Below, piece after piece: positions 1-64,000 of a stretch of 64,000 bases of DNA. The stretch comes from Alphaproteobacteria bacterium. Its GTDB lineage: Bacteria > Pseudomonadota > Alphaproteobacteria > Bin95. The stretch's first letter is position 1. Every line of letters starts with the position of its first letter. Position numbers and translations under genes: made by a program. The stretch spans positions 864,001-928,000 of the forward strand of contig CBDBGH010000003.1 in the NCBI GenBank assembly GCA_965205265.1. The letters are read 5' to 3'. Below the pieces are notes generated by a model that did no database searches, was not told where the DNA came from, and was given only the letters and a program-made list of their open reading frames with translations.

Positions 1-54
1 GGTTCGTGTATAACCGCGCTCCCAGTGCAACTTGCAGGACGAAACGCATAGGCA

Positions 55-525
55 ATGGCTCTTTACGAGAATGTCTTTATCGCGCGTCAGGACATGTCGC
101 CCGCACAGGTCGAGACCCTGGCGGATGACTACGGGACCCTCATGGAATCGCTCGGCGGCAAGGTCGAGAAGCGCGAACATTGGGGCCTCAAGACCCTGGC
201 CTATCGAATCAAGAAGAACCGCAAGGGCCACTATGTCCTCTTCAATTTCGAGGCGTCCGGCGATGCGATTGCCGAGCTCGAACGGCGTATGCGGCTGTCG
301 GAAGACGTGCTGCGCTACCTGACCGTGCGGATCGAGGCCGTGGACGAACGGCCGTCGGTGATGCTGCAGGCGCGCCCGCGGGACGATCGCGGACGGCGCG
401 ATGCGCGCCCGCGCCGGGATGCCGCCGAGGCGCGGAATACGGCAGGGACGGCGGATGCCGCAGAGACGAAAGACGAAGGCGCCGCCCGCCCGGCCGCCGC
501 CGCCGTAACGGAGGCCGCTCAATGA
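55..525 (+). CDS. rpsF: 30S ribosomal protein S6
   Basis: [13 protein letters not shown]...[19 protein letters not shown]6 signature; first gene of the rpsF-rpsR-rplI cluster. Confidence 0.98.
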
Positions 526-758
526 ATGCCGCCCCGCGCCGCCCGTTCTTCCGCCGCCGCAAGAGCTGTCCCTTCTCGGGGCCCAATGCGCCGGAGATCG
601 ACTACAAGGACGTGAAGCTCATGCAGCGCTTCCTGTCGGAACGCGGCAAGATCGTGCCGAGCCGGATCACCGCCGTTTCGGCGAAAAAGCAGCGCGAGCT
701 CGCGCAGGCGATCAAGCGCGCGCGCTACATGGCGCTGTTGCCCTACGTCGTAAAGTAG
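522..758 (+). CDS. rpsR: 30S ribosomal protein S18
   Basis: RRRKSCPFS...IDYKDV...[11 protein letters not shown]...AIKRAR; ATG overlaps the rpsF stop (ATGA). Confidence 0.98.
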
Positions 759-786
759 GCCCGGGACCGCTGCCCGCGCGGTTTGG

Positions 787-1728
787 ATGGGCAAGGATCT
801 CATCCTCCTGATTGTTGGCGGGCTCGCCGCCGGCGCGCTTTTCGGCTCCATCGTCACAGGTTCGCTGGGCGCGGCGCTGCTGGCCTATTTCGCCGCGGCG
901 CCGCTGTTCCTGGTCGGGCTTTCCCTCGGCTGGCTGCCGGCGGCGGCGGCGGCGCTCATCGGCGCCGTCACGGTTGCTGGAATCATCGGGTTTTTCACCG
1001 CAGGCTATTTCGCGCTCATTGTCGGGCTTCCGGTCGCGGTGCTCTGCCGGCAGGCCCTGCTGAACCGCGCCGACGGGCAGGGCGGCGTCGAATGGTATCC
1101 GCCCGGCCGGCTCGTGGCGGTGCTGACGGCCATGGCGGCCGCCGCGCTCGCGGCCATGTTCGCTGTCGCCGTGATGCAGGGTATCGATCCGCGCCTGGAG
1201 GTGCAGCAGACGGTCGAGGCGGTTCTGGACTCCGGCTTGCCGCCGGAGGTCGCCGAGCGCGCCAAAGAGCAGGGCCTGACGGAGCGCGCCGCGAACTTCC
1301 TGCCAGGCATCGCCGCCGCGCTGCTTTTCCTGACGCTCGCGCTGGACGGCGTGCTCGGCCAGGCCATCGCCGCCCGTCTCTCCATCGCGCGGCGGCCGTC
1401 GCCGCCATGGCGGAGCCTGACGCTTCCGGCATGGCCGCTATACGCGCTTGGCCTTTCCTGCCTCGCCGGGATTGCCGCCAGCGGAGCGCTGGAGTATATC
1501 GGCCGCAATCTGGCTATCGTCTTCGCCGTTCCGTTCCTGCTGCAGGGGCTCGCCGTCGTCCATGCCGTGGTGGCCCGGCTTCCGGGGCGGGCGGTCTGGC
1601 TGGTCGGTTTCTATCTGCTGGGGTTCCTGATGGCCTGGCCGTTCGTGCTGGTTGCGGCGCTGGGTCTTGCGGAGCCCTATGTCGGTTTGCGCACCCGTCT
1701 CGGGGGCGGTCCGAAGGAGAATGAGTAA
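787..1728 (+). CDS. DUF2232/YybS-like integral membrane protein
   Basis: Multi-TM protein with WYPPGRL and QGLAVVH motifs, in the usual position between rpsR and rplI. Confidence 0.85.
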
Positions 1729-2354
1729 TGGAGCTGGTCCTTCTGGAACGGGTCGAGAGCCTGGGGCTGATGGGCGATATCGTCACGGTCAAGCCGGGCT
1801 ATGCGCGGAACTACCTGCTGCCGCAGAAGAAGGCGCTGCGCGCGACGCCGGAGAACATGGCCGTTTTCGAAGCGCGCCGCGCGGAGCTCGAGGCGCGCAA
1901 CCTGGAGCGCAAGGGCGAGGCCGAACGGGTCGCGGACAAGCTGGAAGGCTTCAGCGTCACGCTGATCCGCCGTGCCGGCGACACGGGCCATCTCTACGGA
2001 TCGGTCACGGTGCGTGACATTGCGGAGGCCGCAAGCGAAGCAGGCGTCGAGATCGACCGCCGGCAACTCCGCCTGCCGCAGCCGATCAAGTCGCTCGGCC
2101 TGCACGACATCACGGTACAGTTGCATCCCGAGGTCCAGGTGCCGATTACCGCCAATGTCGCCCGCACGCTCGATGAGGCGGAAGCGCAGGCGCGCGGCGA
2201 GGACGTGCTGGCGGTGGACGACGAGGACGCCTATCGTTTCGAGGGCGGGCTGTCGGAATTCTTCGATGACGATGGTCCTGACGGCGGTGCGGCCGAAGGC
2301 GGCGAAGCCGCGCCGGAGGAAGCGTCGGAAGAGGAGCCGGCCGAAGAGAACTAG
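1728..2354 (+). CDS. rplI: 50S ribosomal protein L9
   Basis: [23 protein letters not shown], acidic C-terminal tail. Confidence 0.98.
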
Positions 2355-2405
2355 CCTTCCGCTTCCCGCCGGCGGCAGGCGTGGAGAAGGGAGAGAGCAG
2401 GACCG

Positions 2406-3608
2406 ATGCTGTTCGTGCCGTTGCTGCGCCGGCTCGTCCAATTCGGTCGGCTGACCGTAATCGACCCGCGCGGAAGCACGCATAGCATAGAGGGCGCGGG
2501 CGGGCCTTCCGCCACTGTCCGCCTGCACGATTCCTCGGTGGGCCGGGCGCTTGTCCGCAACCCGGCGCTTGCGGTGGGCGAAGCCTATATGGACGGGCGG
2601 CTGACCGTCGAGGACGGCACGCTGCTCGACTTCCTGACCATTCTGGTGGTGAACCGGCGCGAGGCGCATCTCGGCCGCTCGACGGGACCTGCGGCGCTTG
2701 CCCGGAACGCTTTGGGCCGCCTCCGCACGCACAACCCTGTGGGGGCGGCGCGGCGGAAGGTTTCGCACCATTACGATCTGAAGCCGGAGCTGTTCGACCT
2801 GTTCCTGGACAGCGACCGGCAATACAGCTGCGCCTATTTCGCGTCCGACAATGACGACATCGAGACGGCGCAGCGCCGGAAGAAGGCGCATCTGGCGGCG
2901 AAGCTTCTGCTGCGCCCGGGGGACCGGGTCCTGGACATCGGCTCGGGCTGGGGCGGTCTGGGTCTATATCTTGCGGAGCAGGCGGATGTGGATGTGACGG
3001 GCGTGACCTTGAGCCACGAGCAGCACGAACTTTCGAACGGGCGCGCGGCGGAGGCGGGGGTGTCGGAGCGTGTGCGTTTCAAGTTGCAGGACTACCGTGA
3101 GGAGACGGGCCGGTATGAGCGGATTGTTTCGGTTGGGATGCTTGAGCATGTGGGTCTGGGGCACTACCGGGAGTTTTTCGGGAAGGTACGGGAGCTGCTG
3201 ACGGATGACGGGGTTGCGGTGGTCCACACCATCGGGCGCTATGACACGCCCGGTCCGGTCAATCCGTGGATCCTGCGCTACATCTTTCCCGGCACTTATG
3301 TGCCGACGCTTTCGGAGCTGACGCCGGCGATAGAGGGGCAGCATTTGCTGGTGACGGACATAGAGGTGTTGAAGCGCCATTATGCGAAGACGCTGCGGGC
3401 GTGGCGGGACCGCTTCGTCTCGAATTGGGACCGGGCGCGGGAGATGTATGACGAACGCTTCTGCCGGATGTGGGAGTTCTACCTCACTGCCTGCGAGGCC
3501 GGGTTCCTGTCGAAGGAGCTCAACGTGTTTCAGATCCAGCTTGCGAAGGACCCGGATGCGGTGCCGGAGACGCGGGACTACATTCACGAATTCGAGGCCG
3601 CGCATTGA
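2406..3608 (+). CDS. cfa: Cyclopropane-fatty-acyl-phospholipid synthase family methyltransferase, copy 1
   Basis: HHYDL, YSCAYF, VLDIGSGWGG (SAM), GMLEHVG, YIFPG, RFCRMWEFYL. Confidence 0.92.
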   Translation: MLFVPLLRRLVQFGRLTVIDPRGSTHSIEGAGGPSATVRLHDSSVGRALVRNPALAVGEAYMDGRLTVEDGTLLDFLTILVVNRREAHLGRSTGPAALARNALGRLRTHNPVGAARRKVSHHYDLKPELFDLFLDSDRQYSCAYFASDNDDIETAQRRKKAHLAAKLLLRPGDRVLDIGSGWGGLGLYLAEQADVDVTGVTLSHEQHELSNGRAAEAGVSERVRFKLQDYREETGRYERIVSVGMLEHVGLGHYREFFGKVRELLTDDGVAVVHTIGRYDTPGPVNPWILRYIFPGTYVPTLSELTPAIEGQHLLVTDIEVLKRHYAKTLRAWRDRFVSNWDRAREMYDERFCRMWEFYLTACEAGFLSKELNVFQIQLAKDPDAVPETRDYIHEFEAAH

Positions 3609-3662
3609 CCGGCGTCATGCGGATGTGACGCGGTTGGATGGAAGGCGGGGAGAGCACGGCCC

Positions 3663-4865
3663 ATGCTGTATCTGCCGTTTCTGCGCCGGTTCGTCGAAGT
3701 CGGAACGCTGACGGTCATCGACCCGAAGGGAACGGCGCACAGGCTGGAGGGCGCGGACGGCCCGTCGGCAACGGTCCGCCTGCATGACGCCTCTGTGTCG
3801 CGCGCCATGTTCCGCAATCCCGCGCTTGCGGTGGGCGAGGCCTATATGGACGGGCGGCTGACCGTCGAGGACGGCACGCTGCTCGACTTCCTCGCCATCG
3901 CCCTCGTCAACATGCGCCGCGCACGGCTCAGAAACGATTCCGGCCTGTCCGCCCTCGCCCGGACGCTTGCAAGCCGTTTTCGCACGCACAATCCGGTAGG
4001 GGCGGCGCGGCGGAAGGTTTCGCACCATTACGACCTGAAGCCGGAGCTGTTCGATCTGTTCCTGGACAGCGACCGGCAATACAGCTGCGCCTATTTCGCG
4101 TCCGACAATGACGACATCGAGACGGCGCAGCGCCGGAAGAAGGCGCATCTGGCGGCGAAGCTTCTGCTGCGCCCGGGGGACCGGGTCCTGGACATCGGGT
4201 CGGGCTGGGGCGGTCTGGGGCTTTACCTTGCGGAGCAGGCTGACGTGGATGTGACAGGCGTGACCTTGAGCCACGAGCAGCACGAGCTTTCGAACGCGCG
4301 CGCAGCGGAGGCGGGGTTGTCGGGTCGGGTGCGTTTCAAGCTCCAGGACTACCGCGAGGAGGCGGGCCGCTATGAGCGGATCGTTTCGGTGGGGATGCTT
4401 GAGCATGTGGGCCTGGGCCACTACCGGGAGTTTTTCGGGAAGGTGCGTGAGTTGCTGACGGATGACGGGGTTGCGGTGATTCACACCATCGGGCGCTACG
4501 ACACGCCCGGTCCGGTCAATCCGTGGATTACCCGCTATATCTTTCCGGGGGGCTATCTGCCGACGCTTTCGGAGCTGACGCCGGCGATAGAGGGGGAGCA
4601 TTTGCTGGTTACGGACATAGAGGTTCTGAAGCGCCATTATGCGAAGACGCTGCGGGCATGGCGGGACCGCTTCGTCTCGAATTGGGACCGGGCGCGGGCG
4701 ATGTATGACGAACGGTTCTGCCGGATGTGGGAGTTCTACCTCGCCTCCTGCGAGGCCGGGTTCCTCAACAACATCGTGACCGTGTTCCAGATCCAGCTTG
4801 CGAAGGACCCGGACGCGGTGCCGGAGACGCGGGACTACATTCACGAATTCGAAGGCGCGCATTGA
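3663..4865 (+). CDS. cfa: Cyclopropane-fatty-acyl-phospholipid synthase family methyltransferase, copy 2
   Basis: Same motifs and length (400 aa); tandem paralogue offset by 1257 bp. Confidence 0.92.
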   Translation: MLYLPFLRRFVEVGTLTVIDPKGTAHRLEGADGPSATVRLHDASVSRAMFRNPALAVGEAYMDGRLTVEDGTLLDFLAIALVNMRRARLRNDSGLSALARTLASRFRTHNPVGAARRKVSHHYDLKPELFDLFLDSDRQYSCAYFASDNDDIETAQRRKKAHLAAKLLLRPGDRVLDIGSGWGGLGLYLAEQADVDVTGVTLSHEQHELSNARAAEAGLSGRVRFKLQDYREEAGRYERIVSVGMLEHVGLGHYREFFGKVRELLTDDGVAVIHTIGRYDTPGPVNPWITRYIFPGGYLPTLSELTPAIEGEHLLVTDIEVLKRHYAKTLRAWRDRFVSNWDRARAMYDERFCRMWEFYLASCEAGFLNNIVTVFQIQLAKDPDAVPETRDYIHEFEGAH

Positions 4866-5308
4866 TGAATGCGGGATCGGAAGCGCGCGCGGCAGACGCG
4901 CTGGCCCGACGCGTTGCCGACGCCATGTACGAGCATGACGATGCGTCGCAGGGTCTCGGCATCAGGCTGGAGGCGGTGGGCGCCGGCTGGGCGCGCATGT
5001 CGATGCCGGTGACCGAGGAGATGCTGAACGGCCACCGCGTCTGTCATGGCGGCTTTATTTTCTCGCTCGCCGATTCCGCCATGGCCTTTGCGAGCAACAG
5101 CGGCAACCGGGTGTCGGTCGCGCAATTCTGCTCGATTACCTTCCTGCGTCCGGGCCGGGCCGGCCGCCTCCTGCTGGCCGAGGCGCGGGAACAGGCGGAT
5201 GCAGGACGCACCGGCATGTATGCGGTCGAGGTGCGCGAGAAGGACGGCGAGGTCGTGGCCGTGTTCTCCGGGGCCGTCCGCCGGCTCGGCGACCGGACTA
5301 TCGTCTGA
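4865..5308 (+). CDS. paaI: PaaI-family hotdog acyl-CoA thioesterase
   Basis: MLNGHRVCHGGFIFSLADSAMAFASN; ATG overlaps the cfa stop (TGATG). Confidence 0.88.
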   Translation: MNAGSEARAADALARRVADAMYEHDDASQGLGIRLEAVGAGWARMSMPVTEEMLNGHRVCHGGFIFSLADSAMAFASNSGNRVSVAQFCSITFLRPGRAGRLLLAEAREQADAGRTGMYAVEVREKDGEVVAVFSGAVRRLGDRTIV

Positions 5309-5329
5309 AAGCGGCGGGAGCCTGGCCCC

Positions 5330-6457
5330 TCAGCCGCTGCCGAGCGCGGGGCCTGCCCCGGGCTTGCGCCGTTCCTCGCCCTTCAGGAAGAGCGGCACGG
5401 CGAGCGCCAGCGAAGCGCCCGCCTCCGGGTCGTCGCAGGGGATGAGCGCGCCGCTTTCCCGCATCTGCTCGTCGTCCGGAATGTCCGCGAGCGTGCCGAT
5501 CTCGCCGAAGCTGACGGCATGGCGGATGAGGATTTCGCGCCATTCCGGCCAGTCGCGGCCGCCAAAGACGGCGTCGAGATCGGCGATGAGCGCGCGGCGG
5601 TTGGCCACCCGCGCCGGCCGATCCCGGTAGCGCGGGTCGTCCAGCCATTCGGGCTTCTCCAGCGCCGCAACCAGCTTCGGCCAGTTGCGGTCCTCCGGCA
5701 GCAGCACGAGATGGAACCAGCGGCCGTCGCGGCAGCGGTAGAGGTTGTGGAGCGCGTTGGCGGCGTCTTCGCGGGCCGGGCGCCGCTTGTGCTCGGCGCC
5801 GCAGAGCATGGCGCTGGTCTGGAAGGCGTTCCACCAGAGGCCGTTCGCCATGAGGTTGGTGGAGACGGCCCCGCCCCTGCCCGTGCGCTCGCGGCGGTAG
5901 AGCGCCATCATCACGGCGGCGAACAGCGTCATCGCGGTCGGATGGTCGCCCATGCCGGGGAGCGAGCGGGCCGGCGGCGAGTCGGGCGCCGGGCGTACCA
6001 TGTCCATCAGGCCGCTGCGGGCCCAGAGCGCGGTCGAGTCGAAGCCGGTGCGCGCGGCTTCGGGGCCGGTCTCTCCATAGGCGGTGACGGACGCGTAGAT
6101 CAGCCGCTCGTTCAGCGGCATGAGGTCTTCGCCGCGGATGCCGAGCCGCGCGCGCGTGCCGAGCGGCGCGTTGGTGATGAAGACATCGGCGTCGCGCACC
6201 ATCGCGTAAAGCCGCCCGCGGTCCGCTTCCTGCTTCAGGTCCAGCACGATGCTCCGCTTGTGCCGGTTATCCATGTTGAAGGGGTAGTTGAAGGCGGTCG
6301 ATGGATTGCCGGGCGCGCCGACGGACTGGCGGAACGGGTCGCCGTCGGGCGGCTCGATCTTCACCACGTCCGCGCCGAACTCGCCCAGAATCATGGCCGC
6401 CGCCGGGCCGGCGATGAAGGTGGCCGCTTCGATAACCCTTATCCCGTCGAGCAGCAC
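5330..6457 (-). CDS. CaiB/BaiF family III CoA-transferase
   Basis: LDGIRVIE...AGP.A..ILGEFGADVVKIEPP.GD, NRHKRSIVLDLK; GTG start after GAGGAG. Confidence 0.92.
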   Translation of the reverse strand: MLLDGIRVIEAATFIAGPAAAMILGEFGADVVKIEPPDGDPFRQSVGAPGNPSTAFNYPFNMDNRHKRSIVLDLKQEADRGRLYAMVRDADVFITNAPLGTRARLGIRGEDLMPLNERLIYASVTAYGETGPEAARTGFDSTALWARSGLMDMVRPAPDSPPARSLPGMGDHPTAMTLFAAVMMALYRRERTGRGGAVSTNLMANGLWWNAFQTSAMLCGAEHKRRPAREDAANALHNLYRCRDGRWFHLVLLPEDRNWPKLVAALEKPEWLDDPRYRDRPARVANRRALIADLDAVFGGRDWPEWREILIRHAVSFGEIGTLADIPDDEQMRESGALIPCDDPEAGASLALAVPLFLKGEERRKPGAGPALGSG

Positions 6458-6548
6458 GGACTCACTCCTCCGCCAGACACTGCCGACGCCGCCCCGAAGG
6501 ACGGCGCCGGCGTTTCGGCGATTGCCGGGTAATGGAAAGTCCAAGACG

Positions 6549-7919
6549 TTACTTGAATAGCACCGATGGCAGCCACAGCGCGACTTCGGGGATGAAGAAC
6601 ACGATGGCGAGCCCGACGCATTGCAGCATCATGAAGTCGAACATGCCGCCATAGATCTTCAACAGGTCCCATTGAGGCGCCACCGACTTCAGGTAGTACG
6701 CGGCCATGGCTACCGGCGGAGACAGGAATGCTGTCTGCAAATTCACCGCCAGCAATGTCCCGAACCAAACGAGGTGGGGGACCCTCATCTTGTCGGCCCA
6801 GGACTCGTCGATGCCGAGCGCTGGAAGGTCGGAGCCGAGCGATATGATGACCGGCAGGAAGATCGGCACGAAGATGAACACGATCGCCGGCCATTCGAGC
6901 GGCCATCCGAGCAGGAACAGCACCACCATCAGCAGGGCCAGCATCGCCAGCGGCGGCATCGGGATTTCGAGCAGCCAGTTGGCGAGCATGGTGCCCGTGC
7001 CGAGCCGGGTGAAGACCGAGCCGTAAACATTCGATGCGACGGCGAGGAACAGCACCAGGCTGGAAGTTTCCAGCGTGTTGAGCGCGGCCTCCTTCAGCAT
7101 CGTCCAGTTCAGCCGGCGGTAGCCGAGCGCCAGCGCCAGCGAGCCGACGGCCGCCATGGCCGCCGCTTCCGTCGGCGTGGCGAGGCCGGCGATAATGCTG
7201 CCGAGCGCGGCGAAGATGATGACCGCCATCGGCACCACGCCGGAGATGAACTCGCGGAAGATCGCCCAGCCCGAGGTCAGCCGCTGTTCCGGCGGAATGG
7301 GCGGTCCCAGTTCCGGATTGATGAGGCAGCGGACGATCGTGTAGGCGATGTAGAGGCCCGACAGGATGATGCCGGGGATGATCGCCGCGGAGAACAAGTG
7401 GATGACCGACACGCCGAGCACCGGGCCCAGCACGACCAGCAGGACGCTCGGCGGGATCAGGATGCCGAGGCAGCCGCCCGCGGTGATGACGCCTGCGGAG
7501 AGGCGCTGGTCATAGCCGCTCCGGGTCATGGCCGGCGCAGCGAGCAGGCCCATGACCGTGACCGAGGCGCCGATGATGCCCGTGGCGGTGGCGAAGATCG
7601 TGGCCGTGAACAACACGCCCAGATAGAGCGAGCCCCGCAATCCTCCCATGATCGACTGGAAGGAGGTGAATAATCGCTCCATCAGGCCGGCGCGTTCCAG
7701 CACATGGCCCATGAAGATGAACAGCGGGACGGCGGCGAGTACCTCCTCCTTCATCATGCCGATGGTCTGAAAGACCATCTGGTAGAAGACCGTCTCGCCG
7801 AACCCGATCCAGCCGAAGACGATGCCGAGGATGATGAGTGTGAAGGCGATCGGGAAGCCGACGAAGATACCTGTCAGCAGGGCGACCAGCAGGACAAGTC
7901 CGAGAATCTCGCCGCTCAC
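6549..7919 (-). CDS. TRAP transporter large permease (DctM)
   Basis: LAAVPLFIFMG, GILIPPS, ATPTEAAA, FLSPP; GTG overlaps the dctQ stop. Confidence 0.93.
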   Translation of the reverse strand: MSGEILGLVLLVALLTGIFVGFPIAFTLIILGIVFGWIGFGETVFYQMVFQTIGMMKEEVLAAVPLFIFMGHVLERAGLMERLFTSFQSIMGGLRGSLYLGVLFTATIFATATGIIGASVTVMGLLAAPAMTRSGYDQRLSAGVITAGGCLGILIPPSVLLVVLGPVLGVSVIHLFSAAIIPGIILSGLYIAYTIVRCLINPELGPPIPPEQRLTSGWAIFREFISGVVPMAVIIFAALGSIIAGLATPTEAAAMAAVGSLALALGYRRLNWTMLKEAALNTLETSSLVLFLAVASNVYGSVFTRLGTGTMLANWLLEIPMPPLAMLALLMVVLFLLGWPLEWPAIVFIFVPIFLPVIISLGSDLPALGIDESWADKMRVPHLVWFGTLLAVNLQTAFLSPPVAMAAYYLKSVAPQWDLLKIYGGMFDFMMLQCVGLAIVFFIPEVALWLPSVLFK

Positions 7920-8503
7920 AGCATTTCCGCCGGTGTATCGGTTTTCGGAAACAGTTCCTTGCCCGTGCGCGCGGCCCAGAAGGCCTTGAGGAACTCGGAG
8001 GTGCCCTGGATGAGGAGCAGGGCGGCGGTGATCGGGACGACCGCCTTGAACGGCCACATGATCGGCTGGAAGGGCGTGAGGTCGGAGCGTTCGCCGATGT
8101 CCCAGGCGTGGTAGGCCTCGTTCCAGCCCCGGGTCGGGAAGAAGAACATGCCGGGGAAGAACAGCAGCAGGTAGAGCGCGGCATCGACCCGGCCCTTCGT
8201 GCGGTCGGACCACTTGCCGTAGAAGATGTCGGTGCGGATATGCCCGCCGCGAAGCAGGCAGTAGGCGGCGCCGAGCATGAAATGCGAGCCGTAGAGCATG
8301 TAGGTGATGTCGTAGGCCCAGATGGTCGGCGCATGGAACAGGTAGCGGGAGAGCACCTCGTAGGTCAGCCCGCCCACCATCGGAATGATGAGCCAACAGA
8401 ACAGGACGCCCGAACCCCGGCCGACATAGCGGTCGATGCCCTTGACGGTGCCCACCAGCCAGACAGGCGGGTCTTCCTCGCGCGAAGGATCGTCGGTTGT
8501 CAT
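7916..8503 (-). CDS. TRAP transporter small permease (DctQ)
   Basis: YEVLSRYLF.APTIWAYD, GGHIRTD, four TM segments. Confidence 0.92.
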   Translation of the reverse strand: MTTDDPSREEDPPVWLVGTVKGIDRYVGRGSGVLFCWLIIPMVGGLTYEVLSRYLFHAPTIWAYDITYMLYGSHFMLGAAYCLLRGGHIRTDIFYGKWSDRTKGRVDAALYLLLFFPGMFFFPTRGWNEAYHAWDIGERSDLTPFQPIMWPFKAVVPITAALLLIQGTSEFLKAFWAARTGKELFPKTDTPAEML

Positions 8504-8537
8504 GGGGTCCTGGTTCCGGAGATGCGGGTAAAGGGAA

Positions 8538-8567
8538 GCAGGCGGCGCCCGTTACAGCGCCGCCTGC
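8538..8567 (-). terminator. Intergenic stem-loop between dctP and dctQ (terminator or mRNA stabiliser)
   Basis: GCAGGCGGCGC-8nt-GCGCCGCCTGC, followed by TTCCCTTT on the minus strand. Confidence 0.6.
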
Positions 8568-8585
8568 CGTCGGGACAGCGACCGG

Positions 8586-9683
8586 TCAGTCGATCTTGTC
8601 CTTCCAGAAGTAGTCGCTCAGATACTCATAGGGCGGGTGCGAGAACCGGCGGTACGGCACGATCTTCTCGGCGTAGGCGCGCTGCGAATCGCGCACCTTC
8701 TTGTACCACTCGTCTTCCTCTTCCCACTGCACGGTGAGTTCGTCGTAAGCCGCCATGAAGGAGTCCAGAATCGCCTGCGGCGTCCGGATCTTCTTCACGC
8801 CATGCTTCGTGACCATCTCTTCGTAGGCGTCGGCATTGTGAATATGCCACTTGGTCTTCCAGACCCAGAAAGTCTGGACCGCGGCCGCCTCGACGATCGC
8901 CTGGAGGTCGGCGGGCAGGGAGTCCCAGCGGTCCTTGTTGATGAGCAGGTCGCCCACCGTGACCTGCTCATGGACGCCCGGCGCCATGGTGTATTTCCAG
9001 ACGGTGTGGAAGCCGAACTCGAGGTCCGCGATGCCGCCGACCCACTCGGCTGCGTCGATGACGCCGCGCTCCGCCGCTGGCAGGATTTCCGCGCCCGGAA
9101 GCTGCACGGCGCTCACGCCCGCGGCGTTGAACACGAGGTTGCCGAGGCCGTAGATGCGCAGCTTGAGGCCCTTGAAGTCCTCCCAGCTCTTGATCTCCTC
9201 CTTGTACCAGCCGAGCGCCTGCGGACCGGACGGCTGGACCGGGAAGGAAACGACATTCGCCTTCAGCTTTTCCTGGTACCACTGGTCGGTGAGCTCGCGC
9301 CCGCCGCCGTGATAGAGCCAGCCGAAGAAGTCGATATAGTCCATGCCGAACAGCGGCCCGTGCGAGAGCGGAATCGCCGCCTTGCTGCGGCCCACCCATT
9401 AGCCCATCGCGGTGTGGGCGCCGTCGATCACCTCGCGGGAGGTGGCGTCGAGCACCTCGAAGGCGGGCACGATGGCGCCGCCGGGAAGCGGCTCGATCTT
9501 GAGGCGGCCGGCGGACATCTTGTCCACCGCATCGACGAACATCACGAAGTTTTCCCACTGGGTCCCCGGTCCGCCCGGAGGCCAGCTGGCCTGCATTTTC
9601 CACTCGAAGTCCGCAGCCTGGACGGTGGTCGCGGCGCCTGCGAGGAAGGCGAGCGCGGCGACCGGACGCAACACAGGTTTCAT
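8586..9683 (-). pseudogene. TRAP solute-binding protein (DctP/TakP-like) interrupted by an in-frame TAA
   Basis: ORFs 9399-9737 and 8586-9395 share one frame: ...DGAHTAMG*WVGRS...; TAA at 9399-9401; signal peptide, WKMQASW, MSAGRLKIE, ERGVIDAAEW. Confidence 0.85.
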
Positions 9684-9805
9684 TCCGGATCCTCCCGTAT
9701 TGGCCGAGGCATGGCGGCTCAATTTGCCGCATGCCAAGGTGTTGACGAATGGAAAGTGGATAGTATCGCCGGGGACGAGTCAAGCAATCGGGGAGGAATG
9801 GCGTC

Positions 9806-10699
9806 GTGGCGCGGGCGGAAGCGAACGGGATCGAAATTGAATATGAGTTGCGGGGACCGGCCGACGGAGAGCCGATCCTGATGATCGGCGGGCTGGGGAT
9901 GCAGCTCATCTCCTGGCCCGACGCGCTGATCGACGGGCTCGGCGAGGCCGGCTTCCGGCCGATCCTGTTCGACAACCGCGATTGCGGGCTTTCCACCCGT
10001 TTCGAGGAGGCCGGGCTTGCGAATATCGGGCGCGCCTTCAAGCAGGCGCGGGCAGGCGAGCCGGTCGATGCGCCTTACACAATCGAGGACATGGCCGACG
10101 ACGGGGCCGGCCTGCTGGATGCGCTAGGCATCGGGGCTGCGCACATCTACGGCAGCTCCAATGGCGGGGCGATTGCGCAGCTCGTGGCGATCCGCCATCC
10201 GGCGAAGACGAAATCGCTCGCCTCCGTCATGGCGACCTCCGGCCGGCGCGGCCTGCCGCGGCCGAGCAAAGCCGCCTCCGACTGGCTCAATACGCCCCGC
10301 CCGGCGGATATCGACCGGGAGACCTTCATGGAGCTTGCCTGGGAGCAGAACCGGATCATGGGCTCGCCGGGCTTTCCGCGCGACGAGGCGGGCGTGCGCG
10401 CCCGGGCCGGCGCACTCTACGACCGCGCCTACTATCCCCCCGGCCACGGCCGGCACCTGCTGGCGAGCATCGCTTCGGGCGACAGCCGCTGCGCCGCGCT
10501 CGGCGGCATTGCGGCGCCCACCGTCGTCATCCACGGCGCCGAGGACCCGCTGGTGCCGGTCGGACAGGGCGAGGACGTGAAGAACTCGATCCCCGGCGCG
10601 CGCATGGTCGCGATCGAAGGCATGGGCCATGACGTGCCGGACGGCGCCGCGCCGCAAGTCGTCCGGGCGGTAGCCGAAAACGCCCGCCGCGCGGGCTGA
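9806..10699 (+). CDS. Alpha/beta fold hydrolase
   Basis: FDNRDCGLS, GSSNGG nucleophile elbow, HGAEDPLV, GMGHD. Confidence 0.9.
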   Translation: MARAEANGIEIEYELRGPADGEPILMIGGLGMQLISWPDALIDGLGEAGFRPILFDNRDCGLSTRFEEAGLANIGRAFKQARAGEPVDAPYTIEDMADDGAGLLDALGIGAAHIYGSSNGGAIAQLVAIRHPAKTKSLASVMATSGRRGLPRPSKAASDWLNTPRPADIDRETFMELAWEQNRIMGSPGFPRDEAGVRARAGALYDRAYYPPGHGRHLLASIASGDSRCAALGGIAAPTVVIHGAEDPLVPVGQGEDVKNSIPGARMVAIEGMGHDVPDGAAPQVVRAVAENARRAG

Positions 10700-10703
10700 C
10701 CGC

Positions 10704-11186
10704 TCAGAAAGCGAGCGCCCGGCGCATCAGGTCGAGCGCGGCCTCGGCGAAGCGCCACATATTCGCCTCGCGGTCGGCGTCGCCCGTCTCGAGCGTCTCG
10801 GCGAAGTCGATGGCGCCGGAGACCGCTAGGCAGCTGTGGCCCGGTGCATCGCCGTAGCGGTTGCCGTCCGGGCCGGCGGCCCCCGTCTCCGCGAGGCCCC
10901 AGTCCGTGCCGAAAATGCTGCGGGCCCGACCCGCCAGCAGCTGCGCATAGGGCTCGGAGGAGGAGCGCAGGCCGCGCATGTCGTCCTCGCCGATGCGCGC
11001 CAGCTCGCGCCGCGCCTCCAGCGTGTAGATGACCCCGCCGCCCCGGTAGTAGCGGCTGGCGCCCGGCACGGCCAGCAGCGCCGCCGAGACCAGCCCGCCG
11101 GACGAACTCTCGAACACTGCAATCGTCTGTCCGCGTTCCTTCAGCGCCGCGCCGATATCCGCGGCCATGCTTTCCAGCCTGCTCAT
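10704..11186 (-). CDS. CinA/PncC C-terminal domain protein
   Basis: AVFESSSGGLVSAAL..VPGAS.YY, ETGAAGP. Confidence 0.85.
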   Translation of the reverse strand: MSRLESMAADIGAALKERGQTIAVFESSSGGLVSAALLAVPGASRYYRGGGVIYTLEARRELARIGEDDMRGLRSSSEPYAQLLAGRARSIFGTDWGLAETGAAGPDGNRYGDAPGHSCLAVSGAIDFAETLETGDADREANMWRFAEAALDLMRRALAF

Positions 11187-11189
11187 GGC

Positions 11190-12578
11190 TCAATATCCCT
11201 CCGGCGTGCGGCGATGCCAGTCCGTCGCCTGCTCATAGGCCCAGCCGATGCGGAGCGCGAGCGCCTCATCGCCGTCGCGGGCGTTGACGAGCAGCGAGGT
11301 CGGCATGCCGGCGTTCGTGAAACCGTTGCGCAGCGCAAGGCCGGTCAGGCCGAGATAGTTGCCCATGCGGGTCACGGTCGCGGGCGTCGTCTTCTGGTCC
11401 ACCTCCGCGACGGGGATCGCGGCGAAGCAGGCGGTCGGCGTCAGCAGCGCGTCGATCCCGTCCATCGCGTCGTCGAAGGCCGCCATGATCGCCTCGCGGT
11501 CCAGCAAGGTCGCGACATAGTCCCGGGCCGGCAGCCGCCCGCCAGCCGCCACGCGCGGGCGCACGTCGGGGTCCAGCTGCTGCTCCTCGTTGTCGATGAT
11601 GTCCTTCAGGTGGGTGTAGCTCTCCGCGCCGATGATGTTGGCGACGAGTTCCGCGAAATCCGCCATCGCGCGCGGCATGTCGATGTCCACGACATGCGCG
11701 CCGAGCTCTTCGAACACGGCGAGCGAAGCGTCGTAGGCCGCGAGGACCTCCGCATCGAAGCCCGGCCTCTCGGAGTCCGGCATCCGCGCCAGGCGTAGGC
11801 CGCGCACGCCCCGGCGCAGCTCCGAAGTCGCGTCAGCGGGCGCCAGCCGGCGGGTCTTCGGGTCGCGCGGGTCGGGGCCCTGCATCGCTTCCAGCAGCCA
11901 GGCGCAGTCCTCGACCGCGCGGGCAAGCGGCCCCGGCGTGTCGAGGGTGTGGGAGAGCGGCAGCACGCCGTGGGTGCTGATCCGCCCGACCGAGGTCTTG
12001 AGGCCGGCCGTGCCGCAGAAGGCCGCCGGCAGCCGCACCGAGCCGCCGGTGTCGGTGCCGATGCCGCAGGGGATGAGCCCGGCGCCGACGCCCGCGCCCG
12101 TGCCGCTCGACGAGCCGCCGGGAATGCGGTGGGTGTCGCGGTCCCAGGGGTTCCAGGGCGTGCCGAGCGAGTTGTTCGTGCCCCAGCCGCCATAGGCGAA
12201 CTCGACCGTGTGGGTCTTGCCGACCACGACCATGCCGGCGGCGCGCAGCCGCTCGACAAGGGTGGCGGTGGTCGGCGAGATGCGCTCCTTCCAGATCGCC
12301 GCGCCGCCGGTCGTGACCCGGCCTTCCATGTCGCAGAGGTCCTTGACGCCGATGGGGATGCCGTGCAGCGGGCCGATGCGGTGCCCGGCCCGGATCGCCC
12401 TGTGCGCGGCCTCCGCCGCCTCGCACGCCTCGTCGGCATAGACGGCGGCGAAGGCATGCAGCTTCGGGTCGAGGCTGGCGATCCGGTCGAGGCAGGTCTC
12501 GGTCACTTCCACGGGTGACAGCCGCCCGGCGGCGATTTCCGGGGCAAGCTCGTGGATCGGGGCGAAGGGGTCCGACAT
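11190..12578 (-). CDS. Amidase signature family enzyme
   Basis: GPLHGIPIGVKD, PGGSSSG, GTDTGGSVRLPA. Confidence 0.93.
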   Translation of the reverse strand: MSDPFAPIHELAPEIAAGRLSPVEVTETCLDRIASLDPKLHAFAAVYADEACEAAEAAHRAIRAGHRIGPLHGIPIGVKDLCDMEGRVTTGGAAIWKERISPTTATLVERLRAAGMVVVGKTHTVEFAYGGWGTNNSLGTPWNPWDRDTHRIPGGSSSGTGAGVGAGLIPCGIGTDTGGSVRLPAAFCGTAGLKTSVGRISTHGVLPLSHTLDTPGPLARAVEDCAWLLEAMQGPDPRDPKTRRLAPADATSELRRGVRGLRLARMPDSERPGFDAEVLAAYDASLAVFEELGAHVVDIDMPRAMADFAELVANIIGAESYTHLKDIIDNEEQQLDPDVRPRVAAGGRLPARDYVATLLDREAIMAAFDDAMDGIDALLTPTACFAAIPVAEVDQKTTPATVTRMGNYLGLTGLALRNGFTNAGMPTSLLVNARDGDEALALRIGWAYEQATDWHRRTPEGY

Positions 12579-12718
12579 GGGGCACGATCTCCTGAGGGAG
12601 GCGGGAGAGGCGCAGGATAGGGTCATCTCTGCTCCGGGGCGAGCCGCCCGCGGTATGGCGCCGGCGGCGCGGCGGGGATAGCATCGCCGCCGGCGGAGAA
12701 AACCGGGGAGGGGAGGCC

Positions 12719-13876
12719 ATGGCGGCATCCTTGCGGGGCAGGGCGGCGGTCGTCGGCATCGGCGAGACGGCCTATGAGCGCGGCTCGGACAAGAGCGCGC
12801 TCGCGCTGCAATTGGAGGCGTCGCTGAAGGCCGTGGCGGATGCGGGGCTGGAGCCGAAGGACATCGACGGCCTCCTGCCCTATGCCTCGGGCGCGGCCGT
12901 CGCCGAGGACTTCATCACCAATTTCGGGCTGGAGGACGTGACCTTCTCCGCCACCACGCCGATGGGCGGGGCAAGCTGCGTCGCGGCGATACAGGCCGCC
13001 GTGATCGCCGTGGCGACCGGGCTTTGCCGCAATGTGCTGCTGCCGATCGGGCGGCGCGGCTATTCGGACTCGCGGGTGGCGTCCCGGGTGGGCGCCATGC
13101 CGCAATTCCATGTCGTCTCGGAGTTCGAGGCGCCGTCGGGAACGCTCGCCCCGGCGCAGCTCTACGCCCCCATGGCGCGCCGCCACATGGAGCTCTACGG
13201 CACGACGACCGACCAGTTCGCCGAGGTCGCCGTCACCATGCGCCGCCACGCCATGCTGAACGACAACGCCATCATGCAAAAGCCGATGACGGTCGAGGAC
13301 CATCATGCGTCCCGGATGATTTCCGACCCGTTCCGCCTCTTCGACTGCTGCCTGGAGAGCGACGGCGGCGCGGCGGTGGTCATCTCCGGCGCCGAGCGCG
13401 CGGCGGACACGCGCCGCCCGGTGCCGGTCCTGGGCGTCGCCGAGGGCCATCCGGACTCGCCGAGTGTCATCACCCAGCGCCCGGAGATCACGCGCCTCGG
13501 GCTCGCCAAGGCCGCGCCGCGCGCCTTCGGTATGGCGGGCGTGCGCCCCGAAGATGTCGATGTCGCGGAAATCTACGACTGCTTCACCTGGACGGTGATC
13601 TGCGAGCTTGAGGACCTCGGCTTCTGTGCCAAGGGAGAAGGCGGGGCCTTTGTCGAGAACGGGCGCATCGGGCTCGGCGGGGCGCTGCCGGTCAACACGC
13701 ATGGCGGCCTGCTCAGCCAGGCGCATATCGTCGGCATGAACCATGTCTGCGAGCTGGTGAAGCAGATGCGCGGCGAGGCGGGCCGGGCGCAGGTGGCGGA
13801 TGCCGAAATCGGCCTCGTCACCGGCTATGGCGACCTCGGCGACGGCTCGCTCGCCATCATGGGGGCGGCGGCGTGA
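12719..13876 (+). CDS. Thiolase-like (SCP2/lipid-transfer type) protein
   Basis: DCCLESDGGAA, EIYDCFT, NTHGGLLS. Confidence 0.9.
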   Translation: MAASLRGRAAVVGIGETAYERGSDKSALALQLEASLKAVADAGLEPKDIDGLLPYASGAAVAEDFITNFGLEDVTFSATTPMGGASCVAAIQAAVIAVATGLCRNVLLPIGRRGYSDSRVASRVGAMPQFHVVSEFEAPSGTLAPAQLYAPMARRHMELYGTTTDQFAEVAVTMRRHAMLNDNAIMQKPMTVEDHHASRMISDPFRLFDCCLESDGGAAVVISGAERAADTRRPVPVLGVAEGHPDSPSVITQRPEITRLGLAKAAPRAFGMAGVRPEDVDVAEIYDCFTWTVICELEDLGFCAKGEGGAFVENGRIGLGGALPVNTHGGLLSQAHIVGMNHVCELVKQMRGEAGRAQVADAEIGLVTGYGDLGDGSLAIMGAAA

Positions 13877-14277
13877 CTGCCGCCCGCCCGGCGCCGGAGC
13901 CGACCATCGATTCGAAGCCTTACTGGGACGGGTTGAAGGAGCGCCGCCTGCTGCTCCAGCAATGCGGCGACTGCGGAGCGGTCCGCCACTATCCCCGCCC
14001 GATGTGCGCCGAATGCCATTCGCTGGAGGTCGGCTGGATCGAGTCGTCGAGGCAGGGCCGGCTTTACGCTTGGACGGAGGTCCACCACCCCTTCGTCCCC
14101 GGCTTCCGCGAAGAAATCCCCTATGTCATGGCGACGGTAGAACTGGCCGAAGGCGTCCGCCTCCAATGCCAGATGCTCGGAGCGGAGGCGGACACGCTCC
14201 GGCTGGACCTGCCGGTGGAAATCGTCTTCCGGGAAGTGCAGGATGGTTTGGTCCTGCCGTTTGCGCAGGTCGTTTAG
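13873..14277 (+). CDS. Zn-ribbon/OB-fold (DUF35) partner of the thiolase
   Basis: CxxC...CxxC (QCGDC, MCAEC), PYVMATVELAEG; translationally coupled. Confidence 0.9.
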   Translation: MTAARPAPEPTIDSKPYWDGLKERRLLLQQCGDCGAVRHYPRPMCAECHSLEVGWIESSRQGRLYAWTEVHHPFVPGFREEIPYVMATVELAEGVRLQCQMLGAEADTLRLDLPVEIVFREVQDGLVLPFAQVV

Positions 14278-14287
14278 ACTGCTGACG

Positions 14288-15334
14288 ATGCCTGACCTTT
14301 CGAGACTTGAATCCCTGATCGAGCGACTGGCCGGGATCGACTTCTCGCAAAGCAGCGAGCAGGACACGCGCGAAATAGCGGTGAATACTATCATCGGCGA
14401 GTTGGGTTGGGACACGCTCGACCGCAATGAGGTCGCCCGCGAATATTCGGTCCGGGGCGGGCGGGTGGACTACTGTCTTCGCAGCCAGACACGCAATCTC
14501 GTCCTGATCGAGGTGAAGCGGGCAGGTACGAACCTTGCCGAGCATCAGGAGCAGCTGCTGCGCTATGCTTTCGATGAGGGCGTGCCGCTGGCAGCGCTTA
14601 CGGATGGCCTCGTCTGGTGGCTCTATTTGCCGACGGCTGAAGGAAGCTGGGAGCAGCGGCGCTTCGCCCGCGTGAACTTCCGCGAACAACAGGCCGCCGA
14701 AGCGGCCGCAACGCTTTACCGCTTCCTCAACCGTAGCAGCGTTGTAAGCGGTGAGGCGCAGGAGGAAGCCAGGCGGGAATTCGAAAGTCAGGAGCGCGAG
14801 TGGCTCGTTCGGACCGCTCTACAAGATGCGTGGCAGCGGGTGCTGGGCGATCCGGATAGCCTGTTGCGCGAAGAACTGGCCGACGCGGTGGAGGATATAT
14901 CGGGCCATCGTCCTGACCGGGACACGATTGCTGGCTTTTTACAAAGGATGCTGGGAAACGCTGGCACAGGAGGTGAAACGGCCATTGTCCGAACAACGCA
15001 ATCCGAGGCCGCGATACAGCCGCAAAAGTCATATCGGCGTTCCGATGCTACCGACAACGATGAGGTGATGCCGAGATCGCGAGGCCCCTTGCCCATTGAG
15101 CTCGATCCGCCTCGGCAGGAAGATTTTCTGAGGATGTTGCTCCGAACCAAACGTGCGCGGATAGTCGAATTTTATCATGATGGGCACACTAAGGAGCAGC
15201 CTTGGGATGCTCGCAATATGTCATCATCTTCCAACGTTATAGGCAATATTCGAAGCCGTCCGCGTTACAGGGCGGGGGTATGGCAGCGGTCTGGAATCGT
15301 GTTGTTGCGAGTAAATGTTGAAGGGGCAAGCTAA
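14288..15334 (+). CDS. HsdR-N-like PD-(D/E)xK nuclease with an unknown C-terminal domain
   Basis: SEQDTR...ELGW...EY...RVDY.L...IEVKR...QLLRYA...LTDG..W; visibly lower GC than its neighbours. Confidence 0.75.
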   Translation: MPDLSRLESLIERLAGIDFSQSSEQDTREIAVNTIIGELGWDTLDRNEVAREYSVRGGRVDYCLRSQTRNLVLIEVKRAGTNLAEHQEQLLRYAFDEGVPLAALTDGLVWWLYLPTAEGSWEQRRFARVNFREQQAAEAAATLYRFLNRSSVVSGEAQEEARREFESQEREWLVRTALQDAWQRVLGDPDSLLREELADAVEDISGHRPDRDTIAGFLQRMLGNAGTGGETAIVRTTQSEAAIQPQKSYRRSDATDNDEVMPRSRGPLPIELDPPRQEDFLRMLLRTKRARIVEFYHDGHTKEQPWDARNMSSSSNVIGNIRSRPRYRAGVWQRSGIVLLRVNVEGAS

Positions 15335-15427
15335 TCGGAACGTCAGCGGTTCCGACGACGGCTTTCGCGTCGAACGCGCGGAACCGCCTCCGGGGCTGCA
15401 ATAGTTATGCAGCGTTGGGAACGTGAC

Positions 15428-15652
15428 ATGCTTGAGATCAGCCTGCCCGAAGACATGGAACGCCGTCTTGAACGGCTCGCGAAGGCGACGGGGCGGACCG
15501 AGGCATTTTATGCCCGCGAGGCCATTCTGGCGCATCTCGACGATCTGGAAGACCTGTATCTGGCCGAACAGCGGCTGATCGACAACCGGGCCGGGCGATC
15601 GCGAACCTACACGCTGGAAGAAGTAGAACGCGAGTTCGGTCTGGAGGACTGA
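15428..15652 (+). CDS. Ribbon-helix-helix antitoxin (RelB/StbD-like), no toxin downstream
   Basis: MLEISLPEDMERRLERLAKATGRT.AFYAREAI..HLDDLEDLYLAE. Confidence 0.85.
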   Translation: MLEISLPEDMERRLERLAKATGRTEAFYAREAILAHLDDLEDLYLAEQRLIDNRAGRSRTYTLEEVEREFGLED

Positions 15653-15667
15653 CGCCGGGTGTCGCGA

Positions 15668-15693
15668 GGCCCCGGCTCGGGGGCCGGGGCGAC
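15668..15693. repeat. REP-like palindrome
   Basis: GGCCCCGGCTCGGGGGCCGGGGCGAC, imperfect hairpin between convergent genes. Confidence 0.5.
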
Positions 15694-15720
15694 GATGTCG
15701 GGCTTGGACCGTTCCCGCGC

Positions 15721-16392
15721 TCAGACGTAAGTCACCACCTCGCCAAGCGACTTGCGGGCGATATCCGGCACCGTCGCGTTCTCGTCGGGATAGCCGGCCA
15801 CCAGCAGCAGGAAGGGGCGCTCGCTGGCCTTCGGGCGGCCCAGTATTTCGTTCAGGAACTTCATCGGGCTCGGCGTGTGCGTCAGCGTCGCCAGACCGGC
15901 CGTGTGCAGGGCCGCGATCAGCATGCCCGTGGCGATCCCGACCGATTCCATCGGGTAGTAGTGCTTGACCCGGCGGCCATCGGCCAGCCGCCCGTATCTC
16001 TGGGCGAAGACCGCGATCAGCCAGGGCGCGGTTTCGAGGAAGGGCTTGCGCTCGTCCGTGCCGAGCGGGGCGAGCGCGTCCAGCCATTCCTGCGGTGCCC
16101 TGTGGCGGTAGAACTCGCGCTCCTCCTCCTCGGCGGCGATCCTTATGCGCCGCTTCGTTTCCGGGTCGCCCACCAGGACGAAATGCCAGGGCTGCAGGTT
16201 GGCGCCGCTGGGCGCGGTCGCGGCGGCGCCCAGGCAGTCGTCGATGACGGCGCGCGGCACGGGCCGGCTGGAGAAGTCGCGCACAGTGCGCCGGCGCTTC
16301 AGCTCCTCGTGGAAGGCGCGCGCCCGCCGCGCCATCTCGTCCTCGGGATATTCCCGGTAGCCGGGCAGCGGTATGAAGGACGCTTCGGTCAT
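15721..16392 (-). CDS. Nitroreductase, iodotyrosine deiodinase (IYD)-like
   Basis: [59 protein letters not shown]. Confidence 0.88.
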
Positions 16393-16507
16393 GGGGCTGT
16401 CCCCGAAAGCGGAAAGGCGGAGCCCATGACAGTCGCCTGTTCGCCGCCGGCGTCAAGGCGTAAGGTCCGGAACGGGCGGCGATGCGCATTATTCCCGGGG
16501 CGGCAGG

Positions 16508-18478
16508 ATGACCGAGACCTTTCCCAACCTGTTCAGCCCGCTCGCCGTCGGCAGCTACACGCTCCGCAACCGGATCATGAACACCGGACACGCCGCCCAC
16601 CACCAGTTGCCGGACGGCACGCCCTCGGAAGCCTATGTCCACTATCTGCGCGAACGGGCGAAAGGCGGCGCCGGCATCATCGTCACCGGGCATACCGTGC
16701 CGGTGTATGACGGCGAGACGACGCTGGCCTTCACGAATTTCCATGACGGCATCGTTCCGGTCTATCGGCGGATTGCCGACGCCGTGCATGAATTCGATGT
16801 GCCGGTCCTGGCCCAGCTCGGGCATCGCGGGCGGCGCGTATCCGATGTTTCGGCCTTCCTGGGACGGCCCGTCACGGCGCCCTCTGCCGTGCCGCCGCCG
16901 GATTTCTCCGTGCCGGTTTACATGCCGCACGAACTCTCCACCGCCGAGGCCGAAGACCTCGTCGAGAGCTTCGCAAAGGCCGCCCGCCGCGTGCGCGAGG
17001 GCGGTTTCGATGGCGTCGAATTGGCGGTGGGCATGGACTACCTGTTCGCCAACTTCCTCCACCCGCACGGGAACCGGAGAACGGACAAATACGGGGGCGG
17101 GACGATGGAGGAGCGCATGACGTTCCTCGGCGAGACGCTCATGGCGGTCCGCTCCGAACTGGGGGCGGAGCGGCTGCTCGGCGTCCGCCTCTACGACGAT
17201 GTCATGGATTACAGCGTGCAATTGCCGGACCTCGTCGGGCTTGCGCGGATTCTGGACCGGGAAGACCTGGTCGATTACTTCAACATCTGGCACGGGATCG
17301 TGCCGAGCCCGAGGCAGGGCCGCGCGCACTGGCCGAGCCACTATTACCAGCCGGGCGCCTTCACCTATCTGCCGGCTGCGGTGAAGGCCGTCGTCACGCG
17401 GCCCGTGGTCGGCACCGGGAGGATGGACTCGCCGGCCGTCGCCGAGCGCCTTCTTGCCGAGGGCAAGGCCGACATTGCCGGCATGGCGAAGACCCTGATC
17501 GCCGACCCGCACTTCCCGAACAAGGCCCGGCAGGGGCGCGTCGCGGACATCCGCCCCTGCATCGCCTGCACCCAGTCCTGCGTCGGGCATGTCGATCTCG
17601 GGCTCGGCGTCGGCTGCATCTACAATCCGGTCACGGGCCGGGAGAAGGACTGGGCCGAACTCCCGCCGGCCGCGGCGAGAAAGCGGGTCGTCATCGTCGG
17701 CGGGGGCCCGGCGGGCATGGAGGCCGCGCGCGTGGCAGGCGAGCGGGGCCACGAAGTCATCCTTATGGACCGGGGCCGGCGGCTCGGCGGCCAGGTCGGC
17801 CTGATCCTGAAGACGCCGGACCGCGCCAATTTCGAGGAGATCATCCTCTGGTTCGAGCGGCAACTGCCGAAATGCGGCGTCGAAGTGCGCCTGAAGACCG
17901 AGGCAACGGCCGAAACCGTGCTGGCCGCGGAGCCCGACGAGATCGTGCTGGCGACAGGCTCCACCGCCTGGCTGCCGGAAGTCGCGGGAACGGACCTGGC
18001 GCATGTCTTCTCCACCCGCGATGTCCTGTCGGGCAATGCGGCGCCCGGCGAAGCCGTGCTCGTGGTCGATACGCTGGGCCGGGCCGAGGCCGCCACGACC
18101 GCCGACTACCTTGCGAGCCAGGGGCACCGGGTCGAGCTTCTGACGGGGCTGGAGACGATTGCGCCCTTCATGCCCTCCCCGGCGCGCCACCACCTGCTGG
18201 AAAAGCTGATGAAGGCCGGCGTCGCCCTGACCACCCACACGGCGCTCTGGGAAATCGGGGAGGCCGCCGTCGAGACGTATAATGTCGTAACCTGGGAGCC
18301 GAGGACGATAGAGGGGTTCGACAGCGTCGTGTTCGGGTCGGGCGGCAAGGCCGATACAGGGCTCTACAGGGAGCTTTCGGCGCACAGGGAAGGTCTGCGC
18401 CTCATCGGCGACTGCTTTCAGCCCCGCGATATCGAGGTCGCGGTCGTGGACGGGCACCGGGCGGGGCGGGCGCTGTGA
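16508..18478 (+). CDS. NADH:flavin oxidoreductase (OYE barrel, Fe-S, FAD domain)
   Basis: LRNRI, ERAKGGAG, N.RTD.YGG, CIACTQSC...C, GGGPAGMEAA. Confidence 0.9.
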   Translation: MTETFPNLFSPLAVGSYTLRNRIMNTGHAAHHQLPDGTPSEAYVHYLRERAKGGAGIIVTGHTVPVYDGETTLAFTNFHDGIVPVYRRIADAVHEFDVPVLAQLGHRGRRVSDVSAFLGRPVTAPSAVPPPDFSVPVYMPHELSTAEAEDLVESFAKAARRVREGGFDGVELAVGMDYLFANFLHPHGNRRTDKYGGGTMEERMTFLGETLMAVRSELGAERLLGVRLYDDVMDYSVQLPDLVGLARILDREDLVDYFNIWHGIVPSPRQGRAHWPSHYYQPGAFTYLPAAVKAVVTRPVVGTGRMDSPAVAERLLAEGKADIAGMAKTLIADPHFPNKARQGRVADIRPCIACTQSCVGHVDLGLGVGCIYNPVTGREKDWAELPPAAARKRVVIVGGGPAGMEAARVAGERGHEVILMDRGRRLGGQVGLILKTPDRANFEEIILWFERQLPKCGVEVRLKTEATAETVLAAEPDEIVLATGSTAWLPEVAGTDLAHVFSTRDVLSGNAAPGEAVLVVDTLGRAEAATTADYLASQGHRVELLTGLETIAPFMPSPARHHLLEKLMKAGVALTTHTALWEIGEAAVETYNVVTWEPRTIEGFDSVVFGSGGKADTGLYRELSAHREGLRLIGDCFQPRDIEVAVVDGHRAGRAL

Positions 18479-19419
18479 GCCCGCGCCCGCTGATCGTCGA
18501 TTGCGACCCCGGCCAGGACGATGCCGTCGCCCTGCTGATGGCCTTCGCCGCGCCGGAAGAGTTCGACCTTCTGGGCATTACGGCCGTTGCCGGCAATGTC
18601 CCGCTGGCGCTGACCGAGAGCAATGCCCGGCGGATCAGGGACCTCGGGGGCCGGCCGGAGGTGCCGGTCTATGCCGGCTGCCCGCGCCCCCTGGTGCGCG
18701 AGCCGGTCACCGCCGAGCGCATCCACGGGGCCACGGGCATCGACGGCGCCGACCTGCCGGAGCCGGGCCGTCCGGCCGAAGCGGCGCACGCGGTCGATTT
18801 CCTGGTCGAAACGCTCCTCTCGGCGCCGGAACCCGTCACGCTCGCCACGCTTGGGCCCCTTACCAATGTCGCGCTCGCCATCGTCAAGAACCCGGCGGTG
18901 CTCGCGAATCTGCGCGAGATCGTGGCGATGGGCGGGGCCATCGGCACCGGCAATGTCACCGCGTCCGCCGAGTTCAACATCTTCGCCGACCCGCACGCGG
19001 CGCATGTCGTGTTCGAGGCCGGCGCGCCGCTCACCATGATCGGGCTCGACGTGACCCACCAGGCGATTGCGACGCCGCCGAGGCTGGAGGCGATCCGCGC
19101 GCTCGGCACGGCGCCGGCGGCGGCCGTCTGCGGCATGCTCGACCTCTACGGCGCGAAGAACATGGCCGCCTACCATCACGGCGCGCCGCTGCACGACCCC
19201 TGCGTGATCGCTTACCTGCTGGAACCCGGACTTTTCGAAGGCCGGGAGATGCGCGTCGATATCGATATCGCCGACGGCCCCTGTTTCGGGCGCACGGTTT
19301 GCGATGTGCGCGGGTGCAGCGGCCGGCCCGCCAATGCCCGCGTGCTCGAACGGCTCGACGCCGACGGCTTCTTCGCGCTGCTGACGGAGCGCCTGGCGCG
19401 GCTGCCGGCCGGCGCTTAG
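18475..19419 (+). CDS. Inosine/uridine-preferring nucleoside hydrolase
   Basis: DCDPGQDDA, LGPLTN, AEFN..ADPHAA, LHDP. Confidence 0.93.
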   Translation: MSPRPLIVDCDPGQDDAVALLMAFAAPEEFDLLGITAVAGNVPLALTESNARRIRDLGGRPEVPVYAGCPRPLVREPVTAERIHGATGIDGADLPEPGRPAEAAHAVDFLVETLLSAPEPVTLATLGPLTNVALAIVKNPAVLANLREIVAMGGAIGTGNVTASAEFNIFADPHAAHVVFEAGAPLTMIGLDVTHQAIATPPRLEAIRALGTAPAAAVCGMLDLYGAKNMAAYHHGAPLHDPCVIAYLLEPGLFEGREMRVDIDIADGPCFGRTVCDVRGCSGRPANARVLERLDADGFFALLTERLARLPAGA

Positions 19420-19460
19420 CGGCAGGAACGACTGCTTCCGAAAGACCTGAGAGGGAAACC

Positions 19461-20213
19461 ATGTCCGACAAACCCATAGCCCTGGTGACGGGCGGCGCGC
19501 AGGGGATCGGCTACGCCTGCGCCGAAGCGCTTGCCGAAGACGGCCACCGTCCGATCCTCGCCGACATAAAGGAAGACGGCGTGCGGGACGCCGCCGCAAG
19601 GCTCGGCGACGGGGCCGCGGGCCTCATCTGCGACATGGGCGACCCGGCCGCCATCGCCGCGCTGTTCGACCGGATCGAGAACGACTACGGGCCGGTCTCG
19701 GTGCTGGTGAACAATGCCGGCGTCGCGCTGCCGGGGGACTTCCTCGCCTACGACCTGGGCGATTTCCAGCGGGTTATCGGCGTCAACCTCGTCGGCGTCT
19801 TCGCCGCCACGCAGCGCGCGGCCAGGACGATGGTGGACAAGGGCATCCGGGGCGCCATCGTCAACATGTCCTCCATCAACGCCCAGGTCGCGATCCCGGC
19901 GATCCCCGCCTATTGCGCCTCGAAGGGCGGCGTCATGCAGATCACGAAAGCGGCCGCGCTCGCGCTGGCACCGCACGGCATCAGGGTCAATGCCGTCGGG
20001 CCCGGCTCCATCGACACGGAGATGATGGCGGGCGTGAACGCCAACCCGGAAGCGATGCAGGTGGCTATGTCGCGCACGCCGCTCAAGCGCCTGGGCTCGC
20101 CGCGCGAGATCGGCGATGTCGTGGCCTTCCTCGCCTCGGAAAAGGCGAGCTACATCACCGGCGAAACCATCTATGTCGATGGCGGGCGGCTGGGGCTCAA
20201 CTACACCTGTTGA
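19461..20213 (+). CDS. SDR family oxidoreductase
   Basis: TGGAQGIG, NNAG, YCASK. Confidence 0.93.
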   Translation: MSDKPIALVTGGAQGIGYACAEALAEDGHRPILADIKEDGVRDAAARLGDGAAGLICDMGDPAAIAALFDRIENDYGPVSVLVNNAGVALPGDFLAYDLGDFQRVIGVNLVGVFAATQRAARTMVDKGIRGAIVNMSSINAQVAIPAIPAYCASKGGVMQITKAAALALAPHGIRVNAVGPGSIDTEMMAGVNANPEAMQVAMSRTPLKRLGSPREIGDVVAFLASEKASYITGETIYVDGGRLGLNYTC

Positions 20214-20223
20214 ACGGTCGGGG

Positions 20224-20250
20224 GCGGGCGGCCCGGAACGGGCCGCCCGT
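20224..20250. terminator. Hairpin between the convergent SDR and ilvD genes
   Basis: GCGGGCGGCCCG-GAA-CGGGCCGCCCGT. Confidence 0.6.
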
Positions 20251-20265
20251 CGTCTCTCGATTCTC

Positions 20266-21999
20266 TCAGATGTCGGCGTATTGCGAGACTTCGCCGCCGC
20301 CGCCCGGATGGGTGACAGCGCCCTTGCGCGCGGAGCCGACGGTCTGGGCGTATTTCCAGATCGACCCCGATCCGAACTCCGGCGGCGGCGAGACCCGGGT
20401 CTTCGCGCGCTCCGCCATTTCGGCCTCGGAGAGGTCCACATCCAGCGTGCCCGCCACGGCGTCGATGCGGATCGTGTCGCCGTCGCGCAAGAGCCCGATG
20501 GGGCCGCCCTCGGCCGCCTCGGGCCCGACATGGCCGATGCAGAAGCCGCGCGTCGCGCCGGAGAAGCGCCCGTCCGTGACCAGCGCCACCGACTCGCCGA
20601 GTCCGCGCCCGTAGATCGCCGAGGTCGTCGCCAGCATCTCGCGCATGCCGGGCCCGCCCTTGGGGCCTTCGTAGCGGATGACGATGACATCGCCCGCCTG
20701 GATGCGCCCGTCGATCACGGCGTCGAAGGCTTCTTCCTCGCGGTCGAAGCAGCGCGCCGGGCCCTCGAACTTCAGCACGTCCATGCCCGCGACCTTCACG
20801 ATCGCGCCGTCCGGGGCGAGGCTGCCCTGGAGGCCGACCACGCCGCCCGTCTCGCTGAGCGGCGTCTTCACCGGATAGACGACCTTCTGGTCGGTCGGGA
20901 AGGCGATGTCCTCGAGGTTCTCGGCCATGGTCTTGCCGGTGACGGTGATGCAGTCGCCGTGCAACAGGCCGTTGTCGAACAGCTCGCGCAGCAGGATCGG
21001 GATGCCGCCGGCGTCGTACATGTCCTTGGCGACATATTGCCCGCCGGGCTGCAGGTCGCAAATATAAGGCGTCGTGCGGAAGATCTCGGCGATCTCCAGC
21101 AGGTCGAAATCGATGCCCGCCTCATGCGCGATGGCCGGCAGGTGCAGGCCGGCATTGGTGGACCCGCCGGAGGCCGCGACCACGCGGGCGGCGTTTTCCA
21201 GCGACTTGCGGGTGACGATGTCGCGCGGGCGCAAGCCCAGCTCGATCAGGTTCATCACCTGCCTGCCGGCCTCCTCGCAATAGGCGTCGCGCGAAAGGTA
21301 GGGAGCGGGCGCAGAGCAGGAATGCGGGAGCGCGAGCCCGATGGCCTCGGCAACGGTCGCCATGGTGTTGGCCGTGAACTGGCCGCCGCAGGCCCCGCCC
21401 GAGGGGCAGGCGCATTCCTCCAGCTCCTTCAGGTCGGCGTCGCTGAACTCGCCGGACGCATGCTTGCCCACGCCCTCGAAGACATTCTGGATGGTGACGT
21501 TCCGGCCGCGGAAATTGCCGGGCAGGATCGCGCCGCCATAGAGGAAGATCGACGGCACGTTGAGGCGCACCTGCGCCATCATCATGCCGGGCAGCGACTT
21601 GTCGCAGCCGGCGAGCCCGACCAGCGCATCGTAGCAATGGCCGCGCATGGTGAGCTCGACCGAGTCCGCAATCACCTCGCGCGACACCAGCGAGGCCTTC
21701 ATGCCCTGGTGGCCCATGGCGATGCCGTCGGTGACGGTGATCGTCGTGAATTCGCGCGGCGTGCCCTCGGCGGCTTTGACGCCGGCCTTCACCGCCTGCG
21801 CCTGGCGGGAAAGCGTGATGTTGCAGGGCGCAGCCTCGTTCCAGCAGGTCGCGACGCCCACGAGCGGGGCGTGGATTTCCTCCTCCGTCATGCCCATGGC
21901 GTAGTAGAAGGAGCGGTGCGGCGCCTTGGACGGCCCTTCGGTAACGTGCCGGCTCGGCAGCCTGGACTTGTCGAAGCGTGACCCTTCGTCGAGTGGCAT
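20266..21999 (-). CDS. ilvD: Dihydroxy-acid dehydratase
   Basis: [54 protein letters not shown]. Confidence 0.97.
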
Positions 22000-22158
22000 G
22001 GGACAGGCGTCTCCCGATGTTGCGGTGCTGTGGAGAAAGGTTGGCCGCACTTTAGACCGGGCCGCGATGAGGCGGAAGGCGCTTGGGGCCGGGTATGCCT
22101 GTTCCGGAGCGAAGGCTATATTCGTTTCGCGGCCCTGCAGCGCAGTGGAGAGGAGATC

Positions 22159-22752
22159 ATGCACGACCACGACCATGAGCCCGGCGCGCTCGAACTCCGG
22201 GTGCAGGCGCTGGAATCGCTGCTGGTGGAGCGGGGCTATGTCGATCCCGAAGCGATGGACCGGCTGATCGAGACCTATGAGCATGAGGTCGGGCCGCATA
22301 ACGGGGCGCAGGTGGTGGCGCGCGCCTGGACCGACCCGGACTACAGGGCGCGCCTGCTTTCCGACGGCTCTGGCGCCATCGCCGAACTCGGCTTCACCGG
22401 CCGGCAGGGCGAGCACATGGTCGTCGTCGAGAACACGGCCGACGTCCACAACCTCGTCGTCTGCACGCTCTGCTCCTGCTACCCGTGGCCGGTGCTGGGG
22501 CTGCCGCCGGTCTGGTACAAGGCGCCGCCCTACCGCGCCCGCGCCGTGATCGAGCCGCGCGCCGTGCTCGCGGAATTCGGCTTGGAGGTGGCCGGGGATG
22601 TCGAGGTCAGGGTCTGGGATTCGACCGCCGAAATCCGCTACCTGGTGCTGCCCGAACGGCCTGCCGGCACGGAAGGCTGGGGCGCGGATGCGCTCGCCGG
22701 TCTGGTCACGCGCGATGCCATGATCGGCACGGCCAGGGTCGCGGCCCCATGA
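22159..22752 (+). CDS. nthA: Cobalt-type nitrile hydratase alpha subunit
   Basis: VCTLCSCY metal site (Thr/Tyr mark the Co type), [10 protein letters not shown]. Confidence 0.96.
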
Positions 22753-23375
22753 ACGGCGCGCACGACCTGGGCGGCATGCACGGCTTCGGCCCGGTGGGGC
22801 CGGAGGCGGACGAACCGGTCTTCCATGCGGAGTGGGAGCGGCGCGCCTTCGCCCTCACGCTCGCCATGGGTTTCACCGGGCAATGGAACCTCGACAAGTC
22901 CCGCCATGCGCGCGAGACCATGCCGCCCGCCGACTATCTGGCGACCTCCTATTACGAGCATTGGCTGTTCGGGCTCGAGGCGCTGATGGCCGAGCGCGGC
23001 CTGCTGGAAGGCGCGCCGGCGAAGCTCCGGCGGCTGGATGCGGGGAATGTGGAGAAGGCGCTGAAGACCGGCGGCCCGACGGAGCGCGAGACCGAATCCG
23101 CCCCGGCCTTTGCGCCCGGCGACAGGGTGCGCGCGCTGAACATCCACCCTGTCGGCCACACCCGCCTGCCGCGCTATTGCCGCGGCCGTATCGGCATAGT
23201 CGAGCGGCTTTGGGGGGCGCATGTCTATCCCGACTCCCACGCCGCCACCGGGGACCAGGACCCGCGCCACCTCTACAGCGTGCGCTTCTCCGCGCGCGAA
23301 CTCTGGGGGCCGTCCGCCTCGGCGACGGACACGGTCATGATCGACCTCTGGGAACCCTATCTGGAGCGGGCGTGA
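22749..23375 (+). CDS. nthB: Nitrile hydratase beta subunit
   Basis: [36 protein letters not shown]. Confidence 0.96.
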
Positions 23376-23665
23376 CGCCGGACGCGCCGTTCGAGGAGCC
23401 CTGGCAGGCGCGGGCCTTCGCCATGACGGTGCGCCTGCACGAGGCGGGGCATTTCACCTGGCCCGCCTGGTCGGAGCATCTCGGCCGCGCGCTTCGCGCC
23501 GAACCCGAGCGGCCCTATTGGGAAAGCTGGCTTGCAGCGCTGGAGGAATTGACGGCGGGAAGCGGCCTCGCGGGCGCCGCTGAACTGGACGATCGTCAGG
23601 AGGCCTGGCGCCGCGCCCACGCGGAAACGCCGCACGGGCAAGCCGTCCGCCTCCCGGATCAGTAG
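23372..23665 (+). CDS. Nitrile hydratase accessory protein (P14K-like)
   Basis: PFEEPWQARAFA, FTW..W, YWESWLAALE, TPHG; GTG overlaps the nthB stop. Confidence 0.9.
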   Translation: MTPDAPFEEPWQARAFAMTVRLHEAGHFTWPAWSEHLGRALRAEPERPYWESWLAALEELTAGSGLAGAAELDDRQEAWRRAHAETPHGQAVRLPDQ

Positions 23666-24849
23666 GAGCGGGGCAGGCCGAGGACGTGCTCGGCGAGATA
23701 GGCCAGCACGAGGTTGGTCGAGATCGGCGCCGTGCGGTAAAGGCGCGCCTCGCGGAATTTGCGCTCGATGTCGTACTCCTCCGCGAAGGCGAAGCCGCCA
23801 TAGGTCTGCATGCACACATCGCCCGCCTTCCAGGAGGCTTCGGCGCAGAGATGCTTGGCCATGTTGGCCTCCGGACCGCAGGGCTCGCCCGCCTCGAACA
23901 GCGCGGCCGCCTTGCGCATCATCAGCTCCGCCGCGGCGGTCTGCGCGTAAGCCTCCGCGATCGGGAACTGGATGCCCTGGTTCTGGCCGATCGGGCGCCC
24001 GAACACGCTGCGGTCGTTGGCGTATGCCACAGCGCGGTCGATGAAGAACCGGGCGTCGCCCAGCGCGTCGGACGCCACCAGGATGCGCTCGGCGTTCATG
24101 CCGTCCAGGATGTAGCGGAAGCCCCGGCCCTCCTCGCCGATCAAGGCGTCGGCCGGAATGCGCATATTGTCGAAGAACAGCTCGTTGGTCTGGTGGTTTA
24201 TCATGGTGCGGATCGGGCGGATCTCCAGCCCGTTGCCGAGCGCCTCGCGCATGTCCACCAGGAAGACCGACAGCCCGTCGGTCCGCTTCGCCACCCGGTC
24301 CTTCGGCGTGGTGCGCGCCAGCAGCAGCATGAGGTCCGAATATTGCGCGCGGCTCGTCCAGATCTTCTGGCCGTTCACGACATAGCCGTTGCCGTCCCGC
24401 ACCGCTGTCGTGCGGAGGCTCAGCGTGTCCGTGCCGCTGCTCGGCTCCGTGACGCCGAACGCTTGGAGCCGCAGTTCGCCCGTTGCGATCTTCGGCAGGT
24501 AGCGCTGCTTCTGCTCGTCGCTGCCGTGGCGGAGCAGGGTGCCCATGATGTACATCTGGGCGTGGCAGGCGCCGGCATTGCAGCCCGAGGCGTTGACTTC
24601 CTCCAGCACCGCGCTGCCGGCCGAGATCGGCAGGCCCGAGCCGCCGTATTCCTCCGGGATCAGCACCGCCAGGTAGCCGGCGTCGGTCAGCGCCTTGACG
24701 AAGGCCTCCGGATATTCGCGGTTGCGGTCGAGCTCCCGCCAGTAGTCGCCCGGATAGTTGGCGCAGAGCCGGCGCACCGCCTCGCGGATTTCGGGCCAGG
24801 TCTCGCCGACCTCCATCGTGATGGGGTGGGCCTCGTTCATCGCATCCAT
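23659..24849 (-). CDS. Acyl-CoA dehydrogenase
   Basis: IPEEYGG, TEPSSGTD, NGQKIWTS, R.VFGRPI...Q, GGFAFAEEY.IER. Confidence 0.93.
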   Translation of the reverse strand: MDAMNEAHPITMEVGETWPEIREAVRRLCANYPGDYWRELDRNREYPEAFVKALTDAGYLAVLIPEEYGGSGLPISAGSAVLEEVNASGCNAGACHAQMYIMGTLLRHGSDEQKQRYLPKIATGELRLQAFGVTEPSSGTDTLSLRTTAVRDGNGYVVNGQKIWTSRAQYSDLMLLLARTTPKDRVAKRTDGLSVFLVDMREALGNGLEIRPIRTMINHQTNELFFDNMRIPADALIGEEGRGFRYILDGMNAERILVASDALGDARFFIDRAVAYANDRSVFGRPIGQNQGIQFPIAEAYAQTAAAELMMRKAAALFEAGEPCGPEANMAKHLCAEASWKAGDVCMQTYGGFAFAEEYDIERKFREARLYRTAPISTNLVLAYLAEHVLGLPRSY

Positions 24850-24920
24850 GGGGTCCGCCGCCGCTTCCGTTCCACAGTCGCGCCGGAGTAAACCGGAAGC
24901 GCCCGTGCGAATCCAGCGCG

Positions 24921-26054
24921 CTACCGGCGGCCCCGCGCGTCCACCGGCCAGATCGCTTCCAGCGCCTCGCCGCGCATGGCGTGATAGACGTCGTAGAGAT
25001 TGACCGTCGGGTCGCAATGCGGCGGGTGCAGCTCGACGATCTCCCCGACCTTGAGCCGCGCGGGGTTGTCCTCGGCATAGTGGACGCGGCCGTGCTCGTC
25101 GCCGGCGAAGCTGAAGGTCGCGCCCTCCGGCGCGCCGCGCGCAAACAGCGGCATCGGCCCGTCCGTCGCAAGCGCCTTGAGGCCCGCGTCGATGATGGCG
25201 AACTCGTCTCCCGCCGCGCTCACCACCGTCGCCATCACGAACATGGCGGGCTCGAACGGGCCGGAGCCGTCCTCGGTCAGCGCCACCCTGCCGTAATCCA
25301 CATCCATCACCGCAAAGCTGCCGGCCTGGAGCTCGCCCAGCACGCCGTGGCGGTAGTCGAGATCGTGCGTGCCCGTGCCGCCGCCCGTGACCAGCGGCGG
25401 CGCGAGGCCCGCATCCGCCAGCACCGACGAGACATGCGCGAGGCGCTCCGACACGGCCGCCACCGCCTCGGCGCGCTCGCCGTAGTCATAGACATGCTGG
25501 AGGTGGCCGGCATAGCCCTGGATGCCGGCGAAGACGAGGCCCGGCGCCTCGTCGATCTGACGCGCCAGCGCCACCGCCGCCTGCGCCGAAAGCACGCCGG
25601 TGCGCCGCGTGCCGACATCGATATCGACCAGCAACGAGAGCGGCTTGCCGGTCGCCGCCTCCGCCAGCGCCGCGACCGCGCCCGGGTCGTCGGCGACCGC
25701 CATCAGCCCCTCGGCGGTCTCGTTCAGCGCCACCAGCCGGGCGGTGCGGCCGGGCCCGACCACGGGCGAGGTGACGAGCACGCCCGGAATGCCCGCGCCC
25801 GCCAGCACCTCCGCCTCGCCCAGCGTCGCGCAGCACTGGCCGACCGCGCCCGCCGCGATCTGCCGGCGCGCGACCTCGATGCTCTTGTGGGTCTTGGCAT
25901 GCGGGCGCAGCGCCTGCCCGGTCCGTCGGCAATGCGCCGCCATGCGCGCGATATTGCGGTCGAGCGCGTCGAGGTCGAGCAGCAGGGCCGGCGTATTGAG
26001 CCTGGCGCGCCCTCCGGCCTCACCGATCAGATGTGCATTGGACCCCGGTTCCAT
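24921..26054 (-). CDS. DSD1/D-threonine aldolase family PLP enzyme
   Basis: TPALLLD, LRPHAKTHK, GGGTGT, ELQAGS, DAGLK, GDEHG, HCDPTVN. Confidence 0.9.
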   Translation of the reverse strand: MEPGSNAHLIGEAGGRARLNTPALLLDLDALDRNIARMAAHCRRTGQALRPHAKTHKSIEVARRQIAAGAVGQCCATLGEAEVLAGAGIPGVLVTSPVVGPGRTARLVALNETAEGLMAVADDPGAVAALAEAATGKPLSLLVDIDVGTRRTGVLSAQAAVALARQIDEAPGLVFAGIQGYAGHLQHVYDYGERAEAVAAVSERLAHVSSVLADAGLAPPLVTGGGTGTHDLDYRHGVLGELQAGSFAVMDVDYGRVALTEDGSGPFEPAMFVMATVVSAAGDEFAIIDAGLKALATDGPMPLFARGAPEGATFSFAGDEHGRVHYAEDNPARLKVGEIVELHPPHCDPTVNLYDVYHAMRGEALEAIWPVDARGRR

Positions 26055-26191
26055 GAGCCGTCTCTCCCTCCCGCTGCAGTGGTCGCCCGACTTTACATGG
26101 TGCCGGCAGTATGCGCAGCGCCCCCGCCTCTTCCTCCGGGGGGCGGGGCATGGCAGCATTGGCGGGAGCCAGAATAGGAGGCGACACGCCC

Positions 26192-26674
26192 ATGTCCCCG
26201 CGCGCTCCGGCGCCGCAGCGCGGCTTCGAGGATTTCCGGGTCGGAGAGACCTTCCACGCGCCTTCGCGCACCCATTCCGAATCGCTGTTCTACGCCTTCC
26301 AGCTTGCGAGCGGCGACAATGCGCCGGTGCATTACGACATCGAGCATTGCCGCTCGCGCGGCTGGCCGGGCCTGATGGCGCACGGCTTCCAGACGCTGAT
26401 CCAGACCGCGCCCGGCGCGACCGGCCTCGCCGCCGAGATGGAGGATGCGCTGGTTGGCTTCCTGGAGCAGTCGAGCCGTTTTCTGAAGCCCGTCTTCTCC
26501 GGCGACACGCTCTATCCCGAGCTCGAGATCGTGGCGCTGGAGCCGCAGCGCACCACCGGCGTGATGACGCTCGCGAGCCGGGTGTGGAACCAGCGCGAAG
26601 AGCTTGTGCTGGAAGGCCGGATGCGCTTCCTGCTGCGCCTGAAGGAGCCGCGGGCGGCGGACGCGGCGGACTGA
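26192..26674 (+). CDS. MaoC-family dehydratase
   Basis: ASGDNAPVHYD, AHG, FLKPVFSGDTL. Confidence 0.88.
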   Translation: MSPRAPAPQRGFEDFRVGETFHAPSRTHSESLFYAFQLASGDNAPVHYDIEHCRSRGWPGLMAHGFQTLIQTAPGATGLAAEMEDALVGFLEQSSRFLKPVFSGDTLYPELEIVALEPQRTTGVMTLASRVWNQREELVLEGRMRFLLRLKEPRAADAAD

Positions 26675-26692
26675 CGGGAGGAGACGGGTTCC

Positions 26693-27541
26693 ATGACGCT
26701 GGAGATACGGCCTCTTTGCGACGCGCTGGGCGCAGAGGTCACGGGCCTCGACCTGACGCGGCCGCTGGACGAGGCGGACGCGGCGGCAGTGCGCGAGGCG
26801 TTCCTCGACCGCCACCTGCTCTGCTTCCGCTCCGAGCCGCTTTCGCCCGAGGATTTCCTGCGCGCCGCCCGCCTTTTCGGCGAGCCGCAATTGCAGCTCC
26901 TCCGCCATCGCCGCCACGGCGAGACGCCGGAGGTCTCGATGCTGGAGAGCACCTATAAACGGCCCGAGGACAAGCCGGACGACCTTGCCCTCGTGCGCCT
27001 CTCCGGCTGGCACACGGACGACAGCTATTTCGCCGCGCCCGCCAAGGCGACCATGCTGCAGTCGCTGGCGCTTCCGTCCTCCGGCGGCGAGACCCGCTTC
27101 TGCAACACCCGCCGGGCCTGGGAGGCGCTGGATGAGGACGTGAAGGCGCGGATCGAGGGCGCTGAGGCGGTCCACGGCTACGACACGCCGCGCGCGCCGG
27201 GCCGGGCCGAGACGCGCACGGCCGAGGAGGCCGCCGAGACGCCGGACGTGGTGCATCCGCTCGTCCGCACCCATGAGGACACAGGCAGGAAGGCGATCTA
27301 TTTCAACCCGAACCGCACCGACCGCGTGGTCGGGCTGGAGCGGGCGGAGAGCGACGCGCTGCTCGACGGCCTTTACGCGCATATGACCGCCGACCGCTTC
27401 CGCTACGACCACTCCTGGCGGCTGGGGGATATCCTGCTCTGGGACAATCGTTGCCTGGTGCATTCGGTGAACACGGACTTCCCCGTGGGCGAGGAGCGCC
27501 GGCACCAGCGCATCCTGCTGAAGGGAGGCAAACCGGTATGA
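26693..27541 (+). CDS. TauD/TfdA Fe(II)/2OG dioxygenase
   Basis: WHTD, GGETRF, HPLVRTH, WDNR..VH. Confidence 0.92.
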   Translation: MTLEIRPLCDALGAEVTGLDLTRPLDEADAAAVREAFLDRHLLCFRSEPLSPEDFLRAARLFGEPQLQLLRHRRHGETPEVSMLESTYKRPEDKPDDLALVRLSGWHTDDSYFAAPAKATMLQSLALPSSGGETRFCNTRRAWEALDEDVKARIEGAEAVHGYDTPRAPGRAETRTAEEAAETPDVVHPLVRTHEDTGRKAIYFNPNRTDRVVGLERAESDALLDGLYAHMTADRFRYDHSWRLGDILLWDNRCLVHSVNTDFPVGEERRHQRILLKGGKPV

Positions 27542-28404
27542 GCGTACAATTCGAGCCGTTGTCGCCGGCTGTCGGCGCGGAAGTCAGGGGCGTGGACCCG
27601 CGCCGGCCTCTCGACGCGGGAACCGTGGCGGAGGTGGAGGCGGCGTTCGCGGAATACGGCGTGCTGCTGTTCCGCGACGCGCCGATGGACCCGGGCGAGC
27701 TCATGGCGTTCTCCCGCCATTTCGGCCCCCTCCAGCCGCATGTGCAGCGCGCCTACCACCATCCCGATGCGCCGGATGTTGTGGTGATGACCAACCAGCA
27801 TGCCGACGGCAGTTTCGACGAGACCGGCGCCCGGCGCGGCGCCATCGAGAATGTCCGCAACGGCTGGCATTCGGACCTCGCCTATGACGCGATACCCGCC
27901 AAGGCGACGCTCCTGCATGCGACGAACGTGCCGTCCTCGGGCGGCAATACCTGCTTCGCCAGCACCGCCGCCGCCTATGAGGCGCTGCCGGAGGAGACGC
28001 GGGAACGCGCGCGCGGGCTCGAATGCCTGTTCGTCTATGGCATGGACCAGCGCAACAAGAGCCTCGCCATCGCGGCGCAGAGCCTGGACAAGGAGGAGCG
28101 CGCTGTGCATCCGGTCATCAACGCCCATGCGGCGACCGGACGGGCGGCGATCTATGCCAATCCGATGTCCACCGTCGGCATTGTCGGCATGGAGCAGGAG
28201 GAAGCGGACCGGCTGCTGGACGAGTTGTTCGACATGCTGGACCGGCCGGAATTCCGCTGGGAGCATGAGTGGTCTGTCGGCGACACGCTGATGTGGGACA
28301 ATCGCGGCGGCGTCATGCATTGCGGACGCCTCGACTACCCCCGCAACGAACTCCGCCGCTTCCTGCGCACGACGGTCACCGGCGGCCCCATCCTGCCGGC
28401 CTGA
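27538..28404 (+). CDS. TauD/TfdA Fe(II)/2OG dioxygenase
   Basis: WHSD, GGNT.F, HPVI..H, WDNR...MH; ATGA overlap with the previous gene. Confidence 0.92.
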   Translation: MSVQFEPLSPAVGAEVRGVDPRRPLDAGTVAEVEAAFAEYGVLLFRDAPMDPGELMAFSRHFGPLQPHVQRAYHHPDAPDVVVMTNQHADGSFDETGARRGAIENVRNGWHSDLAYDAIPAKATLLHATNVPSSGGNTCFASTAAAYEALPEETRERARGLECLFVYGMDQRNKSLAIAAQSLDKEERAVHPVINAHAATGRAAIYANPMSTVGIVGMEQEEADRLLDELFDMLDRPEFRWEHEWSVGDTLMWDNRGGVMHCGRLDYPRNELRRFLRTTVTGGPILPA

Positions 28405-28558
28405 GGCACCGGCACAAGGGACTTGCAATGACCTTCCGCACCAGGAAACGGGCGCCGGGCGTCTTCCCGGAAGCCCTGCCGGCATTGGCGGCTGCCGATC
28501 CGAAGGTAGGCCTGCGCGTTCGGATTCGGCCAGCCCGGCCGTTGTCTGGATAGCTGTA

Positions 28559-30325
28559 GTGAGCGACGCCGGGCCCGGGGAACGCGAAAGCGTACGCTAC
28601 CAGCCGGACGAAAGCCCGCCTCTGCCGATTGCGGCTGCCCTGGGCTCTCAGTATGCGATCCTCATCATCGCGCGGATCGTGGTCGTTCCCGTCGTGATCG
28701 TGCGGGCGGCCGGCGGCAGCGAGGCCGATCTTTCCTGGGTCCTGTTCGCCGCGATCGCGGTCTGCGGCGTCACCACCATGATGCAGGCGCTCAGATTCGG
28801 CCGCCTCGGATCCGGTTACGTCGCCGTGATGGGCACATCGCTTGCGGTGGTCGGCGTGGGCGTCACGGCGGTGGCCGAAGGCGGCCTGCCTCTGCTCGCT
28901 ACCCTGGTGCTCTTTGCATCTGCGGTTCCGCTGGCATTGTCCTTCCGGCTTACACTGTTTCGCAAGGTTCTCACTCCGACCGTCTCGGGCACGGTCATCA
29001 TGCTGATCCCGGCCACCCTGATGCCATCGGCCTTCGGGCTGTTGACGGATGTGCCGGCCGGCACGCCGGACGCGGCCGCCCCGCTATGCGCCGGTGCGGC
29101 GCTGCTCGTCATCGTTGTCACCACGCTGGAGGGAACCGCCCGGATGCGTCTCTGGTCTCCGGTGATCGGGGTGATCGCGGGTTGCCTGGTGGCCCTTTAT
29201 TTCGGCCTCTACGACGCGAACGCCGTCTTCGCGGCGTCGTGGATCGGCTTTCCGGTCGCTGGCTGGCCTGGCCTCGATCTGGACTTCGGGACGGCGTTCT
29301 GGGCGCTTCTTCCCGCATTCGTGCTGGTAGCCCTGATCGAGAGCGTGCAGACGATCAGTTGCGCCGTCGCCGTTCAGCGCGCCTCCTGGCGCCGGCCGCG
29401 CGCGGTGGATTTCCGGGCGGTCCAGGGCGCAGCGGCGACCGCCGGCGTCGGCAACATGCTGGCCGGCATCGCAGGCACGGTTCCGAACACCCTGCTTTCG
29501 ACCAGCGCGGCGGTGACGGACCTGACCGGCGCCGCCGCGCGGCGCATCGGCGTTGCCGCCGGTGCGGTGTTCATTGCCATGGCGTTCCTGCCCAAGGTTC
29601 GCGCTGCGGTTCTGGCGATACCGGGTCCGGTCGTCTCGGCCTATCTGTTCGTATTGATGACCGCGCTGTTCGTTCTGGGCATGAAGATGGTCGTCCAGGG
29701 CGGCGTCGATTACCGCAAGGGCCTGATCGCAGGCGCCGGGTTCTGGGCGGGCGTCGGCTTCCAATACGGCGCGATATTCCCGGAGTTCACCCGTGAGTTT
29801 GCGGGCGGCCTGCTGCAAAGCGGCGTCACCGCGGGCGGCCTCGTGGCCATTCTGTTGACCCTGTTCACGGAGGCGACGAAGTCCCGTCCGAGCCGGATAA
29901 GGACAGTTTGCGATATTGAGGCGTTGCCGGAGATCCGGGAATTCCTGGCCGCATTCGCCTCCCGCAGCGGCTGGGGCGAGGCGATGGCGCGCCGTCTCGA
30001 CGCCGTCGCGGAGGAGATGGTGCTGACGCTCCTCGACCGTAGCGAGGACCGCCGGGGCCCCGAGCGCCGGAGCCTGTCGCTGACGGCCCGCAGGGAGGAC
30101 GGCCGGGCGGTCCTGGAGATAGTCGCCGCTCCCGGGGACGGCAATCTCGAGGACCGCATTGCGCTGCTCGGCGAAGCCGAGACCGAAACGCCGACAGAGC
30201 GGGAGATATCGCTCCGGCTACTGCGGCATCTCGCGTCCTCGATTCGCCACGAACAGTATCGCGACGCCGAATTCGTGACCCTCCGCGTCGATGCTCCGGA
30301 CGGGCGTTCCGGCGCCCGGTCCTGA
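28559..30325 (+). CDS. NCS2 (xanthine/uracil permease) family transporter with a C-terminal HATPase-like extension
   Basis: RYQPDE.P, TTMMQ...GRLG, TP.VSGTVIMLI, IPGPV; ~135-aa soluble tail. Confidence 0.8.
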   Translation: MSDAGPGERESVRYQPDESPPLPIAAALGSQYAILIIARIVVVPVVIVRAAGGSEADLSWVLFAAIAVCGVTTMMQALRFGRLGSGYVAVMGTSLAVVGVGVTAVAEGGLPLLATLVLFASAVPLALSFRLTLFRKVLTPTVSGTVIMLIPATLMPSAFGLLTDVPAGTPDAAAPLCAGAALLVIVVTTLEGTARMRLWSPVIGVIAGCLVALYFGLYDANAVFAASWIGFPVAGWPGLDLDFGTAFWALLPAFVLVALIESVQTISCAVAVQRASWRRPRAVDFRAVQGAAATAGVGNMLAGIAGTVPNTLLSTSAAVTDLTGAAARRIGVAAGAVFIAMAFLPKVRAAVLAIPGPVVSAYLFVLMTALFVLGMKMVVQGGVDYRKGLIAGAGFWAGVGFQYGAIFPEFTREFAGGLLQSGVTAGGLVAILLTLFTEATKSRPSRIRTVCDIEALPEIREFLAAFASRSGWGEAMARRLDAVAEEMVLTLLDRSEDRRGPERRSLSLTARREDGRAVLEIVAAPGDGNLEDRIALLGEAETETPTEREISLRLLRHLASSIRHEQYRDAEFVTLRVDAPDGRSGARS

Positions 30326-30350
30326 ACCGGGGGAGCGACTGTGTTGTCGG

Positions 30351-31583
<1,233 letters not shown>

Positions 31584-31599
31584 CTACAAGGAGCCTGCG

Positions 31600-33162
31600 A
31601 TGACCTTCCGCGCCGAGAACTGGAGCCTGCGCAAGCCCGTTGTGAGGTCCCGGCACGGCCTTGTCGCGGCGCAGGAGAGCGAGGCGGCCGAACAGGGCGC
31701 GGCGGTGCTCAAGGCCGGGGGCAATGCAGTGGATGCCGCGGTCGTCACCGCGCTCTCGCTCGCCACGACCGAGCCCTGGATGAGCGGCATCGGCGGCGGC
31801 GGCGTCATGCTGATCCATCTCGCCGGGGAGCGGCGCACCGTCGGCATCGACTATTCCATGACCGCGCCGGCGTCGCTCGATCCGGACCGCTATGCGCTCA
31901 GCGGCGAAGAGGGGCCGGAGGACGCGCTGTTCGTCTGGCCGCGCGTGGAAGGCGACCGCAACATGATCGGGCCGGAAGCGGTGGCTGTGCCGGGCGCCGT
32001 CGCCGGTTTCGCCATGGCGCTGGAGCGCTACGGCACGCTCTCCTGGGCCGATGCGCTGGCGCCCGCCATCGAGACGGCCGAGCGCGGCCTTGCCGCAAGC
32101 TGGTATGCGACGCTCCAGATCGCCTTCGGCATGAGCGCCGGCCTCGGACGCTATCCGGAGGCGCGCGAGACTTACCTTCCGGGCGGCGCGCCCCTCGTTT
32201 CCCAAACGCCGCATGCGCCGCTCCGCCGCCGGCTCGGCAGGCTGCCGGAGACCTTGCGCCGCCTGGCCGAAGCGGGGCCGCGCGACTTCTACGAGGGTGA
32301 GACCGCCCGGCGCATAGCGGCCGACATGAGCGCGTCCGGCGGACCACTCACGCTCGACGACCTCGGCGCCTATGAAGCCGTCGAGGTGGAGCCGCTCGCC
32401 GTGCCGCACCATGACGGGGTGGTGCGGCTGATGCCGGGCCTCAATGCCGGCCCAACCTTCGCGCGGGCGCTGGGCAATCTGGATCTCCGGCTCGACCGCG
32501 CCGCCGGCCTCGACGCCGCCGCCTATATCGCCTGGGCGGAGGCGCTGACCGAAGCCTATGAATACCGCCTCGCGCATATGGGCCATGACGGCGATGCGAG
32601 CGGGCGCGGCTGCACCACCCATCTCTCGGTTGTCGATGCGGCGGGCAATATGGTGTCGCTTACCAACACGCTGCTGGAGCGGTTCGGCTCGCGATTCATG
32701 CTGCCCGGCACCGGCATATTGATGAACAACGGCGTCTATTGGTTCGACCCGCGCCCCGGCCGGCCGAACTCGCTCAAGGGCGGGGTGAAGCCGCTCAACA
32801 ACATGGCGCCGGCGGTGGTGACGGAGCCGGACGGGACCGGCCGCTTCGCGCTCGGCGCATCGGGCGGGCGGCGGATCGCGCCGGCCGTCTTCCAGCTGAC
32901 CTCCATGCTGCTCGATTTCGGCCTCGACCTGGAAGACGCGGTCCACCGGCCCCGCATCGACGCGAGCGGCGAGGGCAGGGTGACGATGGACCGCGAACTG
33001 GCGCCCGAAATACGCGCCGCGCTCGCCGGGCGCTTCCCGACCGAGGTGACCGAAAGCGCCGTCGGCCAGAAGCTGTTCGCCAACCCGCAGATCGTCATGC
33101 GCGGCAATGCGGCTGCTGCGCATGTGCAGTCGCCGACGGCGGCGGTGGCGATCGGCGGCTGA
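31600..33162 (+). CDS. Gamma-glutamyltransferase family protein
   Basis: GGNAVDAA, SGIGGG, AVPG, TTHLSVVD, TGILMNN, GASGG. Confidence 0.92.
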   Translation: MTFRAENWSLRKPVVRSRHGLVAAQESEAAEQGAAVLKAGGNAVDAAVVTALSLATTEPWMSGIGGGGVMLIHLAGERRTVGIDYSMTAPASLDPDRYALSGEEGPEDALFVWPRVEGDRNMIGPEAVAVPGAVAGFAMALERYGTLSWADALAPAIETAERGLAASWYATLQIAFGMSAGLGRYPEARETYLPGGAPLVSQTPHAPLRRRLGRLPETLRRLAEAGPRDFYEGETARRIAADMSASGGPLTLDDLGAYEAVEVEPLAVPHHDGVVRLMPGLNAGPTFARALGNLDLRLDRAAGLDAAAYIAWAEALTEAYEYRLAHMGHDGDASGRGCTTHLSVVDAAGNMVSLTNTLLERFGSRFMLPGTGILMNNGVYWFDPRPGRPNSLKGGVKPLNNMAPAVVTEPDGTGRFALGASGGRRIAPAVFQLTSMLLDFGLDLEDAVHRPRIDASGEGRVTMDRELAPEIRAALAGRFPTEVTESAVGQKLFANPQIVMRGNAAAAHVQSPTAAVAIGG

Positions 33163-33746
33163 TGCTGGACGTAAGCGGCCTCGCCTGCGAGCGCGGCGGG
33201 CGCGAGCTGTTCCGGGACCTCGACCTTGCGCTCGCACCCGGCGAGGCGGCGCTGGTCACCGGGCCGAACGGCGCGGGCAAGTCGAGCCTGCTGCGCGTGC
33301 TGGCGGGGCTGCTGCCGCCCTCGGCCGGCGCCGTCGCCTGGACCGGCAGCGGCGAGGCGGCGTTCCACTATGTCGGCCATGGCGACGCGGTGAAGCCGGC
33401 GCTCACCGTTTCGCAGAACCTCGCCTTCTGGGTGCGGCTCGCGGGCCGGGGCTCGGTTGCGGCGGGCCTGGAGGCGGTCGGCCTCGCCGCGCTTGCCGGC
33501 CTGCCGGCCCGGCTGCTCTCGGCCGGGCAGCGCCGGCGGCTCGGCCTTGCGCGCCTCTTCGCGGCGCCCGCCCCGCTCTGGCTGCTGGACGAGCCGACCG
33601 CCGGCCTCGACGAGGCTGCGGCAACGGCCTTCGAGCGCGGCCTGGAGGCCCATCTCGCAGGCGGCGGCGCGGCCGTCATCGCCACCCATGTCCCGCTCGG
33701 GTCGGCGCCCGCCCGCCGCATCGAGCTCGGCGCGCCCCTCCGGTGA
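33162..33746 (+). CDS. ccmA: Heme exporter ATP-binding protein
   Basis: LACERGGR.LF, GPNGAGKS, LSAGQRRR, WLLDEP. Confidence 0.93.
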   Translation: MLDVSGLACERGGRELFRDLDLALAPGEAALVTGPNGAGKSSLLRVLAGLLPPSAGAVAWTGSGEAAFHYVGHGDAVKPALTVSQNLAFWVRLAGRGSVAAGLEAVGLAALAGLPARLLSAGQRRRLGLARLFAAPAPLWLLDEPTAGLDEAAATAFERGLEAHLAGGGAAVIATHVPLGSAPARRIELGAPLR

Positions 33747-34393
33747 GGCTGTTCCTCGCCCTGCTCGGCCGCGATCTCGCGCTCGCCGGCAGGCAGGGCG
33801 GGGAAAGCGGGCTGGCGCTGCTGTTCTTCGTGCTGGGCGCGGTGCTGTTCCCGCTGGGCCTCGGGCCCGATCCCGGCACACTCGCCGGCGTCGGTTCGGG
33901 CCTGCTCTGGGTGATCGCGCTGCTGGCGGCGCTCCTGTCGCTGGAGCGGCTGTTCCGCCCGGACTGGGAGGACAGTACGCTCGACCTGCTGGCCGCCCGC
34001 CCGGAACCGCTGGCGGCGGTCGTGCTCGCCAAATGCGCCGCGCACTGGCTCGCGACCGGCCTGCCGATGGCCGTCATCGCGCCGCTGCTCGGCTCCATGC
34101 TGGCCGTGCCGGACGAACGCCTCGGCCTGCTGGCGCTCTCCTTCCTCATCGGCACACCGGCGCTCACGCTCATCGGGGCGGCCGGCGCGGCGCTCACGCT
34201 CGGCGCGCGGCTCGGCGGGGTCTTGACGGCCGTTCTCGTGCTGCCGCTCTATATTCCCGTCCTGATCTTCGGGGCCGCCGCCGCCGAAGGCCGGGAGGGC
34301 GCGCTCGCCCTGCTTGCCGCACTGGCGCTGGCTGCGCTGGCGCTGGCACCGGCGGCGGCGGCGGCCGCACTCCGTCACGCCGTGGAGCAATAG
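33743..34393 (+). CDS. ccmB: Heme exporter permease
   Basis: LFPLGLGP, LSLERLF..DWED.TLD, LVLPLYIPVLIFG. Confidence 0.93.
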   Translation: MRLFLALLGRDLALAGRQGGESGLALLFFVLGAVLFPLGLGPDPGTLAGVGSGLLWVIALLAALLSLERLFRPDWEDSTLDLLAARPEPLAAVVLAKCAAHWLATGLPMAVIAPLLGSMLAVPDERLGLLALSFLIGTPALTLIGAAGAALTLGARLGGVLTAVLVLPLYIPVLIFGAAAAEGREGALALLAALALAALALAPAAAAAALRHAVEQ

Positions 34394-34398
34394 GACCC

Positions 34399-35127
34399 TT
34401 GGCCCGCAGCCTGCACCGCCTCGCCAATCCCGGCCGCTTCCGCCGCTTCGCCGGCCGCGTCCTGCCCTGGACGGCCGGCCTGTCCGCGGTGGCCTTCCTG
34501 CTCGGGCTCTGGCTGGCGCTGGTCGACTCGCCCATCGACTACCAGCAAAAGGACTCGGTGCGCATCATGTATGTGCATGTCCCGGCGGCGTGGATGGCGC
34601 TCAGCACCTATGCGGTCATGGCGCTGGCGAGTGCGGGCGCGCTCATCTGGCGCCATCCGCTGGCCGAGCTCACAGCCAAGGCGTCCGCAGCGCCGGGGGC
34701 GTGCTTTACCTTCATTGCGCTCGTCACCGGCTCGCTCTGGGGCCTGCCGACCTGGGGCACATGGTGGGTCTGGGATGCGCGGCTCACCTCCGTGCTCGTG
34801 CTGCTCTTCCTCTATATCGGCTACATGGCGCTCTGGCGGGCCTTCGACGATCCGCGCCGGGCGGGGCGGGCGGCGGCGGTGCTGGCGCTGGTCGGCGCGG
34901 TCAACCTGCCGATCATCAAGTTCTCGGTGGACTGGTGGAGCACGCTGCACCAGCCGGCAAGCGTCAGCCGCTTCGGCGCACCGGCCCTCGACCCGGCGAT
35001 GCTGCGCCCGCTGCTGGCGATGTATGCCGCCTTCCTGTTCTTCTGGGCGACGGTGCTGCTGCTCCGTATCCGCGCCGAGCTCGACGAACGCCGGCTTCAG
35101 GCGCTCGCGCTTCAGCGGTCCTCCTGA
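34399..35127 (+). CDS. ccmC: Heme chaperone/permease CcmC
   Basis: RIMYVHVP, WGTWWVWDARLTS (WWD motif), WWSTLHQ; TTG start inferred. Confidence 0.93.
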   Translation: MARSLHRLANPGRFRRFAGRVLPWTAGLSAVAFLLGLWLALVDSPIDYQQKDSVRIMYVHVPAAWMALSTYAVMALASAGALIWRHPLAELTAKASAAPGACFTFIALVTGSLWGLPTWGTWWVWDARLTSVLVLLFLYIGYMALWRAFDDPRRAGRAAAVLALVGAVNLPIIKFSVDWWSTLHQPASVSRFGAPALDPAMLRPLLAMYAAFLFFWATVLLLRIRAELDERRLQALALQRSS

Positions 35128-35609
35128 CGGAGCCGATGCACGGCCCAGGTCGAGAGCAGCACCGAGACGGTGAAACAGACGATGCCGGGTCCGGCCTGCG
35201 CGCTTGTCAGCAACTGTCCGTCCAGCACCAGCACGGCGACCGCGACGGCGAACACATCGAGCATCGAATATTTCGACACCGCGCCGAGCGCCCGGATCGG
35301 TCTTGCGTCCATTCTGCCGGTCAGCCAGGCCCAGACGGCAAGGGCCAGCTTCGCCGCGGGCAGGGCGACCGAGAACGTGCCCACCACGGCGGCGAGAAAC
35401 CAATTGCCGTCCCGGGCCAGCGCAGCGACGGAACCCAGAATCGAATAATCGGTCCCGAACCACAGGCGCTCGACCGTGATCGCCGGCAGGAACAGGCCCG
35501 GCGCCAGGAGCGCCGCCGAGAGCGCCAGCAACAGGCCCGTCAGGCCGTTGGGCTTGCGGCGGCGATGTTCTAGGCTTCCGTCTGGACCCTCAGCCGCGAG
35601 ACCGTTCAT
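35112..35609 (-). CDS. Paraquat-inducible protein A (PqiA) domain membrane protein
   Basis: SILG.V..L...GNWFLA..V..FSV..P..K, KYSMLDVF; start uncertain. Confidence 0.75.
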   Translation of the reverse strand: MNGLAAEGPDGSLEHRRRKPNGLTGLLLALSAALLAPGLFLPAITVERLWFGTDYSILGSVAALARDGNWFLAAVVGTFSVALPAAKLALAVWAWLTGRMDARPIRALGAVSKYSMLDVFAVAVAVLVLDGQLLTSAQAGPGIVCFTVSVLLSTWAVHRLRQEDR

Positions 35610-36123
35610 GGACCTCAAATCCTGCATCCGGACGATCCCCGACTACCCGAAGCCCGGCATCCTGTTCTACGACATCTCGACCCTGATCGGGAACGGCAGG
35701 GCCTGGCGCTACGCCGTGGACCGGCTCTGCGAGGCCGTCGAGGGTTTCGGCGCCGACCGGCTGGCCGGCATCGAGGCGCGCGGCTTCCTGGTCTCCGCCC
35801 CGGTGGCGGACCGGCTCGGCATCGGCTTCACCATGCTGCGCAAGCACGGCAAGCTGCCGGGCGATGTGGTCTCGCATCATTACGACCTCGAATATGGGAC
35901 CGACACCATCGAAATCCAGGCGGATGCGGTCCGGCCCGGCGAGCGAGTGGTGGTGGTGGACGACCTGCTCGCCACGGGCGGCACTTTCGGCGCGGGCATC
36001 GAACTCCTGCGGCGCATCGGCGCGGATGTGCGGGGCGCGGTCTGCATCGTCGAGCTCGCCTTCCTCAACGGTCGCGCGCGTATCGACGCGCCGGTCGTCA
36101 GTCTCGTCGCCTATGACGAATGA
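35608..36123 (+). CDS. apt: Adenine phosphoribosyltransferase
   Basis: IPDYPKPGILFYD, GIEARGF, YDLEYG, VVVDDLLATGGT. Confidence 0.96.
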   Translation: MDLKSCIRTIPDYPKPGILFYDISTLIGNGRAWRYAVDRLCEAVEGFGADRLAGIEARGFLVSAPVADRLGIGFTMLRKHGKLPGDVVSHHYDLEYGTDTIEIQADAVRPGERVVVVDDLLATGGTFGAGIELLRRIGADVRGAVCIVELAFLNGRARIDAPVVSLVAYDE

Positions 36124-36626
36124 TGGTTGAAATCCGGTCGATGCGGGCGGCGGACGGCCCGGCCGTGCTCGCGATCTACGGAGGCGGCATCGCCACCGGC
36201 CATGCGAGCTTCCAGGAGACGGTGCCCGCCTGGGAGGAATGGGACGCGGGCCATCTCGAATGCTGCCGGCTGGTGGCGGAAGAGGGCGGCGAGGTCGTCG
36301 GCTGGGCCGCGCTTGCGCCGGTCTCTGCGCGGCCGGTCTATGCCGGCGTCGGCGAGGTTTCGATCTACCTCGCGGACGGCGTGCGCGGCCGGGGCGTCGG
36401 CGACCGGCTGCTCGGCGCGCTGATCGAATCGTCGGAAGCGGCCGGCCTCTGGACCCTCCAGGCCGGCATCTTCCCGGAGAACGCCGCCAGCATCGCGCTC
36501 CACCGCAAATTCGGCTTCCGCCAGGTCGGCGTCCGCGAACGCCTCGGCCGCATGACCCACGGCCCGCTGGCCGGCGAGTGGCGCGACGTCATGCTGCTGG
36601 AACGGCGAAGCCCGACGGTGGTTTGA
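36120..36626 (+). CDS. GNAT N-acetyltransferase (phosphinothricin/ArsN-like)
   Basis: IATGHASF, SARPVYAGVGE.SIY, RGRGVG, IFPENAAS..LH. Confidence 0.88.
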   Translation: MMVEIRSMRAADGPAVLAIYGGGIATGHASFQETVPAWEEWDAGHLECCRLVAEEGGEVVGWAALAPVSARPVYAGVGEVSIYLADGVRGRGVGDRLLGALIESSEAAGLWTLQAGIFPENAASIALHRKFGFRQVGVRERLGRMTHGPLAGEWRDVMLLERRSPTVV

Positions 36627-36663
36627 GCGGCCCTGCCTCCCGATACAGCTTCGAGGCTGGAAC

Positions 36664-37581
36664 CTATCGCGCCCGTGGATCGGCAGGGAAGCCGGGGATG
36701 CCCCGGGCGTGGCGAACCGCGTCGCGGACGGCGTCCGCCACGGCTTGGGCCGCGAGTTCGGCGACGAGGTCGAGGCCGGCTTCGACCTCGCCGGTTGCGA
36801 GCGCGAAGAGCGCGTCGCCGTCGAGGCTTGTGTGGGCGGGCGAGACCGTGCGCGCGATGCCGGTATGGGCGAGATCGGCGACGCGGCAGGCTTCCGGCTT
36901 GCGCAGCCGGGCATTGGTCGCGACGCAGCCGATGACGGTATTCGACAGGCTGCCCGGCAGCGCGCCGTAGGGATAGCGCGGCACATCCTCCGGTGCGCGG
37001 CAGCCGGCGAGCACCCGGCCGTCTTCGCCGAGCACGCTGCCGAGCGCGTTCACGGCGACAAGCGCGCCCACCGCGAGGCCGCCCGACCGGCAGACGGCGC
37101 TGCCCTGGCCGCCCTTGCTTGCCCATTCGGACCCCGCCTCCTTGCCGACGGTGCAGCCCGCGCCGACGCCGACCGAGCCGCTGGCAGGATCGTCCTCGCT
37201 CGCCGCCTCGCAGGCCGCCCAACCGGCCTCGCGGTCGATCCGGCGCATGTCCGGGCTGCGGATGTCGAACACCACCGCCGCGCCCACAATGGGAAACCGG
37301 CTCCCCGCCAGCGCAAGCCCGATACCCTGCGCCTCGCACCAGTCCACCGCGCCGTCGGCGGCGCGAAGGCCGAACTGGCTCGACCCGCAAAGCACGACCC
37401 CGTGGCAGGCCTCGTTCGGCGCCGCGGGCCCGAGCACGGCCGCCTCGCGCGTGCCGGGCGCGCCGCCGCGCACCGCGATGCCGCCCACGGTCCCGGCCGG
37501 CGGCAGGACCGCGGTGCAGCCCGTGCGATGCTCCGGGTCGGTCCACATCCCGACCCGCATGCCTCTGACTCCAAGCGCCAT
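36664..37581 (-). CDS. Peptidase S58 (DmpA/P1) family
   Basis: TGCT, RGGAPGTRE, GSVGVGAG, NTVIG.VATNA, DGDALF. Confidence 0.88.
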   Translation of the reverse strand: MALGVRGMRVGMWTDPEHRTGCTAVLPPAGTVGGIAVRGGAPGTREAAVLGPAAPNEACHGVVLCGSSQFGLRAADGAVDWCEAQGIGLALAGSRFPIVGAAVVFDIRSPDMRRIDREAGWAACEAASEDDPASGSVGVGAGCTVGKEAGSEWASKGGQGSAVCRSGGLAVGALVAVNALGSVLGEDGRVLAGCRAPEDVPRYPYGALPGSLSNTVIGCVATNARLRKPEACRVADLAHTGIARTVSPAHTSLDGDALFALATGEVEAGLDLVAELAAQAVADAVRDAVRHARGIPGFPADPRAR

Positions 37582-37731
37582 GGAACCTCCGTCTCCTGGG
37601 TCCGGCCGGGCGCAGATTACCGCCGGGCCGCGCCTTTGGAATACACATCTTGCCCCGGCTGAGCATCGACAATGGAGAAATGCAACTGTAGGCTCCGCCC
37701 CTCGATTCCGCTTGTAGAGGATTGCGCGCCA

Positions 37732-38358
37732 ATGCCGTCCCGCATCGCTCTTGCCGCCCTGCCGCTGCTGCTTGCCGCCGGGCCCGCCTTCGCCCATCAC
37801 CCGCTGGGCGGCATGGTGCCCGAGACCTTTATGCACGGCCTGCTTTCCGGCATCGGCCATCCCGTGATCGGGATCGACCATTTCGCCTTCGTCGTGGCGG
37901 TCGGCCTTGCGGCGGCCTTCATGCGCAATGTCTGGGCGCCGCCGCTTGCCGCCATAGCGGGCATGACGGCGGGCTGCCTGCTCGCGGTCGGCGCGGTGGC
38001 CTTGCCGATGGTCGAGCCGGTCGTGGCGCTTTCGGTGTTGCTGCTCGGCGGCATGGTGCTGTTCGGGCGCAGCCTCCCGGCTCCGGCCGCCGCGCTGCTG
38101 TTCGCGCTTGCCGGGCTCTTCCACGGCGCGGCATACGGCGAGGCCGTGATCGGCGCGGAGCCGACGCCGGTCGTCGCTTATCTCATCGGCCTGGCGGCCG
38201 TGCAGATGGCGATTGCGCTCGCCGCCGCCGGCCTGGTGCGGGGCGTGCGGAAGACAGGCTCGGCTGCGGCCTTGCAGCCGCGGCTTGCGGGCGCGGTCTG
38301 CGCCGGCATCGGCCTTGCCTTCACGGTCGAGGCGCTGGAGGGTGCGCTGCTCGGCTGA
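37732..38358 (+). CDS. HupE/UreJ family Ni/Co transporter
   Basis: AFAHH, GIGHP..GIDH, GLFHG.AYG. Confidence 0.9.
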   Translation: MPSRIALAALPLLLAAGPAFAHHPLGGMVPETFMHGLLSGIGHPVIGIDHFAFVVAVGLAAAFMRNVWAPPLAAIAGMTAGCLLAVGAVALPMVEPVVALSVLLLGGMVLFGRSLPAPAAALLFALAGLFHGAAYGEAVIGAEPTPVVAYLIGLAAVQMAIALAAAGLVRGVRKTGSAAALQPRLAGAVCAGIGLAFTVEALEGALLG

Positions 38359-38386
38359 CCGCGCCGGACCGCTGCATCGCCGACGG

Positions 38387-38833
38387 CTATTGCTTCGGAA
38401 TCGTTTCGGCGAGCGGGGCGACGCGGACTTCCACGGTCACGGCGCCGGCCTTCTCGAACAGGAGCGTGAGCGGGAAGCGGTCGCCTGCCTTCAGCACACC
38501 CGTCAGGCCGAACAGCATGAGGTGGTCGCCGCCGGGCTCCAGCGCCGCCTCGCCGCCGGCCGGCACGTCGATGCCCTCCACCTTGCGCATCATCATCACG
38601 CCGCCTTCATGGATATGCGTGTGAATCTCGACGCGCGCCGCCGCGGGGCTTTCCGCGCCGACCAGCCGGTCTTCGCCGCCCATGTTGCGGATGGTGAGCC
38701 AGGCCGCGCCAGGCCGGGAGGGCAGCAGGATGCGCGCGCGAGCGTCCGCCACCGTCAGCGGGCCGCCTGCCGATGCGGGGGCAGCGGCAAAAAGCGACGC
38801 GGCGAGCGCAGCCGCCAGGGCGAGCCGCAGCAT
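38387..38833 (-). CDS. Periplasmic copper chaperone PCu(A)C
   Basis: Signal peptide; VEIH...MMMR...LEPGGDHLML Cu motif. Confidence 0.9.
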   Translation of the reverse strand: MLRLALAAALAASLFAAAPASAGGPLTVADARARILLPSRPGAAWLTIRNMGGEDRLVGAESPAAARVEIHTHIHEGGVMMMRKVEGIDVPAGGEAALEPGGDHLMLFGLTGVLKAGDRFPLTLLFEKAGAVTVEVRVAPLAETIPKQ

Positions 38834-40016
38834 CAGGCGGCGGTCAGCACGCGCAGGCCCCGGTCGAGGCCGTCGATGGAAAGCGGGAACATGCGGTTGG
38901 CCATGACCTCCTTGACGATCATGGTCGAAGGGGTGTGCTCCCAGCGGGTCTCGGGGCGCGGGTTCAGCCAGATCGCGTTCGGCCACTGGTCCAGCATGCG
39001 TTGCGCCCAGAGCAGGCCGGGCTCCTCGTTCCAGTGCTCCACGGAGCCGCCCTTGTAGGTGATCTCATAGGGGCTCATGAAGGCGTCGCCCACGAAGATC
39101 ACCTTGTAGTCCTTGGGATAGGTGTTGATGACATCCCAGGTCGGCGTGCGCTGCTCGTGGCGCCGGCGGTTGTCCCGCCACATATATTCGTAGGTGAAGT
39201 TGTGGAAGTAGTAGTATTCGAGATGCTTGAACTCGGTGCGCGCGGCCGAGAACAGCTCCTCGCAGACCCTGATATGGTCGTCCATCGAGCCGCCGACATC
39301 GAAGAACATCAGCACCTTGACGCGGTTGCGGCGCTCCGGGCGCATGACGATGTCTAGCAGCCCGCCATTATGCGCAGTGCTGCGGATCGTCTCGTCGAGG
39401 TCGAGCTCGTCGTCCTCGCCCACCCGCGCGAACTCGCGCAGGCGCCGCAAGGCAAGCTGGATGTTGCGGATGCCGATCTGGACGTGGTCGTCGTAGTTCT
39501 TGTATTCGCGCTTGTCCCACACCTTCAGCGCACGGCCCTGCCGGCGGCGGCGCTGGCCGATGGCGACGCCCTCCGGGTTGTAGCCGCCCGTGCCGTAGGG
39601 CGAGGTTCCGGCCGTGCCGATCCAGCGGTTGCCGCCCTGGTGGCGTTCCTTCTGCTCCTCCAGCCGCTTGCGAAGCTCCTCCATGAGCTTCTCCCAGCCG
39701 CCCATGGCCTCGATGGCCGCCTTGTCCTCCTCGCTGAAATACTTTTCCGCCTGCAGCAGCAGCCATTCCTCGGGAATGTCGTCGCCGAACAGCGTCGCCG
39801 TTATGTCCTCGACGCCCTTGAAGAACGTCCCGAAGACGCGGTCGTAGCGGTCGAAATATTTCTCGTCCTTCACCAGCGCGGCGCGGGAGAGATAGTAGAA
39901 ATCGTCGATATTGTACATCACGAGGCGCCTGTCCATCGCCTCGATCAGCATGAGGAATTCGCGGATCGTCGCCGGTATCTTCGCCTTCTTTACGTCGAAA
40001 AAGAAGTTGATGAGCA

Positions 40017-40017
<1 letters not shown>
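38833..40017 (-). CDS. VWA domain protein (MoxR partner)
   Basis: HQGG.RWIGT.GTSP, FFDVGGSMD (MIDAS), IFVGDA.MSPYE. Confidence 0.88.
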
Positions 40018-40871
<854 letters not shown>

Positions 40872-41052
40872 GGGGGCGCCTGTTTCCTTCCTCGCTTCGC
40901 TCGCGCAGGGGTCGGGCGGACCCTAAAGACGGTCCATTCCGTAATCAAGGCGCGGCGCGGTGACGCGGCAGGGCGGCTGAGGGAGCCGGCCGGCGTTGAA
41001 CGCCCCGCGCCGGTCGGCTAGAACCGGGGGACGGGAAGGGGAGGCACAGGCC

Positions 41053-41244
41053 GTGTGGGACAACGGGCTCGGCAAATATCTCTACGGGATGACGATGATC
41101 CTCTGCGCGGCGGGCTTCCTGTTCGTGGCGAGCCGGATGCACGGCGCGATGGAGTGGATCGCCTGGGCCGGCTTCCTCGCCTGCACGGCCTACGTCTTCC
41201 GGCTGATCGCGCTCCACACCCGCGAGCCGGGCGGCGGACACTGA
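41053..41244 (+). CDS. Small hypothetical two-TM membrane protein (63 aa)
   Basis: GTG after GGAGG; two hydrophobic segments; GC-rich third positions. Confidence 0.6.
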   Translation: MWDNGLGKYLYGMTMILCAAGFLFVASRMHGAMEWIAWAGFLACTAYVFRLIALHTREPGGGH

Positions 41245-41282
41245 GGCGGTAGAGGCGCGCCTTTTCCGGCAGCGGGTCGCGG

Positions 41283-42155
41283 TTACGTCCCGTCGTCAGA
41301 ACGGTGGCCGCCGCCTTTCGTGTAGCGACTGCCTTCCGGCCCGTATTCGGCAATCAATCGGGCGATCATCTCGCGGTCGATGCCTTCGAACGAAGGCATG
41401 CAGCCGCCGGGTTGCGGCGCAACCCAACGGCCTCCGCGCTCATCCGCCCGCGAAACCACGGCCAACCCGTCAGAAGCAACCTGCAGGCACCCGTACCGTC
41501 CTTCTGGAAGAGCGTCCAGGACCAGACGGGCTTCTGCGATGCTGGCCCGGAGCTCGGTCCCCATGTTCTCCAGCGGGATATCGAAAGTCGTGTCATAGCT
41601 GTCTTCGTCCCGTATCCGGGCGAAATGCCAATTGCGCGCTATCTCCTCCAGGAGCGACTGCGGACTGAATTCGGGGTCCTTGCCCGGCGCAGCGCACACG
41701 CTCCTCCAAAGCGGAATCGCATGCCGGTCCAGCATCCAGAGATCGATGAAGTCCCGTACGACCATGCGGTTGCCAGCCGCCAGCGCCTTGTTAACCGCCA
41801 GATCGGCGAAATGAAGCCGGAACCCGAATAACTCATCGGGAACGGGCCTGTAAAATTCCCGGCTCAGCCCGTGAGTCCATTGCAGGACTGTCCTGCCAGC
41901 CGCCGGCCTGGATACGATGCATTCTCTGAAACCGTCGCGGACCCGCCCCACAGACACGGTGTAGCCGGCGTTTTCGAGCGTTGCGATGTCCCGCCCGGCA
42001 ATGTCTTCCAGATCCCAGCCGGTGAAGATGTCCTGATCGTTGCTCAGCCGGAAGCCGTGCTGTTGAATTACCGCGCCGCCGGCGAACGGACTCCCGGTGT
42101 CCCTGTTGGCGCTGAGAACGGCGGCGATGGCCTTCTGGAACTCATCGAGCGGCAT
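41283..42155 (-). CDS. AbiEii/AbiGii-like nucleotidyltransferase toxin
   Basis: FAGG......RLSNDQDIF, DLAVNKALAA..R...RDFIDL. Confidence 0.8.
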   Translation of the reverse strand: MPLDEFQKAIAAVLSANRDTGSPFAGGAVIQQHGFRLSNDQDIFTGWDLEDIAGRDIATLENAGYTVSVGRVRDGFRECIVSRPAAGRTVLQWTHGLSREFYRPVPDELFGFRLHFADLAVNKALAAGNRMVVRDFIDLWMLDRHAIPLWRSVCAAPGKDPEFSPQSLLEEIARNWHFARIRDEDSYDTTFDIPLENMGTELRASIAEARLVLDALPEGRYGCLQVASDGLAVVSRADERGGRWVAPQPGGCMPSFEGIDREMIARLIAEYGPEGSRYTKGGGHRSDDGT

Positions 42156-42438
42156 TGCCGCCCTGCCGCTCGACTTCGCGGAGGATAGCGGCGGCCAGGT
42201 GGGCGGCCTCAAGGTCCCCGTAAAGGCGCAGCGCCCGCGCTACCCCGCACATCGCATTCAGCGTTGCGTCGCCCCGCCTGTTCCAGAGAGCCCGCAAGTC
42301 GTACTTGTCCCAGGCTTCCTTCCGGAGCGCCATCAGCCTGTCGCCGATATCGTCGTATTTCAGCGTCCGGCCTTGCCGGGCAGCACGTTCTTCCGCACGG
42401 CACACAAAGCGTCCGTCAATGTCGGCGGCGGTTGTCAT
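42142..42438 (-). CDS. Small hypothetical protein, putative antitoxin partner
   Basis: 98 aa, overlaps the toxin start by 14 nt. Confidence 0.6.
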   Translation of the reverse strand: MTTAADIDGRFVCRAEERAARQGRTLKYDDIGDRLMALRKEAWDKYDLRALWNRRGDATLNAMCGVARALRLYGDLEAAHLAAAILREVERQGGNAAR

Positions 42439-42553
42439 ATCGCTTCATCCGGCATGAACCGCCAGACTATATGAGGCTTCGGGAGATGTCAGCGCAGGCG
42501 TCCCGGTCGAAAGGGGCTGCGTCTCCCTGAAAATTCCGCCTGGGGCGCTGCGC

Positions 42554-42967
42554 TCAGGACGATTTGCCGAACCCGCCGCCGGGGGCCCCCAGGCTGTCGA
42601 TGATCGGGCAGTCCGGCCGGTCGTCGCCCCGGCAGGCATCGACGAGATGGGCGAGCTCGTCATGCAGCGACTGGAGCTCGCGCTGCTTCTTCGCAATCTC
42701 CTCCAGGCGCGCCGTTGCGATGCGCTTCACGTCCGCGCTGGAGCGCCGGCGGTCCTCGTAGAGGCCGAGCAGCTCCCGACATTCCGGGATCGAGAACCCG
42801 AACGCCCGCGCCCGGCGCACGAATACGAGCTTCCGCACCGAGGCGTCGTCATAGCTCCGGTAGCCGGACTCCGAGCGCGCCGGCGCCGGCACCAGCCCGA
42901 TATCGGCGTAGTAGCGCACCGTTTTCGCGGGCAGTCCTGAGGCTTTCGAGGCGGCGGAAATGTTCAT
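42554..42967 (-). CDS. cueR: Cu(I)-responsive MerR-family regulator
   Basis: MNI...SGLPAKTVRYY.DIGL, C.GDDRPDCPII metal loop. Confidence 0.92.
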   Translation of the reverse strand: MNISAASKASGLPAKTVRYYADIGLVPAPARSESGYRSYDDASVRKLVFVRRARAFGFSIPECRELLGLYEDRRRSSADVKRIATARLEEIAKKQRELQSLHDELAHLVDACRGDDRPDCPIIDSLGAPGGGFGKSS

Positions 42968-42979
42968 GGGCTCTGGCGC

Positions 42980-43010
42980 TTGACCTTCCAGTAGCTGGAA
43001 ACATTATGTT
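42980..43010 (+). promoter_or_regulatory. CueR-type promoter/operator
   Basis: -35 TTGACC, 19-bp spacer containing the dyad TTCCAG-TAG-CTGGAA, -10 TATGTT. Confidence 0.88.
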
Positions 43011-43040
43011 GCCGGAGAGGACGGAGCAAGAGGCATCGCC

Positions 43041-43487
43041 ATGGTCGCCATAGCCGCAAGGGTCGCTATCGACTGGCATTGCCGCCACACATGGCGGCGG
43101 GCCTCGAAGAACACGGCCTGGTGCCTGCTCGGCTGCGCCATCGGCGATTTCGGCACCATCGCCTTCTTCCAGTTCACCGGCATCCCCTGGCCGACCCTGG
43201 CGATCATGACCCTCGCCATCGTCAACGGGCTGCTGACCTCGATTGCTCTGGAAACGGTCATCCTCTCCCGCCAGATGGACGTTCGCACCGCCTTCCGGAC
43301 GGCCATCGGCATGTCATTCATCTCGATGATCTCCATGGAAGCCATGATGAACGCGGTGGACTGGGCGCTCACCGGCGGCGCCATGCTGACATGGTGGGTC
43401 GTGCCGCTCATGCTGGCCGCGGGCTTCGTCACCCCGCTTCCCTACAATTACTGGCGGCTGAAGGCGCTCGGGAAAGCGTGCCACTGA
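43041..43487 (+). CDS. DUF4396-like membrane protein
   Basis: TAWCLLGCAIGD, SMISME, GF.TPLPYNYW, C-terminal CH. Confidence 0.8.
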   Translation: MVAIAARVAIDWHCRHTWRRASKNTAWCLLGCAIGDFGTIAFFQFTGIPWPTLAIMTLAIVNGLLTSIALETVILSRQMDVRTAFRTAIGMSFISMISMEAMMNAVDWALTGGAMLTWWVVPLMLAAGFVTPLPYNYWRLKALGKACH

Positions 43488-43500
43488 GGGCGGCGGGCCC

Positions 43501-43935
43501 GTGAGACACGCTCTTGCGCTCCTCGCGTTTCTGGTTCCCGCGGCCGGGTTCGCCGGCCACGAACTTGACGACCGCGACCTGGGAAACGGGCAGGCGCTCT
43601 ATGCGGAGCACTGCGCCTCCTGCCACGGGGCGAAGCTGGAGGGCCAGCCCGATTGGCGGCAGCCCGGTCCGGACGGCGTCTTTCCCGCGCCGCCCCACGA
43701 TGCGACGGGCCACACCTGGCACCACGACAACCGGCTGCTGTTCGACTACACGAAACTCGGCGGCGAAGTGCTGTTCGCGGCGCGCGGCATCCGGGGGCCG
43801 AAGAGCGGAATGCAGGGGTTTGCGGATGTGCTCACCGATGACGGGATCTGGGACATTCTCGCCTATATCCGCTCCACCTGGCCGGAGCGGGTCAAGGAAG
43901 TACAGGCCGCGAGGAATCCGCCTCACAACCGGTAG
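43501..43935 (+). CDS. c-type cytochrome
   Basis: Signal peptide, CASCH, PAPPHD.TGHTWHH, distal Met (SGM). Confidence 0.9.
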   Translation: MRHALALLAFLVPAAGFAGHELDDRDLGNGQALYAEHCASCHGAKLEGQPDWRQPGPDGVFPAPPHDATGHTWHHDNRLLFDYTKLGGEVLFAARGIRGPKSGMQGFADVLTDDGIWDILAYIRSTWPERVKEVQAARNPPHNR

Positions 43936-44031
43936 CCGCTTTCTGTCGCCGGATGCCGCGCAAGGCGTCGCTTGAAGGGAAATTCCCGCCGCGCTATCCA
44001 GAAAGAGGGTGAAACAGCGAGGCAATCTTCC

Positions 44032-44802
44032 ATGACCGGCACGCCGGGTTACTTCCAGGGCAAGACCATCGTCATCACCGGGGCAGCGAGCGGCATCGGC
44101 CGGGCGACCGCGCAGATCTTCACCCGCGAGGGCGCCCATGTCGTCGCCTGCGACATCGACGAGGAGGGCAATGACAACACGGTGGAGATCATCCGCCAGA
44201 CGGGAGGCCGGGCGCTCGCCGTCGCCACCGACGTCACCCGGCGCGAGGACGTCGATGCGGCGGTCGCGGAGGCCATCCGCGAGTTCGGGCGGATCGACTT
44301 CATGTTCAACTGCGCCGGCGCGGCGGTGCGCCGGTCCGCCTTCCTCGATATCGACGACGACCTCTGGCAGCGGACCTGGGCGATCAATGTGAACGGCGTG
44401 CTCTACGGCATGCAGGCGGTGCTGCCGCACATGCTGGAGAACGGCAGGGGCGTGATCGTGAATGTGGCCTCCATGTCCCACAAGCGCGGCGGGCCGGGCA
44501 CCTCGGTGCATTACGCCTCCGCCAAGGGCGCGGTGCTGACCATGACGCTCGGCGTGGCGCGGGAGTTCGCAAATCGCGGCATACGCTGCCTGTCGATCTC
44601 GCCGGGTCCCGTCGAGACGCCGTTCCAGGCCGCGGCCGCGACAACGCCGGACACGATGGCGACCTTCCTCTCGGACGTGCCGATGGGCCGCTTCGGCAAG
44701 CCGGAGGAGATCGGCGAGCTCGTGCTCTTCATGTGCTCCGACGCCTGCGAGTTCATGACCGCCGACACGGTCTATGTGAACGGCGGCGGCGGCTGGCGGT
44801 AG
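44032..44802 (+). CDS. SDR family oxidoreductase
   Basis: TGAASGIG, NCAG, YASAK. Confidence 0.92.
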   Translation: MTGTPGYFQGKTIVITGAASGIGRATAQIFTREGAHVVACDIDEEGNDNTVEIIRQTGGRALAVATDVTRREDVDAAVAEAIREFGRIDFMFNCAGAAVRRSAFLDIDDDLWQRTWAINVNGVLYGMQAVLPHMLENGRGVIVNVASMSHKRGGPGTSVHYASAKGAVLTMTLGVAREFANRGIRCLSISPGPVETPFQAAAATTPDTMATFLSDVPMGRFGKPEEIGELVLFMCSDACEFMTADTVYVNGGGGWR

Positions 44803-44808
44803 GGCCGC

Positions 44809-45375
44809 CTACTGCCCGAAGCGGTTTTCGGGGTCGGCGGCGAAGGCTTCCTCCTCGGGCGTGGAGGGGCGGCCGAGGACGGCGTTGCGGTGGGGGAAGC
44901 GCCCGAAGCGGCGGATGATCTCGCGGTGCTTGCGGCCGTATTCGCGGCTGCCGGCGGGTCCATAGGCATCGAACAGGCGCACGACGAGTTCCTGGTCGGC
45001 AAGCGACTCGCTGTGTTCCAGCGGCAGGTAGAAGAACGCCCGGAGGCTGGATGGCTGCCCGCGGTCGAAGCCGCGCGCCACGGCGAAATGCGCGAGCTCC
45101 CGGGCGCGCGGGTCGCCGGCGAAGGCGCGCGCCGTGCCCCGGTAGATGTTGCGGGGGAACTGGTCGAGCAGCAGGATGAGCGCGAGGCAGCGCCGCGGCC
45201 GCCAGCGCCAGTCGTCGAAGCCGCCGGCGATGGCTTCTTCGACGGCGGGCTCGAACCGGCGGCACAGCTCGTCGAACTCCGGCCCGCCCCGGAACCAGAC
45301 CTCGCGCTGCCAGCCGAAGTCGGGAGCTTCGGGCAGGCCGAACCAGAAGTCGAGTACGGCATCCGGATCCGTCAT
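44809..45375 (-). CDS. DUF924 family protein
   Basis: VLDFWF, LLDQFPRN, FFYLPLEHSE, FGRFPHRN. Confidence 0.92.
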   Translation of the reverse strand: MTDPDAVLDFWFGLPEAPDFGWQREVWFRGGPEFDELCRRFEPAVEEAIAGGFDDWRWRPRRCLALILLLDQFPRNIYRGTARAFAGDPRARELAHFAVARGFDRGQPSSLRAFFYLPLEHSESLADQELVVRLFDAYGPAGSREYGRKHREIIRRFGRFPHRNAVLGRPSTPEEEAFAADPENRFGQ

Positions 45376-46331
45376 TCGATCAGCCCTTTCTGTTGCAAGA
45401 GACGGTCGAGCTCGGCGGGGTTGCGCCATTCGATATTGACGGCCACGGTCTCCACCGCGTCCCGAATATCCGCCGGCAGGCGCATGGCGTCCTTCTCGGT
45501 CGTGACGCATCTGGCGCCGAGCGCCGCCGCCTGCTCGATGAGCGCCATCGCCTCCTCCGGCTTGTAGGCGTGGTGGTCCGGAAAGGCGCGGAAATCGACC
45601 AGCCGCGCGCCCAGCTCCTGCAGCGTCTCGGCGAATTTGGCCGGCCGCCCGATGCCGGCGAAGCCGAAAACGGCCTCGCCCGCAAGCCGCTCGCTGCCCG
45701 GCGCCGGCATGAGACGCGCTTCGAGCCGGGGCAGACCGTTCGGCAGGGCGCAGCGGGGGCGGCCGACCACAACGAGCGCATCGGCGCGCGCATGGGCCGT
45801 TGCGGCAGGCTCGCGCAAGGGTCCGGCCGGGAAGACGCGCCCGTTGCCGTAGCCGACCGCACCGTCGGCCACCAGGATCGCCGCATCCTTGGCGAGGCTC
45901 CCGTTCTGGAAGCCGTCGTCCATCACGACGATGCTGGCGCCGGCCTCAGCCGCGGCGAGCGCGCCGGCGGGGCGGTTGCGCGCGACCCAGGCCGGCGCGG
46001 CGCGGGCCAGCAGTAGAGGCTCGTCGCCGACATCGCCCGCGTCATGCGCCGCCGGATCGACCCGGACCGGGCCGTGCTCGCGGCCGCTATAGCCGCGCGA
46101 GAGGAAATGCGGACGGTGCCCGGCGGCGGCAAGGCGTTCGGCGACGGCCAGCGCAACCGGCGTCTTGCCGGCCCCGCCCAGCACGGCGTTGCCGATGCAG
46201 ACGACCGGCACCGGCGCCCGGCGGGCCCTGCCGCGCCCGGGCCGCGAAAGCAGGGCGTAGAGCCGGCCGGCAGGGGCGAGCAGCCGGCCTTGCGGCGCGC
46301 CCGCATCGTTCCAGAAGGCAGGCGGGCGCAC
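45372..46331 (-). CDS. lpxK: Tetraacyldisaccharide 4'-kinase
   Basis: GN...GGAGKTP, SRGY, GDEP, MDDGFQ, FPDHH, TTEKD. Confidence 0.95.
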   Translation of the reverse strand: MRPPAFWNDAGAPQGRLLAPAGRLYALLSRPGRGRARRAPVPVVCIGNAVLGGAGKTPVALAVAERLAAAGHRPHFLSRGYSGREHGPVRVDPAAHDAGDVGDEPLLLARAAPAWVARNRPAGALAAAEAGASIVVMDDGFQNGSLAKDAAILVADGAVGYGNGRVFPAGPLREPAATAHARADALVVVGRPRCALPNGLPRLEARLMPAPGSERLAGEAVFGFAGIGRPAKFAETLQELGARLVDFRAFPDHHAYKPEEAMALIEQAAALGARCVTTEKDAMRLPADIRDAVETVAVNIEWRNPAELDRLLQQKGLIE

Positions 46332-46335
46332 AGGC

Positions 46336-47604
46336 TCAGAGGCGGGCGAGCAGCGGCGAGAGCGCGCCCAGCACCTCGTCCAGCACGCCGCCCCGGGCGT
46401 TGGCCACCGCCGCCGCGCGGGCCGCCTGTGTGCGCCGCGCTTCGCTGTCGGAAAGCAGCATGCCGATGGCGGCCACCAGCTCGTCCCGGTCCGCGACCCG
46501 GCGTGCACCCCCCGCCGCCGCCAGTTCGGCCACAATCTCGGTGAAATTGAACATGGCCGGCCCATGCACGAGCGCCGCGCCCAGCCGCGCCGGCTCGAGC
46601 GGATTCTGCCCGCCATGCGGCACCAGCGAGCCGCCGACGAACACGGCTTCCGCCACGCGGTAGAACAGCCCGAGCTCATCCAGCGTGTCGATCAGATAGA
46701 CCCCGGTCGCCGCGCCCGGCAGTTCCCCGCGCGAGCGCCTGGCGACGGCGAGGCCGTTCTTCGCCGAAAGCAGGGTCTCGATCTCGTCGCCGCGTTCGGG
46801 ATGGCGGGGCGCCAGCAGGGTCAGCACGCCGGCATGGCTGTGCCTGAGCGCCTCATGCGCATAGGCAACCTCGGCCTCTTCGCCGGGATGGGTGGAAGCG
46901 GCGAGCCAGACCGGCCGGTCGGCCACCGCGTCCAGTACCGCTTCGAGCGCCGTTTCGTCCGCACCGAGCGGCGGGGCGGCGTATTTCAGGTTGCCGGGAA
47001 TGCGCACGGGGTCGGCCCCCAGCATGCGGAACCGCGCCGCATGTTCGGCATCCTGCGCGAGCGTGACCTCGAACGAGCCGAGCAGCCGGCGCGCGAAGCG
47101 CGGGAAGTGCCGCCAGCGTCCGAAGGAGACAGGCGACATGCGCGCGTTCAGGAGCGCGGCCGGCACGCTTTGCGCGCTGAGTTCGCAAAGCATGTTGGGC
47201 CAGAGTTCGGACTCGATCCAGAGCGCAAGGTCCGGGCGCCAGTGCTTCAGGAAGCGGCGCACCCACACCGTCCTGTCCATGGGATAGTACTGGTGGATGG
47301 CGCCCGGCGGCAGGCGCCGCGCCAGCAGTGTGGCGGCGGTGCGGGTGACGGAGGTTGCGAGCACCGCCGCATCCGGGCGCAAGGCGGTGATCCTGTCGAT
47401 CAGCGGCAGGACCGACGCGGTCTCGCCTATGCTGGCGCCGTGGAACCAGACCAGCGGACCGTCGGGACGCGCCGCGCCGGCGATGCCCCGCCGCTCGGGC
47501 AGGCGCACCGGGTCTTCCCGGCCGCGCCGCCGGCGGTGGGCGACATAGAACGGCAGCGCGGGCGCCAGCAGGCCGGTCGCCGCCCGGTAGGCAAGGTGCA
47601 TCAT
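46336..47604 (-). CDS. kdtA: Kdo transferase
   Basis: WFHGASIGE, ESELWPN, GNLKY, ASTH.GEE, PRHPER, GGQNPLEPA. Confidence 0.95.
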   Translation of the reverse strand: MMHLAYRAATGLLAPALPFYVAHRRRRGREDPVRLPERRGIAGAARPDGPLVWFHGASIGETASVLPLIDRITALRPDAAVLATSVTRTAATLLARRLPPGAIHQYYPMDRTVWVRRFLKHWRPDLALWIESELWPNMLCELSAQSVPAALLNARMSPVSFGRWRHFPRFARRLLGSFEVTLAQDAEHAARFRMLGADPVRIPGNLKYAAPPLGADETALEAVLDAVADRPVWLAASTHPGEEAEVAYAHEALRHSHAGVLTLLAPRHPERGDEIETLLSAKNGLAVARRSRGELPGAATGVYLIDTLDELGLFYRVAEAVFVGGSLVPHGGQNPLEPARLGAALVHGPAMFNFTEIVAELAAAGGARRVADRDELVAAIGMLLSDSEARRTQAARAAAVANARGGVLDEVLGALSPLLARL

Positions 47605-48290
47605 GGCGCGGTCGCAGACGGCAGCGGCCGGTGTCCGCACAGCCGGTCGGCGCGGTCGGTCAGGCTGTCCAGCGCTTCCTTGAGGCGCGGGAGCGCGTCG
47701 TCGTCCGAAACCGGCAGCGCTTCGCCGAACAGATAGACGCCCCGGTTGACGGGAAGCGGCACCAGCAGGCGGTCCCAGCTCCCGAGCAGGACACGCCGGC
47801 GCACCGACCAGGACACCGGCAGGATGCGCACCCGCGTGAGCCGGGCGAGCGCTGCCGCCCCCGGATGCGGCACCCCGCGCGGCCCGCGCGGCCCGTCGGG
47901 GGTGATCGCCACGATGTCGCCGGCGCGCACCAGGCGGACCAGACGGCGCAGCGCCAGCGCGCCGCCGCGCTCGGTGGAGCCGGAAACGGTATGCAGGCCG
48001 AACCCTTCCGCGATGGAGCCGCCGATCTGGCCGTCGCGATGCGCCGAAATGAGCACATGCGTGCGGTCGGGCCAGGGCCAGTCCACCGGGAACAGCATCA
48101 GCCGCCCGTGCCAGAAGCAGACCACGGCGCTGCCGTCTTCCTTCAGCGCCGTTTCCAGATGCTCGCGCCCTTCGACGCGCCAGCGTGTCGTCCCGGCCAC
48201 CAGCCGGACATAGGCGACCAGCAGCCGCTTCGCGAACCGCTGGGCCGCCGGGTGGCGCAACAACCGCCTGCCGAGACGTTTAGCCCGCAT
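47601..48290 (-). CDS. DUF374 acyltransferase-like protein
   Basis: FWHG, LISAHRDG, GSTERGG, ITPDGPRGP, SWDR. Confidence 0.85.
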   Translation of the reverse strand: MRAKRLGRRLLRHPAAQRFAKRLLVAYVRLVAGTTRWRVEGREHLETALKEDGSAVVCFWHGRLMLFPVDWPWPDRTHVLISAHRDGQIGGSIAEGFGLHTVSGSTERGGALALRRLVRLVRAGDIVAITPDGPRGPRGVPHPGAAALARLTRVRILPVSWSVRRRVLLGSWDRLLVPLPVNRGVYLFGEALPVSDDDALPRLKEALDSLTDRADRLCGHRPLPSATAP

Positions 48291-48360
48291 TGCCTGGAGA
48301 CCGTTTGAGAATTGCACCGATGCAGGGTCCGGCCCCGTTATGCCCGAGCACCCCCCTTTC

Positions 48361-48760
48361 GTCATACCCGGACTTGTTCCGGGCATCTCCGTCGGGGCCA
48401 TCGCGGCGGCCGCATGGATGCCCGGAACAAGTCCGGGCATGACGATATGAGGGCATGACGATGAAGGGGGGCGGCGCGCCGGGCGTCGATCGGAGTCCCG
48501 GTTCGACCGGACCCTTGGAAACCCGTTTGAATCCAGGCCATGCGTCCTGTCCGCAAAACCCAAACCGGACAGCAGTGGAACAAGTCCGGGCATGACGATA
48601 TGGGAGGCGGGTATGACGGGAACGGGGGCGGGCCGCCGGGTGTCGATCCGAGTTCCGATCCCGCCGAACCCCTCCAAGCCCGGTTGAATTCAAGCCATGC
48701 GCTCTGTCCCCCAAATCTAAACCGGACAGCAGTGGAACAAGTCCGGGCATGACGATATGG
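48361..48760. repeat. REP-like inverted pair followed by a ~155-bp tandem array
   Basis: GTCATACCCGGACTTGTTCCGGGCATC and its inverted copy; GGAACAAGTCCGGGCATGACGATATG at 48424, 48577, 48734; AAACCGGACAGCAGT precedes copies 2 and 3. Confidence 0.85.
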
Positions 48761-48847
48761 GGCATGGCGGAAAGGAGCTCGAGGCATCGACTGCGGTCCT
48801 GCCCCGACACGCACGGATGCCGCCGACAACCGATTCTCAAACGGTAT

Positions 48848-50617
48848 CTAGGCAATGCGGCGGCCCGCTTCGGCGAACTGGAGCGCATGCAGGCGCGCAT
48901 AGGCGCCGCTCTGCGCCAGAAGCGCGCCGTGAGCACCCGACTCGATCACCCGGCCCTCGTCGATGACATGGATTACATCGGCATTGGCGACGGTGGAGAG
49001 GCGGTGCGCGATGACGACGGTGGTGCGGCCCTGCTTCAGGCGCTCGAGCGCCGCCTGGACCAGCCGTTCGGTCTCGGTGTCGAGCGCGGAGGTCGCTTCG
49101 TCCAGGAGCAGGATCGGCGCGTCCTTCAGCATGGCGCGCGCAACGGCGATGCGCTGGCGCTGGCCGCCCGAGAGCCTGACGCCGAACTCGCCGACCCGCG
49201 TCCGGTAGCCCTCCGGCATGGCCTCGATGAAATCGTGCGCGCCCGCATTGCGCGCGGCGGCCTCGACCTCTTCCTCCGTCGCGTCCGCCCGGCCGCAGGC
49301 GATATTGGCGTGAATGCTGTCGTCGAACAGCGATACCTCCTGGCTTACCAGCGCGATCCTGTCCCTGAGCGAGGCGAGGGTGACGCTTCGCACGTCCTGC
49401 CCGTCTATGGCGACCCGGCCGGTTTCGACATCGTAAAAGCGCGGGATGAGGTTGAGGATCGTGGTCTTGCCGGCCCCGGAAGCCCCGACCAGGGCCGATG
49501 TGCGGCCTGCCGGGAAGGTGAGCGAGAGGCCGGACAGCGCCGCCGGTCCGTCCGAATAGGAGAAGGACACGTCCTCGAAGGCGATCTCGCCCCGCCCGAC
49601 GCGAAGGGGTGCCGCGTCCGGCGCGTCCACGATTTCGGGCTTCCGGTCCAGCAGCTCGAAGCAGCGCTGTGCGCCGACCAGTCCCTGCTGGATGGCAGCG
49701 TTGACGCTGACGAGATGCTTGACCGGCCGGTAGGCGATCAGGAAGGCCGTCAGGAACGCAACGATGGTGCCCGGCGTGATATTGCCGGCGGCGACTTGCC
49801 CGCCGCCGTAGAAGATGACGGCCGCGATGGCGACGGCGCCCAGGAACTCCATGACCGGGCGGGAGACCGCCTGCACGCGCACTGTCTTGATCGTCAGGCG
49901 GCGGATGCGGTCGATGGCGGCGTCGGCTTCCCTGCGTTCGCGTTCCTCCAGCCGGTAGGCCTTGATATGGCGGATGCCGGTAAGCGCTTGTTCGAGCGTG
50001 GCGGTGAACTCGCCCCAACTTGTCTGCGCGGAGCTCGTGATCCGGCGGATGCGCCGCCCGATGCGCAGGACAAGCATCAGCGTCGTCGGGAACACGAACA
50101 GCACGATCAGGGTGAGCAGCCAGTCCTGGTGGAACAGCACGCCCAGCACGAAGACGATGGTGAGGCTGTCCCTGCCCAGTGTGAGCAGCGTCGTGGACAG
50201 GGCCCCGCGCATCAGGTTCACGTCATTGGTGAAGCGCGAGATGAGCGCGCCGGTGCGGCTGTTGTCGAAAAACACCAGATCCGCATGGACCAGATGGCCG
50301 AACATCGCGGACTGGAAGGAGGCGACCACGCCCTGGCCGACCCTGGCGAGGATGACGGCCGAAAAATAGGCCGAGAAGCCCTGTACAAGGCCCAGCGCGA
50401 AGATCGTGAGCGAAACGACAACGATCAGCGCTTCGTTGCCCGCAACCAGAACCTCGTCCACCAGTTCCTGCACCACGCGGATGTAGCCGGCCTGCGCGGC
50501 GGCGCTCAGCGCCATCGCCAGCGCGGCCAGGCGGAGCGCCGGCAGGTTGGCGCGGATATGGCTTCGCCAGAGGCGGCCGATCAATGCGCGAACGGGAAGA
50601 TCCGGGGGGGAGGCCAT
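48848..50617 (-). CDS. msbA: MsbA-like lipid A exporter (ABC TMD+NBD)
   Basis: SRFTND, GASGAGKTT, LSGGQRQR, LDEATSALD; upstream of kdtA/lpxK. Confidence 0.88.
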   Translation of the reverse strand: MASPPDLPVRALIGRLWRSHIRANLPALRLAALAMALSAAAQAGYIRVVQELVDEVLVAGNEALIVVVSLTIFALGLVQGFSAYFSAVILARVGQGVVASFQSAMFGHLVHADLVFFDNSRTGALISRFTNDVNLMRGALSTTLLTLGRDSLTIVFVLGVLFHQDWLLTLIVLFVFPTTLMLVLRIGRRIRRITSSAQTSWGEFTATLEQALTGIRHIKAYRLEERERREADAAIDRIRRLTIKTVRVQAVSRPVMEFLGAVAIAAVIFYGGGQVAAGNITPGTIVAFLTAFLIAYRPVKHLVSVNAAIQQGLVGAQRCFELLDRKPEIVDAPDAAPLRVGRGEIAFEDVSFSYSDGPAALSGLSLTFPAGRTSALVGASGAGKTTILNLIPRFYDVETGRVAIDGQDVRSVTLASLRDRIALVSQEVSLFDDSIHANIACGRADATEEEVEAAARNAGAHDFIEAMPEGYRTRVGEFGVRLSGGQRQRIAVARAMLKDAPILLLDEATSALDTETERLVQAALERLKQGRTTVVIAHRLSTVANADVIHVIDEGRVIESGAHGALLAQSGAYARLHALQFAEAGRRIA

Positions 50618-50770
50618 GAGGCCCGCTTCATACCACGGGCGGGCGTCGGGCGGGAGCGCCGATGCGCGCCCGGACGCGACGGTTGCCTGCCTCGCGGAAG
50701 CGGGCGTAAAGTCGCCGAGGCTAAAGCAGGGTCCGGCAGAGCCGGGCCGATATCGGGGAGGGTGCAAACC

Positions 50771-51934
50771 ATGAGACGTTCGCTTCTTGCAGCGGCGGCA
50801 GTGCTGGCCGCAGGCGCCGTTCAGGCCGACGAGATCAGGATCGGGGTGCTCTACCCGATCGCCGGGACCGGAGCCGTTTACGGCGAGCCGGCGATGCACG
50901 GCCACAATATGGCCGTGGACGAACTCAATGCCGCAGGCGGCATCCTCGGCAAGAAGATCGTGAGCTTCGCCCGCGACACCAAGCTGAAGCCGGCCGCTGC
51001 TTCCGCTGCTGCCAAGGAGCTGATTACCAAGGACGGCGTGAATGTGCTGGTCGGCGGGCTCTCTTCGGCCGTCGGCCTTGCGATCTCGGAGGTCGCGCGC
51101 CAGGAGGGCGTCGTCTATGTCGCGACGATCCCGAAGACGATCAAGCTCACCACCGAGAAGCGCCACGACCATGTCTTCCGCACCGCCTCGCACACCGACT
51201 TCGAGGGCGATGCGATGGGCCAGATCGTCGCAAAGCTCGGACTGAAGAAGATCTGCGACATCCAGCTCGATTATGCCTATGGCCACGACCTCGCCGCCGG
51301 CATCGAGAAGGGCCTGAAGCGCCATGCGCCGGACGCCGAGAAGGTGCTCGACCTGCGCGTCAAGCTCGGCGCGACCGACTACAACGCCTTCATCTCGCAG
51401 ATCATGGGCGCGGGCTGCGACGGCGTAACGAGCGGCCTCTGGGGCTCGCACTTCGTCAATTTCGCCCAGCAGGGCAGTCCCTTCGGCCTCTTCAACCAGA
51501 TCAAATACATATCGGGCGGCGAGATCGCGAGCCATGAGATCGCCGGCAAGATGAAGGGCGACTATCCGGACAATGTGTGGTCCAACACCTACGAGCTCTG
51601 GTACCACCACCACGATCCGAGCCATGTCGCGTTTCAGGAGGCGCTCGCCGAGCGCTCCGGCACCAAGGAAACGGCGATGTGGCCGGTGCTTGCCTATATC
51701 GGCGTGAAGTTCATCGCGGCCGCCGCCGAGAAGGCCGGCTCGATGGAAGCGGACGCGCTCGCCGGCGCGCTGAAGGGCATGACCATCCAGACGCCGGTCG
51801 GCCCGCGCACCATCGACCCCGAGACCCATCAAGCCGATACCGGCCAGTTCTGGGGCCCGATGGTCAAGAAGGAAGGCGTGGACTACCGCGTGATGGACCC
51901 CGTGACCTTCATTCCGGCGGTCATCGAAGAGTAG
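50771..51934 (+). CDS. Branched-chain amino acid-type ABC substrate-binding protein
   Basis: Signal peptide, NAAGGILG, GGLSSAV, HVFR. Confidence 0.9.
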   Translation: MRRSLLAAAAVLAAGAVQADEIRIGVLYPIAGTGAVYGEPAMHGHNMAVDELNAAGGILGKKIVSFARDTKLKPAAASAAAKELITKDGVNVLVGGLSSAVGLAISEVARQEGVVYVATIPKTIKLTTEKRHDHVFRTASHTDFEGDAMGQIVAKLGLKKICDIQLDYAYGHDLAAGIEKGLKRHAPDAEKVLDLRVKLGATDYNAFISQIMGAGCDGVTSGLWGSHFVNFAQQGSPFGLFNQIKYISGGEIASHEIAGKMKGDYPDNVWSNTYELWYHHHDPSHVAFQEALAERSGTKETAMWPVLAYIGVKFIAAAAEKAGSMEADALAGALKGMTIQTPVGPRTIDPETHQADTGQFWGPMVKKEGVDYRVMDPVTFIPAVIEE

Positions 51935-51949
51935 CGGCCTGCAAGGAAT

Positions 51950-51984
51950 GCGGCCGGCCTCCCGGCCGGCCGCGTTTCCCCCTT
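51950..51984 (+). terminator. Stem-loop after the SBP gene
   Basis: GCGGCCGGCC-TCCC-GGCCGGCCGC followed by GTTTCCCCTTT. Confidence 0.6.
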
Positions 51985-52011
51985 TCCCGACACCGCTGAC
52001 GGAGCCCGTCC

Positions 52012-52956
52012 GTGGACTCCCTGATCCAGTTCGCGCAGCAGGACCTGGGTAATCCGGGGCTGGCGGCTCTGCTGTCCAACCCCTCCTTTGCCTTTATCCA
52101 GCTCATGAATTCCTTCTCGCAGGCGATGAACCTGTTCATCATCGCCGCGGGCCTGTCGCTGATCTTCGGCGTCCTGCGCGTCATCAACTTTGCGCATGGC
52201 GCCTTCTACATGTTCGGCGCCTATATCGTTTATTCCGTGGCCCAGGAGTGGACCGGCAATTTCTGGCTGGGCGTTGCGGCTGCGGGCCTCGGACTTGCGG
52301 TCATGGCGGTCGTCATCGAGCGCGGGCTCTTCCAGTATATCTACGACAAGGAGCACCTGATGCAGCTGCTCCTGACCTTCGCCGTCGTGCTGATCCTCTC
52401 CGATGTCGCCAAGATAATCTGGGGGACGGACCAGTACAGCGTCTCCTATCCGCAGAGCATGAAGGGCGCAGTCGATCTCGGCGTCACCTTCTATCCGACC
52501 TACCGCCTGTTCCTGATCGTGGTCGGACCCGCCATCGCCATCGGGCTCTGGCTGTTCACCGAACGCACGCGCTTCGGGCGCCTGACGCGCGCGGCGACGC
52601 AGGACCGCGAAATGCTCTCCGCCCTCGGCGTCAATGTGCCGATCATCTACACCGGCGTCTTCATCCTGGGCTCGGTGCTGGCCGGCATCGGCGGCGGGCT
52701 CGCCGCGCCCTTCAATTCTCCGACGCCCGGCATGGACGCGACCATCATCGTGGACTGCTTCGTCATCGTCATCGTCGGCGGCCTCGGCTCGATCTGGGGC
52801 AGCTTCATCGGCGCGATCATCTACGGGCTCGTCTTCAACTACGGCTCGGTGATCGTGCCCAACTGGCAGGACGTGTTTCCGTTCCTGATCCTGCTGGCGG
52901 TGCTGCTCATCCGGCCGTGGGGCCTGTTCGGAAAGCCCGAGGGAGGCAACGCCTGA
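52012..52956 (+). CDS. LivH-type ABC permease
   Basis: GLSLIFG...INFAHG, GGLGS, RPWGLFG. Confidence 0.92.
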   Translation: MDSLIQFAQQDLGNPGLAALLSNPSFAFIQLMNSFSQAMNLFIIAAGLSLIFGVLRVINFAHGAFYMFGAYIVYSVAQEWTGNFWLGVAAAGLGLAVMAVVIERGLFQYIYDKEHLMQLLLTFAVVLILSDVAKIIWGTDQYSVSYPQSMKGAVDLGVTFYPTYRLFLIVVGPAIAIGLWLFTERTRFGRLTRAATQDREMLSALGVNVPIIYTGVFILGSVLAGIGGGLAAPFNSPTPGMDATIIVDCFVIVIVGGLGSIWGSFIGAIIYGLVFNYGSVIVPNWQDVFPFLILLAVLLIRPWGLFGKPEGGNA

Positions 52957-52957
52957 G

Positions 52958-53899
52958 ATGACCGGCCGCATGACCCGCCCGGTGCTGATCGCCTGCCTCA
53001 CGGTGCTCGTGCTGCTGGCGCTGGTGCCCCTGCTGGAATCGAACTATCTGATCGACCTCTTCAACGAGATCATGATCTACGCGCTGTTCGCGCTCAGCCT
53101 CAATGTCATCATCGGCTATTCCGGCAATGTCTCCTTCGGCCATGCCGCCTATTTCGCCATCGGCGGCTACACCATGGCGATCCTGCTCACCACCTATGAG
53201 TGGCCGCTGCTGCCGGCGTTCGTCGCCGCCGTCGCCTTTTCCTTCGCCTGCTCGGCCGTGGTCGCCTATTTCTGCACGCGGCTGACCGACATCTACTTCG
53301 CCATGCTGACGCTCGCCTTCTCAATGCTGGTATGGGGCGTCGCCTTCAAGTGGCGGTCGATGACCGGCGGCGACGACGGCTTCGTCGGCGTGGACGTGCC
53401 GGCCTTCATCGCCGAGCGCGTGCCGTTCTACTATTTCTCGCTGGTCGTGATCGCCATGGCCGTGGCGGTGCTCTGGGTCATCTGCCACTCCGCCTTCGGG
53501 CGCGCGCTGCTGGCGGTGCGCGAGAATCCGGTCCGCGCGGGCTTCGTCGGCATCAACACGCGGCTCATGCGCTGGTGGGCCTTCGTCGTGGCGGGCACCT
53601 TCGCCGGCATTGCGGGCGCGCTGTTCGCCATGGTGCATCGGGGCATGTACACGGAGTCTGCCTTCTGGCCCGAGAGCGCGACCGTGCTCATCATGACGCT
53701 GCTCGGCGGCATGTACTCCTTCTTCGGCCCGGCCATCGGGGCGGCGAGCCTCTTCCTGCTCGAACGGCTGACCAACGAATACACCGAATACTGGCCCCTG
53801 GTGCTGGGGACGATCCTGCTGGCGATCCTGATGTTCCTGCCGGAAGGGCTGGCGGGGCTGGCGCAGGCGGTCCGCCGCCAGATCCTCCGGGGGCGCTGA
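52958..53899 (+). CDS. LivM-type ABC permease
   Basis: SFGHAAYF, YFAMLTLAF, TGGDDG, VRENP. Confidence 0.92.
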   Translation: MTGRMTRPVLIACLTVLVLLALVPLLESNYLIDLFNEIMIYALFALSLNVIIGYSGNVSFGHAAYFAIGGYTMAILLTTYEWPLLPAFVAAVAFSFACSAVVAYFCTRLTDIYFAMLTLAFSMLVWGVAFKWRSMTGGDDGFVGVDVPAFIAERVPFYYFSLVVIAMAVAVLWVICHSAFGRALLAVRENPVRAGFVGINTRLMRWWAFVVAGTFAGIAGALFAMVHRGMYTESAFWPESATVLIMTLLGGMYSFFGPAIGAASLFLLERLTNEYTEYWPLVLGTILLAILMFLPEGLAGLAQAVRRQILRGR

Positions 53900-53903
53900 G
53901 GCC

Positions 53904-54659
53904 ATGCTGAAGATCGAGGGCCTCTTCAAACAGTTCGGCGGGTTCGTCGCCATCGACGACGTGTCCTTCGAGCTTCTGGAGGGCGAGAAGCACGCCATTA
54001 TCGGACCCAACGGCGCGGGCAAGACCACCTTCTTCAACCTGGTCACGGGCCATTTGCTGCCGGACCGGGGCAGCGTCGCCTTCCAGGGCGAGGACATCAC
54101 CGGCCGGCCGCCGCACCGCATCGTCAAGCTCGGCCTCGCGCGCTCCTTCCAGCGCATCAACATCTATCCGCGCATGTCGGTGTTCGAGAATGTCCAGGTC
54201 GCGCTGATCGCCCGCGAGCGCCAGGAGTTCCGCTTCTTCCGGCTCGCCGCCAGCCTTTGCGGGCCGGAGACGAACGAGCTGCTGGAACTGGTCGGGCTGG
54301 ACGAGGAGGCCGATGAGCTCGCCGGCGAACTCGCCTACGGCAAGCAGAAGCAGCTGGAGCTCGCCATTGCGCTTGCCGAAAACCCCCGCGTGCTGCTGCT
54401 CGACGAGCCGACCGCCGGCATGTCGCCGAGCGAGACCGAGGAGGCGATCCGGCTGATCCGCGAGATCGCCGACGCCAGGGGGCTCACGCTCCTGTTCACC
54501 GAGCACGACATGACGGTCGTGTTCGGCATCGCCGACCGGATCACCGTGCTCCACCACGGCGAGATCATCGCCTCGGGTGCGCCGGAGGCCGTGCGCAGCG
54601 ACCCGGTGGTGCGCCAGGTCTATCTCGGCGAGGAGGAGGGGGTGAATGGCGCAGCTTGA
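53904..54659 (+). CDS. LivG-type ABC ATPase
   Basis: GPNGAGKTT, LLDEPTAG, EHDM, YLG. Confidence 0.92.
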   Translation: MLKIEGLFKQFGGFVAIDDVSFELLEGEKHAIIGPNGAGKTTFFNLVTGHLLPDRGSVAFQGEDITGRPPHRIVKLGLARSFQRINIYPRMSVFENVQVALIARERQEFRFFRLAASLCGPETNELLELVGLDEEADELAGELAYGKQKQLELAIALAENPRVLLLDEPTAGMSPSETEEAIRLIREIADARGLTLLFTEHDMTVVFGIADRITVLHHGEIIASGAPEAVRSDPVVRQVYLGEEEGVNGAA

Positions 54660-55353
54660 AGCCAGGAACCTGCACACCTCTTACGGCCTGTCGCGGGTGC
54701 TGTTCGGTGTCTCCTTCGAGGTCGAGCAGGGTTCCTGCATCGCGCTGATCGGGCGCAACGGCGTCGGCAAGACCACCACCATGCGCTCGCTGATCGGGCT
54801 CACGCCGCCCTCCGAGGGCGAGGTGGTCTGGGAAGGGCGGCAGATCGCCGGGCTCGCCCCGCATGCCGTCGCCAAGCTCGGCATCGGCTTCGTGCCGGAG
54901 GACCGGCGCATCTTCCCGGAGCTCACGGTCTGGGAGAACCTGGACATCGCCCGGCGGCCGGCGGAGCCGGGGCGGCAGGCCTGGGGCGAGGACGAGGTGT
55001 TCGACCTCTTCCCCGACCTGAAAGACATCCAGTCGCGGGCCGGCGGCGTGCTCTCCGGCGGCCAGCAGCAGATGCTGACCATCGCGCGCTCGCTGATGGG
55101 CAATCCGCGCCTGCTGCTGCTCGACGAGCCTTCGGAGGGCCTTGCCCCGCGCGTCGTCGAAACGCTGCGCGAGCGCGTGCGCACGCTCAAGCAAAGCGGT
55201 CTTTCCATCGTGCTTGCGGAACAGAATCTCGGCTTCGTGCTGGCGCTTTCCGACATGTGCCATATCATGGAGAAAGGCGAGATCGTCTATTCCGGCACGC
55301 CGGACCATTTGCGGGAGAACCGCGATGTGCTCGACCGGTATCTGACGCTGTGA
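54646..55353 (+). CDS. LivF-type ABC ATPase
   Basis: GRNGVGKTT, LSGGQQQM, DEPSEGLAP. Confidence 0.92.
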   Translation: MAQLEARNLHTSYGLSRVLFGVSFEVEQGSCIALIGRNGVGKTTTMRSLIGLTPPSEGEVVWEGRQIAGLAPHAVAKLGIGFVPEDRRIFPELTVWENLDIARRPAEPGRQAWGEDEVFDLFPDLKDIQSRAGGVLSGGQQQMLTIARSLMGNPRLLLLDEPSEGLAPRVVETLRERVRTLKQSGLSIVLAEQNLGFVLALSDMCHIMEKGEIVYSGTPDHLRENRDVLDRYLTL

Positions 55354-56144
55354 GGGAAGCGGAGGTCTTTCGCGAGGAGGGCGTCGCCGTGCTGCGCGGC
55401 GTGCTCGACGCCGGGTGGCTCGACCGTCTGGCCGGGGCGGTGGCCGCCAACATGGCCGCGCCGGGCCCGTACGGGCGCGACCATGCCGAAGAAGGGCAGG
55501 GCAGCTATTTCGGCGACTATGTGAACTGGCGGCGCTTCCCGGCCTATCTGGAGGTCGGCCGCGAAGGGCCGCTCGGGCGCCTCGCCGGCGCGCTCACCGG
55601 GGCGGAACGGGTCCAGTTCTTCCACGAGCATGTGCTGGTGAAGGAGCCGGGCACCTCGCAGCCCACGCCCTGGCACCAGGACATGCCCTATTACTGCCTG
55701 TCCGGGGCGATGACGGTGAGCTTCTGGGTGCCGCTCGACCCGGTGCGTGCGGAGGTCTGCCCGCATTTCCTGGCCGGCAGCCACCGTTCGCGCACCGCCT
55801 GGCTGCCGCGCCGCTTCAAGACCATGGCGGCGCTGGAAGGCGACACCAGCGGTTACGAGCCCTTCCCCGATATCGACGAGGCGGCGCAGGCGGCGGACAT
55901 CCGCAGCTTCGACCTGGAGCCGGGCGATGCGGTGGCGTTCGACTTCCACACGCTGCACAACGCCCCGCCCAACCGCGCGGCGGTGCGGCGACGCGCCGTC
56001 AGCCTGCGCTATGTCGGCGAGGACGCCCGCTATCTCGAACGCCCCCACGCCGTCTCGCCGCCCTTCCCGGAGCTCGGCCTCCGCGCCAGCACCGGCGACC
56101 CCCTGCCGGAAGACTGGTTCCCCGTCGTCTGGGAGCGGGGCTGA
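55350..56144 (+). CDS. PhyH (phytanoyl-CoA dioxygenase) family protein
   Basis: KEPG...TPWHQD, GSH, PGD...F...TLH; GTG overlaps the livF stop. Confidence 0.9.
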   Translation: MREAEVFREEGVAVLRGVLDAGWLDRLAGAVAANMAAPGPYGRDHAEEGQGSYFGDYVNWRRFPAYLEVGREGPLGRLAGALTGAERVQFFHEHVLVKEPGTSQPTPWHQDMPYYCLSGAMTVSFWVPLDPVRAEVCPHFLAGSHRSRTAWLPRRFKTMAALEGDTSGYEPFPDIDEAAQAADIRSFDLEPGDAVAFDFHTLHNAPPNRAAVRRRAVSLRYVGEDARYLERPHAVSPPFPELGLRASTGDPLPEDWFPVVWERG

Positions 56145-56183
56145 GGAAAGTCCCCGTCCCCGCGGGACCTCGGGAGATTACCG

Positions 56184-57140
56184 ATGACCGGATTGATTTC
56201 GGAGGAGAGCAGGGGCGTTTTCGTCATCATGGCGACCCCGTTCGCCGATGACGGGGCGCTCGACCTCGCAAGCGCCGACCGGCTGGTCGAGTTCTACCTG
56301 GAGGAGGGCGTCCACGGCTTCACCTTGCTCGGCGTCATGGGCGAAGCGCCGAAGCTCTCGCTGGAGGAGCAGGCCGCGTTCACGGACCATGTCCTGAAAC
56401 GGATCGACGGGCGGGTCCCGGTCATCGTCGGGGTCAGCAATCCCGGCATGGATAATCTCGTCGCGCTGTCGAAGAGCGCGATGGACATGGGCGCGGGCGG
56501 CGTGATGGTCGCCGGCATGCCGGGGCTGAAGACGGACGAGCAGGTCGAGGGCTATTTCCGGGCGGTCGGCGAACGGCTCGGCGAAGACATACCGATCTGC
56601 CTCCAGGACTACCCGCCGACGACCACGGTGTTCCTGTCGGTTCCGGTCGTGAACCGGCTGATCGGCGCGCTCCCCCAGCTCGTGATGTTCAAGCATGAGG
56701 ACTGCCCCGGCCACCGCAAGCTGACCCGCCTCCGGGAAGCGCCGGAAACGGAGGGCGTGCGGCGGGTGAGCATCCTGACCGGCAATAACGGCCTCTATGT
56801 GCCGCAGGAGCTCGCGCGCGGCGCCGACGGCATCATGACCGGCTTCGCCTTTACCGGCATGCTGGTGGAGGTGTTCCACCTGTTCGAGAGCGGCAGGGCG
56901 GAAGAGGCGGAGGACCTGTTCGACCTCTATCTGCCGGTGTTGCGGCACGAGGCCCAATTCGGCTTCGGGCTGGCGCTCCGCAAGGAGGTGCTGCGCCGCC
57001 GGGGCACCATCGCCTCGGCCAGGGCCCGCGACCCGGGGCCCCGCATGGATGCCAGCGACCACGCGGAACTCGACGGCCTGCTCGACCGCCTCAGAGCCAA
57101 GCTCGCCGCCGCCGGCCGGCCGCTCCCGGCCGGCCTGTAG
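56184..57140 (+). CDS. DapA/NanA (dihydrodipicolinate synthase) family lyase
   Basis: TPF..DG, LGVMGE, QDYP, Schiff-base Lys in FKHED. Confidence 0.88.
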   Translation: MTGLISEESRGVFVIMATPFADDGALDLASADRLVEFYLEEGVHGFTLLGVMGEAPKLSLEEQAAFTDHVLKRIDGRVPVIVGVSNPGMDNLVALSKSAMDMGAGGVMVAGMPGLKTDEQVEGYFRAVGERLGEDIPICLQDYPPTTTVFLSVPVVNRLIGALPQLVMFKHEDCPGHRKLTRLREAPETEGVRRVSILTGNNGLYVPQELARGADGIMTGFAFTGMLVEVFHLFESGRAEEAEDLFDLYLPVLRHEAQFGFGLALRKEVLRRRGTIASARARDPGPRMDASDHAELDGLLDRLRAKLAAAGRPLPAGL

Positions 57141-57212
57141 CGCGCAAGTATCGGCCAAGGGGGTCCGAATCCGGGTGGACGGGCGGCGGCCGGGGCGGTA
57201 GGCCCGGTTTCC

Positions 57213-57914
57213 ATGACCGATGCCATCGACAGGCTGGACTGGCCGGCGCTCGGGGCCGCCTTGCTGGAGCGGGGCCATGCGCGGGCGGAGGGCGTGTTGG
57301 CCCCGGAGGCATGCGCTGCGTTCCGGGCCTTCTGGGAGCGGGACGAGCTGTTCCGGCGGCGCATCGTCATGGCGCGGCATGGCTACGGGGAAGGCGCCTA
57401 CGCCTATTTCGCCGACCCGTTGCCGGACGGGATCCGGGCGCTGCGGGAGGGGCTCTACCGGCATCTCGCGCCGGTCGCCGGCGAAGCTATGGCCCGGCTC
57501 GGCAGGGAGGCGCGCTATCCGCCGGACCATGCCGCCTACCGGGCCGAGTGCCATGCGGCAGGGCAGGCAAAGCCGACGCCTCTGCTGCTGCGCTACGGGG
57601 AGGGCGGCTACAACCGCCTGCACCGCGACCTTTACGGAGCGCTCGCCTTTCCGTTCCAGGCGACCTTCCTGCTCTCGCAACCCGGCACCGACTTCACCGG
57701 CGGCGAGTTCCTGCTGGTCGAGAACCGGATGCGGATGCAGGCCATGGGCGAGGCGGTGCCGCTGGAGCGGGGCGATATGGTCGTCTTTCCGGTGCGCGAC
57801 CGGCCGGCGGCGGGCAGGCGCGGCTACGTCCGGGCGGACATGCGCCACGGCGTCTCCCGTGTCCGCTCGGGCGAACGCTTCACGCTCGGCATCATCTTCC
57901 ACGACGCCGCATAG
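57213..57914 (+). CDS. 2OG-Fe(II) oxygenase (DUF2086-like)
   Basis: PTPLLL.Y, LHRDLYG, FTGGEF, RHGVS, GIIFHDA. Confidence 0.88.
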   Translation: MTDAIDRLDWPALGAALLERGHARAEGVLAPEACAAFRAFWERDELFRRRIVMARHGYGEGAYAYFADPLPDGIRALREGLYRHLAPVAGEAMARLGREARYPPDHAAYRAECHAAGQAKPTPLLLRYGEGGYNRLHRDLYGALAFPFQATFLLSQPGTDFTGGEFLLVENRMRMQAMGEAVPLERGDMVVFPVRDRPAAGRRGYVRADMRHGVSRVRSGERFTLGIIFHDAA

Positions 57915-58021
57915 CCTCGGCCGCCTTCCGCGCGGCGGGTTGGAGTCGTAGATTGGGATTGCAATTTGTTCACAATATCAGAAAAATTACTTATTATCTC
58001 TTGAATTCAGGGAAACATCAA

Positions 58022-59079
58022 CTAGAGCGGAATCCGATCATGTTGCGGAGTATCCTGCGGCGTTGAAGTAGTTTTTGCATTCTTGCGGTGAGAAGGTCTG
58101 GGAGATTTGTCCGATGGTGTTCCAGAGGCCGTCGACAGTTCTCTCGGCAGCTTTTCGTAGCCTTGCCTTGAGCTTTGCGAAGGCGAGTTCGATGGGATTG
58201 AAGTCAGGGCTGTAGGGCGGCAGGAAGAGGAGTTGCGCGCCGGCGTCCTCGATCATCTTGCAAACCCTGGGTCCCTTGTGGCTTGAGAGGTTGTCCATGA
58301 CGACGATATCGCCGGGCCTCAGTTCGGGGACGAGGACCACTTTGACGTAGGCCTCGAAGGCATCGCGGTCGATGGCGCCGGAGAGCACGAAGGGGGCAAT
58401 CATGCCGCGCGGCGTGAGCCCGGCGACGAAGGTGGTTGTGTTCCAGTGTCCGTGAGGGACGGCCATGCGCAGACGTTTGCCGCGCGGGGCCCAGCCGTGG
58501 GTGCGGGCCATGTTGGTCTTGGCCCCTGTCTCATCGATGAACACCAGCCGGTCGGGGTCGAGGCCGGGCTGGCTGTCGCGCCAGGTGCGCCGTCGGCTCA
58601 GCACGTCCGGGCGATCCTGCTCCGCCGCCTGGCCGGTCTTTTTTTGCGCGTGATGGCGTGGCGCACGAGGAAGCGCTGTATCGCCCCGTAGCTGAAGGCG
58701 AGGCCCCGGTCCCCGAGAGCCGCGCGCAACTCCTCGATGGTCATGTCCCGCTTCTCCTCAAGAAGACCCAGGATCACATCGCGCTGCGCTTCGATCCGCC
58801 CCGAGCGACGGTCCCCGCCAAGCGCCTTCGGGCGCGCGTCTCCCTGTTCGCGCGCCAGCGCACGCCAGCGGCTCACGCTCGCCGCACTCACCCCAAAACG
58901 CGCACCAGCCGCTCTATGGCTCATGCCCGCACATACCGCCGACAGAACCCGATTGCGAAGATCAAGGGAAAGCGCTTTCGACATCTCAGCCGGCCTCCTC
59001 ATCCCGGCCGACATCTTGAATCACAAATCCTCCGCCCCGTGAATCCCCCTCGATTCAATCAGGTCAGATCATGCTCTAG
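58022..59079 (-). mobile_element. IS630-family element 1 (split transposase 58984->58038, -1 frameshift at A7G near 58639-58645)
   Basis: OrfA HTH (MSKALSLDLR), Orf[18 protein letters not shown]; CTAGAGC terminal IRs. Confidence 0.93.
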
Positions 59080-60259
59080 TATCCTGATCGAGAAGTTTAT
59101 TAGAATAAGATTATCGGTTTTGATGGAGGGCTGACCGGTGGGGAGAGCAGCGGTCGCGATTACTTTGTCGGCAGCAGAACGACGAGAGTTGGAGGGTTTG
59201 GCGCGGCGTCGGAAGACGGCGCAGGGACTGGCGCGTCGGGCTCGGATTGTCCTGGCTGCTGCTGAGGGTCTGGAGAACAAGGCGATAGTTGCGCGCTTGG
59301 GAGCGGATGCGAATACGGTCGGCAAATGGCGGCGGCGTTTTGCCGAGCGCGGGCTTGACGGGCTCTATGACGAGCCGCGCCCGGGCGCTCCGCGCAAGAT
59401 CGGTGACGAGGAGGTTGCGGAGGTCATTGCCCGCACCCTGGAAGAAACACCCCCCGACGGCACGCATTGGAGCCTGCGCTCGATGGCGCGCGCTGCAGGC
59501 TATGCGCCCTCGACGATCCATCGCATCTGGCAGGCTTTCGGCCTGCAGCCGCATCGCTCGGAGACGTTCAAGCTGTCGTCGGACCCACTGTTTGTGGAGA
59601 AGGTGCGGGACATTGTCGGCCTCTATCTCGACCCGCCCGAGCGCGCGCTGGTGCTCTGCGTCGATGAGAAGAGCCAGATCCAAGCTCTGGACCGCTCCCG
59701 CCCGCTGCTTCCCATGCGGCCGGGTCAGGTCGAGCGGCGTACTCATGACTACACGCGCCATGGCACCACCACGCTGTTCGCGGCGCTGGACATCGCCACC
59801 GGCCGGGTCATCGGCCAGTGCTTGCCGCGCCACCGCAGCCGGGAGTTCCTCAAGTTCCTGCGCACGCTCGAAGCCCAGGTCCCCGGCGAACTCGACGTCC
59901 ATCTGGTGATGGACAACTACGCAACCCACAAGACGCCCGCCGTCCGGCGTTGGCTGGCCCGGCATCCCCGCTGGCATGTCCACTTCACGCCCACCGGCGC
60001 CTCCTGGCTCAACCAGGTCGAGCGCTTCTTCGCACTCTTGACCGAGAAACAGCTCAGGCGCGGGGTTCATCGCTCGCCCCAGGAACTCGAGCAGGCCATC
60101 CGGAACTACATCGACACCGTCAACGCCGACCCGCGACCCTTCCGCTGGACCAAATCCGCCGACGACATCCTTGCCACCATCAAGCGCTTCTGTCTGCGGA
60201 CGCTGGAAACTGCCGAACGCCAGATGAAAATCATCAAAACTTCAGAATCAGGACACTAG
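59076..60259 (+). mobile_element. IS630-family element 2 (single-ORF transposase)
   Basis: IRs TAGTATCCTGATCGAGAAGTT / AACTTCAGAATCAGGACACTA. Confidence 0.93.
59138..60259 (+). CDS. IS630 transposase
   Basis: CVDEK, MDNY, SWLNQVE DDE triad; the stop codon is supplied by the terminal CTAG. Confidence 0.95.
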
Positions 60260-61313
60260 AGCAGATTCGTTTCATTTGGGTTCATATCCGCATGCAGTGA
60301 AGAAGCTTCGGGCGTCCTGTGGAGTGACAGCATCGATGGCGTCGCGGATCGCATCCCAGAGCGTATGGACGGAGCGTGCTGCGGCCTTTTTCAGGAGAGC
60401 CTTGATTTTGGAGAAGGCCATCTCGATGGGGTTGAAGTCGGGGCTGTAGGGCGGCAGGAACAGGATGCCGGCGCCTGTGGCCTCGATAGCTTCTCGGATG
60501 GCGATGGGCTTGTGGGCCGGCAGATTGTCGAGGATGACGGTGTCGCCTGGCCTCAGGGTCGGGGCCAGGACCTGTTCGACATAGGCAAGGAAGGCTGCCC
60601 CGGTCATCGCCCCATCGATGGTCATGGGGGCGAGGATGCCGTCGAGCGTGAGGCCGGCGACCAAAGTGGTGGTCTTCCAGTGACCATGGGGGACGGGAGC
60701 GCGGCAACGCTCGCCCCTGGGAGCCCGGCCATACATGCGGGCCATCTTGGTCGAGGTCCCGCTTTCGTCGATGAAGATCAGGCGCTCGGGGTCGAGCCCG
60801 GGCTGGTCTTCGAACCAGGCCTGACGCCGGCGTGCGACGTCCGGTCGGTCCTGCTCGGCAGCGTGGGCCGTCTTTTTTTGCGCGTGATGCCGCGACGCTT
60901 GAAGAACCCATGCACCACGCTGGGCGGCGGCCGGTAGCCGACCGCCTCCTCAAGCCTGGCCGCGATCTCCTGGAGGGTCAGGTCGGGCTCCACCTCAACC
61001 CACCCCATGATCAGATCGCCGTGACCCTCAATGCGCCCTGGACGGCTACCGCCGCGTGGCTTCGGCGAGAGGTCGCCTGTCAGGCGCGATTGGCTCACCC
61101 AGCGGATCGCAGACGACACCCCGACGCCAAAACGCGCCGCAGCCTGCCGACGCGACATCCCGGACTCAACCGCTGCAACCACGCGCCGACGAAGATCAAC
61201 AGAAAGAGACTGCGCCATGCGAGCTGGCCTCCTTCACCAGCCCCCATCGTGAATCACATAATCCGCCAATTGGGAATCCCTCAACGATTCAATCGCCCGC
61301 GAATTCGCTCTAG
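60256..61313 (-). mobile_element. IS630-family element 3 (split transposase 61218->60272, -1 frameshift at A7G 60873-60879)
   Basis: OrfA MAQSLSVDLR; -1 frame [14 protein letters not shown]...FIDES...LDN...[10 protein letters not shown]; IRs CTAGAGCAGATTCG / CGAATTCGCTCTAG. Confidence 0.93.
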
Positions 61314-61820
61314 ATTGAAGGGGCGGAGGCGTCATCCGGAGCCGCCTGCCCTTTCGCTCTGGCGCCGGCGCGGAAAAAGCCCTGAGAAGCGGACGGGGCA
61401 AGTGCGTCCTGCGTCCTGCGTCCGGCTCGCGCGCGCGGGCGCACCCGGGCAATCAGGCGCGCGATTCGCGCCGCCGCGAAACGCGCGCCCACGAGCGCGG
61501 GCGCAGGCGCGCAGGATACGCGCGAATAAGGGTCCGCTGCTCGGGGAGACCGGCGGCGGAAAGAACGGAACGAAGAAGGATCGGAAGGAAGAACCCATGC
61601 CGAAGACGCAGAGGCGGGAAACCGGGATGGAATATCCGGAGCGCCTTCCGGGAGCGATGCTTCCATGCCGGAAGCGACGGCAGGATATGCGCCGCTCGCA
61701 TGCGGACCATGACATTCCATGACACCTCGTCGGGGGGCTGCGCATCCGTTGCAGGCGAGAGTGCGTTTCCCCGCGCAGGGGAAGGCGCTTAGACTGGTGA
61801 AAGACAGGAGGGTTCGATCG

Positions 61821-62903
61821 ATGGGATACCCCGATGCGCCGGCGCCGATCCGCGCCGACATTCTGGCGGCCCATGCCCGCGCCTGGGCCTGGATCGCCGC
61901 TCCGGGCAATTGGCTGACGGGAGCGGAGCGCGTCGCCATCGCCGCCGAGACGCGCCATGCGCTGGACTGCCGGCTATGCGCCGCGCGCAAGCAGGCGCTC
62001 TCGCCCGAGACGGTCGCCGGCGAGCATGACGGGCCGGGCGTTCTCGAGCCGCCGATGGTGGAAATCGTCCACCGCATCGTCACCGACCCCGCACGCCTGA
62101 CGCGCCGCTGGTTCGAGGCGCGGCGGGCCGAGGGCGTCGAGGTCACGCGCTATGTGGAGACGGTGGGCGTGACGGCGGTGACGGTCTCGCTCGACACCTT
62201 CGCCCGCTCTATGGGTCTGCCGCCGCGCCGCCTGCCGGAGCCGGAACCGGGAGAGCCGTCGGGCTACCGCCCGGCCTCGGCGCGCATGGAGGAGGCGTGG
62301 GTCCCGCTGATCGTGCCGGGCGAGGAAACAGGGCCCGAGGCCGACCTCTATTCCGGCACGAGAGGCGCCTACATCCTAATGGCGCTGACCCTTGTGCCGC
62401 AGGCGAAGCGGGCCTTCTTCGACCTTGTGGAGACGCAATATCTGCCAAGCCGCTGGATGCAGGCGTTCGATGTCGAGCACCGCGCCATCAGCCATGCGCA
62501 GATCGAGTTCCTGGCAGCGAGGATTTCCGCGCTCAACCAGTGCGTTTACTGAACCACCAGCCATGCGCTGCTGCTCCGTGAGAGCGGCCGGACAACAGGC
62601 GACAGTTACGATCTGGACGCAATCGTGAGCGGCGGCGGCGGCGGGGTCGCCGCCGGCGAGGAATTGGCGGCCTTCGCCGAGGCGGTCGCCGGGGAGGGCG
62701 ACATGGCCGCGGCGATTTCGGCGCTGCGCCGCGCGGTCGGCGATGCCGGCTGGGTGGACGCGGCCGGCGTGGCCGCGACCTTCAACGCCATCGACCGCGT
62801 GGCGGACGCGACCGGCATACCGCTCGAACCGAAGAAAGCGGCAGTGTCGGCCGATTTCCGCGGCGAACTCGATATCGACGCCTGGGCCGAGGCGCGCGGA
62901 TAA
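61821..62903 (+). CDS. AhpD/CMD-like alkylhydroperoxidase-related selenoprotein (Sec at TGA 62550-62552)
   Basis: QIEFLAARISALNQCVY-TGA-TTSH reads as CxxU; the frame stays open into ORF 62625-62903; hairpin after the UGA. Confidence 0.8.
62570..62588 (+). promoter_or_regulatory. Candidate bacterial SECIS hairpin
   Basis: GCTGCTC-CGTGA-GAGCGGC starting 18 nt after the UGA, G in the apical loop. Confidence 0.6.
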
Positions 62904-62914
62904 GGAGGAGTCCC

Positions 62915-64000
62915 ATGATCGAACGCAAGCACGAGGACGAATTCGTCGTCGTCTCCAACGGGATGCTGGGATACGGCTTCCGCGAGGAGTCGCTCCGGGA
63001 TGCGGTGGAGGCCGGCGTGGACCTGATCGCCTGCGACGCGGGCTCCAGCGATCCGGGGCCCTACTATCTCGGCACCGGCAAGCCGTTCGTGGGCGATGCG
63101 ATGATCCTGCGCGACCTGCGCCTGCTGGTGAAGGCGGGCGCGGATGCGGGCGTGCCGCTGATCATCGGGTCGGCCGGCGGGGCGGGCGGCGACGGGCAGG
63201 TGGACCATCTGCTCGCGCTGCTCGGCCGGGTGATGGAGGAGCTCGGGCTCGACCGTAAGGTTGCCGTGCTGCGCTCCGAACTCGACCGGGGAACGGTGCG
63301 CGAGGCGGTGGAAGAAGGCCGGGTGCGCCTGTTCGAGACCGGGGCGGCGCTGACCGTCGAGGATGTCGATGCGGCCGCGCATATCGTGGCGCAGATCGGC
63401 CCGGAATCCTACTTCCGCGCGCTCGCCGAGGCGCCTGACATCCTCGTAGCGGGCCGCGCCTGGGACGTGTCCAACATCGCCGCGCTGCCGTTGATGCAGG
63501 GCCGGGACCGCGGCCTCGCGCTGCATATGGGCAAGATCCTCGAATGCGGCAGCCTGGCCGCGCGTCCGACCGGCGGCGGGGACCTCATTCTGGGGCGTCT
63601 GCGCGACGACCACTTCATCGTCGAGCCGCCGCATCCGGACAAGGCCTGCACCGAGGCTTCCGTCTCGGCGCACACCTTCTACGAGAAGTCGGACCCGGTG
63701 ATGCTGGCGGGGCCGGGCGGGTCGGTCGATCTGCGGCGGACCCGGTTCGAGCAGATCGACCCGCGCCGGGTACGCGTCTCCGGCAGCGCCTTCCGCGAGG
63801 CCGAGCGCTACACGGTCAAGCTGGAGGGCGCGCGGCTTGCCGGGCACCGGGCGCTGACCGTCGGCGGCGCGCGCGATCCGGCCTTCATCCGCTCCATCGA
63901 CGCGATCCAGGAGGCCGTCCGCGAGAAGATCCGCGAGACCCAGGCGGGGTTCATCGACCCCTCGCAATACAGCATCACCTTCCACCGCTACGGCCTGGAC
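62915..64000 (+). CDS. AtuA/DUF1446-family protein (truncated by the window end)
   Basis: AAGGAGG RBS; GMLGYGF, DAGSSDPGPYYLG, AGRAWD, HMGKILECG, AHTFYEK; absent from the ORF track because no stop lies in the window. Confidence 0.85.
   Translation, partial: MIERKHEDEFVVVSNGMLGYGFREESLRDAVEAGVDLIACDAGSSDPGPYYLGTGKPFVGDAMILRDLRLLVKAGADAGVPLIIGSAGGAGGDGQVDHLLALLGRVMEELGLDRKVAVLRSELDRGTVREAVEEGRVRLFETGAALTVEDVDAAAHIVAQIGPESYFRALAEAPDILVAGRAWDVSNIAALPLMQGRDRGLALHMGKILECGSLAARPTGGGDLILGRLRDDHFIVEPPHPDKACTEASVSAHTFYEKSDPVMLAGPGGSVDLRRTRFEQIDPRRVRVSGSAFREAERYTVKLEGARLAGHRALTVGGARDPAFIRSIDAIQEAVREKIRETQAGFIDPSQYSITFHRYGLD

Follow-up and report, generated by a model that had tools for sequence, protein, structure and literature searches.

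Does the reading frame that opens at position 61821 of this 64,000-nucleotide stretch of alphaproteobacterial DNA (referred to here as the window) end at its in-frame UGA, or is that codon decoded as selenocysteine (Sec, U), yielding a single longer protein? On the forward strand, positions 61821..62903 constitute one frame from an ATG to a TAA at 62901-62903, which comprises 360 codons plus the stop and translates into 360 amino acids when TGA is read as U. Only one in-frame TGA occurs in this frame, at 62550-62552 (+), corresponding to residue U244. Under translation table 11, the upstream ORF (61719-62552) terminates in ...AARISALNQCVY followed by the TGA, and the ORF list contains a second ORF, 62625-62903, which shares the frame of the 61821 coding sequence; translation therefore bears out the preliminary description of this DNA, in which the frame was said to continue past the TGA into ORF 62625-62903 to give 360 residues. 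A Shine-Dalgarno-like AGGAGGG, read from the sequence, lies at 61806..61812 (+), 8 nt upstream of ATG 61821, and this ATG was preferred to the more upstream start of the ORF (61719) because homologues begin at an equivalent Met (MGYPDA...).

Family assignment provides the first part of the answer. With U written as C, the read-through protein matched NCBIfam model NF041238 at 457.7 bits (cutoff 175), with protein residues 10-356 aligned to positions 1-356 of the 357 in the profile. NF041238 corresponds to AhpD_rel_CFYUT, "alkylhydroperoxidase-related (seleno)protein", and its C-x-Y-U-T motif is present in the window as C241-V-Y-U244-T. Models of related families were matched below their cutoffs, including TIGR01926 (peroxidase-related; 36.4 vs 81.8, E = 4.2e-9) and TIGR00777 (AhpD; 24.5 bits vs 191.95), while the match to Pfam CMD was marginal and fell just under the gathering score (21 vs 23). 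The protein is thus AhpD-like in fold and motif, and is not an AhpD orthologue. We consider it very probable that the region represents one gene, encoding a 360-residue selenoprotein of NF041238. The family first appeared under another name: in their selenoproteome of the Sargasso Sea, Zhang, Fomenko and Gladyshev (2005; PMC1088965) described AhpD-like CXXU selenoproteins and also a family of four sequences, 'hypothetical protein 1', in which the CXXU is conserved and a SECIS is predicted, and a 2026 review equates the latter with NF041238 (PMC13188914). Furthermore, 'AhpD-like 1' ranked fourth among selenoprotein families in the GOS survey, with 299 sequences (PMC2398784), and BSepDB includes an AhpD-like family page (PMC13326102). 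Publication of this family, with its Sec codon and SECIS, dates back to 2005, and it is curated, including by an NCBI model; none of this is new, and the selenoprotein cannot be called 'hidden', as it had been in the preliminary description.

Conservation of the UGA itself was assessed in a scan of 185,579 species genomes, from which 334 related stretches were confirmed and the best 80 analysed. The patterns used for scanning stopped upstream of codon 244, resulting in no selection for TGA. Among the 80 most similar of the 334 stretches, a choice that favours the Sec-type clade, TGA was found at the aligned codon in 80/80 loci (67 + 13); it was also found in three extra copies (L036, L038 and L043) and in the window, that is, in 84/84 copies. 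In each of the 83 plus-strand copies, window included, a further 114-140 codons without a stop follow this internal TGA, and these copies end in a terminal TGA (36), TAA (25) or TAG (22). Within the window TGA is also the usual stop, ending 27 of 35 family-annotated genes. An open and conserved frame would fit any sense reading of UGA equally well, such that the codon might be recoded as Trp, Cys or Gly, through a near-cognate tRNA or an altered genetic code. However, since TGA ends 27/35 genes of the window and 36/83 family genes, global reassignment of this codon is excluded; moreover, the position is that of a redox Cys of a CxxC motif in 27 homologues, the classic Sec/Cys signature, and tRNA-Sec, selA and selB lie beside the gene in several relatives (both described below). 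Recoding as an amino acid other than Sec is accordingly highly improbable.

The Sec/Cys pairing emerged from two sets of database homologues. Among the 120 best-listed homologues, 119 terminate precisely at ...N-x-C-x-Y, whose last residue directly precedes the UGA, and correspond to stumps of 233-277 residues lacking the catalytic Sec and His; where a source gives a name for these stumps, it is mostly 'hypothetical protein'. The one exception (P0039, 367 aa) reads through with CFYC. When representatives of 50%-identity clusters were searched exhaustively, 1,656 proteins were obtained at E ≤ 0.001, of which the best 150 were classified: 98 end exactly before U244, 27 read through with CxxC, 15 end earlier (fragments), and 10 are other or unalignable. 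Each Cys-type homologue forms one continuous chain, with lengths of 331-429 aa. With TGA in 84/84 copies and Cys in 27/150 representatives, the Cys/TGA pairing across homologues that the preliminary description had proposed as a check is indeed observed, and the feature at 62550..62552 (+) is best annotated as selenocysteine 244. UGA is thus kept throughout the close and mid-distance relatives covered, and Cys takes its place in distant ones. The residue following C241 varies among relatives, being V, L, F, I or T. As a separate observation, stumps from Sec-type genes outnumber Cys forms among the best 150 of the 1,656 representatives (98 vs 27).

The 116 codons that are reached only through recoding of the UGA (62553..62900, +) include His248 together with the remainder of the AhpD-like domain, and form a conserved open frame. 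When these codons of the window were compared with those of relatives, differences at codon positions 1/2/3 numbered 3/3/15 for L001, 2/1/15 for L005, 4/7/33 for L004, 3/2/34 for L006 and 11/12/46 for L044. Substitutions in this part of the gene thus fall mainly at third positions, and we conclude that the tail is translated; at the level of nucleotide comparison, the pattern demonstrates protein-level selection on the downstream frame. An alternative would be two adjacent genes, one for a 243-residue protein that stops at the TGA and another for a separate 92-residue protein beginning with GTG 62625; both table-11 ORF finding and most public annotation divide the region in this way. Yet residues 245-268, located between the two ORFs, are conserved, with the near-invariant H248 among them; solved AhpD-like domains align unbroken across the junction (residues 189-344), and the Cys homologues span both parts as one chain. 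A pair of genes is therefore scarcely credible, and the single read-through gene is retained in what follows. Pseudogene and two-gene readings of 61821-62903 were both tried as candidates and rejected on the conservation data.

Downstream of the UGA, a bSECIS-like hairpin was identified at 62570..62588 (+), comprising a stem (GCUGCUC, 62570-62576, with GAGCGGC, 62582-62588) and a five-base loop (CGUGA, 62577-62581). Its position agrees with the preliminary description, which had it begin at the 18th nucleotide after the UGA, 17 nt lying between. The first base of the loop is located 24 nt after the UGA, and the second loop position is a G (CGUGN). We take this G and the 24-nt distance to fit the general picture of bacterial SECIS elements, the numeric limits being those of the bSECISearch work. 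From 80 aligned sequences (79 distinct), RNAalifold recovered a 6-bp stem and a 5-nt loop (62571-62576 / 62582-62587), and 91.3% of stem cells were paired, vs 34-59% when the partner column was slid by 1-3 columns. Covariation is thin: three of the seven pairs never vary, two vary on one side only, and changes on both sides affect the other two pairs, in 5 of 553 cells. The hairpin of the window is identical to that of its relatives in the aligned sequences.

Folding energy was not informative in this setting, with hairpin stability no better than that of shuffled sequences (z = -0.24 over 80 nt and -0.49 over 51 nt; 78/200 and 57/200 shuffles, respectively, folded at least as well), and was set aside for comparative tests because it was not significant at 68% G+C. 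Searches of Rfam across the whole window at gathering thresholds gave no match to the hairpin, and around the UGA gave chance-level matches to unrelated sRNAs only. Comparative tests of codon usage were more revealing. Across 82 distinct sequences, codons within the hairpin have a synonymous entropy of 0-0.5 bits, vs about 0.5-2.0 at most other codons. For example, the Leu at codon +8 is encoded by CTC in 82/82 sequences, whereas other Leu codons in the same genes mix 2-5 synonymous codons; the Arg at +9 is CGT in 73, CGG in 9 and CGC in none (n = 82), as opposed to CGC in 58/82 for the Arg at -23; the Ala at +10, where present, is always GCG (44/44); and for the Ser at +11, 80 sequences use AGC and the other 2 use AGT, with no TCN (n = 82), as opposed to TCN in 80/80 for the Ser at -8. 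Such synonymous-site constraint across an almost unvarying hairpin implies selection on the RNA itself, and we infer that the hairpin is a bacterial SECIS. In this capacity it would recruit SelB-GTP-Sec-tRNA(Sec) to the ribosome paused at the UGA, enabling insertion of Sec244.

If the UGA is decoded in this manner, the organism should possess the Sec machinery, and one objection to decoding arises from its absence in the window. The 64-kb window contains no tRNA genes, and no selA, selB or selD was found among the 56 ORFs scanned in it. Genes for Sec synthesis and insertion are normally unlinked to most selenoprotein genes, however, and absence from 64 kb consequently says little. Linkage was nevertheless detected in some relatives: among the best 80 of the 334 loci, ARAGORN predicted tRNA-SeC (anticodon TCA) within 10 kb of the gene in six, in five of which (L030, L038, L069, L078 and L079) it is adjoined by selA and/or selB. 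In L030, tRNA-SeC (2313-2408) ends 124 nt before the gene start and is accompanied by selA (a 3' fragment) and selB. The corresponding distance is 15 nt in both L038 (4379-4474, with selA) and L060 (853-948), in the latter of which no sel genes were identified. In L069 (8958-9053, with selA) and L079 (8884-8979, with selA and selB) the tRNA gene lies about 0.9-1 kb upstream, and in L078 (1631-1726, with the C-terminal part of selB) 8.3 kb upstream. Two further ORFs of L038, 1522-3450 and 3450-3977, had no family match; the first of these differs in frame from the ORF chosen by the codon-position G+C filter.

For the nine loci closest to the window (L001-L006, L011, L013 and L044), no tRNA-Sec was found within 10 kb. 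Together with the lack of Sec genes in the window and an IS630 transposase cluster that abuts the gene upstream, this might indicate a relic or silenced gene whose UGA is no longer decoded, such that translation stops at 62552 and leaves an inactive 243-residue fragment without Sec or His. Against this, the 116 downstream codons are intact, differences from close relatives (as with L001 and L005) are mostly at third positions, the hairpin is the same as in relatives, and the Sec genes, being usually unlinked, need not lie nearby. We regard silencing as very unlikely. Taken together, the match to NF041238, the Sec/Cys pairing, the conserved TGA with its constrained hairpin, and the selA-selB-tRNA-Sec linkage in some relatives support the core reading, and uphold the earlier proposal of a Sec-containing enzyme produced by UGA read-through; that UGA 62550 is decoded as Sec in this organism can be stated with high confidence. 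A scan of the window for a second selenoprotein, requiring an in-frame TGA flanked by coding signal on either side, returned six sites, and a redox motif accompanies 62550 alone. Of the other five, at least two look like neighbouring genes that share a frame by chance.

With the frame established, we examined the fold and active site of the encoded protein. An AlphaFold2 model built from a 42-sequence alignment is all-helical, with a pLDDT of 95.1 and a pTM of 0.94. In a profile search the C-terminal half matched AhpD of D. radiodurans (PDB 6k40; E = 1.6e-16, residues 189-344), with the Sec column falling on the second Cys of its CVYC; further PDB profile matches of this half were 3c1l, 2pfx, 2oyo and 2prr. 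Solved AhpD-like proteins align over the downstream stretch to about residue 344, and in Foldseek comparisons of the C-terminal half with AhpD-like structures target-normalised TM scores reached 0.74-0.75 (0.74 for 6k40). On these sequence and model comparisons, the C-terminal half is clearly recognisable as an AhpD-like domain. Its catalytic signature, E229-x11-C241-V-Y243-U244-x3-H248 (62505..62564, +), has the spacing of the AhpD proton relay. In the A3 alignment (42 sequences, Cys types included), N239, C241 and position 244 show no variation, and conservation at E229, Y243 and H248 is 90% or higher. U244 corresponds to Cys133 of M. tuberculosis AhpD, which we take to be the attacking nucleophile of that enzyme. 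The published relay residues are Glu118/Cys130/His132/Cys133/His137 in M. tuberculosis AhpD and Glu36/Cys48/Tyr50/Cys51/His55 in PA0269 (PMC3141380). The AhpD/CMD motif named in the preliminary description is likewise present, with the correction that the His lies four residues after the Sec (CxxUxxxH) rather than three.

Assignment of the N-terminal half is less direct. It contains the second CxxC (CRLC) previously noted near the N-terminus, C50-R-L-C53 (61968..61979, +), at the start of a predicted helix (51-58). C50 and C53 are invariant in alignments A1 (30 sequences) and A4 (28 sequences); in A3 (42 sequences) C53 is invariant and C50 at least 90% conserved. No PDB sequence profile matched this half significantly (best E = 0.44). 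Modelled alone it reached a pLDDT of 90.7, and its top 10 fold matches were all AhpD-like, at weak scores (E = 0.04-0.26, TM 0.45-0.51, rmsd > 8 Å). Alignment of the two halves with hhalign placed C50xxC53 in register with C241xxU244, again weakly (P = 0.003, probability 10.6%). Tandem AhpD-like domains, each with a CxxC-type motif, are therefore a likely architecture, if not a proven one. The term 'multi-domain' used previously is a fair one, given a C-terminal half that is clearly AhpD-like and an N-terminal half that matches the same structures weakly.

Genomic context offers a further view of possible function. Immediately downstream, an ORF at 62915..64000 (+), cut by the end of the window, matches Pfam PF07287 (AtuA) at 64.8 bits (gathering 22.8) over profile positions 241-349 of 437. 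It starts 11 nt past the TAA of the selenoprotein gene, has its own GGAGGA in the spacer, and no terminator-like sites were found in 61200-64000. Owing to the 11-nt spacer and this lack of terminator-like sites, co-transcription of the selenoprotein gene with the AtuA-family gene is plausible on sequence grounds. Among 81 loci (the best 80 of 334 and the window), an AtuA-like gene lies downstream in 10, namely the window, L001-L006, L011, L013 and L044, all encoding proteins that share 79% or more identity with that of the window; in L004 the AtuA-like gene is in turn followed by a DUF4387 gene. Given that it is confined to the close clade of the window, we view the AtuA pairing as lineage-specific and not a family trait. 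The earlier observation of an AtuA-like gene 11 bp downstream therefore stands as to spacing and PF07287 match, and the gene pairing does not extend beyond the close clade. In this lineage the gene is probably transcribed together with the AtuA-family gene, to which relatives add a DUF4387 gene.

No family-wide conserved neighbour was found across the 81 loci. In other clades, lytic transglycosylase genes occur nearby in 11 loci, and a Prx-like gene occurs nearby in 7/80 (best 80 of 334); the Prx-like gene of L079 has an in-frame TGA of its own (...GHW-U-PFC...). Adjacency of Prx-like and AhpD-like genes was noted by the GOS survey (PMC2398784). The Prx-like/NF041238 pairing recalls that of AhpD and AhpC. 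Upstream of the selenoprotein gene in the window, three IS630-family transposase ORFs or fragments (58041-61218) directly precede it, and the native promoter context may have been disturbed as a result.

From these features a mechanism can be proposed. The protein would consist of two all-helical AhpD-like halves, the C-terminal of which would carry the full relay (E229 / C241 / Y243 / U244 / H248) with Sec as the second position of the CxxC-type motif. Its most likely chemistry would be thiol/selenol-disulfide exchange, and its 'peroxidase-like' character is a putative one, predicted from homology. Sec244 may attack an oxidised partner, such as a peroxiredoxin-type protein, or a hydroperoxide; C241 would then resolve the adduct, forming a selenenylsulfide with U244 that could be re-reduced, possibly via the conserved N-terminal C50xxC53. 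A more specific version is a self-contained two-module redox relay, in which the C50xxC53 of a diverged N-terminal AhpD-like domain would recycle the C241xxU244 selenenylsulfide of the catalytic C-terminal domain. In the clade of the window the protein would then have joined an AtuA/DUF4387 operon, perhaps acting against lipid- or terpenoid-derived hydroperoxides, and not the Prx-like partner that adjoins it in other lineages. We consider this version unlikely as it stands. In the portions of the literature covered by our search, no biochemical function was found reported for any member of NF041238, and a relay of this kind, if true, would represent new biochemistry for the selenoprotein family because no family function has been published. 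The two-half architecture that it invokes is reminiscent of the AhpD-like halves of sestrins.

The main value of the present analysis lies in annotation correction, as standard gene calling stops short at the UGA. Decoded as Sec, this codon gives back a full-length redox enzyme and marks the organism as a probable user of selenocysteine. NF041238, found here mostly in its Sec form, also constitutes a reasonable target for biochemistry.

Comparison with known systems places the gene and its product in context. The hairpin resembles bacterial SECIS elements in being an intra-CDS structure that closely follows the UGA and whose small apical loop has a G (GU) near its 5' side; it differs in that its stem is short (6-7 bp) and that no curated RNA family covers it. 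Among eukaryotic proteins, Sestrin2 would share the arrangement of two AhpD-like domains and gave a weak whole-chain match (5dj4_D; TMq 0.46, probability 0.85), but the two chains superpose poorly (rmsd 14 Å, 12% identity), and there is no sign of common descent beyond domain type. Other parallels are AhpD of M. tuberculosis, PA0269 of P. aeruginosa and 6k40, which have the same all-helical AhpD/CMD fold and the relay spacing E-x11-C-x-(H/Y)-C-x3-H (PMC3141380); in contrast to these, the window protein has Sec in place of the second Cys and a chain twice as long. The marine 'AhpD-like' selenoproteins (COG2128 / TIGR01926; PMC2398784) share with it a CxxU in an AhpD-type site and a homologous C-terminal domain, and some adjoin Prx-like selenoproteins, as do 7/80 loci here. 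Whereas those proteins are single-domain, at about 180-190 aa, the window protein adds an N-terminal domain of ~180 residues with a CxxC. Finally, the window protein agrees with NF041238 / 'hypothetical protein 1' in its CxxU, its length of about 360 aa, the hairpin after the UGA and the existence of Cys homologues. Nothing essential differs, the window having C-V-Y-U-T for the name-giving C-F-Y-U-T, and what sets its clade apart within the family is the AtuA/DUF4387 neighbourhood.

Immediately upstream of the window's AhpD-related selenoprotein gene lie three IS630-family transposase genes or fragments (window 58041-61218), at 58041-58604 (-), 59138-60256 (+) and, divided between two ORFs, 60275-60745 and 60781-61218 (-); the split copy has either a frameshift or a break. 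A transposase of the IS110 family was also identified at 30354-31385 (-). Elsewhere in the window, two tandem paralogues of cyclopropane-fatty-acid synthase genes (2406-4862; 2406-3605 and 3663-4862) each score ~546-551 bits against NF053839, slightly below the cutoff of 600. At 26693-28401, an adjacent pair of TauD/taurine-dioxygenase-like genes was found; because these ORFs overlap by ~90 nt as called by the ORF filter, the true start of the second gene is probably further downstream. At 38836-40871 (-), an AAA-type ATPase with a sub-threshold MadB family match (123 bits vs 475) is located next to a 394-aa ORF weakly matching the SAV_2336 N-terminal domain. G+C at codon positions 1 and 2 of this stretch is below that of neighbouring genes, and the stretch is possibly an acquired module. 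Finally, the family match of a 1061-codon ORF (48749-51931, +), to branched-chain amino acid/urea ABC substrate-binding protein, is limited to residues 677-1031; the long N-terminal part may be an artefact of calling the ORF too far upstream in DNA of high G+C. UrtB/C/D/E-like ABC transporter genes follow at 52012-55350.

Among related genome loci, the AhpD-related gene was identified in two adjacent copies, with a TGA and a hairpin in every copy, in L038 (4490-6722) and L043 (8580-11071), where they are arranged in tandem, and in L036 (8215-9609), where they occupy opposite strands. Unlinked paralogue pairs were also found in several MAGs (L037/L044, L006/L068, L046/L073 and L022/L051).

In four related loci, a selA-selB-tRNA-SeC cluster (with selA and/or selB, depending on the locus) lies directly upstream of the AhpD-related gene: L030 (384-2408), L038 (18-4474), L079 (5508-8979) and L069 (5417-9053). 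Just downstream in L079 are two further genes, apparently truncated selenoproteins, one Prx-like (AhpC/TSA; ...GHW-U-PFC...; 11122-11749) and one deiodinase-like (...SYT-U-PPF...; 11836-12546), and L069 is similar. Together with selA-selB-selC, these genes make up a small "selenoprotein island" in L079, and similarly in L069. Of the 80 best loci, 7 have the Prx-like gene in the vicinity of the AhpD-related gene. Between the sel genes and tRNA-SeC of L038, an ORF (3714-4331, -) with sub-cutoff matches to NF053654 "YciW-related (seleno)protein" and TIGR01926 is another AhpD-superfamily gene within the sel island.

In L030, the selB ORF (384-2357) overlaps at its 3' end with tRNA-SeC (2313-2408). 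This overlap agrees with the nesting of selC in selB, an arrangement in Alphaproteobacteria which a 2026 review (PMC13188914) credits to Mukai 2021.
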